From contig JAJZRQ010000003.1 of assembly GCA_021802585.1 (NCBI GenBank), positions 2,048 through 66,047 of the forward strand: DNA of 64,000 nucleotides, written 5' to 3'. This stretch comes from Chloroflexota bacterium (lineage in GTDB: Bacteria; Chloroflexota; Limnocylindria; Limnocylindrales; CSP1-4). The position numbers and the translations under genes were made by a program. Positions within the stretch are counted from its first letter, which is position 1. Each line of letters begins with the position of its first letter. This document shows, piece by piece, positions 1-64,000 of this stretch. Under the pieces are notes generated by a model. It saw nothing but the letters and a program-made list of their open reading frames with translations, ran no database searches and was not told the DNA's origin.

Positions 1-398
1 AGTACGTCGTCGTGGCCACGCCCTCCGAGCTGACCCTGGCCACGACCCGCAGGACGCTCGAGCTGCTCCGGCGCCTCCGGCTCCCGGTCCTCGGGCTCGT
101 GGAGAACCTCCGCCGCGATGGGGACGCCGCGGTCGCCGGCCGCCTCGGGACGGCCGGGACGGCCGGGACGGTCCGCACCCTCGGCACCGTCCATCTCGAC
201 GACGCGTACGAGCGAAGCCTCGGGGATCCCGGCCGGCTCGCGACCACCCGGTTCGCCGGGGAGGTCGCCGCCGTCGCCCGGGCGATCGTGGAGATCAGCC
301 CGCCGGCCGATGCCCGACGAGACGGAGGGCCGCCGCCCGGATCGCGTCCCACGGCAGGTCCGTCCACCGCGCCCGATAGGCGACGAGCAGCCCGCTGA
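1..398 (+). CDS. P-loop NTPase, Mrp/MinD/ParA-like, C-terminal fragment (5' end outside the window)
   Basis: The frame is open from the window edge. The translation YVVVATPSELTLATTRRTLELLRRLRLPVLGLVENL resembles the conserved strand-helix-strand segment (..TtP..la..d......l.....vpvlGvVeN.) of Mrp/MinD-type ATPases. The last ~40 codons are low-complexity and overlap the convergent TetR gene, so the 3' end is uncertain. Confidence 0.45.
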   Translation, partial: YVVVATPSELTLATTRRTLELLRRLRLPVLGLVENLRRDGDAAVAGRLGTAGTAGTVRTLGTVHLDDAYERSLGDPGRLATTRFAGEVAAVARAIVEISPPADARRDGGPPPGSRPTAGPSTAPDRRRAAR

Positions 399-951
399 AG
401 AAGGCGGCGTGGAGGGCGGCGAGGACGTCGGGGTCGCCCGGCGCGATCGCGCCCTCCGTCCGCGCCTCGGCGAAGATCCGCCGGAGGCCCGCATGGCGCC
501 GCTCGGCCCGCGCCTCGAGGTCGAGCCCGGCGAGCGCCTCGGCGCCGACATCGCCGGCGAGGCTGCCGAGGACGATCGCCAGCTCCGGGTTCGCGGCGTG
601 GAACGCGATCGTCCGATCGATGAGGAGCTCGAGCTTCCGGCGCGCCGGCCCGTAGCCGTCGGCGACCTCGACGATCGTCGCCTCGAGCCCGTCGAGGCCC
701 TCGCCGAGGATCGCCCGGAGGACCGCCTCCTTCGAGTCGACGTGCCGGTAGACGTTGCCCGGGCTCATCCCCGCCCGCCGGGCGACGTCCGCCACGCGGG
801 TCGCGGCGAACCCCCGCTCAGCGAAGAGCGTCCGCGCGACGTCGAGGATCCGGCGCCGCGCGGCGATCCGCCCCGCGTCGCCGCGGCCGCGCGGGGAACG
901 CCGCGCGGGGGCGGCCAGGGCCAGGTCGGGAGGCGGTTGGTGAATGACCAT
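295..951 (-). CDS. TetR-family transcriptional regulator
   Basis: 218-aa ORF. The N-terminal HTH RRRILDVARTLFAERGFAATRVADVARRAGMSPGNVYRHVDSKEAV is a TetR signature, followed by a helical C-terminal domain. The start codon lies inside a palindrome. Confidence 0.85.
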   Translation of the reverse strand: MVIHQPPPDLALAAPARRSPRGRGDAGRIAARRRILDVARTLFAERGFAATRVADVARRAGMSPGNVYRHVDSKEAVLRAILGEGLDGLEATIVEVADGYGPARRKLELLIDRTIAFHAANPELAIVLGSLAGDVGAEALAGLDLEARAERRHAGLRRIFAEARTEGAIAPGDPDVLAALHAAFFSGLLVAYRARWTDLPWDAIRAAALRLVGHRPAG

Positions 952-988
952 TCACTCATGACCCTATGACTGAACGATGATTCAGTCA
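940..988. promoter_or_regulatory. Two palindromic operator-like sites in the divergent tetR / membrane-protein intergenic region
   Basis: GTGAATG-ac-CATTCAC (940-955, overlapping the tetR start codon) and TGACTGAA-cgatga-TTCAGTCA (967-988). Both sit in a locally AT-richer stretch, as expected for TetR operators. Confidence 0.55.
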
Positions 989-1129
989 AGCGGTCGCCGG
1001 GCGCGGGGCGACGAACGGCACTGGGCGCGGGGCGGGCGCGCGGACGATCCTCGGGCGGGAACGTGGCAGGATGCGCCGGGGCGAGCGCGCTCGACGGTCC
1101 GCCGCTCGCCCGCGGGGGTGCCGCGTCGC

Positions 1130-2059
1130 ATGTCGCACGTCGTCGCGCGCCGGTGGGCACGCGAGGGAACCCGGAGGGGACTGGCCGCGCTGCGCGCCGA
1201 GGCGGTCGGGGTCGTGGTGGCGGCGCTCGTCGTCGGGCTCGTCCTCGCGCTCTCGTCCCCCGCCTCGGCGCCATGGGCGACCGGGCGCGACGCGTACTGC
1301 TACTGGATGCCGTCGCTCGGCGACCCGTACGCCCGGTCCGACTGGACGGCCCCGGTCGCGTACGTCTACTCGCCGGCGTTCCTCCAGGGCCTCGCCCCGC
1401 TCCGGGCCCTCCCGTGGCCGGGCTTCCTCGCCCTCTGGACGGCAGTCCTCCTCCTCGCCGTTCGCTGGCTCACGGGCGCCCGGCTGTGGGTCGCCGGGAT
1501 CGCGTTCGCGACGTTCGAGATCGCGGGCGGCAATATCCACCTCCTCCTCGCGGCGGCGATCGTCGCCGGCTTCCGCTGGCCGGCCGCGTGGGCCTTCGTC
1601 CTCCTCACGAAGGTCACGCCCGGGATCGGCCTCGTGTGGTTCGCGGTCCGCCGCGAGTGGCGGCACCTCGCGATCGCCGGCGCGGCCACGGCCGCCGTCG
1701 CCGGGATCTCGTTCGCGCTCGCCTCCCACGCCTGGCTCGACTGGCTCGCCGTCCTGGCGGAGAGCGCCGGCCGGACGACGGGGACGTGGTCGGCCGTCGG
1801 AATCCCGCTCGCCGTCCGGCTTCCCGTCGCCGTCGCCGTCGTCGCGTGGGGGGCGCGGACCGACCGCCGCTGGACGGTCCTGGTGGGCGCGATGCTCGCG
1901 CTCCCGGCGCTCTGGTACGGCAGCCTGGCCATGCTCCTCGCGGTGATCCCGCTGCGTTCCACGGCGGCGCCCTGGGCGCTCGGCCCGGCCCCGGCGCGGG
2001 CCGGCGTGCCCGCCGTCGCCCCCGCCGCGATCACGACGCCGCACCGGACCTCGGCCTAG
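1130..2059 (+). CDS. Polytopic membrane protein, DUF2029/GT87-like glycosyltransferase family
   Basis: Translation has multiple TM segments and motifs such as VAYVYSPAFLQGLAP and LLTKVTPGIGLVWFAV that I associate with GT87/DUF2029 mannosyltransferase-like proteins. The ORF opens at 977, but the first 51 codons are Arg-rich, so I prefer the ATG at 1130. Confidence 0.55.
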   Translation: MSHVVARRWAREGTRRGLAALRAEAVGVVVAALVVGLVLALSSPASAPWATGRDAYCYWMPSLGDPYARSDWTAPVAYVYSPAFLQGLAPLRALPWPGFLALWTAVLLLAVRWLTGARLWVAGIAFATFEIAGGNIHLLLAAAIVAGFRWPAAWAFVLLTKVTPGIGLVWFAVRREWRHLAIAGAATAAVAGISFALASHAWLDWLAVLAESAGRTTGTWSAVGIPLAVRLPVAVAVVAWGARTDRRWTVLVGAMLALPALWYGSLAMLLAVIPLRSTAAPWALGPAPARAGVPAVAPAAITTPHRTSA

Positions 2060-2372
2060 CGCTCGGCGAACCCGCGGGCCGTCCGGCGCGCGAGCGCGAG
2101 GTCCCGTTCCCGTCGCTGGCCCGGGCCCCGCGCATCACGCCGGAACGACACCCGTTGCCGGGCGGGCGACGACCGTTGCCCGCGTTGCCTCCGACCGTCG
2201 CCGCGATCGCTCCGATCGTCGCCGCGCTTCCCCGCGATCGTCGCCGCGATTCCCCGCGATCGTCGGGTGAAGAACGGTCGCCCGTGCGGTGGTGCCGGGC
2301 CCGCCGGGGGCGGAGAGTGGTCAGCGCACGGGGAGGCACGGCCGCCGCCCGTCGCGACACGAGGTGACACAG

Positions 2373-2675
2373 GTGGACCCGCTCGAGATCTTGCTGGCGA
2401 TCCTCATCTGGCTCCTCGTGCTGGGCTTCGCGCTCGTCCGCGCGCCGGGGACGGGCGGCCGGTCCCAGATCGGGGCCTGGCTCGCCCTCAGCGCCCTGAC
2501 GATGTTCGTCGTGTTCGTCGTCTTCTTCGTCGTCTGCCATGTCCTCCTCTTCACCCTCGGGACGGGCGCGGCGACGGTGGGCGTCGTGGCCGCCGTCGTG
2601 GCGCTCGAGGCGACGCCGATCACGTGGGCGCTCATCCTCCGCCGGCGCGGCCGCGACGCCACGGCGCAGGGATGA
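2373..2675 (+). CDS. Small membrane protein (3 predicted TM helices), unknown function
   Basis: Hydrophobic translation VDPLEILLAILIWLLVLGFALV...MFVVFVVFFVVCHVLLFTLG...VGVVAAVVALEA. GTG start at 2373 is preceded by GAGGTGA. Its stop overlaps the next gene's ATG (ATGA at 2672-2675). Confidence 0.45.
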   Translation: MDPLEILLAILIWLLVLGFALVRAPGTGGRSQIGAWLALSALTMFVVFVVFFVVCHVLLFTLGTGAATVGVVAAVVALEATPITWALILRRRGRDATAQG

Positions 2676-3403
2676 GCGGGCCGGACGGCCCGGGCACGAG
2701 CGGCGTGAGCGACGCGACGCCGGGCGGCGGTCCGCGCCTCGGGATCCTCCTCGCGATCTTCGACTTCCCGGCCCTCGTCGCCGGGTATCGCGCGGTGATC
2801 GAGGCCCAGCCCGACATGCGCGTCGTGGGCGTCGTCGACGACCGCGCGTCGCTCCGTGAGCAGGCTGCCCGGACCCCCGCCGACATCGTGATCTCGGAGT
2901 GCGTCCCGGGCTCCGGGTCGGGCTGCGCGTCGTTCGAGGCGATCGAGGCGATCCGGGCGGCAGCCCCGGGGACGCGGATCCTCGCCGTGGAGTGCCGCTG
3001 CGCGAGCGAGCAGTTCTCGCGGGCTCTCCGGGCCGGCGCGGACGGCTACCTCACCCGCGAGGCGGCCGTGGGCGACGTCGTCGAGGCGATCCACCGCCTT
3101 GCCCGCGGGGAGACGTACGTGAGCCCGGCGATCGTCACCCGGATGGTGGACACGTACGTCCGGCGCACGCCCGAGGCGACCGCCGACGACGTGTACGACG
3201 CCCTGAGCGAGCGGTCCCGCGAGGTCCTCCGCCTCGCCGCGTACGGTCACACGAACCGCGAGATCGCGCTGGCGCTGAACCTCTCGGAGCAGACGGTCCA
3301 CAGCCACCGCGCGGCGATCATGGCGAAGCTCGGGTTCCGCGACCGGGTGGAGCTCCTCCGCTACGCTCTCCGGCGCGGCGTGATCCAGGCCGCCGAGCTG
3401 TGA
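2672..3403 (+). CDS. LuxR/NarL-family regulator with atypical (Asp-less, Cys-bearing) receiver domain
   Basis: The C-terminal HTH LSERSREVLRLAAYGHTNREIALALNLSEQTVHSHRAAIMAKLG is LuxR-type. The N-terminal receiver-like fold has FDF in place of the DD pair and ISECVPGSGSGC in place of the phospho-Asp strand. It also has AVECRC at the T/S position and LTR at the Lys position. Confidence 0.85.
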   Translation: MSGPDGPGTSGVSDATPGGGPRLGILLAIFDFPALVAGYRAVIEAQPDMRVVGVVDDRASLREQAARTPADIVISECVPGSGSGCASFEAIEAIRAAAPGTRILAVECRCASEQFSRALRAGADGYLTREAAVGDVVEAIHRLARGETYVSPAIVTRMVDTYVRRTPEATADDVYDALSERSREVLRLAAYGHTNREIALALNLSEQTVHSHRAAIMAKLGFRDRVELLRYALRRGVIQAAEL

Positions 3404-3408
3404 CCGGC

Positions 3409-3486
3409 CCGATGCCCGACCCCGCGCCGGCGCACGACCCGATGCCCGACCCCGCGCCGGCGCACGACCCGGTGCCGGCGCACGAC
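3409..3486. repeat. 30-bp in-frame tandem repeat (2 copies plus a partial third) encoding PMPDPAPAHD
   Basis: ccgatgcccgaccccgcgccggcgcacgac occurs at 3409-3438 and 3439-3468, followed by a shortened third copy. Confidence 0.8.
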
Positions 3487-4275
3487 CCGCTGCCGGCGCT
3501 GGCGGCCGACGCGTCGCTCGACCGCCCGGCGGGCGCCCTCGACTCCGCTCCGGCGCCCCACTCCGCTCCGGCGCCCGACTCCGCTCAGGTGCGCCTCGCC
3601 GGCGCCCGGCGCGTCCTCCGCCGCCTCCGCCCGACGACCCGCCGCGGCGCGCTGCGGCTCGGGATCGCCGGCGCCGGCCTCGTGGCCCTCCTCGGCGTCG
3701 GCGCGGTCGGGATCGCGATCGCCGTGCCCTGGGCCTATGGCGAGTATGGCTTCCACCCGGAGCGGAACGCGCAGTCATGGGCGGCCCTCACGCCCCGCTA
3801 CGCGGACTCGACCCTCTGCCAGCGCTGCCACACCGCCGAGTTCTCCCCCTGGCAGGCCGCGCCGCACGCGGTCGTGACCTGCGAGAGCTGCCATGGGCCG
3901 CTCGGCGAGCACGCCGCGACCGCGCCCGTCCCGGCGACCGACGCGAACGTCGTCGTCGGTGCTCTGCCGGGGACGATCGCCGAGCCGCGCCCCGACCTCT
4001 GCGTCGTCTGCCACGAGCGGATCGCCGGGCGGCCCGCGGCGTTCCCCCAGGTGACGCTCACCGAGCACTACGGCGGGGCGACCTGCCGCGCCTGCCACGA
4101 CCCGCACACGGCGACGGCCGCGACCCCGCCCGACATCTCGCACCCGCTGGCGAAGCTGCCCGCGTGCGTCGTGTGCCACGCGCCGGCCGGCCTCAAGCCG
4201 CTCCCGGCCGGGCACGTCGAATCCCCCGACGCCGTCTGCCGGTCCTGCCATCGGGCCGCGGGCCCGGGCGACTAG
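3412..4275 (+). CDS. Membrane-anchored hexaheme c-type cytochrome
   Basis: Six CxxCH motifs (CQRCH, CESCH, CVVCH, CRACH, CVVCH, CRSCH) follow a Pro/Ala-rich repeat region and one TM helix (LRLGIAGAGLVALLGVGAVGIAIAV). An alternative GTG start at 3400 overlaps the upstream stop. Confidence 0.85.
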   Translation: MPDPAPAHDPMPDPAPAHDPVPAHDPLPALAADASLDRPAGALDSAPAPHSAPAPDSAQVRLAGARRVLRRLRPTTRRGALRLGIAGAGLVALLGVGAVGIAIAVPWAYGEYGFHPERNAQSWAALTPRYADSTLCQRCHTAEFSPWQAAPHAVVTCESCHGPLGEHAATAPVPATDANVVVGALPGTIAEPRPDLCVVCHERIAGRPAAFPQVTLTEHYGGATCRACHDPHTATAATPPDISHPLAKLPACVVCHAPAGLKPLPAGHVESPDAVCRSCHRAAGPGD

Positions 4276-4285
4276 GAGCGTCCCG

Positions 4286-5149
4286 ATGAGCGATCGCGAC
4301 ATGATGCCGGGCGACGGGCGGCCGAGGGGCGGCGCGGGGCTTTCCCGGCGACGGGTGCTCCAGGGCGGCCTGGCGGCCCTCCCCGCGCTCCTCGGCGCGC
4401 GGATCCTCGCGGGCGAGGGCCCGGCCGGCGCGGGGACGACCGCGCGGGCGGCGGAGCCCCCGACGCCGCCGGCCCACGACCCGACGGCCCACGACTGGGC
4501 ATTCGTCATGGACACGACGACGTGCATCGGCTGCGGCCGCTGCGTCGAGGCGTGCAAGCTCGAGAACGACGTCCCCGCGGAGCCGGAGACGAACCGGACG
4601 TGGGTCGAGCTCCACGTCCTCGGCCGCGACGGGAGCGTCGCCGTCACGTCGCCCGACGGCGGCATCGGCAGCTTCCCGGCGGGCGAGGCGGCGATCCCCG
4701 CCGAGGCCGTCGCGAACGCGTACTTCGTGCCCCGGACGTGCATGCAGTGCGAGAACCCGCCCTGCACGTGGGTCTGCCCGGTGAGCGCAACGTACGTGAC
4801 CCCCGACGGCGTCGTCCTCGTCGACGAGGGACGGTGCATCGGCTGCGGCTACTGCCTCGAGGCCTGCCCGTACGGGGCCCGCTACATGGTCCCGGCCGGC
4901 GAGCAGACCCCGAAGGGGACTGCCGGCGTCGTCGACAAGTGCACGTTCTGCTACCACCGGATCAGCCGCGGGAAGCTCCCGGCGTGCGCCGAGGTCTGCC
5001 CGGTGAACGCCCGGATCTTCGGCGACCGGAACGACCCGGCGAGCGCCGTGAGCGTCGCGCTCACCGAGCGGCGCGTCCGGGCGATGAAGCCGTCGCTCGG
5101 GACGCGGCCCCGCGTCTTCTACACCGGGCTCGAAGGCGAGGTGGAGTGA
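4286..5149 (+). CDS. Tat-exported 4Fe-4S ferredoxin-type subunit (NrfC/PsrB/HybA-like)
   Basis: Twin-arginine signal SRRRVLQGG. Cys clusters CIGCGRCVEAC, CMQCENPPC, CIGCGYCLEAC and CTFCYHR...C..VC are typical of the four-cluster iron-sulfur subunits that partner NrfD-type membrane proteins. Confidence 0.9.
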   Translation: MSDRDMMPGDGRPRGGAGLSRRRVLQGGLAALPALLGARILAGEGPAGAGTTARAAEPPTPPAHDPTAHDWAFVMDTTTCIGCGRCVEACKLENDVPAEPETNRTWVELHVLGRDGSVAVTSPDGGIGSFPAGEAAIPAEAVANAYFVPRTCMQCENPPCTWVCPVSATYVTPDGVVLVDEGRCIGCGYCLEACPYGARYMVPAGEQTPKGTAGVVDKCTFCYHRISRGKLPACAEVCPVNARIFGDRNDPASAVSVALTERRVRAMKPSLGTRPRVFYTGLEGEVE

Positions 5150-6543
5150 TGTCCGTCCACGTCGCCGGCCGGTCCCTGGACCCCAGCCCGCGCGCCGTCC
5201 TCCGGGCCCTCGGAGCCGAGGTCGCCGCCACGCCACGGGCCCTGAAGCTGTGGCTCGGCCTCCTCCTCGTCATGTGCGGGATCGGGGCGGGGGGGGCGGT
5301 CCTCAGCCTGCCGCCCGGGTGGGAGGTCCTCGGCACCTCCCCGAGCTTCGAGTGGGGGATCCTCATCACCGCGTACGTCTTCTTCGCGATCACGACGAGC
5401 GGCCTCTGCCTCGCCTCCTCGCTCGGGACCGTCTTCGGGGTCGAGATGTTCCTGCCCCTCGAGAAGCGTCACGCGATCCTCGCCCTCCTGAGCCTCGTCA
5501 CCGCGTTCGGGATCATCGCCCTCGACCTCCACTACCCGGTGCGGATGGTCTTCGGGGCCGTCCTCAGCCCGTCGCCCCTCTCGCCGATGTGGTGGATGGG
5601 CGTGTTCTACGGCATCTACCTCGTCTTCCTCGTGACCGAGGTCTGGAGCATGTTCACGGGGCGGTGGGGGATCCACCGGATCGCCTGCATCCTGTCCTCG
5701 ATCACCGCGGTCCTCGCGCCCACGACCCTCGGCGCGGTCTTCGGGATCCTCGCCGCGCGGTCGTTCTGGCACGGCGCGTTCACCCCGCCGGCGATGGTCG
5801 CCACGGCCCTCCTGTCGGGCGTCGCGCTCCTCGGGATCGTCTTCGCGCTCGTCCACCACTACCGGCTCACCGGCCACGAGCGGGCGGGCACGCTCGCGAT
5901 CCCCGCGATCCGGCTCCTCCTCGCGATCATGCTGCCGGTGACGGTCCTCGTCGTCGCCTGGCAGATGATGTTCGGCCTCTACGGCGCCGTCCCCGGCCTC
6001 GCGGACGCGACCGCGGCGATCCTCGTCGGGCCGCTCGCGCCGCTCTTCTGGATCGGCCGCGTCGTCATCGGGCTCGCGCTCCCGATCGGCCTCCTCCTCT
6101 GGCCCCGGACGCGGACGACGCCCGGCCTCTTCGCGGCGTCCTGCCTGACGTTCGTCGGGATCGCCGTCGACCGGACGGTCTTCGTGGCTGCGGGCCAGGT
6201 CGTCCCGAACTCGGCCGTCGCCGGAACCGTCTCCACGCCGTTCGCGGAGTACGTCCCGTCGCTCGTCGAGATCGCCGTCGTCGTCGGCGCGTTCGGCTTC
6301 TTCGGGCTCGTCTACACGCTCGCCGAGCGCTACCTCCCGATGGACGAGCATCGCGGCCACCTCGCGGGGGCGTTCCTCGGGACGAGCGCGCCGGTCCTCG
6401 CGCCGGAGCCGGTCCTCGCGCCGGAGCCGGTCCTCATCGCCGCCGCGACCGGCCCCGATGGGCCCGCGCCCGAGCCGCCGGATCCGGACGCGGACGCCGC
6501 CCTCGCCGCGTCGGCGGCCGGCTGGCCCGGAGGCGCGACGTGA
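5149..6543 (+). CDS. NrfD/PsrC-family polytopic membrane quinol-interacting subunit
   Basis: 464 aa with about 10 hydrophobic helices. The start overlaps the upstream stop (TGATG at 5147-5151) and the end overlaps the next start. Its genomic position after an NrfC-like gene supports the call. Confidence 0.8.
   Translation: MSVHVAGRSLDPSPRAVLRALGAEVAATPRALKLWLGLLLVMCGIGAGGAVLSLPPGWEVLGTSPSFEWGILITAYVFFAITTSGLCLASSLGTVFGVEMFLPLEKRHAILALLSLVTAFGIIALDLHYPVRMVFGAVLSPSPLSPMWWMGVFYGIYLVFLVTEVWSMFTGRWGIHRIACILSSITAVLAPTTLGAVFGILAARSFWHGAFTPPAMVATALLSGVALLGIVFALVHHYRLTGHERAGTLAIPAIRLLLAIMLPVTVLVVAWQMMFGLYGAVPGLADATAAILVGPLAPLFWIGRVVIGLALPIGLLLWPRTRTTPGLFAASCLTFVGIAVDRTVFVAAGQVVPNSAVAGTVSTPFAEYVPSLVEIAVVVGAFGFFGLVYTLAERYLPMDEHRGHLAGAFLGTSAPVLAPEPVLAPEPVLIAAATGPDGPAPEPPDPDADAALAASAAGWPGGAT
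6400..6435. repeat. 18-bp in-frame tandem repeat (APEPVL x2) in the NrfD-like C-terminal tail
   Basis: gcgccggagccggtcctc is repeated at 6400-6417 and 6418-6435. Confidence 0.75.
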
Positions 6544-7346
6544 GCGGCCGCCGGTTCGGCCGCCTCGTCCTCGGCCTGGTCGCGGCGGTCGCGGCCGTCG
6601 CCTTCGGCGTCGCGCTCGGCCTCGGCGTCATCCGGTCGGGCGTCCTCCAGGCAGGTCTCGGGCCGGGACCGACGACGTCGCCGTCGCCGACCCCTGCCCT
6701 CACCGCTCCCGCCGGGAGCCCGGGACCGATCGGCGGCACGCCGTCGCCGAAGCCGCCGGCCGTCGCCCTCGAGATGCCAGCGGGCTCGAACTGCCTCGCC
6801 TGCCACACGACCGCCGACGGCGGCGTCGGGAACGTCCCGATCCCACCGATCGGGCACCCCCTCGAGGGCTGGACGGCGTGCCTCTCCTGCCACGCCAGCG
6901 ACCGGCTCGTGCAGACGGCGCCCGGCCACGTGGGGATCCACGCCGACCAGTGCCTCCTCTGCCACACGGCGACGACCCCGGCGGCGGAGTCCCGGCCGCA
7001 CTCGACCCACCGGAACGTGGCGTGCCTCTCCTGCCACGGCTCGAAGGCGCCGCTCCCGGCGAGCATGCAGAACCGCTCCGAGAGCACCTGCTGGCTCTGC
7101 CACCAGGGGTCGTCGCAGGAGGCCCCGCTCTACCTCCACCCGACGCCCGCCGACGGCCAGTGCCTCACGTGCCACGTCGCCGGCAAGGTCGGGGCGCTCC
7201 CCCGCGACCACGCGGACCGGACGAACGACATGTGCACCGCCTGCCACGCGCCGGCGACGACGACCGCGGTGAAGGCGCCACACGACCTCGCGTCGCGCGA
7301 GGGGATGTGCACGTTCTGCCACGGGGAGTCGAGCGGGCGCCAGTAG
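6540..7346 (+). CDS. Membrane-anchored octaheme c-type cytochrome
   Basis: Eight CxxCH motifs (CLACH, CLSCH, CLLCH, CLSCH, CWLCH, CLTCH, CTACH, CTFCH). N-terminal TM anchor FGRLVLGLVAAVAAVAFGVALGLGV. The GTG start overlaps the upstream stop (GTGA at 6540-6543). Confidence 0.85.
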   Translation: MSGRRFGRLVLGLVAAVAAVAFGVALGLGVIRSGVLQAGLGPGPTTSPSPTPALTAPAGSPGPIGGTPSPKPPAVALEMPAGSNCLACHTTADGGVGNVPIPPIGHPLEGWTACLSCHASDRLVQTAPGHVGIHADQCLLCHTATTPAAESRPHSTHRNVACLSCHGSKAPLPASMQNRSESTCWLCHQGSSQEAPLYLHPTPADGQCLTCHVAGKVGALPRDHADRTNDMCTACHAPATTTAVKAPHDLASREGMCTFCHGESSGRQ

Positions 7347-7541
7347 GACGGCGGACCCGGCGCCGGGCACGGGACCGGCACGCCCTCGGGCGTCGACGAG
7401 GGCCCCACGTCCCTCGCGCCGTGGGCCACACGGATCGCGCAACGCGACCGATGGCCCTACGCCCACCCCACCCCCGTCGGCGGATAGTGGCACGAGCGTC
7501 CCGGCGCGGCATCGGCGCGCGATGCACGACGGTGAGGTGAC

Positions 7542-8246
7542 GTGAGCACGAGCGGGAGCATCCCGGGGAGCGGACGGCAGCTCGGCGTCCTCCTCGCGAT
7601 CTTCGACTTCCCCATGCTCAACGTCGGGCTCCGCGAGGTGATCGACGCCGAGCCGGACATGCGCGTGCTCGGCGAGGCCTCGAGCCGCGAGGCGATGCGC
7701 GAGGAGGTCCTCGCGTCGGGCGCCGACGTCGTCGTCACCGAGTGCCTCCCGTACGACCACTCCGGCTGCACCTCGTTTCAGATGATCGAGGCGATCCGCG
7801 CGGCGAAGCCGGGGATCCGGATCCTCGCCGTCGAGTGCCGCTGCTCGAGCGAGCAGTTCTCCCTGGCGATCAAGGCCGGCGCCGACGGCTTCCTCACCCG
7901 CGAGGCCCAGGTGTCGGACTTCGTGACCGCGATCCGCTCGATCAGCCGCGGGCAGACGTACGTGAGCCCCTCGATCGTGACCCGGATGGTCAACACGTAC
8001 GTCCTGAAGACGCCCGGCGGCACGCTCGAGGACCCGTACGAGACCCTGAGCGAGCGCGAGCGCGAGGTCATGCTCCTCGCCGCGGTCGGCCACACGAACC
8101 GGGAGATCGCCCGGACGCTCCACCTCGCCGAGCAGACCGTCCACAACTACCGGGCCAACGTCATGGAGAAGCTCGGCTTCCACGACCGGGTCGAGCTCCT
8201 CAAGTACGCGATCCGCCGCGGCCTCATCGACGTGGCGGACCTGTAG
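7542..8246 (+). CDS. LuxR/NarL-family regulator, paralog of 2672-3403 with the same atypical Cys-bearing receiver
   Basis: It aligns by eye along its full length with the 2672-3403 product. It conserves FDF, TECLPYDHSGC, AVECRC and LTR, plus the LuxR HTH LSEREREVMLLAAVGHTNREIARTLHLAEQTVHNYRANVMEKLG. Confidence 0.85.
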   Translation: MSTSGSIPGSGRQLGVLLAIFDFPMLNVGLREVIDAEPDMRVLGEASSREAMREEVLASGADVVVTECLPYDHSGCTSFQMIEAIRAAKPGIRILAVECRCSSEQFSLAIKAGADGFLTREAQVSDFVTAIRSISRGQTYVSPSIVTRMVNTYVLKTPGGTLEDPYETLSEREREVMLLAAVGHTNREIARTLHLAEQTVHNYRANVMEKLGFHDRVELLKYAIRRGLIDVADL

Positions 8247-8279
8247 GGGGACGCAGGCCGCCACGCGTCCCCCTTCTTC
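8246..8279. terminator. Bidirectional intrinsic-terminator-like hairpin between convergent genes
   Basis: GGGGGACGC-aggccgccac-GCGTCCCCC followed by TTCTTC. It lies directly after the LuxR stop and before the convergent MFS stop. Confidence 0.6.
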
Positions 8280-8286
8280 AGGACAT

Positions 8287-9660
8287 TCAGACGGGCGTCG
8301 TGCCTCCCTCGTCCGGCGCCGGGGGGACCCGGCCGCCGAGCCACCAGAGGCCGGCCGCGATCCCGGCGCACGTCGCGGCCGTGGCCAGCCACAGGGTCGC
8401 TCCCGGGGCGACGTCGAGGACGAGGCCGCCGGCGACCGGCCCGATCGCCGAGCCGAGGCCCATGGCCGCCCCGAGGTAGCCCTGGTAGCGCCCCCGGAGC
8501 GCGGGCGGCGACAGCTCGGAGACGAACGACGTCTCGACGGGGAAGACGAACATCTCGCCGAGCGTGGCGAGGACGACCGTGCCGGCGAGCGCGGCGATCG
8601 CGAGGTCGGTCCCCGGGACGATCCCGATCACGAGGTACCCGAGCCCGTACCAGGCCATGCCCACGGCCATGAACCGCGGCCGGGACCGCCGCTCGGCGAG
8701 CGACGCCACGCGGAGCTGGAAGACGAAGATGAGGATCCCGTTGAGGGCGAAGAGGAGGCCCCAGGTCGCGGTCGAGACGTCGAGGCGGGCGTGGGCGTGG
8801 ATCGGGAGGGTGACGACCCACTGGAACGACGCGGCGTGGACCGCCACCGCGAGGAGGAGGAAGAGGGCGAGGATCCGTCGCGGGCCCAGGGGCCGGGCGC
8901 CGCCACGGACCGCCGCCCCGGCCGGGGGCGACGAGGCCGGCGGCGCGGCGGGGAGCGCCGGCGCCCCCTCCCCGGCGATCCCGGGGCCGCCCTCCCCGGC
9001 CTGGCCCGCCACATCGGCCGGGCCTGGCACGCCGGCCGCGGGGTGGATCCCCGGCCGCGTCTCGCGGAGGCCGACGACGAGGATCACCGCGTAGCCGGCG
9101 ATGATCACGCCGGCGGTCACGAACAGGACCCCGTACCCGAGGTTCGAGAGCCCGGCGCCGACCGACGGGCCCGCGATCCAGCCGACGCTCGAGGCCATCG
9201 CCAGGAGGCCGTACGCGCGCGGGCGCCGCTCGACCGGGACGACGTCGGCGACGGCGGCCCGCGCTGCCGGGACGAACGGCGGGTCGACGAGGCCGAGGAG
9301 GAGGGTGAGGGCGGCGACCCAGGCCAGGTCCCGGACGAGGCCCATCGCGGCGACGGTCGCGGCGGTCAGGATGATCGAGACGACCATGACCGGCTTGCGC
9401 CCGACCCGGTCGGCGAGCCAGCCGCCAACGGCGTTCGAGACGATCGAGACGACCGCGTAGAGCCCGACGACGGCGCCGGCGGCGAGGGCGGTCGCGCCGA
9501 GCTCGGCCGTCAGGTAGATCGTGAGGAACGGGAAGACGAGGCTGAACCCGAAGCTCGCGACGAGGTCGCCTGCGGCGAGGACGAAAATCGCGCGGTCGAA
9601 CTCGCGCCGCAGCTCGCGGAGCCTCCTGGTGGGCGCGAGGCGCTCACGGAGCACGGTCAC
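8287..9660 (-). CDS. MFS transporter
   Basis: 457 aa, 12-TM-like profile with the MFS loop motif GGWLADRVGRKPVM. An Ala/Pro-rich central loop is present. Confidence 0.8.
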   Translation of the reverse strand: MTVLRERLAPTRRLRELRREFDRAIFVLAAGDLVASFGFSLVFPFLTIYLTAELGATALAAGAVVGLYAVVSIVSNAVGGWLADRVGRKPVMVVSIILTAATVAAMGLVRDLAWVAALTLLLGLVDPPFVPAARAAVADVVPVERRPRAYGLLAMASSVGWIAGPSVGAGLSNLGYGVLFVTAGVIIAGYAVILVVGLRETRPGIHPAAGVPGPADVAGQAGEGGPGIAGEGAPALPAAPPASSPPAGAAVRGGARPLGPRRILALFLLLAVAVHAASFQWVVTLPIHAHARLDVSTATWGLLFALNGILIFVFQLRVASLAERRSRPRFMAVGMAWYGLGYLVIGIVPGTDLAIAALAGTVVLATLGEMFVFPVETSFVSELSPPALRGRYQGYLGAAMGLGSAIGPVAGGLVLDVAPGATLWLATAATCAGIAAGLWWLGGRVPPAPDEGGTTPV

Positions 9661-9726
9661 GGGTCGAGTATGGGCCGCCGCACCCGCCGCCGGGACCCCG
9701 CGATGCGGGCCGCGACGGGCCGGTCG

Positions 9727-10437
9727 TCAGCGGCGGCCGACGGCCACGAGCTGGGTCGCGCCGCGGGCGCCGGTCGCGCGCAGCCGGGCCCGGAGCTCCT
9801 CGCCGCGTCGCTCGAGGTCGGGGTGCCCGGCGGCGAGCGCGACGTGACGGTCGATCGCGGCCTCGAGGTCGGCGAGCGTCGCCGGGTCGTGCGGGTCCTC
9901 GTCGGGGTCGGCAACGTCGGCCAGGCGGAGGCCGGCGAGCCCGAGGTCGTCGAGGATCGCCAGGATCTCGGCCCGCCGGTACGTCTCCCGGTGGACCTCG
10001 CCGCCGGCGGTGTTCACGGCCGCCCACCAGTGATGGAGGAGGACGTGCGTCATCTGCGTCTCGGACTGGCTGTCGCGGTACATCTCGTTGACGACGACGT
10101 GGCCGCCCGGCCGGACGACGCGGAGCATCTCGGCGAGGACGGGTGCCGGGTCGGCGAAGTGATGGAGGGAGTTCGACACGCAGACGGTGTCGAACGACCC
10201 GTCGGCGAAGGCGAGGCGGTGGGCGTCCATCTCGACGAAGCGGACGTCGTCGCGGTCGCCGAACGCCTCGGCGAAGGCGGCGCCGCGGGCCGGGTTCGCG
10301 TCGATCCCGATGATCTCGCCGTGGCCGCGGAGGCCGTCGAGGAGGAAGCCGACGAAGCCGCCGGCGCCGGTCGCGACGTCGAGGACGCGCCCGCCGTCGA
10401 TGTCGCCGAGGACCTGGCGCGGGTCGAGAGCGGTCAT
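9727..10437 (-). CDS. Class I SAM-dependent methyltransferase
   Basis: Motif I VLDVATGAGGF, then IGIDANP, and a post-II/III region DTVCVSNSLHHF...VVRPGGHVVV. Confidence 0.8.
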   Translation of the reverse strand: MTALDPRQVLGDIDGGRVLDVATGAGGFVGFLLDGLRGHGEIIGIDANPARGAAFAEAFGDRDDVRFVEMDAHRLAFADGSFDTVCVSNSLHHFADPAPVLAEMLRVVRPGGHVVVNEMYRDSQSETQMTHVLLHHWWAAVNTAGGEVHRETYRRAEILAILDDLGLAGLRLADVADPDEDPHDPATLADLEAAIDRHVALAAGHPDLERRGEELRARLRATGARGATQLVAVGRR

Positions 10438-10630
10438 GGTGCGAGGATGCCACGCCGGGGGCGCGGCCGCCGCGCGGCCCCGTCCCCGCGGGCTCGACGC
10501 GGCTCCCTCGATCGCGTTCCGGACCGACTCCGTCTCCGGTGCGACCGCGCCGCACGCGGCCGACCTGCACGAGGTCGTCGTCCGGTGGCCGTCCCGCGGC
10601 GATCCGGCGCGTGTCCGCTACGCTGTTGCG

Positions 10631-11155
10631 GTGAGCGTCCCCGGCCCCGCGCCCAGCGTCCCCGGCCCCGAGCCCGCCGACACGCCCGCGATCCGCGCGA
10701 TCGCCGGCTCCGGCGTGCCGTTCAGCGTCATCCGCACGGCGCGTCCGCACGGACCCGAGGAGAGCGCGCGGCTCCAGGGGATCGAGCTCGGGTCGCTCCT
10801 CCGGACGATCGTCGTGCGCCGCGGCGCGGATGACTACGTCTTCGTCCTCGTGCCGGCGGGGCGGCGGTTCGACTGGCCGAAGCTCCGCGCGCACCTCGGC
10901 GTGACCCGCCTCTCGCTGCCCGACCAGGAGGAGGCGAAGGCGGCCACCGGCTACGAGCGCGGCGCGATCACGCCATTCGGCGCCTCCCATGCCTGGCCTG
11001 TTGTCGCCGACGCGTCGATCGCCGGGCTTCCGCGGGTCGCGATCGGGGGCGGGGCCCACGGGGTCAACCTCCACCTCGCCGCCGCGGACCTCGTCGTGGC
11101 GCTCGCGGCCGAGGTGGCGGACGTCACCGTCGCAGAGGACGGGCCCGCGGGCTGA
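10631..11155 (+). CDS. YbaK/EbsC-type aminoacyl-tRNA editing (deacylase) domain protein
   Basis: The translation contains LRTIVVRRGADDYVFVLVPAGRRFDWPKL...GYERGAITPFG...RVAIGGGAHGVNL, which is the YbaK-family pattern. The GTG start at 10631 was chosen because the upstream part of the ORF is low-complexity. Confidence 0.65.
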   Translation: MSVPGPAPSVPGPEPADTPAIRAIAGSGVPFSVIRTARPHGPEESARLQGIELGSLLRTIVVRRGADDYVFVLVPAGRRFDWPKLRAHLGVTRLSLPDQEEAKAATGYERGAITPFGASHAWPVVADASIAGLPRVAIGGGAHGVNLHLAAADLVVALAAEVADVTVAEDGPAG

Positions 11156-11266
11156 CCCCTTCCGCACGATGCTCCGCACCCGGCACGCTCCGCCCCCAGC
11201 GACCTCGAGGACGAGCCCGTGACCTTGTCCGGGCGGAGGCGCCGCACGCGACCGACCGCCCGAGGC

Positions 11267-12550
11267 TCAGGGGACCGGCTCGGGTGCGCGGAGCGCCGGC
11301 GACACGTAGCGGCGGAGCTCCGGATAGCGCCGCACGACGCCCGCCAGCCCCACGAGGCAGAGGATCCCGCCCGACACGACCGACAGCTGCGGGCCGACGA
11401 CCGCCGCAACGGCGGCCGCCTCCGCGTCGCCGAGGCGCGGGCCGCTCGTCACGACGAGGATGTGGATCGAGGCGACCCGGCCGCGGAGCGCGTCCGGCGT
11501 GTCGAGCTGGACGATCGCCGACCGCAGGACCGCGCTGAAGACGTCGGCCGCCCCCGCCACGGCGAGGAAGGCGAGGGCGAGGGCGAAGCTGAACGTCGAG
11601 AGCCCGAAGGCCGTGATCGCGACGCCCCAGACGGCCACCGCGCCGATGACGGCCCGCCCGGGATGGACGAGCCGGCCGACCCAGCCCGAGAGCGCGGCAC
11701 CGACGAGGGCCCCCGCGGCCGGAGCCGCGACCATGAGGCCGACGCCGGCCGGCCCGGCGGCGAACACGCCGAGGGCGAGGGCGGGGAACAGGGAGGTCGG
11801 CATCCCGAAGACCATCGCCACGAGGTCGATGACGAACGTCGAGAGGACGACGCGGCGGCCGCGGACGAACCGGAGCCCCACCGCGACGGTGCCGAGGCTC
11901 GGGCGGGCCGCGTCCGGGTGGGGCGGGATCGGGGCGATGACGAGAAGAGCGAGGATCGCCGCCCCGAACGTGACGGCGTCGACGAAGAACGCGGCGGCGA
12001 CCCCGATCGTCGCGATCAGGACCCCGCCGAGCGCGGGCCCGGCCACGGCCATCGCCTGGAAGCCGAGCTGGTTCAGGGCGATCGCCGCCGGCAGCCGCGC
12101 CACCGGCACGAGGCGCGGGATCGCCGAGGTGCGGGCCGGCTGGTCCACGGCGCCGAGGCCCGCGGCGACGAAGGCGACGGCGTAGTAGGTCCAGACGGGC
12201 GTGCCAGGGGTGAGGGCGAGCCAGAAGAACGCCGTGCTCGCCGCGGCGAGCCCGAGCTGGGTGGCGAGGAGGAGGCGCCGCCGGTCGACGGCGTCGGCGA
12301 TCGCGCCGCCGCCGAGGGCGAAGGCAAGAATCGGCACGAGCTGGACGAGCGCGAGGAGCCCGACGGCGAGGGTCGAGCCGGTCAGGACGTAGAGCTGGAA
12401 GGGCAGCGCCACGACCGTGACCTGGCGCCCTCCGCCGCTCACGAGCTGCCCGATCCAGAGGAGCCGGTAGTCGCGGTCGCGCCGGAGCGGCTCGACGTCG
12501 AGGAGGATCCCGCGGAGGCGCCCGCGTCGCGTCCGGGGATCGGGGGTCAT
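11267..12550 (-). CDS. MFS transporter (EntS/DUF894-like)
   Basis: N-terminus LRRDRDYRLLWIGQLVSGGGRQVTVVALPFQLY and a 12-TM profile. The ATG at 12550 gives 427 aa. The longer 979-aa ORF upstream of that is Arg/Pro-rich shadow. Confidence 0.8.
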   Translation of the reverse strand: MTPDPRTRRGRLRGILLDVEPLRRDRDYRLLWIGQLVSGGGRQVTVVALPFQLYVLTGSTLAVGLLALVQLVPILAFALGGGAIADAVDRRRLLLATQLGLAAASTAFFWLALTPGTPVWTYYAVAFVAAGLGAVDQPARTSAIPRLVPVARLPAAIALNQLGFQAMAVAGPALGGVLIATIGVAAAFFVDAVTFGAAILALLVIAPIPPHPDAARPSLGTVAVGLRFVRGRRVVLSTFVIDLVAMVFGMPTSLFPALALGVFAAGPAGVGLMVAAPAAGALVGAALSGWVGRLVHPGRAVIGAVAVWGVAITAFGLSTFSFALALAFLAVAGAADVFSAVLRSAIVQLDTPDALRGRVASIHILVVTSGPRLGDAEAAAVAAVVGPQLSVVSGGILCLVGLAGVVRRYPELRRYVSPALRAPEPVP

Positions 12551-12736
12551 GGCCCGAAGGATACGGAAGGGCGGCGGGGCATACCCGGGCCTGTGCCGGG
12601 GCCGCGTGCCCGGTGACGGGCATTCGGCGCGTCGGGCGCGACGCTCGCGCCCCGCGGCCGCGGCGGCGCGCCGGGCGCAACGCCCGCGTCGCGCAACGCC
12701 CGCGTCGCGCGGCCGCCGCTCCCCTACGCTTGGCCC

Positions 12737-14125
12737 GTGGACGACTACGCCGGCGTCTCGTACTGGCTGGAGTCGAGCGGCGATCTCGCGCCGCGGCCGC
12801 CGCTCGACGGGTCGACGGCCTGCGACGTCGCGATCCTCGGCGCCGGGTACACGGGACTCTGGACCGCCTGGTACCTCCTCCGGCGGCAGCCCGGCCTGCG
12901 CGTCGTCGTCGCCGAGGCGGAGGTCGCGGGGTTCGGGGCCTCCGGCCGCAACGGGGCCTGGTGCGCGCCGGATCTCAACATCTCGATCGAGCGCCTCGCC
13001 CGGCTGCACGGGGAGGATGCCGCCCGCCGCCTCCAGCATGCGACGTACGACGCCGTCGACGAGGTCGGCCGGGCGGCGGCGGAGGCGGGGATCGACGCCG
13101 GCTTCCACAAGGGCGGCGAGCTCCTCGTGGCGCGCGGGCCGCACCATGTCCCGGCGATCGAGGCGGCGTACCGCGAATACGAGCGGTTCGGCTTCGGCGA
13201 CCGGTACGAGCTCCTCGACGGCGCCGGCGTCGCCGCGCGGGTCCGGATCGCCGGCGCCGTCGCCGGCCTCCGGACGCCGGACGCGGCGGTCATCCACCCC
13301 GGCCGCCTCGTGCGCGGGCTCGCGACCGCCGTCGAGCGGATGGGGGCCCGGATCGTCGAGCGGACCCCGGTCACCGGCATCCGAGCCGCCGCCGGAGGGG
13401 CGCCCGCCGCCCTGCTCACGCCGCGCGGCGAGATCCGGGCCCCGGTCGTCGTCCTCGCCGGGGAGGCGTACCTCGTCCGCCTCGCGCAGCTCCACCGGCA
13501 GCTCGTCCCGATGTACTCGCTCATCGTCCTCACCGAGCCACTCTCCGACGCGCGGTGGGCCGAGATCGGGTGGGCCGGCCGCGAGGTCGTCGCCTCGGCC
13601 CGCCTCTCGATCGACTACCTGTCGCGGACGGAGGACGGCCGGATCCTCTTCGGCGGGCGCGGGGCGCCGTACCGCCTCGGCTCGCCGATCCGCGACGCGT
13701 ACGACCGCCACGCGGCGACCCACGAGATGCTTCGCGGCTTCGCCCGGGCGTGGTTCCCGGCCCTTCGCGACGTCCGCTTCACCCACGCCTGGGGCGGGCC
13801 CCTCGGGATGCCGCGCGACTGGCACCCGACGATCGCGTTCGACCGGCGGTCCGGGATCGCGACCGCCCGCGGGTACGTCGGCCACGGCGTCTCGACGGCG
13901 AACCTCGCCGGCCGGACGCTCGCCGACCTCGTCGCGGGCGAGCGCACGCCGCTCACGGAGTTGCCGCTCGTCGGCCACCGGAGCCCCGACTGGGAGGTCG
14001 AGCCGCTCCGCTGGCTGGGGATCCGGTACGCGCAGGGAGCCCTCTCCCGGCTCGACCGCCGCGCAGAGGCGACTGGCCGGCCGCCGACGGGGCGGTCGCT
14101 CGCCGAGCGGCTCGCGAGCCACTGA
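12737..14125 (+). CDS. FAD-dependent oxidoreductase (DAO family)
   Basis: N-terminal dinucleotide fold CDVAILGAGYTGLWTAWYL followed by GASGRNGAW. 462 aa. Confidence 0.8.
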   Translation: MDDYAGVSYWLESSGDLAPRPPLDGSTACDVAILGAGYTGLWTAWYLLRRQPGLRVVVAEAEVAGFGASGRNGAWCAPDLNISIERLARLHGEDAARRLQHATYDAVDEVGRAAAEAGIDAGFHKGGELLVARGPHHVPAIEAAYREYERFGFGDRYELLDGAGVAARVRIAGAVAGLRTPDAAVIHPGRLVRGLATAVERMGARIVERTPVTGIRAAAGGAPAALLTPRGEIRAPVVVLAGEAYLVRLAQLHRQLVPMYSLIVLTEPLSDARWAEIGWAGREVVASARLSIDYLSRTEDGRILFGGRGAPYRLGSPIRDAYDRHAATHEMLRGFARAWFPALRDVRFTHAWGGPLGMPRDWHPTIAFDRRSGIATARGYVGHGVSTANLAGRTLADLVAGERTPLTELPLVGHRSPDWEVEPLRWLGIRYAQGALSRLDRRAEATGRPPTGRSLAERLASH

Positions 14126-14168
14126 CCCGGCGCCGGCGGGGGGTGCCCGCGCCGCGGGCCCTGGTGCC

Positions 14169-14250
14169 GCCCTGCGACGAGGCGGCGCGGCCCTGGTGCC
14201 GGCCACGGGGTGGCGCCCTGCGACGAGGCGGCGCGGCCCTGGTGCCGGCC
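14169..14250. repeat. 36-bp direct repeat (2 copies, 46-bp period) in a long intergenic region
   Basis: gccctgcgacgaggcggcgcggccctggtgccggcc occurs at 14169-14204 and 14215-14250. The core ggccctggtgccg occurs a third time just upstream (about 14157). Confidence 0.75.
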
Positions 14251-14764
14251 CACGGAGCAGGCGCGCGGTCGGCCCGGCTCCCCAATGCCGGTCCAGAGAT
14301 CATTCGTCATCGCCTGCCCGGCCGACGGGGATCCACCGCCGGGCAGATCCCCCGGTGGCCCTCCGTGTCGAGCTCGGTCCAGCTCGCGAGGGGGCCCGGG
14401 CGAGGGCGACGGTGGCCCCAACGGGGAGCGGACGGCCGCATCGTCCTGCGCAGTGATCCAGAGGGCCGCATCGGGGAGCGGGGACGGCCGCGCCACCGGG
14501 GGCGGGGAGCGGCCGCCGCGCTGCCGGGGCGGGGACGATGCCCGGCCCGCCGGCGACGCCATCACCGCGGCCCGGCTCCGCGGCCGGCGACGTCGTGGCG
14601 GGCGGCCTCGTTTGACGACTCCCCGCTCGTGGCCTACGCTCACCGCCCAAAGGCGATGGTGTCCGCCGAGACGCTCGACGTCTGAACAGCCCGATCGGGA
14701 TGATGGCCCCTGGACTGCTCGTGCAGGCCGGGGGCCATTGTGGTCTCCCGGGCCGGGAGATGGC

Positions 14765-15532
14765 ATGGACGACAGAAACACGACCGTCGCGACCGCGGCC
14801 GGGCCAGCGATCGGCGGCGAGCGCGCCGATCCGCGGCCCCGCCCCCCGGTCGAAGAGGTCGGCGATGTCGCCCTTGCCGACCTCTTCGCGGAGCCAGGCT
14901 GCCCGCTCTGCCGGCTCCGCGAGCGCTCGGCGCGTCGCTTCGTCGGGTCGTTCCTCTGGGAGAGCGTGACCGACGTCGACTTCCGCGAGCGCCTCGCCCG
15001 GGGGCGCGGGTTCTGCCCAGAGCACGGTGGGCTCGTCCTCGCGATCGACACCGCGGCGGAGGGGACACCCGTGGGCAGCGCGATCCTCCTCGAGTCGATC
15101 CTGCGGCTCCGCCTCGCCGACCTCGAGGACCGGGGCCGCCGGGCGCCGCGGCCGCGGCGCGGCCGACGCGCGGGGGATCCGGGGGCCGTGGATTGTCCCG
15201 TCTGCGAGCAGGTGGACGTGGCGGTCGCCGGCGCCTCGGCGCGCATCCTCGACCTCCTCCGTCTTCCCGCGTGGCGCGCGACGCTCGCCGCCGCCGAGCC
15301 GTGCATCCCCGACCTCGAGAGCCTCGACCGCCTCGCCTCCGCGCGCCGGACGGCGGCGTGGGCAGAGGTCGCCGCCGCCCAGCGCGCGCGGCTCGTCGCC
15401 GTCGCGGATCGGCTCGCCGGCCTCGTCGCGCACAGCGCCCACGACCGCCGGCACCTGCGGACGCGCTCCGAGGTCGCGGCGGTGGGCGAGGCCGCGGCGC
15501 TCCTCGGCTTCCGGGCGTCGACCGATGGCTGA
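14765..15532 (+). CDS. Cys-rich protein with CxxC...GFCxxH module(s), DUF6062-like, function unknown
   Basis: The translation has CPLC followed 37 residues later by GFCPEH. A second CPVC is followed by a degenerate EPCIPD. Composition is natural after the ATG at 14765, and the stop overlaps the next gene's ATG. Confidence 0.6.
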   Translation: MDDRNTTVATAAGPAIGGERADPRPRPPVEEVGDVALADLFAEPGCPLCRLRERSARRFVGSFLWESVTDVDFRERLARGRGFCPEHGGLVLAIDTAAEGTPVGSAILLESILRLRLADLEDRGRRAPRPRRGRRAGDPGAVDCPVCEQVDVAVAGASARILDLLRLPAWRATLAAAEPCIPDLESLDRLASARRTAAWAEVAAAQRARLVAVADRLAGLVAHSAHDRRHLRTRSEVAAVGEAAALLGFRASTDG

Positions 15533-16868
15533 CCCGACGAGCGGCACGGCGGCGGCGGTGGGCGTCGAGGCACGGGCGTCGACCGGCATGGCGACGGCGG
15601 CGGGCGTCGAGGCACGGGCGTCGAGCGGCACGTCGGCGGCAACCGGCGCGCGGTGGCTCAACCGGAACGTCGCCGCGATGGGAATCACGAGCCTCTTCTC
15701 AGACGCCAGTCACGAGACGGCGACGGCGGTCCTGCCGGGGTTCCTCGGGGTCCTCGGCCTCCCGCCCGTCGCCCTCGGCGTCATCGAGGGCGCCTCCGAC
15801 GCGCTGGCGAGCTTCGTGAAGCTCGGGTCCGGCTGGATCGGCGACCGGACCGCCAGCCGCTGGGGCATCGCCGTCGTCGGCTACACGCTCACCGGGATCA
15901 TGCCGCTCGGGCTCGCTCTCGCCGGCTCGTGGCCGGTCGTCCTCGGGGCGAAGCTCGTGGGGTGGCTCGGCCGGGGGATCCGGGGCCCCGTCCGCGACGC
16001 GATGCTCGCCGCGTCCGTCGCGCCGGAGGCGCGGGGCCGCGCGTTCGGATTCCACCGGGCCGGCGACACGATCGGCGCGGTGATCGGCCCGGCGCTCGGG
16101 GTCGCGGTCCTCGGGGCGTTCGCGGCGACGGCGACCGAGCCCCTCGCGGCGTTCCGCGCGGTCTTCCTCCTCGCGCTCATCCCCGGGATCCTCGCCGCGC
16201 TCACGTTCGCCGTCTTCGTCCGGGACCCGGCGACCGGCAGCCGCTCCACGGGCACGTTCCGGGCCGCCGTCGTCGGACTCCCCGCGCGGTTCCGGCGCTA
16301 CCTCGTCGCCGTCGGCCTGTTCGGGATCGGCGACTTCGCGCCGAGCCTTCTCATCCTCGCCGCGACGACGCTCCTCGCGCCCTCGCTCGGGATCGTCGCC
16401 GCCGGCGCGACCGCCGGGCTCCTCTACGTCCTCCGCAACGCGGTCTACGCCCTCGGCGCGTACCCTGTCGGCGCCCTGAGCGACCGGACGGGGCGCCCGG
16501 TCCTCCTCCTCGCCGTCGGCTACGCGCTCGGCGCCGCCGTCGCCGCGGGCACCGCGCTCGCCTTCGCGGCCGCCATCGACGACCCAGCGTACCTCGCCCT
16601 CCTCTTCGTCGGCTCGGGGCTCCTCGCGGCGGTCGAGGACACCCTCGAGGCCGTCTCGACGGCCGAGCTCGCCGGCGACACGGCGCGGGCGACCGCCTTC
16701 GGCCTCCTCGGCACGGTGAACGGCGTCGGTGACCTCGTCGCGAGCGCGGGGGTGGGCCTCGTCTGGACGGTCCTCTCGCCGTTCGCCGCGTTCGGCGCGG
16801 CGACGGTCGCGATGGGGGCGGGCGCGGCCCTCGTCGCCGGCATGGCCCTCCGGGGAGCCGCGCGATGA
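15525..16868 (+). CDS. MFS transporter
   Basis: NRNVAAMGITSLFSDASHE... followed by a 12-TM-like profile. The start is uncertain (ATG at 15525 overlapping the upstream stop, or ATG at 15588). The stop overlaps the MoxR ATG (ATGA). Confidence 0.7.
   Translation: MADPTSGTAAAVGVEARASTGMATAAGVEARASSGTSAATGARWLNRNVAAMGITSLFSDASHETATAVLPGFLGVLGLPPVALGVIEGASDALASFVKLGSGWIGDRTASRWGIAVVGYTLTGIMPLGLALAGSWPVVLGAKLVGWLGRGIRGPVRDAMLAASVAPEARGRAFGFHRAGDTIGAVIGPALGVAVLGAFAATATEPLAAFRAVFLLALIPGILAALTFAVFVRDPATGSRSTGTFRAAVVGLPARFRRYLVAVGLFGIGDFAPSLLILAATTLLAPSLGIVAAGATAGLLYVLRNAVYALGAYPVGALSDRTGRPVLLLAVGYALGAAVAAGTALAFAAAIDDPAYLALLFVGSGLLAAVEDTLEAVSTAELAGDTARATAFGLLGTVNGVGDLVASAGVGLVWTVLSPFAAFGAATVAMGAGAALVAGMALRGAAR
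15560..15624. repeat. 23-bp direct repeat, 42-bp period, at the 5' end of the MFS gene
   Basis: gggcgtcgaggcacgggcgtcga occurs at 15560-15582 and 15602-15624. If translated, it encodes GVEARAS twice. Confidence 0.7.
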
Positions 16869-17890
16869 GCGACGAGACGGCGCTCCTGCCGGCGGCCGAG
16901 CCGCAGGTGGGAGCCGAGCCGCGGGCGACGAGCGCGTCGCGGGAGGGGGTCGCGGGCGAGCGGTTCTGGACGGGCATCCGGGCGGCGGTCGCGAACGCGG
17001 TCGTCGGGGCCGAGCCGGCCCTCCGGCTCCTCGCCGTGGCGCTTCTCGCCGACGGGCACGCCCTCGTGGAGGACGTCCCCGGGACCGGCAAGACGACCCT
17101 CGCCCGGGCGTTCGCCCGCGCCCTCGGGCTCGGCTTCGGGCGGGTGCAGGGGACGCCGGACCTCCTCCCCGGCGACGTCACGGGCAGCAGCGTCTACGAG
17201 GGGGGCACGTTCCGCTTCGTGCCCGGGCCGATCTTCACGAACGTCCTCCTCGTCGACGAGGTGAACCGGGCGACGCCCCGCACGCAGGCGGCGCTCCTCG
17301 AGGCGATGCAGGAGCGCCAGGTGTCGGTCGACGGGGAGACCCGCCGGCTGCCGGAGCCGTTCCTCGTGCTGGCCACCCAGAACCCGATCGAGCTCGAGGG
17401 GACGTTCGCCCTTCCCGAGGCCCAGCTCGACCGCTTCCTCGTCCGGATCGAGCTCGGCTACCCGTCCGAGGACGCGGAGCTCGAGATCGCCGCCCGCTAC
17501 CAGGCCACGGACGAGCCGCTCGAGCGGGTCGAGGCAGCCTTCGCCCCGCCCGACCTCCGCGCGCTTCGCGAGGCCGCGCGGACAGCCGTCGTCGGCGACG
17601 AGGTGGCCCGCTACCTCGTGGCCCTCGTCCGGCGGACGCGCGGGCACCCCGACCTGCGCCTCGGGGCGAGCCCCCGGGCGAGCGTCGCCCTCTACCGGGC
17701 GAGCCAGGCGTGGGCGACCCTCGACGGCCGCCGGTTCGTCCTCCCCGACGACGTCGCGGCCGTCGCCCCGGCCGTCCTCTCCCACCGCATCCTCCTCGAC
17801 ATCGACCGGGAGCTCCGGGGCGCGACGACAGCGGCGGTGGTCGCCGACGTCCTCGCGGACGTGCCCGTCCCGATCGTCCGGGCACGATGA
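16865..17890 (+). CDS. MoxR-family AAA+ ATPase
   Basis: Walker A EDVPGTGKTTLA, Walker B LLVDEVNRATPRTQAALLEAM, and LVLATQNPIELEGTFALPEAQLDRF are hallmark MoxR motifs. Confidence 0.9.
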   Translation: MSDETALLPAAEPQVGAEPRATSASREGVAGERFWTGIRAAVANAVVGAEPALRLLAVALLADGHALVEDVPGTGKTTLARAFARALGLGFGRVQGTPDLLPGDVTGSSVYEGGTFRFVPGPIFTNVLLVDEVNRATPRTQAALLEAMQERQVSVDGETRRLPEPFLVLATQNPIELEGTFALPEAQLDRFLVRIELGYPSEDAELEIAARYQATDEPLERVEAAFAPPDLRALREAARTAVVGDEVARYLVALVRRTRGHPDLRLGASPRASVALYRASQAWATLDGRRFVLPDDVAAVAPAVLSHRILLDIDRELRGATTAAVVADVLADVPVPIVRAR

Positions 17891-17921
17891 AGGCGGCGAT
17901 CGCCGGCAGGGCGGTCGGGCG

Positions 17922-19154
17922 GTGAGCCCGAGCGTCGCTGTCGGGCTCGTCGTGATCGCCGCCGGCGCGCTGGGCGGCGTGCCGGGGGTCGCGATCCTCG
18001 GCGCCCTCGCGGTCACCATTTCCTGGCTCTCCGAACTGTGGAGTCGCCACGGGCTCGCCCGGGTCACGTACACGCGCCGCCTGACCCGCGACCGCGCGGT
18101 GTGGGGCGACCGGGTCGCCCTCGACGTCACGGTCCACAACGCGAAGCTCCTCCCGCTCGGCTGGCTCCAGGCCGACGACTTCGCCAGCGAGTCGCTCGTC
18201 GTCGAGGAGCGGCCGCTCCTGCCGAGCGACCGGCCGGGCCTCGGGATCCTCCGGAACGTCTGGGCCCTCGGCCCGTTCGAGCGGGTGGACCGGCGGGTCC
18301 ACGTCGTCGCCGACCACCGCGGCCGCTACGAGCTCTCGCGGGTCGCGCTCAGCGTCGCGGACCTCTTCGGGCGCGCCGTCGCGACCGCGGAGTCGACGCA
18401 GCCGGCCCACCTCATCGTCCGGCCGCGGACCGTCCCGGTCCGGTCGGAGGCCGCGAGCGTCACCCTCGAGGGGGCGCGCCGCGCCCGACGCGGGCTCCAC
18501 GAGGATCCGGCGCTCTTCGCCGGCGTCCGCCCGTTCCAGCCGGGCGACTCCCGGCGCCGGGTCCACGCCCGCGCGTCCGCCCGCGTCGGGCGGCCCGTGA
18601 GCAAGCGGTTCGAGCCCCCGATCGCGCGCGACGTCGTCGTCGCCCTCGACGTGCAGACCCACGAGGGACCGCACTGGCTCCTCGCGTACGACGAGGACGT
18701 CATGGAGTCGCTCGCCGTCACCGCCGCCTCGCTCGCGCGGCGGCTCCTCGCCGACGGGGCCGCCTGCGGGCTCGTCGCGAACGGCTGGACATGGTCGCCG
18801 GCCCACACCGCCGTCGTCGCTCCCAGGGCGGGGCAGGAGCAGCTGACGCGGATCGCCGACATGCTCGGGCGCCTCAGCTCGATCCCCTCGCTCCCGTTCG
18901 AGGACGTCCTCGCCGGCCTGCCCGCGCGCGTCCCCGGCGGGGCACTCGTGTGGATCGTGTCGTCGCGCGACGTCGCGGCGCTCGGCGGGGTGCTCCGGCG
19001 GCTCCGCGCGGCCGGGTTCGAGCTCCGGCTCGTGGCGCTCGGGCCGCACGCGGCCGCCCACGCCGCCCGGGCGCGGCGGCTCGGGATCGAGGCGGTCGTC
19101 GCCCTCCTGCGACCCGACTGGAGGTCGTGCGATGCGGTCGCCCTCGCGAGCTGA
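17922..19154 (+). CDS. DUF58 (vWA-like) protein, MoxR partner
   Basis: The motif GLHEDPALFAGVRPFQPGDSRRRVHARASAR is the DUF58 signature (e..eF.g.R.Y.pGD..r.IdW..sAR). N-terminal TM helices are present, and the gene sits directly after MoxR. Confidence 0.8.
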   Translation: MSPSVAVGLVVIAAGALGGVPGVAILGALAVTISWLSELWSRHGLARVTYTRRLTRDRAVWGDRVALDVTVHNAKLLPLGWLQADDFASESLVVEERPLLPSDRPGLGILRNVWALGPFERVDRRVHVVADHRGRYELSRVALSVADLFGRAVATAESTQPAHLIVRPRTVPVRSEAASVTLEGARRARRGLHEDPALFAGVRPFQPGDSRRRVHARASARVGRPVSKRFEPPIARDVVVALDVQTHEGPHWLLAYDEDVMESLAVTAASLARRLLADGAACGLVANGWTWSPAHTAVVAPRAGQEQLTRIADMLGRLSSIPSLPFEDVLAGLPARVPGGALVWIVSSRDVAALGGVLRRLRAAGFELRLVALGPHAAAHAARARRLGIEAVVALLRPDWRSCDAVALAS

Positions 19155-20484
19155 CCTCGGCGACCGGCTCGTCGGCCTCCTGCCCCCCGGCGCCGTGGCC
19201 GTCGCCGAGGGCGCCTGGATCGCCGTCGTCCACGCGGCCGTGACGGTCGGACTCCTCCACGGCGCAGCGGGGCCCGGCGTCGTCGCCTTCGCCGCCGCGG
19301 CCGGGCTCGGGATCGTCGCCGCGCGGCGGGCCGCGCCCGCCACGCCGGCCGGCGCGGCCTGGCGGGGAGCCGCCATCGCGGCGGCCGGTCTCGCGGGCTG
19401 GGCGGCCGATCCCGCCGTCCAGGGGTCCCTGGCGGCCGGAGCGCTGCCCGCGTCCACCGCCGCCGGGGCCACGGGACTCCTCCTCGCGCTCGCCGCCTGG
19501 CGCGGGACCCGCCACCGGGAGGCCACGGCCGACGACCTCGCCGTCGGGACGCTCCTCGCGCGAGGCGTGCCGGGCCTCGCGGTGCCGTGGATCATCGGGA
19601 GCGCATCGCCGGCGACCCGCGGGGCGTTCGGTGCGGAGGCGCTGCCGGCGACGCTCCTGTTCGTTGCCGGCGGGCTCGCGGCGATCGGCCTCACCCGGCT
19701 CGACGCCGTGAGCCGCGCGGCGGGCGTGGACTGGCGCGGACGGCGAGCATGGCCGGCGCTCATCGGCGGGGTCGTCGTCGTCGTCCTCGCGCTCGGCGTC
19801 CCCGCGGCGCTCCTCCTCGACGTCCCGCTCGCGACGCTCGTCCGGTTCGTCACCGATCCGCTGGCCCACGCCGGGACGGCCGTGTCGGACGCCCTTCGAG
19901 GGGTGATCGGGAGCGGAGGGTCGGCCGCCCCGCCGGCGCCGGCACCGGGCGTGCCGGGCCCGCCGGCCGCCGGAGGTGGCGCGGCCGTCACGGGCATCCT
20001 CGTCCTCCTCCTGGCCGCCGTTGGCGGCGTCGCCGCGGCGGCGGTCGCCCTCCTCGTTCGCGACCGCGAGTCGCGCGGCCCGCGCGTCCCGCCGCCGGCT
20101 CCGGAGCCGGCGGAGTCGCGGCGGCTCGTCCTGCCCGCGCTCCGCTTCCGCGCCCCGCGGCCGCGCCTGCCGCGGTTCGCCCGGCTCGCCGCCGAACGCC
20201 CGCGGACCGCCGCCGACGCGTATGTCCTGCTCGTCGAGGACCGCGCGACCGACCCGGCGACCGCGCGGCGCGCGGGGGAGTCGCCCTCCGCCCACGCCCG
20301 GCGCCTCCGGGCGGCGGGACGCGGCGCGCTCGGCCTGGACCTCCTCGCCGCGGACTACGCGCTCGAGCGGTACGCAGGCGTCCGGCTCACGGCGAGGGAG
20401 ACGCGGCGCGCCGCCGCCCGCTGGCGCGCGCTCCGCCGGCGGTGGCCGGTCGGTCGGCCGGCCGGCCGACGGGTGGCTCCGTGA
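19132..20484 (+). CDS. Polytopic membrane protein with C-terminal DUF4129-like domain
   Basis: Several Ala/Gly-rich TM segments are followed by a C-terminal segment ...ESPSAHARRLRAAG...LDLLAADYALERYAG..., as in DUF4129 proteins that follow MoxR/DUF58. It overlaps both neighbours. Confidence 0.6.
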   Translation: MRSPSRADLGDRLVGLLPPGAVAVAEGAWIAVVHAAVTVGLLHGAAGPGVVAFAAAAGLGIVAARRAAPATPAGAAWRGAAIAAAGLAGWAADPAVQGSLAAGALPASTAAGATGLLLALAAWRGTRHREATADDLAVGTLLARGVPGLAVPWIIGSASPATRGAFGAEALPATLLFVAGGLAAIGLTRLDAVSRAAGVDWRGRRAWPALIGGVVVVVLALGVPAALLLDVPLATLVRFVTDPLAHAGTAVSDALRGVIGSGGSAAPPAPAPGVPGPPAAGGGAAVTGILVLLLAAVGGVAAAAVALLVRDRESRGPRVPPPAPEPAESRRLVLPALRFRAPRPRLPRFARLAAERPRTAADAYVLLVEDRATDPATARRAGESPSAHARRLRAAGRGALGLDLLAADYALERYAGVRLTARETRRAAARWRALRRRWPVGRPAGRRVAP

Positions 20485-21998
20485 CCGAGGCCGGGCGCGC
20501 GGCCGCGCCGGCCGGCGTCGACGCGCCGTCGCCGGCGGACCCGCCGGCGCCGGTCGCACGCTGCGTCGTCTGTTCGTTCGTCGCCGACGCGGTCGACCGG
20601 CGGCTCTTCTTCCTCTTCGCCGAGTCGATCGGCGACGGCTGGTTCCTCGAGGCGATGCGCGCCGGCGGCTTCTGCCTCCGGCACGCCCGCCGGGTGTTCC
20701 GCGCGCCGGACGTCGTGGGGATGACGATCCCGATCCGGGAGCTCCTTCGCGGCTGGCGCGCCCGACGGGCCGGGGCGGCGCGCCCGGCCGGCCCGACGCC
20801 GTGGCTCGGAGGGCCGTGCCCGCTCTGCGTCACGGCCGCGTGGGCCGAGGCGCACGCCCTGTGGATCCTCGACGAGCCGGTCGTCCGCAAGGCCGCGGGC
20901 ACCCTCGGGGCCGATGGGCCGGTCTGCCTCCCCCACCTCGACCGGCGCCTCGACGCGCGGGACCCCTGGCGGATCGCCGTCGTCGCCGGCGCGATCCGGG
21001 CCCGGATCGGAGCGGCCGGGGAGGCCGGCCCCGATGCCGCGCTCGGGGCGGTCGCCGGCGACGACGTCGACCGGGTCATCCGGGGCGCTCCCGCGCCCGA
21101 GGGCGGGGACGGCGAGGCGGCGCGTCCTGGGCCGGCTGCCCCGGCAACCCTGACCGGCGCGCCAGCTGCGCCGGCGCGCAACGATGCCCGCGCCCGTGAG
21201 CGGGGCCCCGACGCCCTCGGCCGGGCGCTCGACGCGGGAGCCTGCCCGGCCTGCGCGGCGAGCGCGGCCGCGGCCCGCTGGCCGATCGCCTTCCTCGCCT
21301 CGGCCGCGCCGGGGGAGGACGTCCGCGACCTCGACCGTCTCTGCGTGCGGCACCTCCACGACGCGGCCGCGACGTCGCCCGCGGCAGCCGCCCGTGCCGT
21401 CGCCGGGTCGCTCCGCGGCTGGTGGTCCGCCATCGAGGTGCTCCCCGCTGTCGCGGACCTCCCTCCCCGGTCGCTCGCGGCGCGGGCGCGATGGCTCGCC
21501 CCGCGGGCCCTGCCGCCCGGCCGACGCCGCCCGGCGCTCGGGACGCTCGCGGAGGGGCTCGCCCGGCCGGACCGCGCGCCCCGGCGGGCGATCGCCGCGG
21601 CGCGCCTCCGCCGCTCGCGCGCGTGCGTTGCGTGCGAGGCGGCCACGACGGCCGCGGATCGCTCCCTCGCGCTCCTCGGGGCGCTCCTCGCCGGGCGCCC
21701 ATGGCGCGACCGCTTCGAACGCTCCGACGGCCTCTGCCTCCGCCACGTCGAGATCGCGCTCGGCGTCCTCGACCCATCCGCGGCGGCGGTCGTCGGCGCC
21801 GTCGCCGACGCGCGGGCGGCGCGCCTCGAGTGGGCCCTCGACGAGTCCGTCCGCCGCAGCTCGTGGTCGGTCCGCTACGAGCCGGAGGCGCCCGAGTCGG
21901 GAGCGTGGGTCGAGGCCTTCGTCTTCGTCCACGGGGAGGGCGTCCGGCGGCGGGACCTCCTCGGCCCCGACGGCGAGGGGCGGGAGCCGGCGGCGTGA
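20481..21998 (+). CDS. 505-aa protein made of four CxxC...CxxH modules (DUF6062-like repeats), unknown function
   Basis: Modules: CVVC...GGFCLRH, CPLC...GPVCLPH, CPAC...RLCVRH, CVAC...DGLCLRH. The GTG start overlaps the upstream stop (GTGA at 20481-20484) and the stop overlaps the next start (GTGA at 21995-21998). Confidence 0.65.
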   Translation: MTEAGRAAAPAGVDAPSPADPPAPVARCVVCSFVADAVDRRLFFLFAESIGDGWFLEAMRAGGFCLRHARRVFRAPDVVGMTIPIRELLRGWRARRAGAARPAGPTPWLGGPCPLCVTAAWAEAHALWILDEPVVRKAAGTLGADGPVCLPHLDRRLDARDPWRIAVVAGAIRARIGAAGEAGPDAALGAVAGDDVDRVIRGAPAPEGGDGEAARPGPAAPATLTGAPAAPARNDARARERGPDALGRALDAGACPACAASAAAARWPIAFLASAAPGEDVRDLDRLCVRHLHDAAATSPAAAARAVAGSLRGWWSAIEVLPAVADLPPRSLAARARWLAPRALPPGRRRPALGTLAEGLARPDRAPRRAIAAARLRRSRACVACEAATTAADRSLALLGALLAGRPWRDRFERSDGLCLRHVEIALGVLDPSAAAVVGAVADARAARLEWALDESVRRSSWSVRYEPEAPESGAWVEAFVFVHGEGVRRRDLLGPDGEGREPAA

Positions 21999-23329
21999 CC
22001 GCAGCGACCGACGCGCCCCTCCTCCTCGAGGTCGAGGACGCCGCCGGGCCGGGCGTCGACTTCGAGCGGGTCGGGCACGAGCTCGTCGGGCGGCGCGTCC
22101 GCCGGGGCGGCCTGTGGCTCGGGTTCGACCGCGGGGCCGTCCTCGAGACCGACGACGGGGCGGGAACGCGCCTCGCCGCGGTCGTCGCCCTGCCGGCCTC
22201 GACGCACGCGGGCTGCCGGCTCGAGGCGGAGCCGGCGGGCGGATGGCTCGCCGACGGCCGCCTCGTCGTCGTCGCGCGGCTCGCCGGCGCCCCCTCGCCC
22301 CTCCCCGCGCTCGCGCGCCTCGCCGCGGGCGTCCCCGAGGACGCGGCGTGGCTCGACGCGGCCGCCGTCGGCCGCGAGGTCCAGCACGCCCGGCAGCGAT
22401 TCCGCGAGCGCCGCGCCCATGCCCGGATCCTCGGCGGGCGGGCCTGGCACGGCGCCGGGCACGGCGCCGGGGCGAGCGTCGAGGCGAGCCGCTTCACGAC
22501 GCCGCACTCGGCCGCCGAGTACCGCCTCGACGGTCTCCCGCAGCGCTTCCTCCGGGGTCTTGCCGGCCTCCTCGACGACGACGAGCGGCTCCTCTACGCG
22601 ATCGAACGGCCGGAGGACCGGGACGCCGGGATCGTCGCCCGCACGTTCCGCCGGGAGGACCGGCGGGCGGCGCTCCTCGCCCTCACCGACCGCCAGCTCC
22701 TGTGGGTCGTCGACCATGCCGACCCGGACCGCTTCCTCGGCGATTGGGGCGTCGACGTCGAGGTCGTCCCCGTCGAGCGGATCACCGCGGTCGACGTGCT
22801 CCCCGGCCCGGGGTCGGGCATCGCGGTCGCGACCGACGGCGGGCGGCGCGCCTACCGGCTGCCGGCCGAGCTCGGCGCGGAGATCGCGGTCCTCGCGCGC
22901 CTCATCCGGCGGTTCGTCGCCGCCGCGGACGAGTCGCCGCTCCGCCGCCTCTACGGCGTCCCGGCGGTCGAGCCGGAGGAGGGCCCGCTCGACGCGTTCG
23001 GCCAGGCGGCCGAGGCCCGCGCCGCCGTGGCGGCGGAGCGGCGGGCGGTGCCGGTCCTCGGCGCCTTCTACGACCCGCGCCGGCCGGGCGTCCGGGGCCC
23101 GTCCCTCGTCGTCCTCCGCGAGGACGCGGTCGCGCTGCGCTCCGCGGCCGCGGTCCGGAGCGTCCGGCTCGACGACGTGGCGGCCCTCGGGATCACGCTC
23201 TCGGCTCTTGTCGGGCGCCTCGTCGTCCGAGGGCGGACGGAATCGCTCGACCTCCGCTTCCCAGCGCCGCTCTCGACCGGCGCGGCGGCATGGGTCCGGT
23301 CGGCCCGGCGGGCGCTCGCGAACCGCTGA
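21995..23329 (+). CDS. 444-aa hypothetical protein, terminal gene of the MoxR operon
   Basis: The start is translationally coupled. Composition is natural (for example ERLLYAIERPEDRDAGIVARTFRREDRRAALLALTDRQLLWVVDHADPDRF and ITAVDVLPGPGSGIAVATDGGRRAYRLP), suggestive of repeated PH/GRAM-like beta-sandwich units. I saw no recognisable catalytic motif. Confidence 0.55.
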   Translation: MTAATDAPLLLEVEDAAGPGVDFERVGHELVGRRVRRGGLWLGFDRGAVLETDDGAGTRLAAVVALPASTHAGCRLEAEPAGGWLADGRLVVVARLAGAPSPLPALARLAAGVPEDAAWLDAAAVGREVQHARQRFRERRAHARILGGRAWHGAGHGAGASVEASRFTTPHSAAEYRLDGLPQRFLRGLAGLLDDDERLLYAIERPEDRDAGIVARTFRREDRRAALLALTDRQLLWVVDHADPDRFLGDWGVDVEVVPVERITAVDVLPGPGSGIAVATDGGRRAYRLPAELGAEIAVLARLIRRFVAAADESPLRRLYGVPAVEPEEGPLDAFGQAAEARAAVAAERRAVPVLGAFYDPRRPGVRGPSLVVLREDAVALRSAAAVRSVRLDDVAALGITLSALVGRLVVRGRTESLDLRFPAPLSTGAAAWVRSARRALANR

Positions 23330-23363
23330 CCGCGCCGCGCGCCGCGTCGTGCCCGGGGCGATC

Positions 23364-23999
23364 TCACGACGCCTCGGCCTCCTCGCCGCGCCAGGCCTCG
23401 AGCGCCTCGCGGCCGATGAGGGCCGTCATCGCGAGGGCGGCGAGCGGATCCGCCCACCACGCTCCGACGAGGGCGTTCGCACCGATCCCGATGATGAGGA
23501 AGACGGAGAGCCAGAAGCAGGCGTCCGTCTGGAATGCGTCGGCGGCCATCGCCCGGCTGCCGAGGGCGACGCCGACCGCCCGCTTCGCGCGGGCGAGCCA
23601 GCGCATGACGGCGATCGAGGCGAGCCCGAGGGCGATCCCGACCGGGGACGGCTCCGGGCGCTCGCCGGCGGCGAGCGACGTCACGGAATCCCAGCCGATG
23701 TAGACGGCGAGGAGGACGAGCGAGGCGGCGACGAGTCGCCGGGCCCGCTGCTCGACCTGCTCGACCCGCTCCTCGTCCTCCGCCCGCCGCTCGGCGTGGA
23801 GCCGCCAGATCATCACCGAGCCCGACGCCGACTCGACGAAGCTGTCGATGCCGAAGCCGAGGAGCGCGACGGAGCCGGCGGCGATGCCGGCGGTGACCGC
23901 GACGAGGCCCTCGACGACGTTCCAGCCGACCGTCAGGTACTCGAGCCGCAGCGCCCGGCGGAGGAGACCGCGGCGCTCGCCCGTCGTCGTCGCGGTCAC
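23364..23999 (-). CDS. Short cation-efflux (CDF-related) membrane protein lacking the cytoplasmic C-terminal domain
   Basis: LEYLTVGWNVVEGLVAVTAGIAAGSVALLGFGIDSFVESASG and MAADAFQTDAC resemble TM2/TM5 metal-site helices of cation diffusion facilitators. Only 211 aa. The GTG start overlaps the czcD-like stop (GTGA). Confidence 0.6.
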   Translation of the reverse strand: MTATTTGERRGLLRRALRLEYLTVGWNVVEGLVAVTAGIAAGSVALLGFGIDSFVESASGSVMIWRLHAERRAEDEERVEQVEQRARRLVAASLVLLAVYIGWDSVTSLAAGERPEPSPVGIALGLASIAVMRWLARAKRAVGVALGSRAMAADAFQTDACFWLSVFLIIGIGANALVGAWWADPLAALAMTALIGREALEAWRGEEAEAS

Positions 24000-24889
24000 G
24001 CGTGGTGCCGCTCCTCGAGGCGGCGCCGGTCGGCCGCCTCGAGCTGGAACGTGGAGTGCTCGATGTCGAAGTCGCCGGCGAGGCAGCCGCAGAGCTCGTC
24101 GAGGACGGCCGGGGCCTCCGCTCCTTCGGCAAGCACGACGTGGGCCGAGACGACGGGCACGCCCGAGGTGATCGTCCAGGCGTGGAGGTCGTGGACGTCG
24201 ACGACGCCGTCGAGCCCGCGGATGTGGGCCCGGACCTCGTCGAGGTTCATCCCCTTCGGCGTCGCCTCGAGGAGGACGTCGGTCGCCTCGCGGAGGAGGC
24301 CCCACGTGCGCGGCAGGATGAGGAGCCCGATCGCCGCCGAGGCGACGGCGTCGGCCGCCGTCCAGCCCGTCGTGGCGATGACGACGGCGGCCACGATCAC
24401 GGCCGCCGAGCCGGCGAGGTCGCCGAGCACCTCGAGGTACGCCCCCCGCAGGTTGAGGCTCTCGCCCTGGGCCCGGCGCAGGAGGACGAGCGAGGCCGCG
24501 TTCGCGACGAGGCCGAGGACGGCGACCGCGAGCATGAGACCGGACTCGACCTCCGGCGGCTCCGCGAGGCGACGCCAGGCCTCGACGAGGACGAGGACGG
24601 CGACGCCGAAGAGGAGGACCGCGTTCGCCACGGCGGCGAGGATCTCGACGCGGAGGAAGCCGTACGTCCGGCCGTTCGACGGCGGCCGGCGGGCGAACCA
24701 GATCGCGCCGAGGGCGAGGGCGAGGCCGACGACGTCCGTGAGCATGTGGCCGGCGTCCGCGAGGAGGGCGAGGCTGTTCGCCGCGATCCCGCCGACGACC
24801 TCGACGGCGAGGACCGTCGCGGTGACCGCGAAGACGGCGGCGAGGCGCCGCCGGTGGGCGTCCGCCGCGCTGACGGGGACGTGGGGCAC
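23996..24889 (-). CDS. czcD: Cation diffusion facilitator, CzcD/ZitB-like metal efflux protein
   Basis: IAANSLALLADAGHMLTDV, LEVLGDLAGS and the C-terminal domain DVHDLHAWTITSG...HSTFQLE are typical CDF motifs. Confidence 0.85.
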   Translation of the reverse strand: MPHVPVSAADAHRRRLAAVFAVTATVLAVEVVGGIAANSLALLADAGHMLTDVVGLALALGAIWFARRPPSNGRTYGFLRVEILAAVANAVLLFGVAVLVLVEAWRRLAEPPEVESGLMLAVAVLGLVANAASLVLLRRAQGESLNLRGAYLEVLGDLAGSAAVIVAAVVIATTGWTAADAVASAAIGLLILPRTWGLLREATDVLLEATPKGMNLDEVRAHIRGLDGVVDVHDLHAWTITSGVPVVSAHVVLAEGAEAPAVLDELCGCLAGDFDIEHSTFQLEAADRRRLEERHHA

Positions 24890-24891
24890 GA

Positions 24892-25281
24892 TCAGGCCGA
24901 GGCTTCCGCGGCGTGCGTCGCCGCGTCGAGCACGAGGGCCCGGAGGTGATCGTCGACGAGGCGGTAGCGGGCGATCCGGCCGTCCTTCCGGCGGACGACG
25001 GCGCCGCGCTCGCGGAGCGTCCGGAGCTGATGCGAGAGGGCCGAGACGCTCATCCCGAGGACGAGCGCGATGTCGCAGACGCAGAGGTCCGCCTCCGCGA
25101 TCGCGAGGAGGTGGACGATCCGGGCGCGCGAGGGGTCGGCGAGGGTCGAGAAGAGGTCGGCGACCGCCGTCGAGCCCGCCGGGCCGAGGCTCCGGCCGAG
25201 GAGCGGGCGGATCGCCGCCGGGTGGAGGCACGCGACCTCGCAGCGGTCGGCGTCGATCGCCGAGGCGAACAGTTGAGCCAC
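24892..25281 (-). CDS. ArsR/SmtB-family metal-sensing repressor
   Basis: LADPSRARIVHLLAIAEADLCVCDIALVLGMSVSALSHQLRTLRERGAV is a winged HTH with the LCVCD metal-site motif. It lies immediately upstream of the CDF genes. Confidence 0.85.
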   Translation of the reverse strand: MAQLFASAIDADRCEVACLHPAAIRPLLGRSLGPAGSTAVADLFSTLADPSRARIVHLLAIAEADLCVCDIALVLGMSVSALSHQLRTLRERGAVVRRKDGRIARYRLVDDHLRALVLDAATHAAEASA

Positions 25282-25401
25282 CGCTCAAGTATTGCACGCC
25301 GCCGGCCGCCCCGCCGTGCCGGTGCGGCCGCGCCGCGCCGGTGTCCCGGCCCGGGCCCGCATGCGGTTGCGCGAACCGCGGATGTGGCGGACCCTTCGCA
25401 C

Positions 25402-26103
25402 GTGACCACGTCCCCGTCCCGCATCCTCGTCGTCGACGACGAGGCCCCGATTCTCGACCTCGTCCGCGGCTACCTCGAGCGCGAGGGGTTCACGGTGACG
25501 ACCGCGGCGGACGGCCCTTCCGCCCTCGAGGCCGTGCGGTCCGCGGCGCCCGACGTCGTGATCCTCGACGTCATGCTCCCCGGCATCGACGGGATCGAGG
25601 TCTGCCGGCGGCTGCGGACGTTCTCCGACGCGTACGTCCTCATGCTCACCGCCCGCGGCGAGGAGATCGACCGGATCGTCGGGCTGAGCGTCGGCGCCGA
25701 CGACTACCTCGTGAAGCCGTTCTCGCCGCGCGAGCTCGTGGCCCGGGTGAAGGCGCTCCTCCGCCGCCCGCGCGGGGCGGGCCCCGGCGCGGAGCCCGCC
25801 TCGCGGATCGCGGCCGGCCTCGAGATCGACGAGGCCCGCCGATCCGTCCGCGTCGACGGCCGGGCCGTGGAGCTGACGACGATCGAGTTCGACCTCCTGG
25901 CGACCCTCGCCCGCGACCCCGGCGTCGTCGTCCGGCGGCAGGCGCTCCTCGACCGCGTCTGGGGGATCGACTTCGTCGCCGACGACCATCTCGTCGACGT
26001 CCACGTCGCGAACCTCCGCCGCAAGCTCGGCGACGACCCGGCGCAGCCGCGCTTCGTCGAGACGGTCCGCGGCGTCGGCTACCGGCTCCGCGAGGAGGCG
26101 TGA
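25402..26103 (+). CDS. OmpR-family response regulator (TCS-1)
   Basis: Canonical receiver RILVVDDE...DVVILDVMLPGIDG...MLTARGEE...[10 protein letters not shown] and a winged-helix output TIEFDLL...VDVHVANLRRKL...ETVRGVGYRL. Confidence 0.9.
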   Translation: MTTSPSRILVVDDEAPILDLVRGYLEREGFTVTTAADGPSALEAVRSAAPDVVILDVMLPGIDGIEVCRRLRTFSDAYVLMLTARGEEIDRIVGLSVGADDYLVKPFSPRELVARVKALLRRPRGAGPGAEPASRIAAGLEIDEARRSVRVDGRAVELTTIEFDLLATLARDPGVVVRRQALLDRVWGIDFVADDHLVDVHVANLRRKLGDDPAQPRFVETVRGVGYRLREEA

Positions 26104-27194
26104 TGCCGTTCATCCGCTCGCTCCGCGCCCGGCTCCTCGTCGCCTTCCTCGTCGTCATCGGGGCGACCCTCGGGACCGTCGCCGTGGCGGCACTCCTCGT
26201 CGGCCCCGGCTACTTCGCCGAGGCGATGGGGCACCTCCCGGGGGACCAGATGGGGCAGGCGATGGCCGACGCGACCCAGGCGGCGTTCGACGACGCGATG
26301 CAGCGCGCCCTCGTCGCGGCGACGGTGATCGCCGTCGTCAGCGCGACCGTCGTGAGCCTCGCCGTCGCGGCCCGGATCGCGCGGCCGGCGGCGACGCTCG
26401 CGGCGGCGGCGCGGCGGGTGGCCGGCGGCCACTATGCCGAGCGCGTGCCGGTCGAGGCGCCCGAGGAGCTCGGCGCGCTCGCCGCGTCGTTCAACGAGAT
26501 GGCGGGCTCGCTCGAGGCGACGGAGCGACGCCGCCTCCAGCTCGTCGGCGACGTGGCCCACGAGCTGCGGACGCCGCTCACGACGCTCGACGGGTACCTG
26601 GAAGGTCTGGAGGACGGCGTCATCGCACCGACCGCCGAGACCTGGCGCCTCCTTCGCGCGGAGACCGGCCGGCTCACCAGGCTCGTGAACGACCTCTCCG
26701 AGCTCTGGCGGGCCGAGGCCCGCCAGTTCGCGCTGCGGATCGAGCCCCTCGACATCGCGGGGCTCGCGCGCGAGGTCGCCGACCGCTTCGCGCCGCTGGC
26801 CGCGCCGCGGTCCGTGCGCCTCGACCTGCGCGGCGGGCCGGCCGTCGCGGTCGCCGACCGCGACCGGGTCGCCCAGGTCCTCGCGAACTACCTCTCGAAC
26901 GCTCTCCGCCACGCCCCCGACGGCTCGGCGATCACGGTGTCCGCGACGACGCGCGACGGGCGGGTCGCGCTCGCCGTCGCCGACGAGGGCCCGGGCCTCT
27001 CCCGCGACCAGCTGGAGGCCGTCTTCGAGCGCTTCTACCGCGCCGACCCCGCCCGGAGCCGCGCCTCCGGCGGGTCCGGGATCGGCCTCGCGATCGTGCG
27101 CGCGCTCGCGGCGGCGATGGGCGGGCGCGCCTGGGCCGAGAGCCCGGGACCCGGCCGCGGCGCGACGTTCGTCCTGGAGCTGCCGGCGGCCTGA
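26103..27194 (+). CDS. Sensor histidine kinase with HAMP domain (TCS-1)
   Basis: Two TM helices flank a Met/His/Asp-containing periplasmic loop. H-box VGDVAHELRTPLTTL, N-box NYLSNALRHAP, G-boxes DEGPGL and GGSGIGLAIV. The ATG overlaps the RR stop. Confidence 0.9.
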   Translation: MPFIRSLRARLLVAFLVVIGATLGTVAVAALLVGPGYFAEAMGHLPGDQMGQAMADATQAAFDDAMQRALVAATVIAVVSATVVSLAVAARIARPAATLAAAARRVAGGHYAERVPVEAPEELGALAASFNEMAGSLEATERRRLQLVGDVAHELRTPLTTLDGYLEGLEDGVIAPTAETWRLLRAETGRLTRLVNDLSELWRAEARQFALRIEPLDIAGLAREVADRFAPLAAPRSVRLDLRGGPAVAVADRDRVAQVLANYLSNALRHAPDGSAITVSATTRDGRVALAVADEGPGLSRDQLEAVFERFYRADPARSRASGGSGIGLAIVRALAAAMGGRAWAESPGPGRGATFVLELPAA

Positions 27195-27254
27195 TGCGGC
27201 GGCTCGAGGCGGCGGCTCGAGGCGGCGGCTCGAGGCGGCGGCCTGAGGCGGCGG
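27195..27254. repeat. 13-bp tandem repeat (3 perfect copies, 1 degenerate copy, then a partial) directly after the kinase stop
   Basis: gcggcggctcgag occurs at 27195, 27208 and 27221, then gcggcggcctgag at 27234, then a partial copy. Confidence 0.8.
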
Positions 27255-27434
27255 GCCCGCGCGGCAGGTCGCGCGGCAGGCAGGACCCGGCCGCGGGACC
27301 GCCGGCGGGCCCGGCGCTTGACCGGATCTTGAGGCGCGCTTGCCCCGCGCCGCATCGGCGCCTGAGGCGGTTCCGTGATCCTCGAGGCGTCGCCGGAGGC
27401 GTCCCCCCGGCGAGCCCGCACCGAGGTGCCGACG

Positions 27435-27665
27435 ATGATGACTGGCTGGACCATGGGCCTCGCGGGCTGGGTCTGGATGGGCATCTGGATCCTCGCCCTG
27501 GTCGTCCTCGTCTGGCTCCTCGTGCGGACCCCCACTCCCCGTTCCGAGCCCGGGGCGCCGATCGACGTGCTCCGGGCCCGGCTCGCCCGCGGGGAGATCA
27601 CCCCCGAGGAGTTCGAGCGGGCCCGCGCCCTGCTCGACGCCGACACCCCGAGGAGCTCCCCGTGA
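27435..27665 (+). CDS. SHOCT-domain small membrane protein
   Basis: MMTGWTMGLAGWVWMGIWILALVVLVWLLV (TM helix) followed by LRARLARGEITPEEFERARALL (SHOCT motif). A paralog lies at 49879-50100, and the start was chosen by alignment to it. Confidence 0.7.
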   Translation: MMTGWTMGLAGWVWMGIWILALVVLVWLLVRTPTPRSEPGAPIDVLRARLARGEITPEEFERARALLDADTPRSSP

Positions 27666-27684
27666 TTCCCTGGGCCACCCGGCC

Positions 27685-28143
27685 ATGACCACGCGTGCCG
27701 CCCGCCGGAGCGCCGACGCGTCCCGGCCCACGACGCTCGCACGCCTCCGGCCGCTCGCCTTCGCCGGCGTCGTCGTCGGCGTCCTCACCGTTGGGGCGTT
27801 CCTCGCCTTCGGCGACTTCCTCAACCGGCCGGCGACCGCGGCGGGGACGATCAGCGTCCAGAGCTCGATGGCCGGCTTCACGCCTGCCGAGATCCGGGTG
27901 AAGGCCGGCTCCACCGTCACCCTCGACTGGTGGACGCAGGACGCGGCGATGCACCTCCAGGGCGGCGTCCACACGATGATCGCGCCCGACCTCGGGCTGC
28001 GGGAGGAGCTCGCGGCGGAGAGCCGGAGGGCGGTCGTGTGGCAGGTCCCGGACAAGCCCGGGACGTACGACGTCTACTGCGACACGTGCTGCGGCGGGAA
28101 GGACAGCCCGACGATGCACGGCACGATCGTCATCGAGGCCTGA
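27685..28143 (+). CDS. Membrane-anchored cupredoxin-fold protein with unusual C-x2-CC-GG...MH motif
   Basis: N-terminal TM anchor. FTPAEIRVKAGSTVTLDW...PGTYDVYCDTCCGGKDSPTMHGTIVIEA follows the cupredoxin strand pattern, but the ligand loop is Cys-rich. A paralog lies at the window's right edge. Confidence 0.7.
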   Translation: MTTRAARRSADASRPTTLARLRPLAFAGVVVGVLTVGAFLAFGDFLNRPATAAGTISVQSSMAGFTPAEIRVKAGSTVTLDWWTQDAAMHLQGGVHTMIAPDLGLREELAAESRRAVVWQVPDKPGTYDVYCDTCCGGKDSPTMHGTIVIEA

Positions 28144-28146
28144 GCG

Positions 28147-29034
28147 GTGGCGACCTCCGCCGCCCCGACCCGGACGACGCCGGCCGCACCCGACGAGGCA
28201 CCTCCGGCGGCCCCGCGCCTCGTCCTCGGCCTGCCCGTCGCGGCGGCGGTGCTCGGGGGCGCCCTCGCGGCCGTCGGCCTCGTCGCCGCCGCGTACGTGG
28301 CGGCCGTCCCGTTCGACACCGCGGCGTTCGGCGGGCTGACCGTCCCGACCGTCCTCGCCTCCGGCGTCGCCGATGGGTTCAACCCCTGCGCATTCGCCCT
28401 CCTCGTCCTGTTCGCGACGTACACCCTCACCCTCGCGAACGCCGTGACGTCGGACGGCCGGCCGACGCTCGAGGCGCGGCGCCGCCTCCTCGGCGCGGGG
28501 TCGCTCTACGTCGGCGCCGTCTGGGTCACGTACTTCATCATCGGGCTCGGCCTCCTGAGCTTCCTCGGCTGGCTCGGGCGCGACCACCTCGTCGCCCGGG
28601 TCGCCTCGATCGTGGCCCTCCTCATGGCGCTGTGGATGCTGAAGGACGTCCTCCTGCCGGGCGTCGGCCCGTCGATGCTGGCCCCCTCGGGGACCCACGG
28701 GCGGATGCAGCGGGCGATGGAGCGCGGCGGCCTCGCCGGGATGCTCGTCGCGGGGGTCCTCGTCGGGATCTGCACGGTCCCCTGCTCGGGCGCGATCTAC
28801 CTCGACATCGTGGCCGTCCTCCACGCCTCCGGCGGCGGCCTCACCGGCCTCGCCCTCCTCGCCCTCTACAACATCGCGTTCATCGTCCCGCTCCTCGTCC
28901 TCCTCCTGGCCGTGAGCGATCGCCGCGTGCTCGGGCAGCTGGGGCGCTGGAACCGGGCGAACTCACCGTGGATCAAGACCGGCCTCGCCCTCGCGGTCAT
29001 CGCGATGAGCTTCGGCCTCATGGTGTCGATGTGA
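28147..29034 (+). CDS. CcdA/DsbD-like transmembrane thiol-disulfide electron-transfer protein
   Basis: Six-TM profile with a Cys in TM1 (GFNPCAFALLVLF) and a CTVPCSGAIY motif in a later helix, as in the DsbD/CcdA superfamily. A paralog lies at 62808-63665. Confidence 0.7.
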   Translation: MATSAAPTRTTPAAPDEAPPAAPRLVLGLPVAAAVLGGALAAVGLVAAAYVAAVPFDTAAFGGLTVPTVLASGVADGFNPCAFALLVLFATYTLTLANAVTSDGRPTLEARRRLLGAGSLYVGAVWVTYFIIGLGLLSFLGWLGRDHLVARVASIVALLMALWMLKDVLLPGVGPSMLAPSGTHGRMQRAMERGGLAGMLVAGVLVGICTVPCSGAIYLDIVAVLHASGGGLTGLALLALYNIAFIVPLLVLLLAVSDRRVLGQLGRWNRANSPWIKTGLALAVIAMSFGLMVSM

Positions 29035-29339
29035 CGCCCGAGCCCCTGCCCGTCGTCGAGACGATCCGCTTCCCCGTCGAGGGCATGACCTGCGTCTCGT
29101 GCGTCAACCGGATCGAGCGCGCCGTGCGGAAGGTCGAGGGCGTCCGCCGGGTCCGCGTCGACCTGGGGCACGAGACGGCGACCGTCAGCCGCGAGCCCGC
29201 CCTGGTGTCGGACGCGGCGCTCGCGGCGGCGGTCGAGGGCGCCGGGTACCGGGCCGACCTCGCGGCCGCGGTCCCCGTGGCGCCCGGCGAAGCGCCCGAC
29301 GGGGCACGCGGCTGGCTGGCGCGGCTCCTCGGGCGCTGA
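29031..29339 (+). CDS. copZ: Heavy-metal-associated (HMA) domain copper chaperone, CopZ-like
   Basis: FPVEGMTCVSCVNRIERAVRKVEGV carries the canonical GMTCxxC motif. The GTG start overlaps the upstream stop (GTGA). Confidence 0.8.
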   Translation: MTPEPLPVVETIRFPVEGMTCVSCVNRIERAVRKVEGVRRVRVDLGHETATVSREPALVSDAALAAAVEGAGYRADLAAAVPVAPGEAPDGARGWLARLLGR

Positions 29340-29355
29340 GCCCCGCGCCTCCGGC

Positions 29356-30789
29356 CTAGCGAATGACGAGCCCCGCAGCCGCGAACGCCGCCACGAACGG
29401 CTCGGCGGCCACGCCCGTCACGACGACGGCCGCCGCCGCCGCGAACGTCGCCGAGGCCGCCGGCCTGCCGAGCACGGCCACCGTCCCGGCGGGCCGGCCG
29501 AAGTACGCCGGTGCCAGCACGCGAACGTAGTAGAAGATCGAGACCACGGTGTTCACGGCGGCGGCGACCGCGAGCCACGCGTAGCCGACCTGGATCGCCA
29601 CGAGGAAGAGGAGCAGCTTCGCGACGAAGCCGTTGAGCGGGGGCACGCCGATGAACGAGAGGAAGCTGATGGCGAGAGCCGCGGTCAGCGCCGGTCGCCG
29701 CTCGCCGATCCCGGCAACGTCGGCGAGGGCCGTGCGACCCCGCAGCTCGACGACGACGCCGAAGGCAGCGAGGTTGCCGAGCACGTAGGCGAGGAGGAAG
29801 AACAGGAGGGCCGGCACCGCGAGGTCGCTGGAGCCGAGGGCCACGACCGCCATGAGGCCGTATCCCGTCTGTGACACGGCCGACCAGCCGAGGAGCCGCC
29901 GCAGGTCGTCCTGCCAGAGGCAGGCGAGGTTGCCGAGCGTCATCGTCGCCGCAGCCAGGACCGCGACGAGCGGCTGCCAGCCGGCTGCGTCCGGCGGCAG
30001 GGCGATGACGAAGCGAGCGAGGAAGATGAAGCCGCCCACCTTCGGAACGGTCGTCACGAAGGCCGCCACCGGCGCGGGGGCGCCCTGGGCGACATCCGGC
30101 ACCCAGGCGTGGGCGGGCACCGCGCCGATCTTGAACGCCAGGCCGACGACCACGAGCCCGACGCCGATGACGAGCGCGAGCCCGCCGTCGGAGGGCAGGC
30201 CGGCGGCGAGGCCGCCGAGCGTCGTCGAGCCGGCCAGCCCGAACAGGAGGGCGACGCCGAAGAGCATCGCCGAGTTCGCCAGGGCGCCGATGAGGTAGTA
30301 CTTGATCGCGGCCTCCGCCGCCTGCGACGAGCGCCGGTGATAGGCCGACAGCACGAACCCGGTGGCGGACGACAGGAGCATCGCGACGACGAGCTCCTTC
30401 AGGTCGGTCGCGCCCGCCAGGAGGATCGCCCCGAGCGAGGAGAAGAGGAGCAGGGTGTAGTACTCCCCGTGGCGTGGATCGCGCCGGAACCACGGCGCCG
30501 ACAGGCCGATCACCGCCACGGTCGCGGCGAGGACGATGATCTTCGCCCAGAGCGCCGTGCGGTCGCGGGCGTACGTGCCGAAGAAGGTCACGAGCTCGGT
30601 GCCCGGCAGCATCGCGAGCGCCACGGTGAGGGCCGCGACGGCCACGAGCATCGCCACGACGGCCGCCCCTCCCTGGAGGCGTCTCGGCGCGAGGAGGGCG
30701 TACAGGAGGACGAGGACGCCACCGGCAACGAGGACGATCTCGGGGAGGACGTCCGTCACCATCGTGGCCATCGTCGCCTGCCCGGTCAT
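29356..30789 (-). CDS. nuoN: Complex-I-like antiporter subunit, NuoN-like
   Basis: EYYTLLLFSSLG, AAIKYYLIGALANSAMLFG, FKIGAVPAHAWVPDV and about 14 TM helices. The ATG at 30789 is preferred over the upstream ATG at 30891, which precedes a non-membrane Arg/Ala-rich leader. Confidence 0.85.
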   Translation of the reverse strand: MTGQATMATMVTDVLPEIVLVAGGVLVLLYALLAPRRLQGGAAVVAMLVAVAALTVALAMLPGTELVTFFGTYARDRTALWAKIIVLAATVAVIGLSAPWFRRDPRHGEYYTLLLFSSLGAILLAGATDLKELVVAMLLSSATGFVLSAYHRRSSQAAEAAIKYYLIGALANSAMLFGVALLFGLAGSTTLGGLAAGLPSDGGLALVIGVGLVVVGLAFKIGAVPAHAWVPDVAQGAPAPVAAFVTTVPKVGGFIFLARFVIALPPDAAGWQPLVAVLAAATMTLGNLACLWQDDLRRLLGWSAVSQTGYGLMAVVALGSSDLAVPALLFFLLAYVLGNLAAFGVVVELRGRTALADVAGIGERRPALTAALAISFLSFIGVPPLNGFVAKLLLFLVAIQVGYAWLAVAAAVNTVVSIFYYVRVLAPAYFGRPAGTVAVLGRPAASATFAAAAAVVVTGVAAEPFVAAFAAAGLVIR

Positions 30790-30862
30790 GTGCCGACCCT
30801 CGCGGCGTCCGCCTGCCGCGCCGGCCGCCGGGGGCGACGAAGGCGCTCGTGCCTGCCCCTCG

Positions 30863-32362
30863 TCATGGTCGACCGACGAACGGGCCGGCAAAGGAATCGA
30901 CGACGCCGAGCAGCCACGCCGGGGCGACGCCGATGAGGACGACGAGGAAGACGAGCAGCCCGAGCCCGGCGGTCTCGACCCGCGTGAGGTCCGGGAAGGA
31001 CCGCCAGCGCTCCGGGAGGGACCCGAGGAAGAGCTTCTGGAGCATCCGCAGGAAGAGCGCGGCCGTGATGACGATGCCCAGCAGGCCCACGCCGGCGAGG
31101 ACGGGGTAGATCGCCAGCGTCCCGACGAACACCTGGATCTCGGCCACGAACCCGGCGAGCCCGGGAAGGCCGAGGCTGGCGAAGGCGAGGACGGCCGTCA
31201 GGCCCGTGAGCGAGCGGGCGCGGGTGAGGAGTCCGCCGTACTCATCCATCTCGTACGTGCCGCCGCGCGCGAGGATGGCACCGCTGACGAGGAACAGGCC
31301 GCCGGTGATGAGGCCGTGGGCGACCATCTCGACCGTCGCCCCCGTCAGGGCGATCGCCCGCGCCGCCTCCTGGCCGGTGACCGCCGCGCCGGCGACGGCA
31401 AGACCGAGGATGACATAGCCCATGTGGTTGACGCTCGTGTACGCGATGGCCCGCTTGAGGTTCGTCTGCGCGAGCGCCACGAGGGCCCCGTAGACGATCG
31501 CGACCACCGCGAGGATGGCGATCGGAAGCGAGAGCTGGGCCCATGTGTCGGGCATCATCGCCATGAGGATCCGCACGAACCCGTACGTCCCCATCTTGAG
31601 GAGGACGCCGGCGAGGATTGCCGACGCCGGCCCGGGCGCGTCGACGTGGGCCGGCGGCAGCCACGTGTGAACGGGGACGAGGGGCGTCTTGATCGCGAAG
31701 CCGATGAAGAAGCCGATGAAGACGAGGATCGCGTACGGGCTCCCGGCGGGCAGCGGCTGCTGGCGGATGATCTGCGCCATGTCGAAGGTCCGCGGCTCGG
31801 TGACGAGGTAGAGGCCGAGGATCGCCAGCAGGAGGGGCAGCGAGCCGGCGAACGTGTAGAGGAAGAACTTGAGCGCCGATCGCTGGGCGTCGCCGTGGCC
31901 CCAGGCCCCGATGAGGAAGTACATCGCGACGAGCGAGACGTCCCAGAAGACGAAGAACAGGAAGAGGTCGAGAGCGAGGAAGAGGCCGATCGAGATCCCC
32001 TCCAGGAACAGCATGAGGGCGAAGTACGGGACGGGCCGGCCGCGGAGGTCGACCGGGAAGGCGATCGCGACGACGAAGACGACCGCGGTCATGGCCGCGA
32101 GTGGAAGCGACAGGCCGTCGACCCCGACGCGATAGCCGATCCCCAGGGTCGGGATCCAGTCCACGGCCTCGACCTGCTCGAACGCTCCCGTGCCCCGGAA
32201 CCCGAGCCAGGAGGCCGCGACCAGGACGAGAGGCAGCGCGCTGATGACCGTCGCGAGCACCTGGACCCGGCGCTCCGCCCCGGGTCCGGCGGTGCGGCCG
32301 CGGGGCAGGATGGCGAACCCGACGGACGCGATGATCGGGACGAAGATGGCGGCGGTCAGCAC
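30863..32362 (-). CDS. nuoM: Complex-I-like antiporter subunit, NuoM-like
   Basis: GVDGLSLPLAAMTAVV, LFLFFVFWDVSLVAMYFLIGAWG, ALKFFLYTFAGSLPLL and KTPLVPVHTWLPPAHV are NuoM/Nqo13 signatures. Confidence 0.9.
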   Translation of the reverse strand: MLTAAIFVPIIASVGFAILPRGRTAGPGAERRVQVLATVISALPLVLVAASWLGFRGTGAFEQVEAVDWIPTLGIGYRVGVDGLSLPLAAMTAVVFVVAIAFPVDLRGRPVPYFALMLFLEGISIGLFLALDLFLFFVFWDVSLVAMYFLIGAWGHGDAQRSALKFFLYTFAGSLPLLLAILGLYLVTEPRTFDMAQIIRQQPLPAGSPYAILVFIGFFIGFAIKTPLVPVHTWLPPAHVDAPGPASAILAGVLLKMGTYGFVRILMAMMPDTWAQLSLPIAILAVVAIVYGALVALAQTNLKRAIAYTSVNHMGYVILGLAVAGAAVTGQEAARAIALTGATVEMVAHGLITGGLFLVSGAILARGGTYEMDEYGGLLTRARSLTGLTAVLAFASLGLPGLAGFVAEIQVFVGTLAIYPVLAGVGLLGIVITAALFLRMLQKLFLGSLPERWRSFPDLTRVETAGLGLLVFLVVLIGVAPAWLLGVVDSFAGPFVGRP

Positions 32363-32416
32363 GATCGGGCTCCCCGATGGTCGGCGTGAATGGCGGACGG
32401 CATCGCCGGCGTGCCT

Positions 32417-34342
32417 TCAGCGAGCTGTGGCCAGGATCGCCACGACGGCCGCCAGTCCGACGGCCATGACGACGAAGTACTCGTGGGACAGCCCCGTCTG
32501 GAGCCTGCGACTCTGGTGCCCGGCCAGGCCGACGCCCTGCCCGATTGCCTCCACGGTGGCGTCGACGCCCGCGTCGTCGGCGATCCGTGAGGCGGCGGCC
32601 GTGGACAGCCAGCCCCGGGCGACGAGCCCGACGGCGCCGTCGATCATCCGCTCCAGGCGTCGCGAGAAGAGGCGTGACACGGTCTCCCCGAGCGCGGCGG
32701 TGCGCCGAACCCCCGCGTCGACCACCCGCTCGTCGAGGAGGCGGAGCAGGCGCGACAGCCTGAGGGAGGGTCGCACGACGAGCGCACCGGTCGCGGCTGG
32801 GAGCCCAAGCCAGTCACCGGCCGCGTCCTGCGCGGCTGGCGCCAGCCCCAGCGTCAGCAGGTGGCTGCGTCGCCGCAGGAGGAACGCGAGCCAGAACGCG
32901 ACGGCGACGAGGAGGAGCGCCGCGGCCGTCTCTCCCGGCGGGCCTGCCGGGGGCAGCGGACCGGCGACCTCCTCAACGAGCGCGGCGGCGCCCGGGAGCC
33001 ACAGGAGGGACAGGCCGACGGTCACCGTCGCCAGCACCGCCATGCTGCCGGTCGCCACCCGGCCGGGAGCGTGGAGGCCCTGCGGCCCGTCCGCCCCGGG
33101 GCCCTCGGCGCGACCGTAGGCGAGGAGCTGGTAGCGGGCGGCGTAGAGGGCGCTGAGGAAGCCGGCGGCGAGGACGGCGGCGCCGAACCACGCGGATGCG
33201 TCGGCGGCGCCGGCGAGGATCTGCTCCTTGGACCAGGCGGCCCCGAGCGGTGGGACGGCGGCCAGGGCGAGCGCGCCGATCCACGACAGCAGCGCGATCC
33301 GCGGCAGCGCGCGTCCCAGCCTCAGGCCCCCGAGCCGGCCCGTCCCGCCGGCGTGGATGGCGACCCCGGCCCCGAGGAACAGGAGGGACTTGAAGGCGGC
33401 GTGGGCCACGAGCTGCGCCGCAGCAGCGGCCGGGAAGCCGGCTCCGACGGCGGCGAACATGAGGCCGTACTGGGCGGATGTCGAGGCCGCCAGCGCCCGC
33501 TTCGCGTGCGTCTGGACCGTCGCGACGATCCCGCCGGCGAGGGCGGTCACGAGGCCGACGACGGCGACGGCCGGCAGGAACCAGCCGACGGGTTCGAGGA
33601 CGGGCGAGAGCCGGATGAGGAGGAAGGCACCGGCAGCGACGAGGGTCGCGGAGTGGAGGAGCGCCGAGACGGGCGTCGGGCCCGCCATCGCCGCGAAGAG
33701 CCAGGGCGAAAATGGCACCTGGGCGGACTTGGCCGCGGCCGCCAGGAGGACACCGGCCGCGATGATGCCGCGAGCCGTGCCGTCCGTGCCTCCCACGGCC
33801 TCGAACGCGAACGACCCGCTGGCGGCGAACGTCGTCCCCGCGGCGAGGTAGAGCCCCAGGTCCCCGAGGCGCGTCGTGAGGAAGGCGGCGGCCGCGGCGC
33901 GGGGGTTGTCCGGGTCGCGCCAGCCGTGGCCGATGAGCGCCCAGGACAGGGCCCCCACGAGCTCCCACGCGACGAGGAGCGTGACGAAGTCGGACGCCGA
34001 GACCAGCAGGAGCATCGCCGCGACGAACGCGAGCATGAGGCCCAGGAGGCGCACGCGCCCCTCGTCCTCCGTGACCGCCGCGTAGGCCACGATCGGCGTC
34101 GCCACGAGCGGGACGAGGACGATCATGACCCTCCCGAAGCCCTCGACGGCGAGCCGCAGCTCGATGAGGCGGCTCCACTGCCAGGCGAACGTGGGCTCCG
34201 TCGTCGCGACCCAGGCGCCGACGCCGATCGTCACGACGAGCGCCAGCACGGCGACCCCGGCGACGGCGCGGGCGTGCGCGCGCAGCACGACGACGAGGAC
34301 GGCACCGAGCGCCGGGACGACGAGGGGCAGCAGGGCGTTCAT
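32417..34342 (-). CDS. nuoL: Complex-I-like antiporter subunit with C-terminal lateral helix, NuoL-like
   Basis: LLVAWELVGALSWALIGHGW, KSAQVPFSPWLFAAMAGPTPVSALLHSATLV, and a long C-terminal amphipathic segment plus a final TM helix, as in NuoL/Nqo12. Confidence 0.9.
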   Translation of the reverse strand: MNALLPLVVPALGAVLVVVLRAHARAVAGVAVLALVVTIGVGAWVATTEPTFAWQWSRLIELRLAVEGFGRVMIVLVPLVATPIVAYAAVTEDEGRVRLLGLMLAFVAAMLLLVSASDFVTLLVAWELVGALSWALIGHGWRDPDNPRAAAAAFLTTRLGDLGLYLAAGTTFAASGSFAFEAVGGTDGTARGIIAAGVLLAAAAKSAQVPFSPWLFAAMAGPTPVSALLHSATLVAAGAFLLIRLSPVLEPVGWFLPAVAVVGLVTALAGGIVATVQTHAKRALAASTSAQYGLMFAAVGAGFPAAAAAQLVAHAAFKSLLFLGAGVAIHAGGTGRLGGLRLGRALPRIALLSWIGALALAAVPPLGAAWSKEQILAGAADASAWFGAAVLAAGFLSALYAARYQLLAYGRAEGPGADGPQGLHAPGRVATGSMAVLATVTVGLSLLWLPGAAALVEEVAGPLPPAGPPGETAAALLLVAVAFWLAFLLRRRSHLLTLGLAPAAQDAAGDWLGLPAATGALVVRPSLRLSRLLRLLDERVVDAGVRRTAALGETVSRLFSRRLERMIDGAVGLVARGWLSTAAASRIADDAGVDATVEAIGQGVGLAGHQSRRLQTGLSHEYFVVMAVGLAAVVAILATAR

Positions 34343-34644
34343 CCCTTGAGCCGCCGCAGCTTCTCGGTGATGTCGGCGCGCCGTACCCGGTAGACACCGG
34401 TGATGAGGGCGAAGCCGAGCGCCATCTCGACCGCCATGACCGTCATGAAGACGACCCCGAGCATCTGGCCCTGCGGGCTCCCGCCCGCGGCCCGGGCCCA
34501 GAGGACCACGAGGGCGAGGATCGCCCCGTTGATGAGCAGCTCGATGCCCATCATGAGCATGACGAACGACTGCTGGCTCAGGGCGCCGTACACCCCGATG
34601 CCGAACAGGGCCGCGGCGACGACGAGGACCGCCTCCGTCGTCAT
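34339..34644 (-). CDS. nuoK: NuoK-like subunit
   Basis: 101 aa, 3 TM helices, with MMGIELLINGAIL and AVEMALGFALI carrying the two conserved Glu. 4-nt overlaps with both neighbours. Confidence 0.85.
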   Translation of the reverse strand: MTTEAVLVVAAALFGIGVYGALSQQSFVMLMMGIELLINGAILALVVLWARAAGGSPQGQMLGVVFMTVMAVEMALGFALITGVYRVRRADITEKLRRLKG

Positions 34645-35210
34645 CGGCCGGGCTCCTCGTCCGGCTGGAGGGACGGCTCGATCGAGTCCTCCTCGGCGAC
34701 GCCGAAGCGACCCTTCCGGCCCGCGATGACGACGGCGCCGATCATCGTCGACAGGAGCGCAACGCCGGCCGACTGGAAGACGAGCATGGAGTCTCCCAGG
34801 AGCTCTGTCCCCAGCTCGGCGGTGGCGGTCGAGGGATCCGGGACGGGTCGCGCCGGGAAGTTTCCGAGGAGCCCGACCGCGGCGAGGGCGACGAAGGCGA
34901 CGATGCCGGCCACCGCGGCGCGGCGGTTCTGGTGGACCATGACCATCGGGTTGAGGCCGGCTGGGTTCATCATGAACATCACCATCACGATGGCCATGAT
35001 CAGCATCTCGCCCGCCATCATGAGGATGAGCACCATCCCCAGGAACTCCGCCCCGAGGAGGACGACGATCCCGCCGACGCCGGCGAACGAGGCGAGGAGG
35101 TAGAAGGCGGCCCGGACCATGGAATCCGTGCGGAAGACGCGGTAGCCCGCGACGATGCTGCCGAGCGCGAACACCCAGAACGTGGCGTCGACGAGCGGCC
35201 CGGCGATCAC
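34641..35210 (-). CDS. nuoJ: NuoJ-like subunit
   Basis: 189 aa. FWVFALGSIVAGYRVFRTDSMVRAAFYLLASFAGVGGIVVLLGAEFLGMVLILMMAGEMLIM resembles the NuoJ N-terminal helices. The GTG start overlaps the nuoH-like stop (GTGA). Confidence 0.75.
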   Translation of the reverse strand: MIAGPLVDATFWVFALGSIVAGYRVFRTDSMVRAAFYLLASFAGVGGIVVLLGAEFLGMVLILMMAGEMLIMAIVMVMFMMNPAGLNPMVMVHQNRRAAVAGIVAFVALAAVGLLGNFPARPVPDPSTATAELGTELLGDSMLVFQSAGVALLSTMIGAVVIAGRKGRFGVAEEDSIEPSLQPDEEPGR

Positions 35211-36139
35211 AGGAGGATGGCCCCCGACACGAAGACGTTGAGGAGGGCGAGGGGGATGAGGACGGCCCAGGCGACGAGGACGAAGGTCGCGATCCGGACG
35301 CGCGCGAGCAGGTGGCCGGCGGCGAGGATCGCGAGGAGGACCGCCCCCGTCTTCGCGATCATCCATGCCGGGCCGGGCAGGATCGGGCCCCACCAGCCGC
35401 CGAGGAACCCGGCAGCTCCCATCGCGGCGACCGCGACCAGCATGGCCGAGCGGGCAATCGTCCAGAGGAGCCGGGCGACCCCGCTGTCCTCCACCGAGGT
35501 GCCGCCCGCCACGTCGCTCGCGTCGCTGAGGTTGAGCGGCCCCCAGAAGCTGACCCCCACCCCGACGACGAGGTAGAGCGGCAGGCCGAGCGGCTGTCGG
35601 AGCACGTTCCAGGCGGGTTCCTGGGCCCGCACGATGTCGACGATGGAGAGCGACTCGGCCGGCAGCGCGGTGGCCAGCATCGCCAGGAGGAACGGGATCT
35701 GGAAGGACAGGGCGGCCGCCCCGTACCGGTACGCGCCATGGAGTGCGAATGGCGAGTTCGGCGACCAGCCGTGGAGGAACACCGCGATCATGACGAAGGC
35801 GATCGCGGCGGAGAAGGCGACGAAGCCAGTCGACGGATCAGCGATGACGAGATCGGGGCCAAGCGGGACGAGCGCGAGGGCGAAGGCCGCGAGGCCGAAG
35901 AAGAGCGCCGGGGCGACCGCCCAGCCGGCGCCGTCGGGGCGCTCCGTCGTGCGACGCTGCTGGACGAGGAGCGCGGCGGCCGCTGCGAGCGGGACGACGA
36001 GGAGCCGCCGCCACGAGCCGACCGCACCGGCCACGAGCGCGGCGGCGAACCGGTCGAGGACTGCCACGAGGTACACGCCTGCCACGAGCGCGGCGGCGGT
36101 CGCGAGCAGGGCGACCTCCGCGCCGACGTACGGCCTCAC
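35207..36139 (-). CDS. nuoH: Divergent NuoH-like subunit
   Basis: HGWSPNSPFALHGAYRYGAAALSFQIPFLL and GGWWGPILPGP align with NuoH GWsSNskYallGalRaaAQ.iSYEv and fGGW.gP. The conserved acidic loop is altered (see findings). The GTG at 36139 overlaps the upstream stop. Confidence 0.75.
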   Translation of the reverse strand: MRPYVGAEVALLATAAALVAGVYLVAVLDRFAAALVAGAVGSWRRLLVVPLAAAAALLVQQRRTTERPDGAGWAVAPALFFGLAAFALALVPLGPDLVIADPSTGFVAFSAAIAFVMIAVFLHGWSPNSPFALHGAYRYGAAALSFQIPFLLAMLATALPAESLSIVDIVRAQEPAWNVLRQPLGLPLYLVVGVGVSFWGPLNLSDASDVAGGTSVEDSGVARLLWTIARSAMLVAVAAMGAAGFLGGWWGPILPGPAWMIAKTGAVLLAILAAGHLLARVRIATFVLVAWAVLIPLALLNVFVSGAILL

Positions 36140-37455
36140 GCCGCGGCCTCGGGGCGGGCCCGGCCTCGGGCGAGGGGCCCCTCCTCGAGATCGAGGTCGA
36201 GGCTCACGATCGTCGCGACGACGTCGCCCCACTCGTGCTCGCGGAGGAGGGACGGGAGCACCGTGAAGAGGCGCTCACTCGCCGAGCTCTCCGCCTCGAG
36301 GCGACCACGCGGCGTCTCGACGCGACCCGTGGCCGTCGCGGCACGGGCGCCCGCGCGCGCCGCGAGGTCCAGCGACTGGACGGCCTCGCCGAGGCGGAGC
36401 CGCAGCCGCGCGGCGGCATCGCCACCCGCGTCGACGAGCGGAGCGAAGCCGAGGTCGCGGTATGCCGGATCCTCCAGACGGAGGTCCTCCCGCAGGCCGG
36501 AAGCCCGGGCGACTGGTCCGGCGCCGAGCCCGGCGACGGCTTCCGGCGGCACAGCCCCGACGCCTCGAAGGGACCACCGCAGGACCTGGGTCGCCGAGAT
36601 GATCGTGGCCAGGCGGCGGACGAGCGCCCCGTCGCCCGCCCGGAGGTTGGCCGCGATCCGGAGCGCGCGGAGCGCCAGCGCCTCGAGCCCGGCCGCGAGG
36701 AGCGCCTCGGCCACCGAGCGCAGGTGGGCGCGGGCCCGGGCGAGCTCGAGGTCAGCGATCGCGACCCGCTCGCCGAGCGCGCGGAGGAACGGGTCGGCCT
36801 CTGGAGAAGGCGCGGCTGCGGTGGCGTTCGCCAGGAGGTTCGCGACCTCGACCTCGAGCACGAGGTCACCGGCCAGGCGGGCGTCGACGACGAGGCCCGC
36901 CGGGAACCGGGGGAAGAGCGGGCCGACCGCCACCGGAAGCACGTCGAGGCGGAGCCCATCCGGGTCCGGCCCGAGCTCGGCCATCGGTCGGCCATACGGG
37001 ACGCCTCCCGTCATCCCGCTCCCGCCCTGGCCGTACGGGCCGACCCCGCGCCACGGCGCGGGGTCGACGTCGGGCAAGATCGGCGGCTCGGAGCCACGGC
37101 GACCGACGAGGATGTCGCGGTAGGCGGCGACGCACGCAGCGACGGGGTCGCCGTCGACGGGGATCGCGTCGTCGAATCCTTCCGGTCGCCCGAGACCGGC
37201 CGCTCCGGCCGACCAGAGGACGGTCGCCCGCGGGTGGGCCATCGCGTCATGCACGCGGGCGACCGCCATCTCCATCTCCGCGGGCACCAACCCGCCGACG
37301 AGCAGGACGGAGGCCGGCCGCGGGGTGTCGACGAGGCGGATCTCCGGTCGGAGGCGGAGATCCCGGATCAGCGAGCGCGTCCCGGGGCCGGCCACGGCGA
37401 ACACGGGGACGGGCGCGCCCGTGGCGACGCGGGCGAGGAGAGCCGTCAGGCCCAT
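36136..37455 (-). CDS. Single ORF fusing a Cys-poor NuoB-like domain to a NuoD-like (49-kDa/NiFe large-subunit-like) domain
   Basis: The N-terminal VDTPRPASVLLVGGLVPAEM resembles the NuoB SPRQADvmiVaGtvt.km segment. The C-terminal part contains VETPRGRLEAE (compare NuoD/hydrogenase EAPRGElg) and ends GDVVATIVSLDLDLEE (compare NuoD aDvvAiiGSiDiVmGEvDR). There is only one Cys in the whole NuoB-like part. Confidence 0.7.
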   Translation of the reverse strand: MGLTALLARVATGAPVPVFAVAGPGTRSLIRDLRLRPEIRLVDTPRPASVLLVGGLVPAEMEMAVARVHDAMAHPRATVLWSAGAAGLGRPEGFDDAIPVDGDPVAACVAAYRDILVGRRGSEPPILPDVDPAPWRGVGPYGQGGSGMTGGVPYGRPMAELGPDPDGLRLDVLPVAVGPLFPRFPAGLVVDARLAGDLVLEVEVANLLANATAAAPSPEADPFLRALGERVAIADLELARARAHLRSVAEALLAAGLEALALRALRIAANLRAGDGALVRRLATIISATQVLRWSLRGVGAVPPEAVAGLGAGPVARASGLREDLRLEDPAYRDLGFAPLVDAGGDAAARLRLRLGEAVQSLDLAARAGARAATATGRVETPRGRLEAESSASERLFTVLPSLLREHEWGDVVATIVSLDLDLEEGPLARGRARPEAAA

Positions 37456-37808
37456 TCCAGGGCCCGCTCCCGCCACGCGTAGAGCACCCCGAGGAGGAGG
37501 ATCGTGATGAACATCCCCATCTCGACCATCGCGATGAGCCCTTCCCGGACGAAGACGACCGCCCACGGGTACATGAAGACCATCTCCATGTCGAAGGCGA
37601 GGAAGATGAGCGCCATCGAGTAGTAGCGGACGTGGTAGCGGTTCCAGGCATGCACGCGGGGGTCGGCGCCGCCCCCGAACGGCACGCGTTCGGGGGCGGT
37701 CTGCGCGGGGGACCGGGGCCGACCCCCGAGCCACCAGGACGCCAGCACGACCGCGAACCCGGCCACGAAGACGGCGAACGAGACGGCAAGCGGACCGAGA
37801 GCAACCAT
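37446..37808 (-). CDS. nuoA: Divergent NuoA-like subunit
   Basis: 120 aa, 3 TM helices. RYHVRYYSMALIFLAFDMEMVFMYPWAVVF matches NuoA F...fYlvAilFiiFDvEvvFlyPWa. The usual YECG segment reads FGGG here. Confidence 0.75.
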   Translation of the reverse strand: MVALGPLAVSFAVFVAGFAVVLASWWLGGRPRSPAQTAPERVPFGGGADPRVHAWNRYHVRYYSMALIFLAFDMEMVFMYPWAVVFVREGLIAMVEMGMFITILLLGVLYAWRERALEWA

Positions 37809-37846
37809 GGCGGCCGCCGACGACGAGGCGGCTCCGACCTCCGGCG

Positions 37847-38005
37847 TCAGACGTAGTCCTCGGGAGCCTCCGTGAAGCTGTCGGCGCAGTCCTGGCTGCA
37901 GAAGGAGTAGACGGTGCCGTCGTGCTCGACGGTCGCCACGGCATCCGACGGGCGGATGCGCATCTGGCAGACGGGGTCGACGACGAGCTGCTCGGTGTCG
38001 GACAT
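37847..38005 (-). CDS. YHS/TRASH-domain small metal-binding protein
   Basis: VVDPVCQMRIRPSDAVATVEHDGTVYSFCSQDCADSFTEAPEDY is a YHS-domain pattern (DPVCgM...y.FCs..C...F). The ATG at 38005 is preceded by GGAGGAG. It lies 38 bp upstream of, and co-directional with, the nuoA-like gene. Confidence 0.75.
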   Translation of the reverse strand: MSDTEQLVVDPVCQMRIRPSDAVATVEHDGTVYSFCSQDCADSFTEAPEDYV

Positions 38006-38145
38006 GTGGAACTCCTCCGTGGGGTGCTGGTCGGCGGTCCTACCGTCGGGCCGACGGATGAGAGACACATGAGCGCCGCGTGAGAACGAGCCCGGGGCGA
38101 GCCCGCCCTGTCACGCCTCCGACGGCCATGTCGTAGCATAGGTCC

Positions 38146-38529
38146 ATGACCAAGCCTGCCACCGTGATCGACCCCGTCTGCGGGATGACCGTCCGTGTCG
38201 CGACGGCCGAGGAGGCCGGACTCGTCGTCGAACATGGCGGACGCACGTACGCGTTCTGCCGGGCCGCCTGTCGGCAGGCGTTCGTCGAAGCGCCCGAGGC
38301 ATACGCCGCCGCCGCCAACGAATCGCCTCCCGGCGAGCGCGAGGGCCATGCCCATGCAGTCGGGGAGCCCGTCATCGACGAGGGCATCCGCCGCTGGTAC
38401 GAGAGCTGCTCCTGCTGCCTCGGCGACGCGTACCCCGGCATCAAGGCGCAGCTGGACGCCGAGCGGGCCGCCGCCGCGGCGGCTCCGGCGGGGCCTGGGA
38501 TCTGCGAAGTCGCCGAGTCGGCAGGCTGA
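38146..38529 (+). CDS. YHS/TRASH-domain protein with Cys/His-containing C-terminal extension
   Basis: VIDPVCGMTVRVATAEEAGLVVEHGGRTYAFCRAACRQAFVEAPEAY, followed by GEREGHAHAVGEP...YESCSCCLGD...GICE. Confidence 0.75.
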   Translation: MTKPATVIDPVCGMTVRVATAEEAGLVVEHGGRTYAFCRAACRQAFVEAPEAYAAAANESPPGEREGHAHAVGEPVIDEGIRRWYESCSCCLGDAYPGIKAQLDAERAAAAAAPAGPGICEVAESAG

Positions 38530-38711
38530 GCGCCCGGCGCCACGCGCCGGGCCCCCACGCCGCACAGCCCCCGGTCAGCCCGCCAGCCACCGCACGAGGA
38601 TGACGGCGCCGGCCCCGACCGCTGCGAGGATCCGGAGGCCACGCCCCACCGTCGCGCGCCACCCTCCCCCGCCGGAGCGATCCGGCGGTCGTTCGTCCGT
38701 CTCCGGCCGCG

Positions 38712-39464
38712 TCAGGACAGGGGCACCGACCCCCCGACCTGGCAGGCGACGGCGATCGTCGCGAGCGCTGCGATGGGTAGCCACTCGTACGGAAGCCGGG
38801 CGGGCGTCCGATCCTCGCCGTCGACGGCGATCTCCAGCAGGCCTCGCAGGCGGCGGTCTGCCCGGGCAGCGAAACCCACTCCCATCGACCGGAAGCCGCC
38901 ATCGGCCTTGACGAGCGCGGCCGCCAGGGTGGCAGGACGCACGCCTGCCTGGAGCGCCGCCCGGTCTGCGTCTCGCTCGAGATCGGCGGTCCGCTCGTCG
39001 ATCGCGGCCCGGATCGCCGCCCAGCGACCGGCGAGGGCCAGCCAGGCCTCCAGGCCGACGGAGCGGAGCGGCGCGCGCGTGCGCCGGTGGTGCTCCTCGT
39101 GGAGCACGACGGCCCGCAGTTCGTCAGCGGCGAGGGCCAGCAGCAGGGCCTCGCCCACGTAGACCCGCGGCCGCAGCGCGCCGAGGACGAACGCCTCGCT
39201 CGCTCCGCCGACGATGACCTGGCACTCGACGCCGGCGACCTGCGACGGCCGGCAGCGGGACCCGAGCCGCGCGGCGGCGCGCGACCCGCGGTAGGCCGAC
39301 CTGGCACCGAGGAGGAGCCATATCGCCACGAGAGCGCTGACGGCGACCTCGAGGGCGGCCATCGGATCGCCGCCGGGCAGCCGCGCGGCGATCACGCAGA
39401 GGAGGGTGACCGCCGTTGCCGCCGTCGCGACGGCGATCACCGCGCGGCGTCCGGACGGGCTCAT
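38712..39464 (-). CDS. M56 (BlaR1-type) membrane metalloprotease lacking an extracellular sensor domain
   Basis: TM helices plus ELRAVVLHEEHHRRTRAPL (HExxH in the BlaR1/M56 context). 250 aa. The ATG overlaps the blaI-like stop (ATGA). Confidence 0.7.
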   Translation of the reverse strand: MSPSGRRAVIAVATAATAVTLLCVIAARLPGGDPMAALEVAVSALVAIWLLLGARSAYRGSRAAARLGSRCRPSQVAGVECQVIVGGASEAFVLGALRPRVYVGEALLLALAADELRAVVLHEEHHRRTRAPLRSVGLEAWLALAGRWAAIRAAIDERTADLERDADRAALQAGVRPATLAAALVKADGGFRSMGVGFAARADRRLRGLLEIAVDGEDRTPARLPYEWLPIAALATIAVACQVGGSVPLS

Positions 39465-39880
39465 CCTTCGTCCTGCGATGCGAGCGCGATGATCCGGTCG
39501 CGCAACTCCGGGTCGGCATCCGCGAGGCGCTCGCCGAACTGGCGGAGCGCAGCGGACCCGTACCGGGCGAGGATGTCGTCGACGGCGCGGCGGCCGACGA
39601 GCTCGAGCAGGTCGTGCTCGCCGGCGACCGGCCGGTAGAGGAAGTGGCGACCAGATCGCTGACGGGTCAGGAAACCGCGTTCATGGAGCCGCACGAGGAT
39701 CGTCATGACGGTCGTGTAGGCGAGCGGCCGGGACGGGCGCGCGTTCAGCGCCGCCACCACGGATGCGACGCTGACCTCGCCCTGGGCCCACGCCTCGCGC
39801 ATGACCGCGGCGCCGAGCGGGCCGAGGACGTCGTCGATCGTCGGCTGGCGGGCGTCGCCGCCACGGAGGACCTCAGCCAT
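39461..39880 (-). CDS. BlaI/MecI/CopY-family winged-helix repressor
   Basis: LGPLGAAVMREAWAQGEVSVASVVAALNARPSRPLAYTTVMTILVRLHERGFLTR is the penicillinase-repressor fold pattern. There is no C-terminal Cys cluster. Confidence 0.75.
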   Translation of the reverse strand: MAEVLRGGDARQPTIDDVLGPLGAAVMREAWAQGEVSVASVVAALNARPSRPLAYTTVMTILVRLHERGFLTRQRSGRHFLYRPVAGEHDLLELVGRRAVDDILARYGSAALRQFGERLADADPELRDRIIALASQDEG

Positions 39881-40062
39881 GAGGCCGCCACCGTACCAGA
39901 TGCAATGCCCGGGCACGCGGGGCCACCCGTCGCCCGGGCCGGTGCCACGTCGGGAGGCCGGTCGAGTTCGCCGGCGCGCCGCGTCCTCTCAGGACATCCT
40001 CATCGTGCTCTCAGGGAAGGCCCGCATCGTCAGCGCGATCCGCAGCCGCCAGGGGGATTCTG

Positions 40063-41205
40063 ATGCCGATCCGCTCGATTCGCGCCGTCGTCGCGCTCTC
40101 GCTCGTCGCCGGCCTCGCCGCCGGCGCCGCCGGCGCCGCCGGGACGCTCTCGCTCGCGCAGTCTCCCGGGCCTCGGGCCAGCTCCGGCGGCGCCGACCGG
40201 GCGGCGCTCGAGGCGCTCCTCGCCGAACGTCCTGTGACCCCGACGGGCGTGACCCGGCAGTTCGACCTCGCGGTGCGGCGCGCGAGCTGGGAGCTCGTCG
40301 GTGGCGTGCGGACCGATGCCGTCACGTTCAACGGGACCGTGCCGGGGCCCACGATCCGGGTGACCGAGGGCGACACCGTGGAGGTGACGGTCCGGAACGA
40401 GCTCGATGAGCCGACATCGGTCCACTGGCACGGCCTCCACGTGCCGAATGCGCAGGACGGGGTGGCCGGGATCACGCAGGATCCGATCCTGCCCGGCAGC
40501 ACGTTCTCGTACCGCTTCGTCGCCCCGCACGCGGGGACGTTCATGTACCACGCCCACGGGCCCCGGAGCCGCGAGCAGATCGACCGCGGCCTGGCCGCGC
40601 CGTTCATCATCGACCCGCCCGGGGCCGACCCCATCGCGGCGGATCGCGAGTTCACCCTCACGATCGGCAACTGGATGGCCGGCGACGGGATGGCCGGCAT
40701 GGACGCGATGAGCATGGAGTACTCGTACTTCACGATCAACGGGAAGGCGTATCCCGACACCGCGCCGATCGTCGTCGACGAAGGCGACCTCGTCCGGCTC
40801 CGGTTCGTGAACCCCAGCCAGACGATCCACCCGATGCACCTCCACGGGATGGACATGGCGGTGGTCGCCAAGGACGGCGAGCCACTGGTCGAGCCGCAGC
40901 GGCTGAACACGCTCGACATCGCGCAGGGCGAGACGTACGACGTTGTGTTCCGGGCGGACAACCCCGGCACCTGGCTCCTCCACTGCCACGACCTTCACCA
41001 CGCGTCGAACGCCGGGGTGGAGCCGGGCGGGCTCATCGTGGCGGTCACCGTGCGGCCGAAGGGATCGCCCGGGCAGCCGCCGGCGGGGGCGTCCGCGGCG
41101 CCCGGGGGCACGCCTCCCGCACCATCGGCGTCGTCGGCGCCTACGATGGGGCCGGACATGACCTCCGGGCCGGGCATGACGTCGATGCCGGGCATGAACC
41201 CCTGA
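40063..41205 (+). CDS. Two-domain multicopper oxidase with Met-rich C-terminal tail
   Basis: Copper-ligand motifs HWHG, HAHG, HPMHLHG and HCHDLHH. With only 380 aa it is a 2-cupredoxin-domain type. N-terminal signal-like segment. The tail is [19 protein letters not shown]. Confidence 0.85.
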
Positions 41206-41221
41206 AGAGGAGGTCCGCGAG

Positions 41222-41902
41222 ATGAGCGATGCTGCACGGATCCTCGTCGTGGACGACGACCCGAAGATTCGCGCCGTCGTTCGACGCGGGCTGGCGTACG
41301 AGGGGTACCGCGTCGTCGAGGCCGCATCGGGCGAGGATGGCCTCGACAAGGCCCGGGAGCACCTCCCGGACCTCGTGATCCTCGACGTGATGATGCCGGG
41401 CCTGAGCGGGCTGGAGGTGACCCGCCGCCTCCGTTCGTCCGGCGACGCGGTGGCGATCCTCATGCTCACCGCGCGGGACGAGGTCCGGGACCGGGTCGAG
41501 GGCCTGGAGACGGGCGCCGACGACTACCTCGTGAAGCCCTTCAACTTCGAGGAGCTCCTGGCTCGGGTCCATGCGCTCCTCCGCCGACGGGCGGCTCCTG
41601 CCGGCGAGATCCTCCGCTTCGCGGACCTCGAGCTCGATGTCGATGCCCGGGAGGCAGGGCGCGGAGACCGCCGGATCGAGCTCACGACAACGGAGTACAA
41701 CCTCCTCCTCCTGTTCATGCGCCACCCGCGCAAGGTGCTGACCCGCGACGTGATCATGGAGCACGTCTGGGCCTACGACTTCGACGGCGAGTCCAATGTG
41801 CTCGAGGTCTATGTGCGGTACCTCCGCAACAAGCTCGAGGCGGGCCATGAGCCGCGCCTCCTGCACACCGTTCGCGGAGCGGGCTACGTGCTCCGCGAGT
41901 GA
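41222..41902 (+). CDS. OmpR-family response regulator (TCS-2)
   Basis: [12 protein letters not shown]...[14 protein letters not shown]...MLTARDE...[10 protein letters not shown]...TEYNLLLLF...[11 protein letters not shown]...TVRGAGYVL. Confidence 0.9.
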
Positions 41903-43308
41903 CCCGCTGGCGGGGCCGCGTCGCGATCCGGGCGCGGCTGGCGCTGCTCTACACGGGGCTGCTCGCGGCAGCGCTCGCCGCGTTCGGCAGCGGCATGTAC
42001 GTGGTCCTCGCGGGCGAGCTCGGGCAGTCGTTCGACGCCGCCCTTCGCGCGAACGCCGAGCACGCCGCCGGCGCGTTCAGCCAGGACGTCGAGGCGGCCG
42101 GCGGCCTGCGTCCCACGGTCCGGCTGGTTTCCCAGCTTGCCTCCACGGGCGGGCGCGTCGTCGTGCTCGACGCGGCCGGCGCACGGCTGGCCGACTCCGC
42201 ACCGTCGGGGAGCGCGGCGCTGCCCATCTCGTCTGCCGACCTTGCCGCGGCAGCTCGCCACGCGAAGGCCGTGTGGGACGTGCGGATCGCCTCCGAGATG
42301 GCACGCCTCACGATCGAGCCGATCTCCGGTCCCGACGGCCGGATCGCGGGCTATGTCGCCTGGGCGGCTTCGACCGCCTCGCTCGAGGCCGTGCTCAGCA
42401 CGGTGGGCGCCGCCCTCCTTCTCGGCGGCGCCTTCGTTGTCGGGATCGCCCTCGCGGCCGGCCTCGTCGTGGCCGGCCGGGCCCTGAAGCCTGTCGCCGA
42501 CGTGACCGAGACGGCGCGCGCGATCGCGCTCTCGGGGGACTTCGGCGCACGCGTCGAGGGTGGAGAGCCGGGTGACGAGATCGGGGAGCTCGCCCTCGCG
42601 TTCAACGAGATGCTCGCGGCGCTCGAAGACAACCACCAGGCGCTCCAGCGGTTCCTCGGCGACGCCTCGCATCAGCTCCGGACGCCGCTGACCGTGATCC
42701 GCGCGAATCTCGACCTCGCGAGGCGCCCCGACCTCGCCGACGAGGAACGGGCGGCGATCCTGGCAGATGCCCGGGACGAAGCCGAGCGGATGGCGCGGCT
42801 CATCGGTGACCTCCTGTCGCTGGCGCGCGCGGACTCTGGCGCCCGCCTCGAGTTCGAGCGCGTCGAGCTCGACGCCCTCCTCGTCGACGCGGTGCGGCGG
42901 CAGCGGCTCGCCGCACCTCACGTGCGCATGAGCGTCGCGCACGTCGAGCTGGCTCTCGTCGACGGGGATCGCGACCGGCTCCGGGAGCTCCTCGGGATCG
43001 TCCTCGACAACGCGGCTCGCTACACGCCCGACGGCGGGAGCGTCGCGGCGTCGCTCACCGTCGCCGACCGGCGGGCGGTCATCGTCGTCGAGGACAGCGG
43101 CATCGGGATCGACGAAGAGGATCGCGAGCAGCTCTTCGAGCGTCTCCATCGCGGCCGGCGTGCCCGCCAGCTGCGCCCGTCCGGCACGGGCCTCGGCCTC
43201 GCCATCGCGAGGTGGATCACGTCGGCCCACGGAGGGACGATCGACCTCGCCCCGCGTGCCGGCCAGGGCACGGTCGTGACGATCACACTCCCGGTGGCCG
43301 CGCCGTGA
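41899..43308 (+). CDS. Sensor histidine kinase with HAMP domain (TCS-2)
   Basis: Two TM helices around a periplasmic domain of about 130 aa. H-box [17 protein letters not shown]-box [10 protein letters not shown]-box GTGLGLAIA. The GTG overlaps the RR stop. Confidence 0.9.
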
Positions 43309-44003
43309 GCATTCCGCGCGTCGTGGTCGTGGACGACGAGGTACCGCTCGCGGAGCTCGTGCGCGCGTACCTCGAGGACGCCGGCATGGACGTCCTCGTC
43401 GAGCACGACGGCCAGCGCGGCCTGCGGGCGATCCGCGACCGGGATCCGGACGTCGTCGTGCTCGACGTCATGCTGCCCGGTCTCGACGGGTTCGAGGTCC
43501 TCCGGCAGGCGCGGGCATTCTCGGATGCCTACGTGATCATGCTGACCGCTCGCGCCGAGGAGGTCGATCGCGTCGTCGGCCTCTCCATGGGGGCCGACGA
43601 CTACCTCGTGAAGCCGTTCTCCCCGCGCGAGCTGGCCGCGCGCGTCCGGGCGCTCCTGCGCCGACGGCGGCCCGCCCTGCCCGAGCGCGAGGGGCCGTTG
43701 CGGTCGGGGAGGGTGACGGTCGACGCGCGGCGCCACTCGGTGACGGTCGACGACGCCCCGATCGCCCTGACGACGATCGAGTTCGACCTGCTGCGAGCGC
43801 TCATCCGGGATCCTGGTGCCGTGTTCACGCGCCAGCAGCTCCTCGACGCGGTCTGGGGGATCGACTACGTGGGAGATGAGCGCGTCGTCGACGTGCACGT
43901 CGCACACCTCCGTCGCAAGCTGGGCGACCAGCGCGGTGGTCCCCGCTCCATCGAGACGGTGCGCGGCGTCGGTTTCCGGTTCCACGAGGACGGTCATCCG
44001 TGA
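43305..44003 (+). CDS. OmpR-family response regulator (TCS-3, paralog of TCS-1 RR)
   Basis: RVVVVDDE...DVVVLDVMLPGLDG...[39 protein letters not shown] is nearly colinear with the 25402-26103 product. The GTG overlaps the upstream stop. Confidence 0.9.
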   Translation: MSIPRVVVVDDEVPLAELVRAYLEDAGMDVLVEHDGQRGLRAIRDRDPDVVVLDVMLPGLDGFEVLRQARAFSDAYVIMLTARAEEVDRVVGLSMGADDYLVKPFSPRELAARVRALLRRRRPALPEREGPLRSGRVTVDARRHSVTVDDAPIALTTIEFDLLRALIRDPGAVFTRQQLLDAVWGIDYVGDERVVDVHVAHLRRKLGDQRGGPRSIETVRGVGFRFHEDGHP

Positions 44004-45106
44004 TGGGCCGGTTGCGCCTCCGGGGCCGCCTGCTCGCCAGCCACCTCCTCGTCGTGGTCGTCGGCACGATCACGCTCGTCGCGACGGTCGGCGTCGTCGC
44101 CCCCGGAGCGCTCGACATGGCGATGGGCCATGTCATGACCGACAGCATGAACGAGGCGATGGCCCCGGTCATCCGCCAGGCGTTTTCGAATGCCATCGTG
44201 TCGGCGCTTGTCGTCGCCGCCACGGTCGCCGGAGGGGCGGCGGTCATCGTGAGCGTGCTCGTGTCGTCGCGCCTGGCGCGTCGCGTGGCCCGGCTCGCGG
44301 CCGCCAGTCGCCGGATCGCCGACGGGCGCTATGCCGAGCGGGTCAGCGTCACCTCCGACGACGAGATCGGCGAGCTCGCCGCCTCGTTCAACCGGATGGC
44401 GGAATCGCTCGAATCCACGGAGCGACGGCGTCTCCAGCTCGTCGGCGACGTCGCTCACGAGCTCCGCACGCCGCTCGCCACGCTCGAGGGGTACCTCGAG
44501 GGCCTCCAGGACGGTGTGATCCGGGCATCGGAGCCGACGTGGGACCTCCTCCATGCGGAGACGGCGCGCCTGGCGCGGCTCGTGAACGACCTCCAGGAGC
44601 TGTGGCGGGCCGAGGCGCGCCAGGTCCCGTTGACGATCGCCGCCGTGGACGTCGAGGCGATGCTGGCCGCCGCAGTCGACCGGTTCAGCCCGAAGGCGGC
44701 GGAAGGCTCGGTGGACCTGCGCCTGGCGGTCTCGCCGGGCGTCCCGACCGTGCGTGCCGACGCCGACCGCCTGGCGCAGGTACTCGACAACCTCGTGAGC
44801 AACGCCCTCCGGTACGCCCCCGCCGGGAGCCGGGTGATCATCGGCGCGGGAGCTGCCGCCGACCGGATCCGCCTCTTCGTCGAGGACGAGGGTCCGGGCC
44901 TCACCGCGGAGCAGCGGGAGCGCGTCTTCGAGCGCTTCTATCGGGTCGACCCCTCGCGCTCGCGGGCGCTCGGCGGCTCGGGGATCGGACTGGCGATCGC
45001 CCGGGCCCTCGTCGACGCGATGGGCGGCCGGATCTGGGCGGAAAGCGAGGGGCCCGACCACGGGACGACGTTCGTCGTCGAGATGCCGCACTTCGTGCGC
45101 CGGTGA
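44000..45106 (+). CDS. Sensor histidine kinase (TCS-3, paralog of TCS-1 kinase)
   Basis: Same architecture and long identical stretches as 26103-27194 (for example STERRRLQLVGDVAHELRTPL, LVNDLxELWRAEARQ). The periplasmic loop is rich in Met/His (LDMAMGHVMTDSMNEAM). Confidence 0.9.
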   Translation: MMGRLRLRGRLLASHLLVVVVGTITLVATVGVVAPGALDMAMGHVMTDSMNEAMAPVIRQAFSNAIVSALVVAATVAGGAAVIVSVLVSSRLARRVARLAAASRRIADGRYAERVSVTSDDEIGELAASFNRMAESLESTERRRLQLVGDVAHELRTPLATLEGYLEGLQDGVIRASEPTWDLLHAETARLARLVNDLQELWRAEARQVPLTIAAVDVEAMLAAAVDRFSPKAAEGSVDLRLAVSPGVPTVRADADRLAQVLDNLVSNALRYAPAGSRVIIGAGAAADRIRLFVEDEGPGLTAEQRERVFERFYRVDPSRSRALGGSGIGLAIARALVDAMGGRIWAESEGPDHGTTFVVEMPHFVRR

Positions 45107-45327
45107 CCGCAGCCCTCCGGCCGCGTCGACTGGAGGTGCCGCCGAGGATGGAGCGAGATGCGTCGGGGCTGGGGGACGGGTCGCATGGTGGGCGCGAGAT
45201 CTCACGCGCGCCTCATCGACCGCTCAGAGTCACGCCCGACGCTTGCGGCATGGCAACGAGGCGCGCATCGCGCAGCCCGGCGCGACGGGCAGCCCGGTGG
45301 CCCGGGCGCCCGGACGAGGCGTGACCC

Positions 45328-46422
45328 GTGCTCCTCGCCCGTCGCAACCTCTTCCGGGACCGGACGCGGTTCCTCCTCAGCGTCCTCGGCGTCGCCGTCT
45401 CGGTCGGCCTCATCCTGCTCCTGGCCGGCTACCGAGCCGGCGTCTACCGGCAGGCCTCGGCGTACCTCGACAACGCTCCGGGGAGCGTCGTCGTCGCCGA
45501 GAAAGGAATCCGAGACTTCCTCGGCACGAGCTCGGTCCTCCCGGCCGGCTCCCTTGCTGCGATCCGGGCCGCGCCGGGTGTCGACCGCGTCGTCCCCGTC
45601 GTCTCGCAGTTCGTCATCTTCGAGCGTCACGGGCGCAAGGACGGCTTCTTCCTCATCGGCTATGACCCCGCGAGCGGCGGCGGGCCGTGGAGGCTCGTCG
45701 ACGGTCGCGAGCCCCGGGCCGATGACGAGCTCGTTCTCGACCGAACGACCGCCCGCCAGCACGACATCGCCATCGGCGACGAGGTGACCCTTCTCGACCG
45801 GCAGGCGACCGTCGTCGGGCTGGCGGACGACACGACGTTCTGGGCGGGGTCGATCGCCTTCGCCCGGATCACGACGCTCGAATCGCTGCTCCGGGCGCCG
45901 GGCCTGCGGAGCTTCCTCCTCGTGACCCCCGCCGGCGGCGTCAGCCCGGAAGCCCTCCGTGGCCAGCTCACCGTCCCGGGAGCAGACGTCCTCCTGAAGT
46001 CCGACGTCGTCGCCAACGACGCGAAGCTCCTGGCCCGGGTCTTCGACGCCCCGATCGGGCTCATGGTGGCGATCGCGTTCATCGTCGGCGTCCTCGTCGT
46101 CGGCCTCGTCATCTACACCGCGACGATCGAGCGGCGTCGCGAGTACGGCGCGGTGAAGGCGATCGGCGCCCGCAACCGGACCCTCTACCGAGTCGTGGCG
46201 ATCCAGGCCGTCATCGCGGCCATCGTCGGGGCGATGGCGGGGATCGGCCTCGCCATCGCCGCCGGCGCGGCGCTCATGTCGTGGCGCCCCCAGTTCCTCG
46301 TCGCGATCGAGCCGCCGGCGGTGGCGGCGGTGCTGGCGAGCAGCCTGCTCATGGCCCTCCTCGCGGCCCTGATCCCGGCCCGCTCGATCGCGAGGCTGGA
46401 GCCGGCCGAGGTGTTCCGATGA
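45328..46422 (+). CDS. ABC transporter permease, FtsX/MacB-like
   Basis: N-terminal TM helix, a large extracytoplasmic domain, then 3 C-terminal TM helices with ERRREYGAVKAIGARNRTLYRVV (FtsX-type motif). Confidence 0.85.
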   Translation: MLLARRNLFRDRTRFLLSVLGVAVSVGLILLLAGYRAGVYRQASAYLDNAPGSVVVAEKGIRDFLGTSSVLPAGSLAAIRAAPGVDRVVPVVSQFVIFERHGRKDGFFLIGYDPASGGGPWRLVDGREPRADDELVLDRTTARQHDIAIGDEVTLLDRQATVVGLADDTTFWAGSIAFARITTLESLLRAPGLRSFLLVTPAGGVSPEALRGQLTVPGADVLLKSDVVANDAKLLARVFDAPIGLMVAIAFIVGVLVVGLVIYTATIERRREYGAVKAIGARNRTLYRVVAIQAVIAAIVGAMAGIGLAIAAGAALMSWRPQFLVAIEPPAVAAVLASSLLMALLAALIPARSIARLEPAEVFR

Positions 46423-47552
46423 TGGGCGCAGGCGTGCTCCTGGCGCGCAGGAACCTCGGCCGGGATCGGGTCCGTCTCGCCGCGTCGGTCGGCGGCATCG
46501 CCCTGGCGCTCTCGCTGACGCTCGCGCTCGACGCGATCTACGCGGGGGTCGCGAACCAGCTGACGACGTACATCGAACGCAGCGGGGCCGATGTGTGGGT
46601 CGCGCAGGCGGGTGTCCGCAACCTCCACATGGTCGCCTCGGCCCTGCCAGCCTCGGTCGTCGACGCCGTCCGAGCCATCGACGGCGTGGCCACCATCACG
46701 CCGATCCTCGAGGCCACCGACACGATCGCCGCGGGCGAGGAGCGGGCCGTGGCCTATGTCATCGGGCTGCCTGCGGGCGCTGCGGCGGGCGGCCCGTGGG
46801 ACATCGCTGAGGGATCGGCGCAGGTCGGCCCGGGAGAGATCATCGTCGACCGCGGCTTCGCGCGAACGGCGGGGGTCGCCCTCGGCGGCACCGTCGAGGT
46901 GCTCGGCGGGCAGGCCCGGATCGTCGGCCTGTCGTCCGGCACGGCGAGCCTCGTCAACACGGTCGCCTTCGTCTCCTTCGGCGACTTCCGCGCGATGCGG
47001 GGGGGCGCGGCGGTCATCAGCTTCGCCCTGGTCACGGTCGCTCCCGGGGCATCCGCGGATGGCGTCGCGGCCGCCATCGAGCGCCGCGTCCCGGGCGTGA
47101 CCGCGCAGTCGCGTGCCGACTTCATGGCCCAGGAACGGCGGATCGTGACCGACATGAGTGCCGATGTCATCGCGATCATGAGCATCGTCGGCTTCGTCGT
47201 AGCGCTCGCCGTCGTGGCCCTCACCGTGTACGTGGCGACGCTCGCCCGACGGCGGGACTACGGAGTCCTCAAGGCGCTCGGTGCCCGCAACCGCGTGCTC
47301 TACCGCGTGGTCCTCGCCCAGGCGGCGATCAGCGTCGCCGCCGGCCTCGCGGTCGGTCTTGGGTTCACGGCGTCGCTCTCCATCCTCGTCGGCTGGACGG
47401 ACCTCGACCTCCAGCTTGCCATCACCGCCTCGTCGGTGGAGAAGGTCGCCGTGTTCGCGGCGGTCATCGCCGGCCTGGCAGCGATCCTGCCGATCCGCCA
47501 GATCGGCGGTGTCGACCCGGCGATCGTCTTCCGGAGGGGAGCCCCGGCATGA
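46419..47552 (+). CDS. ABC transporter permease, FtsX/MacB-like (second copy)
   Basis: Same architecture, with RRRDYGVLKALGARNRVLYRVV. ATGA overlap with the upstream gene and ATGA overlap with the ATPase gene. Confidence 0.85.
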   Translation: MMGAGVLLARRNLGRDRVRLAASVGGIALALSLTLALDAIYAGVANQLTTYIERSGADVWVAQAGVRNLHMVASALPASVVDAVRAIDGVATITPILEATDTIAAGEERAVAYVIGLPAGAAAGGPWDIAEGSAQVGPGEIIVDRGFARTAGVALGGTVEVLGGQARIVGLSSGTASLVNTVAFVSFGDFRAMRGGAAVISFALVTVAPGASADGVAAAIERRVPGVTAQSRADFMAQERRIVTDMSADVIAIMSIVGFVVALAVVALTVYVATLARRRDYGVLKALGARNRVLYRVVLAQAAISVAAGLAVGLGFTASLSILVGWTDLDLQLAITASSVEKVAVFAAVIAGLAAILPIRQIGGVDPAIVFRRGAPA

Positions 47553-48418
47553 CCGAACTCACCCTCGATGTTCGCGACATCAGCAAGCGGTTCGGGGACG
47601 GCGAGACCGGTGTCCTCGCCGTCCGCGACGTCAGCCTCGCGATCGAACCCGGCGAGATCGTCCTCATCATGGGCCCGTCCGGATCCGGCAAGACAACCCT
47701 CCTGTCGATGATGGGCGCGCTGCTCAGGCCGACGAGCGGCTCGATCCACCTCGACGGCATGCCCATCTCCATGATGTCCGAGGATCGCCTGCCGGACATC
47801 CGGCTGCGCCAGATCGGGTTCATCTTCCAGGACTTCAACCTCCTGTCGGCGCTGACGACCCTCGAGAACGTCTCGGTGGTGGCGGAGCTCGCCGGCGTGA
47901 AGGGGCGCGCCGCTCGCGGCCGGGCCCAGGCACTCCTGTCCGACCTCGGGCTCGGCGAGCGTCTCGACTTCCTGCCCGAGAAGTTGTCCGGTGGCGAGAA
48001 GCAGCGCGTGGCGATCGCGCGGGCCCTGGTCAACGACCCGCCCCTCATCCTCGCCGACGAGCCGACGGCCAATCTCGACTCGAAGATCGGCCACGAGATC
48101 ATGCGGCTCCTCCGGGCGGTGGCGAAGCAGGAGGGTCGCAGTGTCGTCATCGTCAGCCACGACGAGCGGATCCGCGACATCGCGGACCGGGTCCTGTGGC
48201 TCGAGGACGGCGCCCTCCGGGACATCGTCACGATGGCGACCGATCCCGTGTGCGGCATGGCGATCGAGCGCGAGCGGGCGGTGAGCGCCGCGCGAGACGG
48301 CGAGACCTGGTACTTCTGCTCGCGGGGCTGCCGGGCAGAGTACCTTGGGGGCCCGACGGCCGAGGCCGTGATCGAGGGTCCTGCCGGGGACAGGCAGGCT
48401 GCCGACCGGGAGCGGTGA
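47549..48418 (+). CDS. ABC transporter ATP-binding protein with C-terminal YHS/TRASH domain fusion
   Basis: Walker A GPSGSGKTT, signature LSGGEKQR, Walker B LILADEPT. After about residue 225 comes TDPVCGMAIERERAVSAARDGETWYFCSRGCRAEY, a YHS pattern. Confidence 0.85.
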   Translation: MTELTLDVRDISKRFGDGETGVLAVRDVSLAIEPGEIVLIMGPSGSGKTTLLSMMGALLRPTSGSIHLDGMPISMMSEDRLPDIRLRQIGFIFQDFNLLSALTTLENVSVVAELAGVKGRAARGRAQALLSDLGLGERLDFLPEKLSGGEKQRVAIARALVNDPPLILADEPTANLDSKIGHEIMRLLRAVAKQEGRSVVIVSHDERIRDIADRVLWLEDGALRDIVTMATDPVCGMAIERERAVSAARDGETWYFCSRGCRAEYLGGPTAEAVIEGPAGDRQAADRER

Positions 48419-48584
48419 CCGCGGGCCGCGCCGGGGCCGCTTCGGCGCGGAGTGGGATGCCTGTGCCGCCCGCACGGCACGCTTCCTGCCCCGGCCCGGC
48501 GCCCGACCGGCCGTCACGCCACCCTGAACGAGCCCGGACAGGATCCTGGCGGACGTACGGCAGTGCAGTCGATCACATGTCGAC

Positions 48585-49341
48585 ATGCCCCGGCCAGGGC
48601 GTCATGATGACGGCCTCTCGTACGACGGGGATGTAGTATCCCGCAGATCGTGCACGAGCGAGGGAGGGGCGAGGGAGCGCGGAACAACCAATCGACGGTT
48701 CTTGGGAGGGACGGTCGCGCTCCTGCTGGCGGTTGTGTCCCCCGGTCCCGCCGCGGCTGCCGATACGATCCCGCCCTCCTCGGCTGGGCGTGGCCGGCGG
48801 GCACCACGGGCACCTGGCGCTTCGGGTCGTTTGCGACGACGAGCTGGATGCGGACGGCGGCGACGAACGCGGTGAACACGATCAGCCACTCGCCCTACCG
48901 CAGCCCGGACTTCGAGCACGCCACGGGCTCGAGCGCGAACGTCACCGTCGAATACGTGAGTGGTCAGACCTCTTGCGCTGGCAAGACTGGCTGGGTGGGC
49001 TGCGCCACGACGACGCTGTAAACCCATTCACGACCTGGTGGGTGTGGCTGGCCAGCAACCGCTGCTGGACGAACGGGTCCGGCGGGCGGACCTGCGGCTC
49101 GGACACCGGTGCCTACGACGTCCAGACCGTGACCCTCAACGAGATGGGGCACGTGAACATCCTCGGCCACCACGTGAACCCGGCCTACTCGGACGCCGTC
49201 GTCCAGGCAGCGCCGGTCAGCTATCCGAGCACGGACTGGCAGATGCGCACCCTCCGTTGGGCGGACACCGGGCGCCTCAACCTCCTCTACGGACGCGATC
49301 CCTGCACGACCCCGCCGTGCCCGCTGGGAGCCGGCTCATGA
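48585..49341 (+). pseudogene. Secreted snapalysin/matrixin-like metalloprotease, apparently disrupted by frameshifts
   Basis: Natural-looking coding sequence is split over three frames. First, a Tat-like signal TNRRFLGGTVALLLAVVSPGPAAAAD (frame of 48585). Second, a mid part ...GTTGTWRFGSFATTSWMRTAATNAVNTISHSPY...CAGKTGWVGCATTT ending at 49021 (frame of 48650). Third, a C-terminal part NPFTTWWVWLASNRCW...VTLNEMGHVNILGHH...LLYG ending at 49341 (frame of 48733). The zinc motif reads NExxH rather than HExxH. Confidence 0.5.
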
Positions 49342-49724
49342 ACCGCACGTCGCTCGCCCTCGCCGGCAGCCTCACGCTCGTGCTCGTGCTCGCCGCCTGT
49401 GGCTCTTCGGGTGCCGACCGAGGGGCCCCGGGTGCCCCGGCCGCGCCAGCACCGGCCACCACCACCGCTCCGGCATCGCCGACCCCGGCGGTCCGCACGT
49501 GGGGCGGCTTTGCCGTCTCGATCCCGTACGGCTCCTTCGCCGAGTGGGCACGCGATCTTCTGCGCCAGGGCGGCGGGGTCGCCCTCGTGCGGATCGTCGA
49601 CGTCTCCCCCGTCCGCTGGAGCACGGCGTCCGGCAGGGGCCCAGGTGCGGCTGACATCGCCCGCTACAACCGGGGCGAGGTCGACAACGACCTGACGCCC
49701 TCCTTCGACCCAGCGCCGGGTTGA
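49338..49724 (+). CDS. Lipoprotein, unknown function
   Basis: Signal peptide with lipobox MNRTSLALAGSLTLVLVLAAC|GSS. The ATG overlaps the preceding stop (ATGA). Confidence 0.6.
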   Translation: MNRTSLALAGSLTLVLVLAACGSSGADRGAPGAPAAPAPATTTAPASPTPAVRTWGGFAVSIPYGSFAEWARDLLRQGGGVALVRIVDVSPVRWSTASGRGPGAADIARYNRGEVDNDLTPSFDPAPG

Positions 49725-49878
49725 CCGAGCCACAGCCGGTCTTCTCGTGGCCGCGGACCCGCCACCTGGCGCGCGTCCCTTGACGTGAACTTGAGCCAGC
49801 CAGTCCCGGGGCCTTCACGCCCGCCTCCTACCGTGAACCCCGTCAACTTGCTGCGACAACCACCGGAGGTACCTCGCG

Positions 49879-50100
49879 ATGATGGCTGGATGGGGCTGGG
49901 GCATGGGCCTCGGCGGATGGCTGTGGATGATCATCGGCGTGATCGCGCTCGTGGCGATCGTCTGGGCGATCGCGTCCGCGGGCTCGAGCCGCGATCGTTC
50001 TGCAGTGAACGACGCCGCCGAGGCACTCCGGCTCCGGTTCGCCCGCGGCGAGATCACGGAAGCGGAATACCAGCAGGCGCGTCGCCTGCTCGGCGTCTAG
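49879..50100 (+). CDS. SHOCT-domain small membrane protein (paralog of 27435-27665)
   Basis: MMAGWGWGMGLGGWLWMIIGVIALVAIVWAI followed by LRLRFARGEITEAEYQQARRLL. Confidence 0.75.
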   Translation: MMAGWGWGMGLGGWLWMIIGVIALVAIVWAIASAGSSRDRSAVNDAAEALRLRFARGEITEAEYQQARRLLGV

Positions 50101-50145
50101 GCCCGGCCCGCTCCCTCGGGCCGGCGACAGGAGAAAGGACCCACC

Positions 50146-50484
50146 ATGACCTCGAAGCGCACCCGGCTCCTTGCCGGCATGATCCTCGGCGGCTCCCTGC
50201 TGCTCGGCAGCACGGGCCTCGTCCTCGCCCAGGGCCCCACGGCCACGCCCACGGCCACGCCGCCGGCTCCCGCCGGAGATCCCGGCGGGATGATGAACGG
50301 CCAGGCCGGCGGGATGATGAACGGCCAGGCCGGCGGGATGATGAACGGCCAGGCCGGCGGGATGATGAACGGCCAGGCCATGGACACCAAGGGAATGGCG
50401 ACCGCGCACGCCGCGATGCAGCAGGCCGGGGCATGCAGCCGGACGCTCATGAATTCGGTCCGCGGCGGGACCCCGGGCCGCTGA
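50146..50484 (+). CDS. Secreted Met-rich repeat protein (putative Cu(I)-binding)
   Basis: Signal peptide, then GGMMNGQA x4, then MDTKGMATAHAAMQQAGAC. AGGAGAAAGGA lies upstream of the ATG. Confidence 0.7.
   Translation: MTSKRTRLLAGMILGGSLLLGSTGLVLAQGPTATPTATPPAPAGDPGGMMNGQAGGMMNGQAGGMMNGQAGGMMNGQAMDTKGMATAHAAMQQAGACSRTLMNSVRGGTPGR
50284..50379. repeat. Perfect 24-bp tandem repeat x4 (encodes GGMMNGQA)
   Basis: ggcgggatgatgaacggccaggcc is repeated four times without mismatch. Confidence 0.9.
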
Positions 50485-50491
50485 CCACACG

Positions 50492-50528
50492 CGACGACCC
50501 CGGCCCGGGTCCCGGGCCGGGGTCGTCG
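50492..50528 (+). terminator. Strong GC hairpin after the Met-rich protein gene
   Basis: cgacgaccccggcccgg-gtc-ccgggccggggtcgtcg is a 17-bp perfect stem, followed by gctgttctc. Confidence 0.6.
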
Positions 50529-50573
50529 GCTGTTCTCACGCGTCGCTCAGCAGCGTCTCAGCCGGAGCCCCGA

Positions 50574-51044
50574 ATGTCGTCGCCCATGAAGGCCGTTCTC
50601 CGCGGTGTCCTCCCGCTGGCGCTGGCCGTCGTCGTCGGAGGCTGCGCCGGCGCCGCTCCCGCGGCTCCGCCTCCCACCTCGAACCTCACCTCGCCGGCCC
50701 CCTCGGCGGCGGCCACGACCCAGCGCGACGATGCCGGGGCGGTCACGATCGAGGCGGCATGGCGCGGCGCGAGCACGGGTGCCGTCTTCGACCTCGCCCT
50801 CGACACGCACTCGGTCGATCTCGATGCGCTCGACCTTGCCGACGCCACGCTCCGGAACGACCGGGGGGATGTCCTCGACGCGGAGCCGTGGCAGGCCCCG
50901 AAGGGAGGTCACCACCGTGAGGGTACGCTGACATTCGCCGGCGATGCCGCAGGCTTCTTCGCCGGAGCTCGCTGGTTCGAGCTCGTCCTCGTCGGCCTCG
51001 GCGACACGCCCCAGCGTGTGCTCCGCTGGACGCCCGTCCCGTGA
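50574..51044 (+). CDS. Lipoprotein, unknown function (possible metal-related beta-sandwich)
   Basis: Lipobox LALAVVVGGC|AG. The mature part is AVTIEAAWRGASTGAVFDLALDTHSVDLD...EPWQAPKGGHHREGTLTF. The stop overlaps the next gene's start. Confidence 0.6.
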   Translation: MSSPMKAVLRGVLPLALAVVVGGCAGAAPAAPPPTSNLTSPAPSAAATTQRDDAGAVTIEAAWRGASTGAVFDLALDTHSVDLDALDLADATLRNDRGDVLDAEPWQAPKGGHHREGTLTFAGDAAGFFAGARWFELVLVGLGDTPQRVLRWTPVP

Positions 51045-51547
51045 CCGCGATCGTTCGACCCCGGCTACGACCGGCCGGCCTCGCCGGTCGGTCCGTCGCC
51101 ATCGGCGTCATCGCGTCGGCGGGCCTCCTCGGCACCTACCTCCTCATCATCACCCTCGCCCAGGGATCCGGCCACGCCGTCGAGCAGCTGGCCACCGACG
51201 CCCCGTTCGTGATCCTCGTCACCCTCGGCTTCGGCACGCAGGTCGCCCTGTTCACCGAGCTCCGTTCCGTCGACCGGCGTCATCGGGCGGCCGTCGCGGT
51301 CACGGCCGCTGGAACGGGGACGTCCGCGGCCGCCATGCTCGCCTGCTGCGCGCATCACCTTGTCGACCTCCTGCCGCTGTTGGGGCTCTCGGCCGCCGCG
51401 GTCTTCCTCGACGCCTGGAAGACGCCGCTCCTCCTCGCCGGGATCGGCATGAACGCGCTCGGGATCGTCGCCATCGCCCGCCAGCTCGCGGCTGCGCGAC
51501 GCGCGTGCGCGATCGTCGACGGGGCGACATTCGAGAGCGGGGGCTGA
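51041..51547 (+). CDS. Four-TM membrane protein with intramembrane CC-x-HH motif, unknown function
   Basis: Hydrophobic profile. TSAAAMLACCAHHLVDLLPLLG lies within a predicted helix. The GTG start overlaps the upstream stop. Confidence 0.55.
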   Translation: MTAIVRPRLRPAGLAGRSVAIGVIASAGLLGTYLLIITLAQGSGHAVEQLATDAPFVILVTLGFGTQVALFTELRSVDRRHRAAVAVTAAGTGTSAAAMLACCAHHLVDLLPLLGLSAAAVFLDAWKTPLLLAGIGMNALGIVAIARQLAAARRACAIVDGATFESGG

Positions 51548-51845
51548 TCCTGTGCGCGCCGGCGACGCCCCGCGTCCTCTGGCGTGCCCGACGGTCGGGC
51601 GCGCCGCGCCGCGACGGGTCACGGTCCGACCGCTTGCAGCCGTCGCTGCCTCCTGCACCTGTCCGAGGCCCCGGCCCGCCTGACCGCGGGCGGGGCACGC
51701 TCCGAATCCTCGGATCTGCCCGCACGGCCGCATCGGATGCGCCCGGTCGGGCCCGAGCGTCTGCGCTCCACAGGCGCCGCGATCGCGCAGGACCCGGGTC
51801 TCACCGGGGTCCACGCGGTCGCGCCAGGACGCGGAGGACATCCTC

Positions 51846-53336
<1,491 letters not shown>

Positions 53337-53416
53337 GCTGGGGAACGCGGCTCCTTCTCAGCGGCGACGCAGGGACGGCTCATCGCGCTCTCAGGTGGGC
53401 GCGGTGGAATCCAGCC

Positions 53417-53716
53417 ATGTCGATGCCAGACGCCATGCCGACCCCGCCCTCGAACCTCGGCCGCGCGGACGCTGGAGGTCGCTCCCCCTGGCGCCTCGAC
53501 GGTCGGGCGACGGGAGTCCTCCGCGATGCGCTCGCGATCCTCGCCGCCGAGATGCACGAGGCCGTGGCGCGGCGCCGGGTCGCGGCGCCCGAGACGGAGG
53601 CGTATCGGAACGCGGACGAGCGCGTCGCCTACCTGGTGGACCTGTTCCGGCAGCTCCAGGACCGCATGGTGATCCCCGCCGAGGTCTGGCACCTGCGCCG
53701 GGAGCTCGCCCAGTGA
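53417..53716 (+). CDS. Hypothetical small protein
   Basis: The helical C-terminal half has natural composition (LRDALAILAAEMHEAVARRR...VAYLVDLFRQLQDRMVIPAEVWHLRRELAQ). The stop overlaps the next ATG (TGATG). The start is uncertain. Confidence 0.35.
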   Translation: MSMPDAMPTPPSNLGRADAGGRSPWRLDGRATGVLRDALAILAAEMHEAVARRRVAAPETEAYRNADERVAYLVDLFRQLQDRMVIPAEVWHLRRELAQ

Positions 53717-53973
53717 TGGCGTCGACGGACGCCGAGGCTCACCGCCCGCTCCGACGGCACATCCGCGTGCCAGTCGGCGGGATCGCGTGCAGCAGCGACG
53801 CCGTCGCGCTCGAACGGGCGCTCTCCGCGGTCGCGGGCGTGTTCGCGGCGTATGTCAACACGGCAACGGACACCGCGTACGTGGCCTACGACCCGGGCCA
53901 GGTCGATGGGGACGCACTCGCTGCGGCCGTCACCGCGGCCGGGTATCGAGCGGGGCGCCCCGTGCCCTCGTGA
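53716..53973 (+). CDS. HMA-fold protein with degenerate metal-binding loop
   Basis: IRVPVGGIACSSDAVALERALSAVAGVFAAYVNTATDTAYVAYDPGQVDGDALAAAVTAAGY follows the ferredoxin-like HMA pattern, but GMxCxxC is replaced by GIACSSD (a single Cys). Confidence 0.55.
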   Translation: MASTDAEAHRPLRRHIRVPVGGIACSSDAVALERALSAVAGVFAAYVNTATDTAYVAYDPGQVDGDALAAAVTAAGYRAGRPVPS

Positions 53974-54089
53974 GCCGACGTCCGGCCCGGCTCCGCGCGT
54001 CATTCGAGGCGCGACAGGCCGGTCCTGCGCTGATGACCGGGCGCGGCATGTCGGCCGCCTCCGAGAAGGACCCAGAAAGGAACGTGGAC

Positions 54090-54278
54090 ATGACCGAGAC
54101 CATCCCAGCGATCACCGACCCCGTCTGTGGGATGGCGGTCGATCCGTTCGACGCCGCGAAGGTGGAGGTCGACGGCCGGATCTACTTCTTCTGCGATCCC
54201 TCCTGCGCGGACATCTTCCGCGACGAGCCGGCGCGCTGGACCGAGGACGGCTCCGGCGCTTTCGTGCACGAGCACTGA
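54090..54278 (+). CDS. YHS/TRASH-domain small metal-binding protein
   Basis: ITDPVCGMAVDPFDAAKVEVDGRIYFFCDPSCADIFRDEP. The ATG is preceded by GAAAGGAAC. Confidence 0.75.
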   Translation: MTETIPAITDPVCGMAVDPFDAAKVEVDGRIYFFCDPSCADIFRDEPARWTEDGSGAFVHEH

Positions 54279-54323
54279 CCCGAGACAGGCTCGGACGTTC
54301 GTCCGGCGGAGGGCTCGCGGTCA

Positions 54324-54355
54324 GGGTCGGGCGGACGACGACGCCCGCCCGACCC
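54324..54355 (+). terminator. GC hairpin downstream of the YHS gene
   Basis: gggtcgggcgg-acgacgacgc-ccgcccgaccc is an 11-bp stem. No clear U-tract follows. Confidence 0.4.
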
Positions 54356-54482
54356 TCGGGAAGCGATCTGCTACGGTAGTGTCGTACTGGTTCCGCGTCC
54401 CTCTGGAGCCATCGCGCGCGGCACGACGCACGCGTTCGGCGCGGTCACGCGGCGCGGGCGAAGGAAGGAGGGCCAGCAACGG

Positions 54483-55658
54483 GTGGGACGGCACAGGACA
54501 TCGGGCTCGCGTCGCGGCGCCGGGAACCCAGCCGCGCGACAGCGCGCCCAGGGGGCGACGGTGGCAGCGCGCCCAGCCTGGGGGCAGGTCTCCTCCCCCG
54601 GGGCGTCCGCCGTCGAGGCGGCCGAGCCCCAGGCACTCGTCGTAAGCCACTGGTTCGACTCGGGAGACGAGGGCGAGCCATACACCGCCACGATCCGGCT
54701 CCACGGCCGCCGCGTCGGCGCGGACGGCGCCCCGGTCCGGGGGCAGACCTTCGTCCACGAGGAGAGTGTCCAGGGCGTCGTCCCCGGCACCGGCCGCGTC
54801 TCGCTCACGAGCTGGGTCTATGGGATCGCCAAAGGCGAGTGGATCGTCAACGCGGAGCTCGCAGCGCCCGCACGGCGGAGCGGCGGGCAGCTCGGTGCCG
54901 AACGGGGCCGCCGGGAATCCGCCGTGACCTCGGCCGCGTGGTCGTGGCGCCACTGGCGTCTCACGGATGGATCGTCCGGGCCCGTGGCCACGCGCTGGGC
55001 GCTCCTGGCGCCCCTCGCGCGCTCCCCCGGGGTCCTGCCCGGCGCGTTCACCGCCCTCGCCGTCGTTGGCATCATCCTGGCCATCGTCACGCAGGCGGTC
55101 ATCCTCGGGGGGCGTGGCCTGCCGGTCGCCAGCGGCGTCGTCGCGAGCATCGTCGCGCTCTCGGGCGGCCTCATCGGCGCCAAGCTGTGGTACATGGCGA
55201 TCAAGGGTCAACCCTGGCGCCAGGCGATCGGCCAGGGCTGGTCCGTGGACGGGTTCATCGTGCTCGCTCCCCTCGTCGCCGTCGTCACGTCGCTCGGGAT
55301 GGGCGTTCCGACCGGCGCCTACCTCGACGCGGCGGCGCCCGGGATCTTCCTCGCCGTCGCGATCGGTCGGGTGGGCTGTTTCGTGACGGGCTGCTGCGCG
55401 GGACGGTGCACAGCGTCGCGCTGGAGCGTGTGGTCCTCGGATCGGCGGGTGGGAGCGAGGCGGATCCCGACCCAGCTCCTCGAATCGGGAGTCGGCCTGG
55501 TCCTGGCCATCGTCACCGGTGTCGCGATCATGAACCCGGTGCCGGGCGCGGACGGGATGGTCTTCGTGGCCTCGATGGTCCTGTACGGCGTGGCCCGGCA
55601 GGGGCTGCTGCGTCTGCGCGCCGAGACCCGGCGGTTCTCGTGGCGACGCGCCGGCTGA
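54483..55658 (+). CDS. lgt: Lgt-family (prolipoprotein diacylglyceryl transferase-like) membrane protein with N-terminal extra domain
   Basis: IGRVGCFVTGCCAGR and RIPTQLLESG correspond to the Lgt GRiGNFiNgElwGr and hPsQLYE motifs. The N-terminal ~170 aa are soluble-looking, and the start codon is uncertain. Confidence 0.6.
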   Translation: MGRHRTSGSRRGAGNPAARQRAQGATVAARPAWGQVSSPGASAVEAAEPQALVVSHWFDSGDEGEPYTATIRLHGRRVGADGAPVRGQTFVHEESVQGVVPGTGRVSLTSWVYGIAKGEWIVNAELAAPARRSGGQLGAERGRRESAVTSAAWSWRHWRLTDGSSGPVATRWALLAPLARSPGVLPGAFTALAVVGIILAIVTQAVILGGRGLPVASGVVASIVALSGGLIGAKLWYMAIKGQPWRQAIGQGWSVDGFIVLAPLVAVVTSLGMGVPTGAYLDAAAPGIFLAVAIGRVGCFVTGCCAGRCTASRWSVWSSDRRVGARRIPTQLLESGVGLVLAIVTGVAIMNPVPGADGMVFVASMVLYGVARQGLLRLRAETRRFSWRRAG

Positions 55659-56323
55659 CGTTGGCGGGGGCCGCGGGAGCCGCGGGCGGCGGCATCGTCG
55701 CCGTCGCAACCATGCTCACGATCGCCGGGGCCGTCGTGCTCCTGTTCTTCAACCCGGCGTGGGTCGACGTCGCCCAGCGCCGTGCGAGCGTCGACCGGAT
55801 CACCGGGTACCCGATGAGCGAGGTGCGGCGCGTCACCGACGCGATGATCGGCGAGATCTACCTCGGCCCGGGAACGTTCGAGATGGCGGTCGACGGCGTG
55901 CCCGTCCTGACGCAGCGCGAGCGGACGCACATGGGCGACGTGCGGGTGGTCGTCCTCCGGTTCCTCCTCGTCGCCGGCGCGGGCGCCGCCGCCCTCGCGG
56001 GCGTTGCCGCCGTCGGACGGCGCCGCCCGTGGTTCTGGCGGGGCATGGCCGCGGGGGCCGGAACGATTGTCGCCGTGGGTCTCGTCGCCGGGGCCGGCCT
56101 CATCGTCGCCTTCGACGCCACGTTCACCTTCTTCCACCTGCTCTTCTTCCAGCCGGGCTCCTTCGTCTTCGACCCCCGGATCGAACGGCTCGTCCAGCTC
56201 TTCCCGGAGCAGCTGTGGGTCGAGTCGTTCATCGCGGTGGCCATCACCGGCTTCGTCGTGGCGCTCGCCGTCCTGGTCGTCGCGCTCGCGCGCCTGCGCC
56301 GGTTCGCCGCCGCTCGCAGCTGA
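55640..56323 (+). CDS. DUF1461/TIGR01906-like integral membrane protein (Lit, lipoprotein intramolecular transacylase-like)
   Basis: Four TM helices. The extracytoplasmic loop contains LTQRERTHMGDVRVV, matching my recollection of the f..rE..HM.DVk motif. The C-terminal FFHLLFFQPGSFVFDP...LFPEQLW is also as I recall for this family. It overlaps the Lgt-like gene's end. Confidence 0.55.
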   Translation: MATRRLTLAGAAGAAGGGIVAVATMLTIAGAVVLLFFNPAWVDVAQRRASVDRITGYPMSEVRRVTDAMIGEIYLGPGTFEMAVDGVPVLTQRERTHMGDVRVVVLRFLLVAGAGAAALAGVAAVGRRRPWFWRGMAAGAGTIVAVGLVAGAGLIVAFDATFTFFHLLFFQPGSFVFDPRIERLVQLFPEQLWVESFIAVAITGFVVALAVLVVALARLRRFAAARS

Positions 56324-56617
56324 CCGAGGGATCCGCGCCGGTCGGCTGGTGCGGCCGCCCGGGAACGAGCGTTCGGCCCGCCCGGGCGGCACGGGTCCGG
56401 GTGGGCACGAGGCTCAGTGGCCCGCGTGGCCGCCGTGGCTCCTCACTTGGGGGTGGTACTGGTCCCTCCGGTGAGCCGGCGGCCGGGGCCGACGTGCGGA
56501 GTCATCGGGCGCGCTCGCGGGCCCGGGGCGCGGGCCGGCTCGCTCGCGCCCGGCGGCCAGCACTCACCGGCGGCAGGCGAATGGCCGCCCGGCGGCGGTC
56601 CTGCGGAATGCGGGGGG

Positions 56618-59101
56618 TCAGGGTCGGGCGGCGCCATAGCGACGGATCCCCTCGAGCTTCGTCCGCTTCAGGAGGAGGGCATTGACGGCGACGAGGAACG
56701 AGCTGCCGGCCATGCTGATCGCCGCGATCTCCGGCCGGAGGAGGAGGCCGAGCGACGGGTAGAGGATCCCGGCCGCTATGGGGAAGGCGACCGTGTTGTA
56801 CCCGACCGCCCAGACCAGGTTCTGGCGCATCTTGCGGACGGTGGCCCGGCTGAGGGCGATCGCGCCGAGGACGTCCACCGGGTCGCTCTTCATGAGGACG
56901 ACGTCGGCGGTTTCCACCGCCACGTCCGTCCCGGCGCCGATTGCGATCCCCACGTCCGCCTGGGCGAGCGCCGGGGCATCGTTGATGCCGTCCCCGACCA
57001 TGGCGACGAGCGTGCCGGTGCCCTGGAGCTCTTTCACCTTGTCGGCCTTCTGGCCGGGCAGGACCTCGGCGAAGACGGTGTCGAGGCCCAGCTCGGCCGC
57101 AATCCGATCCGCGGTCGCCCGGTTGTCGCCGGTGAGCATCGCGACCCTCACACCCAGGTTGTGGAGCCGCTCGATCGTCTCTCTCGCTGTTGGGCGGACG
57201 GCGTCCGCGATCGCGATCAGGCCGCCCGGCTCGCCGTCGACGGCGATCCGGATGACCGTGCGGCCGGCCCCCTCGAGCTCCTCGGCCCGAGCGCTCAGGC
57301 CGTCGAACGCGATGCCGCGGTCGCCCATGAGCTTTGCGTTCCCGACGAGGACGGTCCGCCCGTCGACCGTCGCCTCGAGCCCGTGGCCGGGGACGGCGTT
57401 GAAGCCGGTGGCATCGACGAGGGCGAGCCCGCGCTCCTTCGCGGCGTCGACGACGGCGGCCGCGAGCGGGTGCTCGCTCGAGCCCTCGGCCGAGGCGGCC
57501 AGCCGCAGCAGCTCGTCCTTGCTCACCGGATTGCCGGTGCCGACGAGGTCCACGACGCGTGGCTGGCCGACCGTGAGGGTGCCGGTCTTGTCGAAGATGA
57601 CCACTCCGACCTTCGACGCCTGCTCCAGGGCGGTCGCGTTCTTGAAGAGGATCCCGTTGAGCGCGCCGAGGCCGGTGCCGACCATGATCGCCGTCGGCGT
57701 GGCGAGGCCGAGGGCATCCGGGCAGGCGATGATGACGACGGTGATCGCCAGCGTCAGCGCGAAGACGAAGGTCGCGCCACCGATCCAGTACCAGCCGGCG
57801 AACGTGAGCAGGCCGAACACGACAGCGGCGGCCACGAGCCACTGGGCCGCGCGGTCGGCAAGCCGCTGGGCCGGCGCCTTCGAGTTCTGGGCGAGCTGGA
57901 CGAGGCGGACGATCTGGGCGAGCGCGGTGTCGGCGCCGACCTTCGTGGCGCGGAACCGGAACGTACCGGTCTTGTTGATCGTCGCGCCGATGACCGCCGA
58001 GCCGACCGCCTTCTCGAGCGGGACGCTCTCGCCGGTGATCATCGACTCGTCGACGGCGGAGCTCCCGTCGACCACGACGCCGTCGACCGGGATCTTGTCG
58101 CCGGGGCGGATGAGGACGACATCCCCGATGACGACATCGGATGTGGGGATCTCCAGGGGTTCGCCGGCGCGGATGACCGTCGCCTTCGGCGGCGCGAGGT
58201 CGAGAAGGGCGCGGATGGCGTCGGATGCGCCGGCGCGGGCCCGCATCTCGAGCCAGTGACCGAAGAGAACGAAGGCGAGGAGGACGACGGAGGCCTCGTA
58301 GAAGACCTCACCCCGGAAGATGAACGTGGCCGCGACGCTGAAGAGGTACCCCGAGCCCACGGAGAGGGCGACGAGGACACTCATGTCCAGGGTCCGGTTC
58401 CGCAGGGCGCGCCACGCCCCGACGAAGAAGATCTGGCCGCTCCACAGCACCGCGGGCGTCGCCAGGATGAACAGGAGGAGGTTCGGGTCGAGCCCGAATG
58501 GCGTCGCGAGGCGGAGGCCGAACACCTCCGTGGCGAGCGGGGAGTACAGGAAGACGGGGATGGCGAGGACGAGGGCGACGAGGAAGCGGTTCCGCATGTC
58601 GCGGACCATCGCGTCCATGCTCATGCCGGCGCCGTGGCCCATCGCGTGGGCCATCTGGGCCATCTCGCCGACCGCGGCGGGGGCGGCCGCGGCGCGCGGC
58701 ATGGCGTGGCCGGCGTGCTCCGCCGGGGTGGGTGCCGGGGCGACGGACGGCATGGCGTGGCCGGCGTGCTCCGCCGGGGTGGGTGCCGGGGCGACGGACG
58801 GCATGGCGTGGCCGGCGTGCTCCGCCGGGGCGACCGCGACGCCGCCAAGCGTGGCCGGGCGGCCGCCCGACATCACGTGACCTGGCGCCACCTCGCCGCC
58901 GCATGTGCAGCCGAAGCTCTCGATGAGGCCACGGATCCGCTCCGGGTCGAGCCTCGTCTCGTCGTAGCGGACGGTCACGGTCTGCGAGACGGGGTTGACC
59001 TCGGCGTCGGTGACGCCGGCCTGGCGGCGCAGGTACCCCTCGAGCGAGGCTCCCGTGCTCGCGCGCAGCAGCCCTGCGGCTTCGAAGATGCCAGTCGTCA
59101 C
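56618..59101 (-). CDS. P1B-type heavy-metal ATPase (CopB-like) with non-canonical CPD transmembrane motif
   Basis: [19 protein letters not shown] and MLTGDN are present. TM6 reads [13 protein letters not shown]; I checked the DNA, and the reverse complement of ggcatccgggcaggc gives GCC TGC CCG GAT GCC. The N-terminus has a CxxC-less HMA-like fold plus His/Met-rich repeats. The GTG at 59101 is preceded by GGGAGGA. Confidence 0.85.
58698..58830. repeat. 51-bp in-frame tandem repeat (2 full copies plus a partial third) in the ATPase N-terminus
   Basis: ggcatggcgtggccggcgtgctccgccggggtgggtgccggggcgacggac occurs at 58698 and 58749, with a partial copy at 58800. On the coding strand it encodes [17 protein letters not shown]. 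Confidence 0.85.
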
Positions 59102-59710
59102 AGGTTCCTCCCCTGTCCGGCCACCCGGGGCTCGCCGGCGATGGAGCGACCCGAGCGCGCCGGCCCGTCCGGCGCGGCCACCCGGTACCGGTTTCGTCCC
59201 ACGCTGCAGCGGGCGACCGAAGCGCTCGTGAGAGCCAGATGAGAATCGCCGCGCCCGTCGTCCTGATGATGCCGGCCATCCGTCTTGATACCGAGCGCTC
59301 ACCATAGTCTCAGGCCCGGGCGCGAGCCTCGCAACCGCCCGCTGAGCCAGGGTGGAGCAGGCCGGCGAAGGCTCGGCCGGTGAGAACCCGCGCATCCCGT
59401 CCGCGTGACGCGTCGGTCGCTTCGCCCGGCGACCCGGCCGCGCCGCCCGGTCCGCTCCCCGACCGGGGGTGGGCGACGGGCCGGCGCACGCGGGCGGCCC
59501 GCCACCCCGGGCCGCCCGCTGCCTCACCTGCCGTCCGCCGAGGGTGCCAGCCCGGCGTAAGCACCTCCACCGTCCGGCTCCGGCCCCGGATCCTCAGGAT
59601 TCGCACAGACGACATTCACGTGGCTCTCAGGCGCGGGGCCTGAACTGCACGGTGGCACAGGTCGGCGTCCGGGGCCGCGCACGGAACGAGACGATGAGAA
59701 GGAGGCTGGG

Positions 59711-60799
59711 ATGGCAGCCGCAGCGCCCGCGGTCGAGACGGGGCGAAGAGGCATCTGGGCGGCGATCGACGAACGGCTCGGTCTCAGCGGCCTCGCCTAC
59801 CCGGTGCCGGCCCACGCGAACGGGATCGGGTACATCCTCGGGGGGATCACCGCCTTCGGATTCGCGGTCCTGGCCCTGACGGGTGTCTGGCTCGCCCAGT
59901 TCTACCACCCCACCCCGGGGACCGCGCGCGAGAGCGTCGTCTACATCATGAACGTGGCCCCGCTCGGCGACGTGGTCCGGGGGATCCACTTCTGGGTGGC
60001 CAACATCGTCATGGCCACCGTCCTGCTGCACCTGGGCCGGGTGTTCGTGACGGGCGCGTACAAGCGTCCCCGCGAGGCGAACTGGCTGATCGGCCTCGGC
60101 CTCCTCGCCGTGACGCTCGGCCTCATCTTCACGGGCACGGTCCTCAAGTGGGACCAGGAGGGCTACGAGGCCCTTGGCCACAACACCGAGATGGGCGGTC
60201 TCCTCGGGGCGATCGGCTTCTGGTTCGCCTCCGACTTCACGGCCAGCCTGCCGATCCTCGGGCGGCTCTACATGGCCCACGTCGTCATCCTGCCGGCGAT
60301 CGGGATGCTGCTGCTCATCGCGCACTTCCTGCTCGTGAAGCGACATGGGATCTCGTCGCGCCCGGCCGATCACGACGCCGCCGTGAACGGGGCGCCGGAG
60401 CCGTCCCGCCGCGGGTCCACGTTCGCCGCCCACCTTGTCCGGATGACCGGGTTGGGGCTCCTGCTCCTCGCCGCGGCAGCCGTGCTCTCCATCGTGTCGC
60501 CGGCGCCACTCGGCGACCGTCCGATCCCGGGCACGGAGACGACGAAGCCGCCCTGGATGTTCCTCCCGTTCTATCCGTTCGAGGACTGGTTCGGCTTGCC
60601 CGCCCTCCTCGTGGTTCCGGGAGTCCTCTTCGCGGCACTGGCCGCCGTGCCGTTCCTCGACCGAAGCCGCTACCGCGCGCCGTCGCGGCGGCGCCTGTTC
60701 ATCGCCGCGGGCGCCACGGTCGCCATCGCCGCCGTGCTGCTCGTCGCGTACGCGGCGGTGACGGTGCCCCAGACCCACATCGGAGGGGCCGTGCGGTGA
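59711..60799 (+). CDS. Cytochrome b (bc/b6-type, di-heme)
   Basis: His pairs have the canonical spacing: GIHFWVANIVMATVLLH (H-x13-H) and AHVVILPAIGMLLLIAH (H-x14-H). Also WLIGLGLL..TG..L.WDQ. 362 aa. Confidence 0.85.
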   Translation: MAAAAPAVETGRRGIWAAIDERLGLSGLAYPVPAHANGIGYILGGITAFGFAVLALTGVWLAQFYHPTPGTARESVVYIMNVAPLGDVVRGIHFWVANIVMATVLLHLGRVFVTGAYKRPREANWLIGLGLLAVTLGLIFTGTVLKWDQEGYEALGHNTEMGGLLGAIGFWFASDFTASLPILGRLYMAHVVILPAIGMLLLIAHFLLVKRHGISSRPADHDAAVNGAPEPSRRGSTFAAHLVRMTGLGLLLLAAAAVLSIVSPAPLGDRPIPGTETTKPPWMFLPFYPFEDWFGLPALLVVPGVLFAALAAVPFLDRSRYRAPSRRRLFIAAGATVAIAAVLLVAYAAVTVPQTHIGGAVR

Positions 60800-61002
60800 G
60801 GCAGACGTTCGTCCGACTTGCCCTGCTGGTCGTGGGCCTGGCCGCCGTCGAGATCGGCCTCGGCGATGCGATCACCGGCCGGTCGTGGGCCGGCTGGGTC
60901 ATCGTGGCCGCAGGCATCGCCGTCCTCGTCGCGGGGACGGCGGGCTTCATGGTGCCGCTGCTCGCGGCCCACTCGAGGAAGGATGGGACCCGCGATGCGT
61001 AG
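60796..61002 (+). CDS. Small two-TM membrane protein
   Basis: FVRLALLVVGLAAVEIGLG...WAGWVIVAAGIAVLVAGTAGFMV. The GTG overlaps the cytochrome b stop (GTGA). Confidence 0.45.
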   Translation: MRQTFVRLALLVVGLAAVEIGLGDAITGRSWAGWVIVAAGIAVLVAGTAGFMVPLLAAHSRKDGTRDA

Positions 61003-61525
61003 GCAGTTGACCCTCGCGGCATCGGCAAGCGTCGCCCTTCTCGGCCTCGCCCTCGTCGGCGCAGGACCGGCGCTCGCCCACGGAGGCGCCGGAGGTGAGA
61101 GCCTCCAGGTCGAGCCCACGACCGTCGACGCCGGGGGCACCGTCGTCCTCGCGGGCAGCGGCCTCGAGCCGGACAATGAGCGCGTCCTCGTCCTCGCCGG
61201 ACAGAACCTCGTCGTCGAGTTCGGGACCGTCACGACCGATGCGGAAGGAATGTTCTCGAAGGAGCTCTCGATCCCCGGTCATCTCCCGGCCGGTACGTAC
61301 GAGCTGCGAGCGATCGGCGACGAGACACTGACCGTCCCGCTGGACCTCACGGCGGGAAGCGCCGGCGCTGTTCCCGCGGCTGGGGGCGGGACGCAGGAGA
61401 CGGTGACGCCGCGGCAGCGGACACCCGCCGAGCTGGCGATCTTCGCAGTGCTCATCGCGGGCCTGGCGACCGCCGGCGGCCTCCTGCTCGTCCGTGGTGA
61501 GCGGCTGGGGCTGGTGGCCGACTAG
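60995..61525 (+). CDS. Secreted, C-terminally anchored protein whose mature N-terminus is predicted to be His
   Basis: Signal peptide ...LALVGAGPALA|HGGAGGESLQVEP, a beta-rich domain (TVVLAGSGLEPD...AGTYELRAIGDETLTV), and a C-terminal TM helix ELAIFAVLIAGLATAGGLLLV. Confidence 0.6.
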   Translation: MRRQLTLAASASVALLGLALVGAGPALAHGGAGGESLQVEPTTVDAGGTVVLAGSGLEPDNERVLVLAGQNLVVEFGTVTTDAEGMFSKELSIPGHLPAGTYELRAIGDETLTVPLDLTAGSAGAVPAAGGGTQETVTPRQRTPAELAIFAVLIAGLATAGGLLLVRGERLGLVAD

Positions 61526-61582
61526 CACGGCGGCCTGCAGGACGAGCGGCCAGGCCCGGCAGCGGGGCGCCGCCCGCGGGCG

Positions 61583-62737
61583 ATGACGCCTGGCCGGTCC
61601 CATTCTCTGTCGACGTTGCGGCGATGGTTCGCGGTCGGGCCCGGCTGGCACGGGCCCGCCGCCGCTGCCGGGCTCCTGCTCGCCGCGTACGCCGCCTCGC
61701 ATCAGGCGGCAGCAGCGGGCGCCGCCTTCCTCGTGGCGATCGCGACCGGGTCGGTCGCTGCGAGCTCCAGCCTGCTCCTCTCGCGCATCGCCCGTGGCGT
61801 CGTGCTCCGTGCCGCCGGCAGCCACGAACCGGTCGTCCTGCTCGGGCGCTGGGACGGCGCCCCGGCCGATCCGCGAATCCGGCCACGCTGGCGGATCGCA
61901 TCGCTGGGTGTCGGCGCGGTCGTCTGCGCCGGCGCCGCACTCGCGGCCTTCCGCGTCGTCGAGAGCGCTGTCCCGACCTCTCCCCTCCACGCGGCGGCCG
62001 TCGCGGCGACGGCGGCGAACGTCGCGCTTCTCGTCGCGAGCGGCGCCCCGACACCCGGCCTCCCCGGGTGGGCCCTGGCCCTCGCACTCGTCGAGGCAGC
62101 CGGAGCCACGCCCGGCGAGCGGATCGAGCGGGCTGCGCGCTTCGCCCGGATCGTCGGCGCCCCGCTGCTCCTCGCGCTCGCGGCCGTGGCCGCCCTGGCC
62201 GCCACGCCGGTCCTCATCGTCACCGGCGTCGGCCTCGCCTACCTGACGTGGACCCGGAGCTCGATCGTGACAGCGGAGGACGCGATCGCCCGGTTTCTCG
62301 CCCCACGGCACGTCGATCACCTCGCCAGGCCGATCGCCCGCTCCGCGCACCCGGACGAGCGGGTCCTCGACGTCACCCCAGCGGCAGCGACCGGCCCCCA
62401 GAGCATCTCGATCGTCTCCGCCGGCGGAGGTCTCGTGGGGATCGTCGGCCCGCGGCAGCTCGTCGTGGCGTGCGAGTCAGGCGCGAACCGAAGGTGCGAC
62501 GAGGTGATGGTCCCGCTCCGCGACCTCACGCTCATTGGGCCGTCGTGGCCCGCCGTGACCGCCCTCCCCGAACTCGCCCGCCACGGGTTCGCCCTGACGC
62601 GCGACGGCCGGCGCGTCATCGAGACGGCCGACCTCGCATCGCAGCTCCGCGTCTGGGCGATCCTCGCCAGGCGCGGCCCGGCCCTGCTGGGCACCCGCGC
62701 GGCCATCGACGAGGAGGACGGGACGCACCGCGAGTAG
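61583..62737 (+). CDS. Membrane protein with C-terminal CBS-domain pair
   Basis: The N-terminal ~230 aa are hydrophobic helices. The C-terminal part has two CBS-like repeats (...SIVSAGGGLVGIVGPRQL... and ...FALTRDGRRVIETADLASQL). I saw no intact HExxH. Confidence 0.5.
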   Translation: MTPGRSHSLSTLRRWFAVGPGWHGPAAAAGLLLAAYAASHQAAAAGAAFLVAIATGSVAASSSLLLSRIARGVVLRAAGSHEPVVLLGRWDGAPADPRIRPRWRIASLGVGAVVCAGAALAAFRVVESAVPTSPLHAAAVAATAANVALLVASGAPTPGLPGWALALALVEAAGATPGERIERAARFARIVGAPLLLALAAVAALAATPVLIVTGVGLAYLTWTRSSIVTAEDAIARFLAPRHVDHLARPIARSAHPDERVLDVTPAAATGPQSISIVSAGGGLVGIVGPRQLVVACESGANRRCDEVMVPLRDLTLIGPSWPAVTALPELARHGFALTRDGRRVIETADLASQLRVWAILARRGPALLGTRAAIDEEDGTHRE

Positions 62738-62807
62738 CGAGGGCGCGGCTCGCGAGCCGGGGGCGACGTGGTCCGCAGGGCGGGAGGGCGAGGTCGTGCG
62801 CGGCGGC

Positions 62808-63665
62808 CTATACCGTGACGAGGATCGCGAACCCGAGGACGAGGACGACGACCGCGAGGACGAGCTTCGTCCCGCCCGCGTATCGCAGGTGCCACCGGTT
62901 CAGGACGCGGATGAGACCGGGCCGGCTGGCGAGGAGGAGCAGCGCCACGAGGGGCGTGATGTAGGCGAGGTTGTAGAGGGCGAGGCCACCCAGCCCGGCG
63001 GCGACGGTCCCGCTCGTGCCAAGGAGGGCGACGACCCCCAGGTAGACCGCGCCGCTGCAGGGCACCGTGCAGAGCCCGATGAGCACGCCGCCGCCGAACA
63101 GGGCGAGCGGCGAGCTCGTCCGCGCCCACGCGCGCATGCGGCCGTGGAGGGCGTGAGGGGCCTCGAGCTGCCAGGAGGCGTCCGGCAGGAGGACGTCGCG
63201 AATCATCCAGATCCCCATCCCCACGGCGATGAGCGCGGCGATCCGGCTCGGCAGGTGATTGCTCCCGAAGTCGGCGAGCGACGCCACGGTCGTCAGGAGA
63301 CCGAGGCCGAGCACGAAGTACGTCACGAGCACGCCGAGGACGAAGAAGATCCCAAGGCCGAGCACGGTCCGGCTGGCGGCCCTCGCGCCGGCGAGGTCGG
63401 GAGTGGCCGACGACCGCACGGACTCGCGCGCGGCGAGCCCGAGGGCGAACGTCGCGAAGAGGATGAGGACGCCGAACGCGCAGGGGTTGAAGCCGTCGAG
63501 GATCCCGGCCGCGACGATCGCCGGAGCGCTGAGGTCGACCAGCGTCCGATGGTCGCCCATCGCCGGCGCGGCGCCGGCGACCGCGGCGACCGCGGCCGCC
63601 GCGACGACCCCGGCGACGACGAGGAACAGTCGGGGATGCGCGACCCGGCCGCTCGGAGCCTGCAT
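62808..63665 (-). CDS. CcdA/DsbD-like transmembrane protein (paralog of 28147-29034)
   Basis: It conserves GFNPCAFGVLILFATF and GLCTVPCSGAVYLGVVALL, and is colinear with the other copy. Confidence 0.7.
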   Translation of the reverse strand: MQAPSGRVAHPRLFLVVAGVVAAAAVAAVAGAAPAMGDHRTLVDLSAPAIVAAGILDGFNPCAFGVLILFATFALGLAARESVRSSATPDLAGARAASRTVLGLGIFFVLGVLVTYFVLGLGLLTTVASLADFGSNHLPSRIAALIAVGMGIWMIRDVLLPDASWQLEAPHALHGRMRAWARTSSPLALFGGGVLIGLCTVPCSGAVYLGVVALLGTSGTVAAGLGGLALYNLAYITPLVALLLLASRPGLIRVLNRWHLRYAGGTKLVLAVVVLVLGFAILVTV

Positions 63666-64000
63666 CAGGCGGTCACGGTGAGGGTCCCGCGCATCGACGG
63701 GTTGTCACGCCCGCCGCAGCAGATCCCGCAGTACCACGTGTACGTGCCCGCCGCCGGCGCGGTCAGGGTGAAGACCCTGCTCTCTTCGGGGCCGACCTTC
63801 CAGTCGACGCCCAGCTCATCCACGGCGAATTCGTGCCACCCGCCCCCGTCGGCGTGGAACTGCGTGTCCATGTTCGCGAGCTCGATCCGGACTTCCTGGC
63901 CGGCCTTGACGGCGAGCGCCGCAGGCTCGAACCCTCCCATCGACGTGTGGACCTGGAGGGCCGTCGCGTCGGTCGCCCCGGGTGGCTGGAGCCGGCTGAC
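63665..64000 (-). CDS. Cupredoxin-fold protein with C-x2-CC-GG motif (paralog of 27685-28143); 5' end outside the window
   Basis: FEPAALAVKAGQEVRIELAN...AGTYTWYCGICCGGRDNPSMRGTLTVTA. The frame stays open to the window edge, and the upstream residues (..ATALQVHTSMGGF) align with the paralog, so the true start is beyond 64000. Confidence 0.7.
   Translation of the reverse strand, partial: VSRLQPPGATDATALQVHTSMGGFEPAALAVKAGQEVRIELANMDTQFHADGGGWHEFAVDELGVDWKVGPEESRVFTLTAPAAGTYTWYCGICCGGRDNPSMRGTLTVTA

Follow-up and report, generated by a model that had tools for sequence, protein, structure and literature searches.

The metal sites of cupredoxins (T1, CuA and the Cys/Met cluster of CupA) are among the best studied in bioinorganic chemistry. 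The locus described here raises the question of what a cupredoxin with three cysteines in its ligand loop might do, and what its gene has to do with the membrane protein gene that follows it. It lies in a 64,000 nucleotide stretch of DNA from a Chloroflexota bacterium (the window), the relevant features of which are collected in Table 1. The six-frame translation of the window holds exactly two occurrences of the motif C-x2-CC-GG, at nt 28078(+) and nt 63730(-), both in cupredoxin open reading frames; the second has a partner gene of its own, in agreement with the paralogue reported in the initial annotation, and the cupredoxin-partner pair is thus duplicated as a unit within the window. The copy 2 cupredoxin (full-length form P0121, 167 aa) has the loop YCGICCGGRDNPSMRG and matches Pfam Cupredoxin_1 with 52 bits against a cutoff of 27.

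Table 1. Genes and sequence features of the two cupredoxin-partner pairs and their neighbours (positions in the window)
Feature	Position	Strand	Details and evidence
OmpR-type response regulator	25384..26103	+	Pfam Response_reg 1e-31, Trans_reg_C 7e-28; upstream of copy 1
HAMP histidine kinase	26100..27194	+	Pfam HAMP, HisKA, HATPase_c; short Met/His-containing outer loop AMGHLPGDQMGQAM
Small membrane protein with SHOCT domain	27375..27665	+	Pfam SHOCT 5.5e-9; start probably ATG at 27436
Copy 1 tri-cysteine cupredoxin	27685..28143	+	152 aa; Pfam, AF2, Foldseek, profile alignment, conservation
Copy 1 metal-site loop, C132-D-T-C135-C136-G-G-K-D-S-P-T-M144-H-G	28078..28122	+	Six-frame motif scan, conservation
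Copy 1 DsbD/CcdA-family membrane partner	28147..29034	+	295 aa; Pfam, hhalign, Foldseek, conservation
CopZ-like HMA protein (GMTCVSC)	29031..29339	+	Pfam HMA 3.9e-15; GTG start overlaps partner stop codon by 4 nt
Copy 2 DsbD/CcdA-family partner	62808..63704	-	Start at 63665 or 63704; 42% identical to copy 1 partner
Copy 2 tri-cysteine cupredoxin	63665..64000	-	N-terminus cut by window end; Pfam, motif scan

The cupredoxin fold that the initial annotation had given the copy 1 protein is upheld by profile and structural comparison. The protein scores above the curated cutoff of Pfam Cupredoxin_1 (PF13473; 42.3 bits against 27), and its AF2 model (pLDDT 86 overall, above 93 in the domain) is an eight-stranded Greek-key beta-sandwich. 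Foldseek gave 341 PDB matches at E<=1e-3, the best 50 of which are almost all cupredoxin-fold domains, and the structural matches include CuA domains, CupA and Cupredoxin_1 proteins. A phmmer search with the cupredoxin alone returned only marginal plastocyanin and amicyanin matches, and NCBIfam holds no specific model for either the cupredoxin or its partner, giving only weak matches (L-NosZ, CoxB, ArsG). The predicted layout is a basic N-terminal tail, a transmembrane (TM) anchor at about amino acids 24-42 and an outward-facing cupredoxin domain that ends in ...PGTYDVYCDTCCGGKDSPTMHGTIVIEA. By the positive-inside rule the Lys/Arg counts around the helix (6.2 before it versus 1.2 after it) place the domain outside, a prediction that holds for 34 of 38 family members. 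The metal-site loop reads YCDTCCGGKDSPTMHG, and the candidate ligands of copy 1 are M62, H90, H96, C132, C135, C136 and M144.

The loop had been described as C-x2-CC-GG-x4-M and as neither a classical T1 nor a CuA site. Its three cysteines and methionine stand, but the spacer between the glycines and the methionine is five residues long (KDSPT), not four; the loop is indeed of neither known type because the loop histidine is missing, and on this ground a classical T1 or CuA protein was rejected. The T1 pattern His...Cys-x(2-4)-His-x(2-4)-Met fails for want of a histidine between cysteine and methionine. The CuA arrangement combines an upstream histidine and C-x3-C, both present here (H96 and C132/C136), with a loop histidine three residues after the second cysteine and then x2-Met; this histidine is absent family-wide, and the methionine lies eight residues after C136. 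The residue that follows the loop methionine varies across the family (Q/H/N/R), and a histidine there is not conserved.

Within the cupredoxins the best structural and profile matches are nevertheless the CuA domains of haem-copper oxidase subunit II (ba3 oxidase) and of nitrous-oxide (N2O) reductase. When aligned, H96, C132 and C136 fall on H114, C149 and C153 of ba3 oxidase, and M144 falls on the CuA methionine. The domain is clearly derived from CuA-type cupredoxins, with the upstream histidine, the C-x3-C and the methionine kept, the loop histidine (ba3 His157) lost and a cysteine added. It differs from CuA domains in a Cys-to-Met spacing that is one residue longer, in the extra invariant Cys135, the extra upstream His90 and Met62, and in having a single TM anchor, membership of no oxidase and a dedicated DsbD-type gene. 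A CoxB paralogue was considered and rejected, given the lone TM helix and the lack of a linked oxidase.

Judged from its homologues, the C-x2-CC-GG motif is not a chance feature. As C-x2-CC-GG-x3-P-x-M-x-G it defines a large family of about 1,200 90%-identity clusters from more than 10 phyla, including archaea, and all 240 close homologues among the matches listed carry it. The three cysteines, vicinal pair included, are kept in 59/59 full-length 50%-identity representatives with a score of 100 bits or more; orthologues lacking the CC, which the initial annotation had named as evidence against itself, do not occur among them. A set of 44 diverse members shows no exception at C132, C135, C136 or M144. 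Genomic loci were gathered by a degenerate DNA pattern scan, and of the 117 members taken from genomes 115 retain M62, 116 retain H90 and all 117 retain H96, all three residues lying outside the pattern used to find these members. The gene pair is common in Chloroflexota and is also found in Methanoperedens archaea, Rokubacteria, NC10, Gemmatimonadota, Bacillota and Proteobacteria.

Three groups of known proteins come close to the tri-cysteine protein in one respect or another. CupA of Streptococcus pneumoniae, a Cys/Met chaperone for Cu(I) built on the cupredoxin fold, has thiols that reduce Cu(II) (PMC7558416), and shares with the tri-cysteine protein an N-terminal membrane anchor, the fold, Cys/Met sulfur ligands and a copper-resistance context (PDB 4F2E; Foldseek TM 0.72, 24% identity, profile E-value 8e-7). 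However, CupA uses one cysteine from an earlier loop together with C-x-M-x-M, faces the cytoplasm and feeds CopA, whereas the present protein has C-x2-CC...M (C-x2-CC-GG-x5-M), is predicted to face outward and has a DsbD-type partner. In the relative L121 a separate, genuinely CupA-like gene (C...CGMG) lies in the same operon as the tri-cysteine cupredoxin; the two proteins are therefore distinct, and a CupA orthologue was rejected on motif, orientation and this co-occurrence. The possibility raised in the initial annotation that the family is a known copper chaperone thus falls away, since the only characterised cupredoxin-fold chaperone, CupA, differs in site, orientation and clade. The Bacillus anthracis Cupredoxin_1 protein (PDB 4HCF/4HCG) and other PF13473 members belong to the same Pfam family and are close in structure (TM about 0.85 on target), but have a single-Cys, T1-like loop and are themselves uncharacterised. 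The third is CopG, a periplasmic copper-resistance protein whose CxCC, with its vicinal CC, and Met bind a multinuclear copper-thiolate cluster (PMC7558416); it provides a chemical precedent, outside the cytoplasm, for C-x2-CC...M, but it is not homologous because its fold is thioredoxin-like, and no DsbD-type partner is known for it.

The gene directly downstream belongs to the DsbD/CcdA family, and here too the initial annotation was right. The copy 1 partner has a predicted six-helix core preceded by one extra N-terminal TM helix, and carries the motifs DGFNPCAF and GICTVPCSG, with Cys81 in NPC and Cys209 and Cys213 in CTVPC. Alignment to E. coli DsbD by hhalign (prob 91.7%, E 7.6e-7) sets NPC81 on the DsbD TPC (Cys163) and C209-TVP-C213 on C282-S-P-C285, which agrees with the family's pattern, where every three-helix repeat opens with a helix bearing one essential cysteine in a Pro-Cys motif. 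These catalytic cysteines are kept in 96-101 of 101 partners (C81 in 101, C213 in 97), and D76, Y129, H147, Y218 and N242 are further invariant polar residues. The additional Cys209 was considered as a sign of a metal site, a reading that was rejected on finding the same C-x-P-C arrangement in E. coli DsbD. The Pfam DsbD_TM score of the copy 1 partner lies below the cutoff (24.3 bits against 27.1) and the copy 2 partner has no match to this model; at E<0.01, 5 of 13 partner family members match DsbD_TM and 9 match SfLAP, a transporter-type relative. The only meaningful Foldseek match of the AF2 model (pLDDT 77) is CcdA 5VKV (E 0.026, prob 1.0, TM 0.39-0.48), a search of PDB sequences with the partner profile gave no match even at E<=10, and the internal-repeat alignment is weak (hhalign prob 2.5%), though it does align NPC with VPC. 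The partner resembles the CcdA/DsbD/ScsB electron transporters (substrates ResA, CcmG, TlpA to CoxB/Sco1, and ScsC) in its catalytic cysteine positions and in having CcdA as its best fold match, and differs from them in the extra N-terminal helix, the sub-cutoff Pfam score, the invariant D76, Y129 and H147, and a tightly linked putative substrate that is a cupredoxin and not a thioredoxin-fold protein.

The genetic link between the two genes, which had been proposed as a check, holds almost without exception whichever gene is the starting point: in 114 of 119 genomes entered from the cupredoxin, the partner is the next gene downstream on the same strand, and in the reverse test 67 of 69 metagenome loci have the cupredoxin upstream of the partner. 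Thioredoxin-like genes are nearby in only about 6 of the 119 loci.

Both pairs sit in a copper-stress region. The neighbours of copy 1 are as first described, with the two-component system and the SHOCT gene upstream and the CopZ-like gene downstream (Table 1), and CDF and ArsR genes are also found upstream; the window further holds a P1B-ATPase, YHS, a CopY-like gene, a multicopper oxidase, Lgt and Lit. The relative L120 has the same order of response regulator, histidine kinase, SHOCT, cupredoxin, partner and HMA genes, and in Paraliobacillus the genes that come after the pair are copY-copZ-copA. Across the survey a SHOCT gene lies directly upstream of the cupredoxin in 13 of 119 loci and an HMA gene directly downstream of the partner in about 16, and for each of HMA, P1B and YHS the gene is present in 23-27 of the 119 8-kb chunks. 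A promoter and terminator scan of 25200-29600 found none, as expected at 75% GC.

What, then, might the pair do? We give an about even chance to its being a module in which a thiolate copper site outside the cytoplasm is kept reduced by an electron conduit of its own. The cupredoxin would be tethered by its N-terminal helix to the outer face of the cytoplasmic membrane and would carry a rebuilt CuA-type site, in which H96, C132/C136 and M144 were retained, the loop histidine was lost, and C135, H90 and Met62 became fixed. Such a thiolate-rich site would be expected to bind Cu(I), probably one or two ions, and it may reduce Cu(II) while doing so. The partner most likely keeps the cysteine cluster reduced: it would take reducing equivalents from the cytoplasm and pass them, by way of the intramembrane C81 and C209/C213, to the cupredoxin, the hand-over presumably being direct and without a thioredoxin-fold intermediate. 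This supply of electrons would hold the three thiols in, or restore them to, a metal-binding state in oxidising, copper-loaded surroundings, and the module would be deployed together with copper sensors, CopZ and P1B-ATPases in the copper-stress response. The known substrates of CcdA and DsbD are, to our knowledge, thioredoxin-fold proteins, and a cupredoxin as a direct substrate is therefore without precedent. Reduction of copper-site cysteines ahead of metallation does have a precedent in the TlpA-CoxB case, where TlpA reduces the CuA cysteines at that stage (PMC7558416). Two observations on the partner argue against the electron-conduit model, namely that it scores below the DsbD_TM cutoff while more family members match the transporter-type SfLAP, and that the invariant D76, Y129, H147, Y218 and N242 are not obviously needed by a pure electron conduit.

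These same features bear on the main rival reading, possible but on the whole doubtful, in which the DsbD-fold partner carries the metal ion itself and not electrons. Ligand exchange would carry Cu(I), or some other thiophilic ion, between CopZ/HMA, or a His-x-Cys-Cys tail, on the cytoplasmic side, Cys81/Cys209/Cys213 in the membrane and the outer tri-cysteine cupredoxin. The MerP-MerT mercury relay is an analogy, with its outer thiolate carrier, intramembrane cysteine and cytoplasmic thiolate acceptor, although it has no sequence or fold relationship to the module and no mer genes are seen in the annotated parts of the window. The linkage to cytoplasmic HMA domains, by adjacency or by fusion to the cytoplasmic tail of the cupredoxin, is explained by a trans-membrane metal relay no less well than by an electron conduit: in the window the HMA gene is translationally coupled to the partner gene, and natural fusions exist in which an HMA-like domain and a D/E-H-x-C-C motif on the cytoplasmic side are linked, via a TM helix, to an outer cupredoxin. 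On the other hand, most loci are without HMA genes and the CxxC is lost in most of the fused HMA-like domains. The three conserved cysteines of the partner, its invariant D76, H147, Y129 and N242 and the SfLAP matches are consistent with ion transport, as is a parallel on a Deinococcus plasmid, where a TauE/SafE membrane domain with TM cysteines is fused to a CupA-like cupredoxin beside an HMA gene. The cysteine pattern itself, extra cysteine included, is that of the electron transporter DsbD (C163; C282-x-P-C285), and every characterised DsbD/CcdA/ScsB protein moves electrons, not ions. Only tentatively, then, do we entertain the idea that the DsbD/CcdA fold has been repurposed for an ATP-independent thiolate "bucket brigade" that hands Cu(I) on through an intramembrane tri-thiolate site, or that the pair is a thiol-driven extracytoplasmic cupric reductase.

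The CuA ancestry of the domain, with two histidines, two cysteines at bridging positions and a methionine all conserved, would also suit an electron-transfer copper protein, that is, a redox centre of a new, CuA-like kind (mixed-valent or multinuclear) within a membrane electron chain with the neighbouring cytochrome b and T1 cupredoxins, for which the partner serves in assembly only. Of the 119 8-kb chunks, 9 contain cytochrome b genes, and about 12 of the 119 loci have a T1 cupredoxin gene immediately upstream. These are a minority, however, no oxidase or reductase is consistently linked, and the prevailing context is one of sensing and exporting copper, not of respiration, which makes this reading improbable.

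We likewise give little credence to a metal-free redox enzyme, in which C132-x-x-C135 would be a thioredoxin-like CxxC carried by a beta-sandwich, a counterpart of the DsbD alpha domain, and would be reduced by the partner in order to repair copper-induced non-native disulfides or to reduce Cu(II) catalytically. Copper stress does create a need for periplasmic disulfide repair, a CxxC is embedded in the loop, and the DsbD-family partner has no thioredoxin-fold partner of its own; a disulfide reductase, however, would not need the near-invariant M62, H90, H96 and M144 at metal-ligand positions. That the same architecture serves Hg(II), Ag(I), Cd(II) or another thiophilic metal instead of copper is very improbable: vicinal cysteine pairs are typical of mercury-handling proteins, a related Deinococcus fusion lies near merB and merR, and copy 1 has the CDF and ArsR genes upstream of it, but the recurrent neighbours are CopZ, CopA, CopY, YHS, multicopper oxidase and T1 cupredoxins, and the annotated parts of the window hold no mer genes.

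If the copper site is real, a strictly conserved set of three cysteines, two histidines and two methionines on a CuA-derived scaffold would be a new type of copper centre, and a natural experiment in the re-tuning of a cupredoxin by changes in its loops. A near-obligate, private DsbD/CcdA-type partner would extend the substrates of these electron conduits past thioredoxin folds; should the partner instead relay the metal, the pair would represent a new way of moving copper across membranes. The gene pair is widespread yet unstudied, and literature searches found no paper on a cupredoxin and CcdA/DsbD pair or on a C-x2-CC cupredoxin. The names that annotation pipelines now give the two genes, "cytochrome c oxidase subunit II/plastocyanin" and "cytochrome c biogenesis protein CcdA", mislead metabolic reconstructions. 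The module is open to direct testing because two cultured Bacillota, Paenibacillus sp. BR2-3 and Paraliobacillus quinghaiensis, carry it. We note that database entries that look like cupredoxin-partner fusions (P0274, for example) are out-of-frame read-throughs and were rejected, and that a natural fusion of SHOCT and cupredoxin domains does occur (P0241).

The C-x2-CC-GG sequence occurs exactly twice in a six-frame translation of the whole window, both times in a cupredoxin gene that is followed by a gene for a CcdA/DsbD-like membrane protein (the "partner"; the pair is called the module), as the initial annotation had it. In copy 1 only three bases separate the cupredoxin and partner genes and the HMA/CopZ-like gene start overlaps the partner stop codon by 4 nt; ORFs and Pfam matches agree with the CopZ-like gene placed 3' and the SHOCT and two-component genes placed 5' of this copy. 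The partners of copies 1 and 2 are 42% identical. The loop motif was correctly read in its Cys triad, GG and Met, but the spacer from GG to Met is five residues rather than the four claimed. The window is ~75% G+C, and its closest protein relatives are from Chloroflexota, chiefly Candidatus Limnocylindria metagenome bins.

Features of the window in and around the two modules
Feature	Position	Strand	Remarks
HAMP histidine kinase and OmpR-type regulator			further genes 5' of copy 1
Tandem direct repeats	27195-27300	+	between histidine kinase and SHOCT genes; GGCGGCGGCTCGA three times, then CGCGCGGCAGG twice
SHOCT membrane protein	27375-27665		upstream of copy 1
Copy 1 tri-Cys cupredoxin	27685-28143	+	152 aa; C-terminal sequence PGTYDVYCDTCCGGKDSPTMHGTIVIEA
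Copy 1 partner	28147-29034	+	295 aa; polytopic membrane protein with DGFNPCAF and GICTVPCSG
HMA/CopZ-like protein	29031-29339	+	GMTCVSC
Putative NADH-dehydrogenase-like membrane subunits	29356-37808	-	long operon headed by a YHS/TRASH protein
Small YHS/TRASH-domain protein	37847-38068	-	DPVCxM
M48/BlaR1-like membrane protease	38712-39440	-	
BlaI/CopY-like repressor	39461-39916	-	
Multicopper oxidase	40063-41205	+	divergent from repressor/protease pair
Small secreted protein	50146-50484	+	four tandem GGMMNGQA methionine-rich repeats
Lipoprotein, then membrane protein	50574-51547	+	lipobox LALAVVVGGC; membrane protein with MLACCAHHLVDLLP
Small YHS/TRASH-domain protein	54033-54278	+	DPVCxM
Lgt and Lit	54561-56323	+	Lgt with long N-terminal extension; Lit, lipoprotein intramolecular transacylase
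P1B-type ATPase	56618-59101	-	
Copy 2 partner	62808-63704	-	paralog of copy 1 partner
Copy 2 tri-Cys cupredoxin	63665-64000	-	paralog; loop YCGICCGGRDNPSMRG; window end

With copy 1 as query, 1,212 matches were found at 90% clustering, and the best 120 of these all carry C-x2-CC-GG-x5-M. A profile search that carries no motif bias, run exhaustively over 1.84 billion 50%-identity representatives, yielded 1,688 matches; a check here for orthologs without the CC motif found the three cysteines kept in 59 of 59 full-length matches scoring at least 100 bits. Matches at 95 bits or less are T1-type (C-x4-H-x4-M) and CuA-type (C-x3-C-G-x-G-H-x2-M) cupredoxins, and the sole family member below the 100-bit tier, P0313 (98 bits), is out-of-frame. 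C-x2-CC-GG-x5-M is thus a family character. C132, C135, C136, G138 and M144 (copy 1 numbering) are invariant in 44 members that are 24-57% identical to copy 1, and H96 (117/117), H90 (116/117), M62 (115/117) and D86 (114/117), all outside the search pattern used to collect these 117 genomic members, are nearly as constant. Because of this conservation M62, H90, H96, C132, C135, C136 and M144 are a candidate ligand set, large enough to form a thiolate copper site that is bi- or multinuclear. The H/R after the Met, part of the ligand loop as first read, varies family-wide (position 145 is Q in 43, H in 32, N in 18 and R in 13 of the 117), so it is not a ligand.

Both copies pass Pfam Cupredoxin_1. 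The AlphaFold2 model of copy 1 (mean pLDDT 86; domain >93) has an N-terminal helix (residues 17-46) and then an eight-stranded sandwich, whose Foldseek matches in the PDB include the CuA domains of ba3 oxidase and N2O reductase, the Streptococcus pneumoniae copper chaperone CupA (4F2E; TM 0.72 on target, 24% identity), a Bacillus anthracis Cupredoxin_1 protein that is itself uncharacterised, and FtrB. A profile built from 44 diverse tri-Cys cupredoxins matches four CuA ligand positions: the upstream His (ba3 H114) aligns with H96, the cysteine pair (C149, C153) with C132 and C136, and the Met (M160) with M144, but the loop His (H157) has no equivalent. The tri-Cys site is therefore CuA-derived, but by the ligand alignment it is neither a CuA nor a T1 site, as originally proposed. 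In 38 family members with a clear TM helix, Lys/Arg average 6.2 in the 25 residues before it and 1.2 in the 15 after (excess before it in 34/38), so the cupredoxin domain is predicted by the positive-inside rule to face outward; CupA, in contrast, operates at the cytoplasmic side (PMC7558416).

The copy 1 partner scores 24.3 bits against Pfam DsbD_TM (cutoff 27.1), and the copy 2 partner does not match this model; among 13 diverse partner-family members, 5 match DsbD_TM and 9 the related SfLAP family. Public pipelines label partner homologs "cytochrome c biogenesis protein CcdA". Aligned profile to profile with E. coli DsbD (probability 91.7%, E 7.6e-7), the partner has C81 of its NPC motif at DsbD Cys163 and C209-T-V-P-C213 at DsbD C282-S-P-C285, so the DsbD hallmark cysteines are present; the "extra" partner Cys has a DsbD counterpart too. 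The partner model (AlphaFold2, pLDDT 77) is a six-helix core plus one extra N-terminal helix, and Foldseek gives it only one meaningful match, 5VKV, a CcdA structure solved by NMR (24% identity across 238 columns; E 0.026, prob 1.0). These matches uphold the earlier CcdA/DsbD-like assignment. In 101 partners C81 is conserved in 101, C213 in 97 and C209 in 96, and D76, N79, P80, Y129 and H147 are invariant.

The suggested link between the two genes held in both directions. A forward scan of one genome from each of 185,579 species with degenerate DNA for [aromatic]-C-x2-CC-GG-x3-P-x-M-x-G, for which we estimate ~1 chance match, gave at least 119 loci; all 119 listed are true family members (E below 1e-30), and in 114 the partner lies directly 3' on the same strand, its match starting -201 to +292 nt from the cupredoxin ORF end (mostly overlapping or <30 nt). 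One of the five exceptions is N-masked, another has HMA, Lgt-like and P1B-ATPase genes after the cupredoxin, and another TerC. A reverse scan with partner motifs in metagenome contigs found a tri-Cys cupredoxin directly upstream at 67 of 69 loci with upstream room. A single CuA-loop relative, on a Ralstonia megaplasmid, is without a DsbD-type partner gene. Carriers among the loci listed are mostly Chloroflexota, of all classes; others include the archaea Methanoperedens and further Methanosarcinales, Rokubacteria, NC10, Gemmatimonadota, Armatimonadota, Verrucomicrobiota, Omnitrophica, several Proteobacteria classes and Bacillota (cultured: Paraliobacillus quinghaiensis YIM-C158, Paenibacillus sp. 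BR2-3). Since thioredoxin-fold genes are nearby at only ~6 of the 119 loci, the cupredoxin is likely the direct substrate of the partner, if the latter is a reductant conduit.

The gene context is copper throughout. The window has two CDF genes, an ArsR gene, a multicopper oxidase, a P1B-ATPase, a CopY/BlaI-like repressor accompanied by an M48/BlaR-like protein, two YHS proteins, Lgt, Lit and two two-component systems besides that of copy 1. The 8-kb chunks around the 119 loci listed contain HMA (27), P1B-ATPase (26), YHS (23), SHOCT (23) and response regulator (34) genes, with HMA immediately 3' of the partner in ~16 and SHOCT immediately 5' of the cupredoxin in 13. A copy-1-type relative has the order P1B-ATPase, response regulator, histidine kinase, SHOCT, cupredoxin, partner, HMA, plastocyanin-like protein; a copy-2-type relative (locus L121) has cytochrome b, T1 cupredoxin, CsoR-family protein, cupredoxin, partner, CupA-like cupredoxin, Lgt, TRASH; and in Paraliobacillus copY-copZ-copA lie just downstream of the pair. 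In the fusions of one subclade (P0283, P0290, P0292, P0293, P0267, P0257), the TM helix and outer tri-Cys cupredoxin are preceded by a cytoplasmic part made up of a D/E-H-x-C-C motif and an HMA-like domain that is mostly degenerate and in most cases lacks CxxC; this links the outer site with a thiol or metal site in the cytoplasm. A Deinococcus sp. QL22 plasmid protein (L124, 3260-4507; annotated "sulfite exporter TauE/SafE family protein") parallels the membrane-Cys, cupredoxin and HMA architecture: a TauE/SafE-type membrane domain, with TM-helix cysteines in GGLSCLA and LIPCGV, and a CupA-like cupredoxin (CSMGM) form one chain in it, the next gene encodes an HMA protein, and merB and merR are nearby.

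The computed results cover the fold, membrane orientation, residue conservation, homology to DsbD, gene linkage and the copper setting; copper binding, electron flow and physiological role are inferred. The best-supported reading, to which we give about an even chance, is that of an outer cupredoxin whose thiolate-rich, CuA-derived site takes up Cu(I) and whose private DsbD/CcdA-type partner would deliver reducing equivalents via C81 and C213 to maintain or recycle the three thiols. TlpA, which reduces CuA cysteines ahead of metallation, is a parallel to this step, and the copper-binding and copper-reducing thiols of CupA and the CxCC copper cluster of CopG are chemical precedents for the site (PMC7558416). 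The main rival, which we consider rather unlikely, is that the partner itself moves metal, with HMA/His-x-Cys-Cys sites in the cytoplasm at one end of the path and the tri-Cys site outside at the other; HMA coupling, the HMA-like fusions and the additional polar residues that are invariant in the partner favor it, but the partner Cys pattern is DsbD-like and characterised DsbD-family proteins uniformly transfer electrons. We rank three further ideas lower: that the site is a redox-active copper centre of a new kind within an electron chain, that the cupredoxin scaffold carries a metal-free CxxC reductase, and that the module is specific for a different thiophilic metal. Cupredoxin copper proteins and DsbD/CcdA conduits are known components; the tri-Cys site and its obligate pairing are new. 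Neither protein is covered by a curated NCBIfam model, and full-text searches of the searchable literature gave no description of the pair or motif.

Several other features were noted. The P1B-type ATPase has CPD in place of CPC, CPH or SPC in its TM metal motif; three His/Met-rich repeats, AEHAGHAMP(S/R), stand in tandem in its N-terminal part, which also contains a degenerate HMA domain. Lgt and Lit adjoin this gene, and Lgt recurs directly 3' of the module in L029, L071, L095, L099 and L113 and two genes downstream in L121, which suggests copper-linked lipoprotein remodelling. The small secreted protein matches no Pfam model and has the look of a Met-rich protein that binds Cu(I). A TM helix of the MLACCAHHLVDLLP membrane protein contains two vicinal cysteines and a pair of histidines; homologs of this protein and of the preceding lipoprotein are each near the module in 15 of 119 genomes. 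The repeats 5' of the SHOCT gene may be regulator-binding sites or merely GC-rich slippage. Beyond the multicopper oxidase region (38712-41205) come two two-component systems and an ABC exporter of the MacB type.

At other loci, L064 groups with the HMA-like fusions, and P0241 is a SHOCT-cupredoxin fusion. The L121 T1-type cupredoxin (7274-7663; HTFICTLPGHAAAGMTG) is membrane-anchored and shares its strand with the tri-Cys cupredoxin, 5' of which it lies, with a single-Cys CsoR-family protein between them; such an upstream gene is found in ~12 other loci (e.g. L004, L017, L030, L093), mostly directly adjacent. The L121 CupA-like cupredoxin (9666-10193; DACSE ... FTCGMGRYRG), 3' of the partner in the module operon, has C-terminal TM helices, and its type recurs in L004, L015, L069 and L093. 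CcsA/ResB-like cytochrome c biogenesis genes precede the pair in an Acidiferrobacteraceae locus (L117, 424-2364), and in Methanoperedens (L014, 969-1427 and 3644-4126) small Cys-rich proteins with CPCECAMVISTCDC and PCYCGC motifs lie on either side of it.

Follow-up and report, generated by a model that had tools for sequence, protein, structure and literature searches.

The window analysed here, a stretch of 64,000 nucleotides from a Chloroflexota bacterium, carries a nine-gene operon that keeps the antiporter arm of complex I without electron-carrying parts and that, on balance, probably encodes a complex-I-derived, pmf-driven Cu(I)/H+ antiporter fed by a YHS/TRASH chaperone. An antiporter arm lacking electron parts, a strip of methionines and the company of copper genes together make a Cu(I) exporter the most likely reading. 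This reading builds on gene content, the loss of redox ligands, conservation, the enrichment and position of methionines, the retained antiporter residues and the copper link seen in both gene neighbourhood and regulation; the substrate and direction (from sequence features and genomic context), the coupling and the role of the YHS protein are what we infer. No published description of such an operon was found in the literature, and it adds a cofactor-less, copper-linked form to the complex I/Mrp superfamily.

The operon consists of nine tightly coupled open reading frames on the minus strand (29356-38005), in the order YHS, NuoA, a fused NuoB::NuoD-like protein (BD), NuoH, J, K, L, M and N, and a Pfam search placed each of them in the expected family (Table 1). 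All nine frames are intact and show translational coupling, with a 10-nt overlap at the A/BD junction, 4-nt overlaps at BD/H, H/J, J/K and K/L, and gaps of 38 nt (YHS/A), 54 nt (L/M) and 73 nt (M/N). The window and about 85 related loci have no gene for NuoC, E, F, G or I, whether inside the operon or adjoining it, and there is no Fe-S subunit gene near any of these loci; a scan of all related loci for ferredoxin-type Cys motifs returned only two ORFs, neither adjacent to the operon. The nine proteins together contain five cysteines, three of which belong to YHS. The earlier note had described the same nine genes, the same overlaps, the same missing subunits and a full antiporter arm with no route for electrons, and all of this agrees with our results, the last two points across the family.

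Table 1. Features of the operon and its upstream region (window coordinates).
Feature	Position	Strand	Properties
Intergenic region	38006-38145	.	between operon and divergent 127-aa YHS gene
YHS/TRASH small protein	37847-38005	-	52 aa from ATG 38005; Pfam YHS PF04945, E 8e-12
NuoA/ND3-like	37446-37808	-	120 aa; Pfam Oxidored_q4 8e-29
Fused NuoB::NuoD-like (BD)	36136-37455	-	Complex1_49kDa 1.6e-11, residues 280-374 only
NuoH/ND1-like	35207-36139	-	310 aa; Pfam NADHdh 6e-39
NuoJ/ND6-like	34641-35210	-	189 aa; Pfam Oxidored_q3 7e-22
NuoK/ND4L-like	34339-34644	-	101 aa; Pfam Oxidored_q2 7e-15
NuoL/ND5-like, antiporter-like	32417-34342	-	641 aa; Pfam Proton_antipo_M 4e-46
NuoM/ND4-like, antiporter-like	30863-32362	-	499 aa; Pfam Proton_antipo_M 4e-65
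NuoN/ND2-like, antiporter-like	29356-30789	-	477 aa; Pfam Proton_antipo_M 1e-51

The family defined by BD comprises 266 clusters at 50% identity (E<1e-30); the 179 species genomes in which it occurs belong to Chloroflexota, Actinomycetota, Gemmatimonadota and some Proteobacteria. Across about 80 loci, which represent at least 4 phyla, the genes follow one another in the same order, with median identities to the window of 75% for K, the most conserved subunit, 72% for M, 66% for J and 49% for BD. The operon is thus under strong purifying selection and no relic. Its leader is nearly constant: YHS lies directly upstream of NuoA, as the first operon gene, in 69 of 71 related loci, so that the YHS/TRASH gene, already taken as the operon's leader from the window, is more than a mere neighbour. 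In Halomonas korlensis, where the leader gene looks frameshifted, a DUF326 gene takes its place, and in Acuticoccus a DUF2933 gene does.

The B::D fusion, proposed earlier together with the loss of the cluster-N2 cysteines, is real. A NuoB-like part (residues ~1-125) is followed by an invariant Gly-rich linker (WRGVGPYGQGGxGMTGGxPYGRP, residues 135-157) and a shortened NuoD-like domain (~160-439). A 24-sequence family profile matched NuoD/NdhH collinearly over residues 175-425 and PSST/NuoB at residues 43-82 (E ~4e-5), and an AF2 model (pLDDT 84.5) matched NuoD chains in Foldseek (E 3e-9). The single Cys of the window protein is non-conserved and the family alignment contains no conserved Cys column; the N2 cysteines, the NiFe cysteines and the equivalents of quinone-site His38 and Tyr87 (T. 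thermophilus Nqo4 numbering) are all missing. GPFFPRFPAG stands in place of GPQHPSTHG, with Pro at the His38 position, and the Tyr87 segment is deleted. Relative to NdhH, BD has deletions of ~30 and ~55 residues, and the Alphaproteobacterial proteins are cut further, to about 290-365 aa.

The membrane subunits combine lost and retained residues. NuoH aligns with E. coli NuoH (7nyh_H, E 7e-31), with the canonical acidic TM5-6 loop (PEAE..EL..G..EYSG..FF..EY) swapped for LSDAS-DVAGGTSVEDSG...WTIARS and Gln in place of the SYE glutamate. L and M retain the antiporter residues, and N most of them: PDB alignments and family conservation identify the TM5 Glu, TM6 Asp, TM7 Lys, TM8 His and TM11/12 Lys of NuoL; NuoM, aligned with its P. 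denitrificans and E. coli counterparts, has a TM5 Asp (FWD for FWE), TM7 Lys, TM8 Lys and TM12 Glu; and NuoN, aligned with NdhB and P. denitrificans NuoN, keeps the Lys of TM7, TM8 and TM12, with Leu for the TM5 Glu. With this Glu and most conserved NuoH carboxylates gone, coupling could be altered or weakened. Of the membrane arm described earlier, the arm itself stands, and the long amphipathic C-terminal extension of NuoL is presumably the lateral helix, judging by length and sequence. NuoK keeps both canonical membrane glutamates (GIELL, AVEMA), with conserved methionines nearby (VMxMMGxE, VMAVE), and the NuoA TM2 motif FDMEMVFMYPW, aligned with NdhC/NuoA chains, keeps the canonical Asp/Glu with Met on either side; the NuoA TM1-2 loop reads PFGGG..HAWxRxH where canonical chains have YE(C/S)G.

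These methionines, together with a ladder in NuoJ, are absent from the earlier note and are the strongest functional clue. Family means are 6.6% Met for A, 8.0% for J and 7.7% for K, against 1.7-2.6% for H, L, M and N, and the excess in the window is clear (Fisher p 1.7e-7); canonical chains have 1.9-2.5% (A), 1.3-4.2% (J) and 2.1-6.7% (K), the upper value being M. smegmatis NuoK, so Met-richness is not unique to the family. In NuoJ, 13 of the 93 conserved columns are Met. M65, M69, M72, M76 and M80 of TM3 lie on one helix face, within an 80-degree arc by helical-wheel angles, and are accompanied by M64, M78, M81 and E68; the motif hardly changes between Chloroflexota and Halomonas, Acuticoccus or Roseivivax. 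The loop after the ladder (MNPAGLNPMxMVHQ) and the tail, which is His-rich in the Acuticoccus and Roseivivax copies, are predicted to be cytoplasmic from the positive-inside rule and known structures. Relays for Cu(I) made of Met alone are established for CusA and Ctr1, and the ladder with the Met-flanked carboxylates of NuoJ, K and A narrows the candidate ion to Cu(I). M65 aligns, across four canonical NuoJ chains, with complex I Tyr59, whose position corresponds to MrpA E706, an essential residue of the cation path in an Mrp structure (PMC7419157).

The copper context starts with the leader gene, whose ATG is preceded by a GGAGGAG ribosome-binding site and whose product has a three-Cys pattern (C13-x22-C36-x3-C40; family consensus DPVC.M...YyFCS.dC...F...P.dY), although it may have no more than a structural role, as a zinc-ribbon-like subunit. 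The intergenic region upstream, presumably a bidirectional promoter, includes around 38043-38057 a short inverted repeat (CCGTCGG-C-CCGACGG); a CopY box is absent from the window, and three near-identical copies of the locus (L001-L003) have no CueR-type dyad. One flank of the operon encodes a cupredoxin, a DsbD-like protein and HMA/CopZ and the other a second YHS protein, a BlaI-type repressor, an M48-like protein and a multicopper oxidase, in agreement with the earlier note. Of 51 loci whose flanks extend for 5 kb or more, 23 have multicopper oxidase, P1B-ATPase, HMA, CusA, CopY-type or DUF326 genes; recognisable Cu genes occur within 10 kb in about 45% of the metagenomic loci but not in the other 55% or so, and the flanks of at least one Chloroflexi locus carry housekeeping genes alone. 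Proteobacterial plasmid copies sit within cop/cue islands: copCD, an azurin-type gene, copRS, a multicopper oxidase and copB lie upstream on the Halomonas KO116 plasmid, cueR and copA adjoin the operon in Roseivivax, and an IS-truncated remnant follows copA-cueR on a Martelella plasmid. Acuticoccus has copZ-copA-cueR upstream and TolC, Cu oxidase and cupredoxin genes downstream. Directly upstream of its operon lies TTGACCTTACCATGCTGGAAGGTTGTAGCT, a predicted CueR-type promoter in which a -35 box is combined with a 19-bp spacer and a dyad, much as in the promoters of copA and copZ at this locus. The proposed link to metal homeostasis is thus supported, strongly so in cultured Proteobacteria, but copper genes are not a universal accompaniment.

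In the model that we favour, cytoplasmic Cu(I), and possibly Ag(I), would be exported in exchange for protons. The YHS/TRASH protein would act as a cytoplasmic Cu(I) chaperone or subunit; in Proteobacteria, the His-rich NuoJ tail may aid metal capture, with the DUF326 or DUF2933 protein in the place of YHS. The metal would be passed to a cavity made up of NuoH, the Cys-less NuoB::NuoD cap, the NuoA His loop and the NuoJ Met/His loop, and would then travel along the TM3 ladder beside the Met-flanked NuoA and NuoK carboxylates, the former E-channel. Inward proton flow via NuoL, M and N would be the driving force for this step, transmitted along the conserved Lys/Glu axis in the manner of Mrp Na+/H+ antiporters. 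One argument against an exporter is that a machine with three antiporters seems a costly way, in energy terms, to move a metal out of the cell.

Four other explanations deserve weighing. That the operon is a generic Mrp-like Na+ or K+/H+ antiporter made from complex I parts, with a structural YHS protein and metal-stress genes merely co-located or co-regulated, is unlikely: it accommodates the retained antiporter residues and absent redox cofactors, the halophilic or marine nature of several hosts, the K+/ion-channel gene upstream in Acuticoccus and Martelella and the reported action of deactive mammalian complex I as a Na+/H+ antiporter (PMC3464577), but thioethers do not bind hard cations, the family-specific change at the position of the essential Mrp Glu is to Met with no extra carboxylates, and YHS, DUF326 or DUF2933 leaders, His-rich tails, the putative CueR-type promoter and cop/cue neighbours would go unexplained. 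Quite unlikely is another copper-linked role (Cu(I) uptake, sensing, or pmf-driven delivery to cupro-enzymes, for example the multicopper oxidases encoded nearby). The same ladder and copper context would serve it, the multicopper oxidases and cupredoxins that are frequent neighbours need copper loading, and an FTR1-cupredoxin pair adjoins one locus; apparent CueR-type control and nearby copA, cusA and TolC efflux genes point instead to detoxification, and the His-rich tail, if cytoplasmic as predicted, and YHS fit capture of cytoplasmic metal. A pump that is still redox-driven, by borrowed NuoC/I/E/F/G, a novel donor or a YHS-Met/His copper centre, is very improbable, for although characterised complexes with NuoH plus a NuoB/D pair are all redox enzymes, the N2 ligands, quinone-site His/Tyr and acidic NuoH loop are missing family-wide, the NuoD scaffold is shortened, further in Alphaproteobacteria, and linked Fe-S genes number zero in about 85 loci. 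A decaying nuo duplicate with no function of its own, as lost catalytic residues, the truncated Martelella copy and the apparent H. korlensis frameshift might suggest, can be practically dismissed given nine intact, coupled frames, one gene order over at least four phyla, 66-75% identity of J, K and M to the window and invariant motifs of the family's own.

Among known systems, Streptomyces reportedly has a second nuo-like cluster (nuoA2 B2 D2 H2 I2 J2-N2) that also lacks C, E, F and G, but is said to have separate B2 and D2, a nuoI2 and no YHS gene; the literature found on such clusters gives gene names only. In the proton-driven CusA (RND) and in Ctr1, Cu(I)/Ag(I) moves stepwise along conserved methionines alone; these transporters share with our operon the genomic company of copA, cueR, multicopper oxidases and CusF-like proteins, but there is no homology, and fold and coupling machinery are wholly different. 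Complex I/NDH-1 (NuoA-N; cyanobacterial NdhA-K) has homologous A, H, J, K, L, M and N in the same order, with most Lys/Glu proton-path residues of L, M and N and the NuoK and NuoA carboxylates in common, and remnants of the NuoB and NuoD folds persist in the operon; the best PDB matches are NdhH, NdhB, NdhC, NdhE and E. coli NuoH/M. In contrast to complex I, the operon lacks NuoC, E, F, G and I, the quinone-site His/Tyr and the acidic NuoH loop, has a fused, Cys-less and shortened B-D, and adds a YHS gene and a Met ladder for Tyr59. The resemblance to Ehr complexes raised earlier holds in the loosest sense only: both have a hydrogenase large subunit/NuoD relative without metal-binding CxxC motifs beside antiporter-like subunits, but our family is Nuo/NDH-1-like, not group-4-hydrogenase-like, in every subunit and lacks small-subunit Fe-S ligands and a ferredoxin-like subunit. 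The function of Ehr complexes is reported as not known, and their large subunits are described near group 4f hydrogenases and expected to require an electron-donor partner (PMC6349859; PMC10284858). By analogy, the closest counterpart for how the complex would work is Mrp (Mnh/Pha), which likewise combines redox-free antiporter-like subunits with NuoK-like and NuoJ-like folds. Unlike Mrp, the operon lacks MrpB, E, F and G and has NuoH, NuoA, a B::D cap and three antiporter-like subunits with a NuoL-type extension. The non-proton cation of Mrp is proposed to pass the NuoJ-like helix, where MrpA E706 equals complex I Y59 (PMC7419157) and M65 of the operon's NuoJ, and where Mrp uses carboxylates and histidines, this family has thioethers.

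At its G+C content of about 75%, spurious frames crowd the raw ORF lists of the window, and a codon-position G+C score singles out one co-directional minus-strand block, each member of which was confirmed by a Pfam match (see the table). The genes are as tightly coupled as the earlier note had read them, with an overlap of 10 nt between the genes for NuoA and the NuoB::NuoD-like protein (BD), overlaps of 4 nt at each of the BD/H, H/J, J/K and K/L junctions, and short gaps elsewhere. The leading YHS gene starts with an ATG at 38005 behind a GGAGGAG ribosome-binding site and encodes a 52-aa protein, in which C13, C36 and C40 make up the Cys-x(19-22)-Cys-x3-Cys signature of the YHS/TRASH domain (family consensus of the operon YHS proteins: DPVC...FCSxxC). 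The 140-nt gap between this gene and a divergent YHS gene contains an inverted repeat, CCGTCGG-C-CCGACGG (~38043-38057), which could be an operator or a hairpin.

Genes of the operon in the window, in order of transcription
Gene	Position	Strand	Pfam match
YHS	37847-38005	-	YHS
NuoA	37446-37808	-	Oxidored_q4
BD (439-aa ORF)	36136-37455	-	Complex1_49kDa, central part only
NuoH	35207-36139	-	NADHdh
NuoJ	34641-35210	-	Oxidored_q3
NuoK	34339-34644	-	Oxidored_q2
NuoL	32417-34342	-	Proton_antipo_M
NuoM	30863-32362	-	Proton_antipo_M
NuoN	29356-30789	-	Proton_antipo_M

All seven membrane subunits (A, H, J, K, L, M and N) match their Pfam families. The closest solved relatives of the operon proteins are NdhB, NdhC, NdhE, NdhF and NdhH, and NuoH, NuoJ and NuoM of E. 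coli or Paracoccus, with Mbh and Mrp chains well behind, and by sequence relatedness the subunits are of the Nuo/NDH-1 type. NuoL retains the TM5 Glu, TM6 Asp, TM7 Lys, TM8 His and the TM11 and TM12 Lys; NuoM retains the D, K, K, E set with its TM5 Glu changed to Asp; NuoN keeps three Lys and has lost the TM5 Glu; and both membrane Glu of NuoK and the Asp/Glu pair of NuoA are retained. The full ion-translocating arm that had been read from the sequence is present, with its proton-path residues kept in L, M, K and A, and in N apart from the TM5 Glu. The carboxylates of NuoH are largely lost, including the acidic TM5-6 loop PEAE..EL..EYSG..EY and the Glu of SYE, which are central to redox coupling.

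A further change is a gain in methionine, the mean content of which (60-73 loci) is 6.6% in NuoA, 8.0% in NuoJ and 7.7% in NuoK, as against 1.7-2.6% in H, L, M and N, 1.3% in BD, 1.7% in the predicted proteome of the window, and 1.9-2.5% (A), 1.3-4.2% (J) and 2.1-6.7% (K) in canonical chains. Conserved Met columns number 13 in J, 6 in K and 6 in A. TM2 of NuoA reads FDMEMVFMYPW in place of FDVE(T/V)VFLYPW, YE(C/S)G is gone from the NuoA TM1-2 loop, where two conserved His (HAWxRxH) are new, and NuoK carries the motifs VMxMMGxE and VMAVE. In NuoJ TM3, the canonical (V/I)(V/I)Y(V/A)GA(V/I)xVLF(L/V)F(V/A)(V/I)M(M/L)L has become LMMAGEMLIMAIVMVMFMM, placing M65, M69, M72, M76 and M80 within an 80-degree arc of the helix, beside a new Glu68. 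The Met motifs of NuoJ, NuoA and NuoK are unchanged in Halomonas, Acuticoccus and Roseivivax. This Met ladder leads into a conserved loop, MNPAGLNPMxMVHQ, which by the positive-inside rule and by ND6 structures probably faces the cytoplasm under the BD cap. M65 aligns at the conserved Tyr59 position of complex I, and Tyr59 in turn stands in place of MrpA Glu706, an essential residue at the proposed Na+/H+ coupling point (PMC7419157). Two alphaproteobacterial NuoJ proteins end in His/Asp/Gly-rich tails, e.g. GGHHHHHHGHGHGG..., of about 50 residues in Acuticoccus and about 110 in Roseivivax (L091 13877-14587; L092 11796-12698); the window NuoJ is without a tail.

We lean towards the view that the complex is a proton-motive-force-driven exporter of Cu(I), possibly of Ag(I) too, and hold it with slightly better than even confidence. 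A plain Na+/K+ antiporter, the strongest of the alternatives, is unlikely; the antiporter residues are there for it, and beside them stand the Met-rich A, J and K subunits and a Met at the Glu706 position.

The Cu(I) exporter reading gains context from the surrounding genes, and the copper or metal setting claimed in the earlier note is confirmed. On one side, the operon is flanked by genes for a SHOCT protein, a cupredoxin, a DsbD-like protein and HMA/CopZ, and on the other by the divergent second YHS gene and genes for an M48-like protein, a BlaI/CopY-type repressor and a multicopper oxidase. Two CDF genes and one for an ArsR-type regulator are also in the flanks, along with two-component pairs, a MacB-type ABC exporter, a further small YHS gene (the third) and a P1B-ATPase (56618-59101). 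The two-component genes comprise three OmpR-type response-regulator/histidine-kinase pairs, two in tandem (25384-27194, 41249-45106 (+)); such pairs are frequent near family loci, with homologous ones near the operon in 13-14 other loci. The MacB-type exporter (45328-48418 (+)) consists of two MacB_PCD/FtsX permeases and an ATPase (47549-48418) with a C-terminal YHS domain (Pfam 3e-7); this ABC_tran+YHS fusion recurs beside the operon in another contig (L088), and the exporter looks metal-sensing or metal-loaded. Together with the stand-alone YHS proteins of 127 aa (38146-38529 (+), divergent from the operon) and 81 aa (54033-54278 (+)), this brings the YHS domains in 64 kb to four. The window further has two lipoprotein-maturation genes, one Lgt-like with a long N-terminal extension and the other Lit, then a cytochrome b gene and an unannotated 285-aa ORF followed by a cupredoxin-like ORF (54561-56323 (+), 59804-60799 (+), 62808-64000 (-)); the last three lie beyond the P1B-ATPase gene, with the cupredoxin-like ORF at the end of the window.

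For the family, flanks were read by homology to annotated window genes, from Pfam-annotated contigs and from RefSeq plasmid annotation; naive ORF clustering of flanks at 70-75% GC yields antisense artefact clusters and was set aside. Of 51 loci, metagenomic and genomic, whose flanks span 5 kb or more, 23 have at least one of multicopper oxidase, P1B-ATPase, HMA, CusA, CopY-type repressor or DUF326, as a raw count over these loci. Pfam-annotated contigs agree on the copper setting, and in one Chloroflexi MAG all the neighbours are housekeeping genes. The setting is clearest on complete plasmids from cultured Proteobacteria. On plasmid NZ_CP011053 of Halomonas sp. KO116, the genes upstream of the operon are copC, copD, copRS and copB and those for an azurin-type protein and a multicopper oxidase; directly after NuoN come egtB and egtD, for ergothioneine biosynthesis (L089 20093-22365), which may be a link to thiol or copper buffering. 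On plasmid NZ_CP094829 of Acuticoccus sp. I52.16.1, DsbD/DsbA, copZ, copA, cueR and an ion channel are encoded upstream and TolC, a copper oxidase, a cupredoxin and a copper-binding protein downstream, and on plasmid NZ_CP090153 of Roseivivax marinus TCYB24 cueR and copA abut the operon end. A truncated Martelella copy comes after copZ-copA-cueR-ion channel; here (L093 9669-12236), and on two near-identical plasmids, an ISL3 transposase cuts the operon past NuoA and the first ~150 aa of BD, leaving a dead copy inside an otherwise intact copZ-copA-cueR island.

The proteobacterial copies are without YHS and have other small proteins in its position. In Halomonas korlensis CGMCC 1.6981 this is a DUF326 gene, a family that we take to be the Cys-rich four-helix-bundle copper storage (Csp) proteins; the gene (L085 9081-9406) is split over two frames, by a frameshift or a draft error, and the IS-family transposase and umuD/umuC just upstream (5768-8627) suggest that this copy lies within a mobile island. 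In Acuticoccus the position is taken by a gene for a DUF2933 membrane protein, and immediately 5' of the DUF2933-nuoA unit lies TTGACCTTACCATGCTGGAAGGTTGTAGCT, which has the layout of a MerR/CueR-type promoter, with a -35 TTGACC and a 19-bp spacer that holds a dyad. It resembles the divergent copZ/copA promoters of the same plasmid, TTGACCTTCCCAnnnTGGGAAG, and also the E. coli copA promoter. Across the fetched loci, the dyad ACCTT-N10-AAGGT occurs upstream of the operon only in Acuticoccus, with one chance hit inside copA, and it was not found in the three near-identical copies of the window locus (L001-L003). A BlaI/CopY-family repressor being encoded close by, the window was searched for the CopY 'cop box' TACAnnTGTA, with 0 matches. 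As judged from gene neighbourhood, the window operon is probably under the control of the CopY/BlaI-type or two-component regulators encoded nearby. Other copper-linked roles than export would suit the same neighbourhood; we consider them quite improbable and keep to Cu(I) export.

The remaining alternatives concern BD and the fate of the redox parts. At least 656 BD relatives were found in a search of 5.8 billion proteins, nearly all of them ~440 aa long and the few named ones called 'hypothetical protein'. A family profile built from 24 relatives is collinear with NuoD/NdhH (family residues 175-204, 232-254, 279-369 and 398-422 against NdhH 13-42, 101-123, 186-279 and 363-387) and separately matches the PSST/NuoB core (residues 43-82, E ~4e-5), so that the B::D fusion first proposed from the sequence stands. 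In the AF2 model (pLDDT 84.5, pTM 0.85) the N-terminal domain is beta-alpha-beta, and the NuoD beta-sheet and helical bundle come after it; Foldseek matches the model to NuoD, NdhH, HycE and MbhL. Profile matches are strongest to NdhH/NuoD (7e-10 to 1e-6), then MbhL (2e-6) and HycE (2e-5), and the Foldseek order is identical. The invariant linker between the two parts, WRGVGPYGQGGxGMTGGxPYGRP, is disordered in the model and probably touches another subunit. Alphaproteobacterial BD proteins have only ~290-365 aa (L091 11875-12972; L092 9992-10900) and keep the B-like domain, this linker and the first beta-sheet, with most of the NuoD helical core gone, so that the conserved and needed portion of the cap may consist of the B domain and linker.

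A cryptic redox enzyme, for which the B- and D-like folds would speak, is very unlikely. The NuoB part is Cys-less, as had been claimed: the four Cys ligands of the [4Fe-4S] cluster N2 are missing in the window protein, which has one non-conserved Cys, and in the family, which has no conserved Cys column and therefore neither an N2 cluster nor a NiFe site. All nine proteins together contain five Cys, three of which are in YHS. The NuoD beta1-beta2 loop motif GP(Q/H)HPSxHG reads GPFFPRFPAG in BD, with Pro at what we take to be the position of the quinone-headgroup ligand His38 (T. thermophilus numbering). The segment expected to bear Tyr87 is shortened by ~30 residues and lacks any conserved Tyr or His, and a further ~55 residues are absent later in the NuoD-like part. 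The reported absence of NuoC, E, F, G and I also holds, as no gene intervenes at the BD/H or the H/J junction, in the window or in ~80 loci, and none of these subunits occurs in Pfam- or RefSeq-annotated operon copies. A search for a hidden NuoI-like gene by ferredoxin-type Cys motifs in all six-frame ORFs of ~85 loci gave two hits, neither of them operon-linked. The reading that the complex borrows a redox module encoded elsewhere is likewise unlikely.

The family is present in 179 species in a scan of one genome per species, and in 266 clusters at 50% identity (E<1e-30) in an exhaustive profile search. Hosts and gene order come from the 80 loci with the best matches, only these having been retained. 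These hosts belong to Chloroflexota (Limnocylindria, Tepidiformales, Thermomicrobiales, Dehalococcoidia, Anaerolineae), Actinomycetota (Acidimicrobiia, Nitriliruptoraceae, Thermoleophilia, Gaiellales) and Gemmatimonadota, and include single Cyanobacteriota and Myxococcales MAGs and H. korlensis. The order YHS-A-BD-H-J-K-L-M-N, whose conservation the earlier note had put up for checking, is kept in these 80 loci, apparent gene swaps being an artefact of sorting stop-to-stop ORFs. By domain coordinates, YHS lies immediately 5' of NuoA in 69 of the 71 loci with enough upstream sequence, and it belongs to the operon. Median identities to the window proteins are 75% (K), 72% (M), 66% (J), 65% (A), 64% (N), 58% (H), 55% (L and YHS) and 49% (BD); by this measure, constraint is strongest on NuoM and the small 'E-channel' subunits and weakest on the cap. 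With gene order and YHS leader conserved over the family, a pseudogene is unlikely and a relic barely credible. In one metagenomic contig (L087 14742-16165), a NuoN-like gene is called as two ORFs of 279 and 195 aa, by frameshift or genuine split. A MAG contig (L001, GCA_027399805.1) with a BD scored as ~100% identical to that of the window has a ~7-kb insertion (1811-8881) between the M48-like and divergent YHS genes, containing ccmABCDEF, a thioredoxin-like gene, ccmH and a ZIP transporter; it is absent from the window (~38530-38712), which points to structural variation at the locus between close relatives.

In the proposed model of Cu(I) export, protons would enter via L, M and N, as in a reverse-running complex I or in Mrp, and the conserved Lys/Glu axis would couple their movement to the A/J/K module, where the proton 'E-channel' may have been rebuilt as a thioether-lined path for soft cations. 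The former quinone chamber would serve as the cytoplasmic vestibule, formed by NuoH and the BD cap together with the loops of NuoA (His-bearing) and NuoJ (Met/His), and YHS would deliver the metal there; in Proteobacteria, the His-rich NuoJ tail or another small metal-binding protein may take its place. Substrate, outward direction, coupling and a stoichiometry of several protons are presumed here, as is the role of YHS. The wider proposal, to which we give a little less than an even chance, is that of a new class of heavy-metal transporter, in which a redox-stripped complex I membrane arm would act as a multi-proton-driven Cu(I)/Ag(I) pump, loaded by a YHS/TRASH chaperone and with the Met ladder in its former E-channel (NuoJ TM3, with NuoA and NuoK).

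A natural complex with A, H, J, K, L, M and N and no electron transfer would isolate the coupling problem of bioenergetics, and, with the central channel rebuilt for another ion, a simple ion could be the read-out of coupling. If the proposal is true, this would be a redox-free complex I in which E-channel/antiporter coupling can be studied with a metal ion as driven or driving substrate, and a chemiosmotic, ATP-independent Cu(I) exporter would take its place beside the P1B-ATPase, RND and CopB/CopCD systems. The carriers are abundant soil and freshwater lineages (Limnocylindria, other Chloroflexota, Acidimicrobiia, Gemmatimonadota), and the operon is also carried on marine proteobacterial plasmids and can spread. 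Databases label its parts as ordinary NADH-quinone oxidoreductase subunits ('NADH-quinone oxidoreductase subunit A/H/J/K/M/N') and BD as 'hypothetical protein', so that metabolic reconstructions from MAGs may count a respiratory complex I that is not one.

The earlier impression that the B::D fusion, its Cys-less B part and the metal setting are undescribed is upheld: neither an HMM survey of complex I variants (PMC12361115) nor the literature open to full-text search, outside which lie subscription-only papers such as the original Ehr paper, describes a YHS-A-BD-H-J-K-L-M-N system, a Cys-less B::D fusion or a Met-rich E-channel. The suggested likeness to Ehr, the energy-converting hydrogenase related complexes, stands in part, as the NiFe-binding CxxC is missing from the large-subunit homologue, but by profile and structure matches the subunits look Nuo-like rather than hydrogenase-like, and what the operon shares with Ehr so far is the negative trait of having no NiFe ligands. 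Compared with complex I, the operon has homologous A, H, J, K, L, M and N with most proton-path residues, but lacks N2, the quinone site, and NuoC and NuoI of the 11-subunit minimum. In the case of Mrp, MrpB, E, F and G have no counterpart, the operon consisting of YHS and Nuo-type families, including NuoH and BD, with no further conserved genes inside it beyond the nine in 80 loci. Mrp bears the carboxylates MrpA E706, D792 and E796 on the NuoJ-like helix (PMC7419157), whereas the operon has Met65 at the E706/Y59 position and a different Glu (E68) one turn away in NuoJ. By analogy, the operon complex probably works like Mrp.
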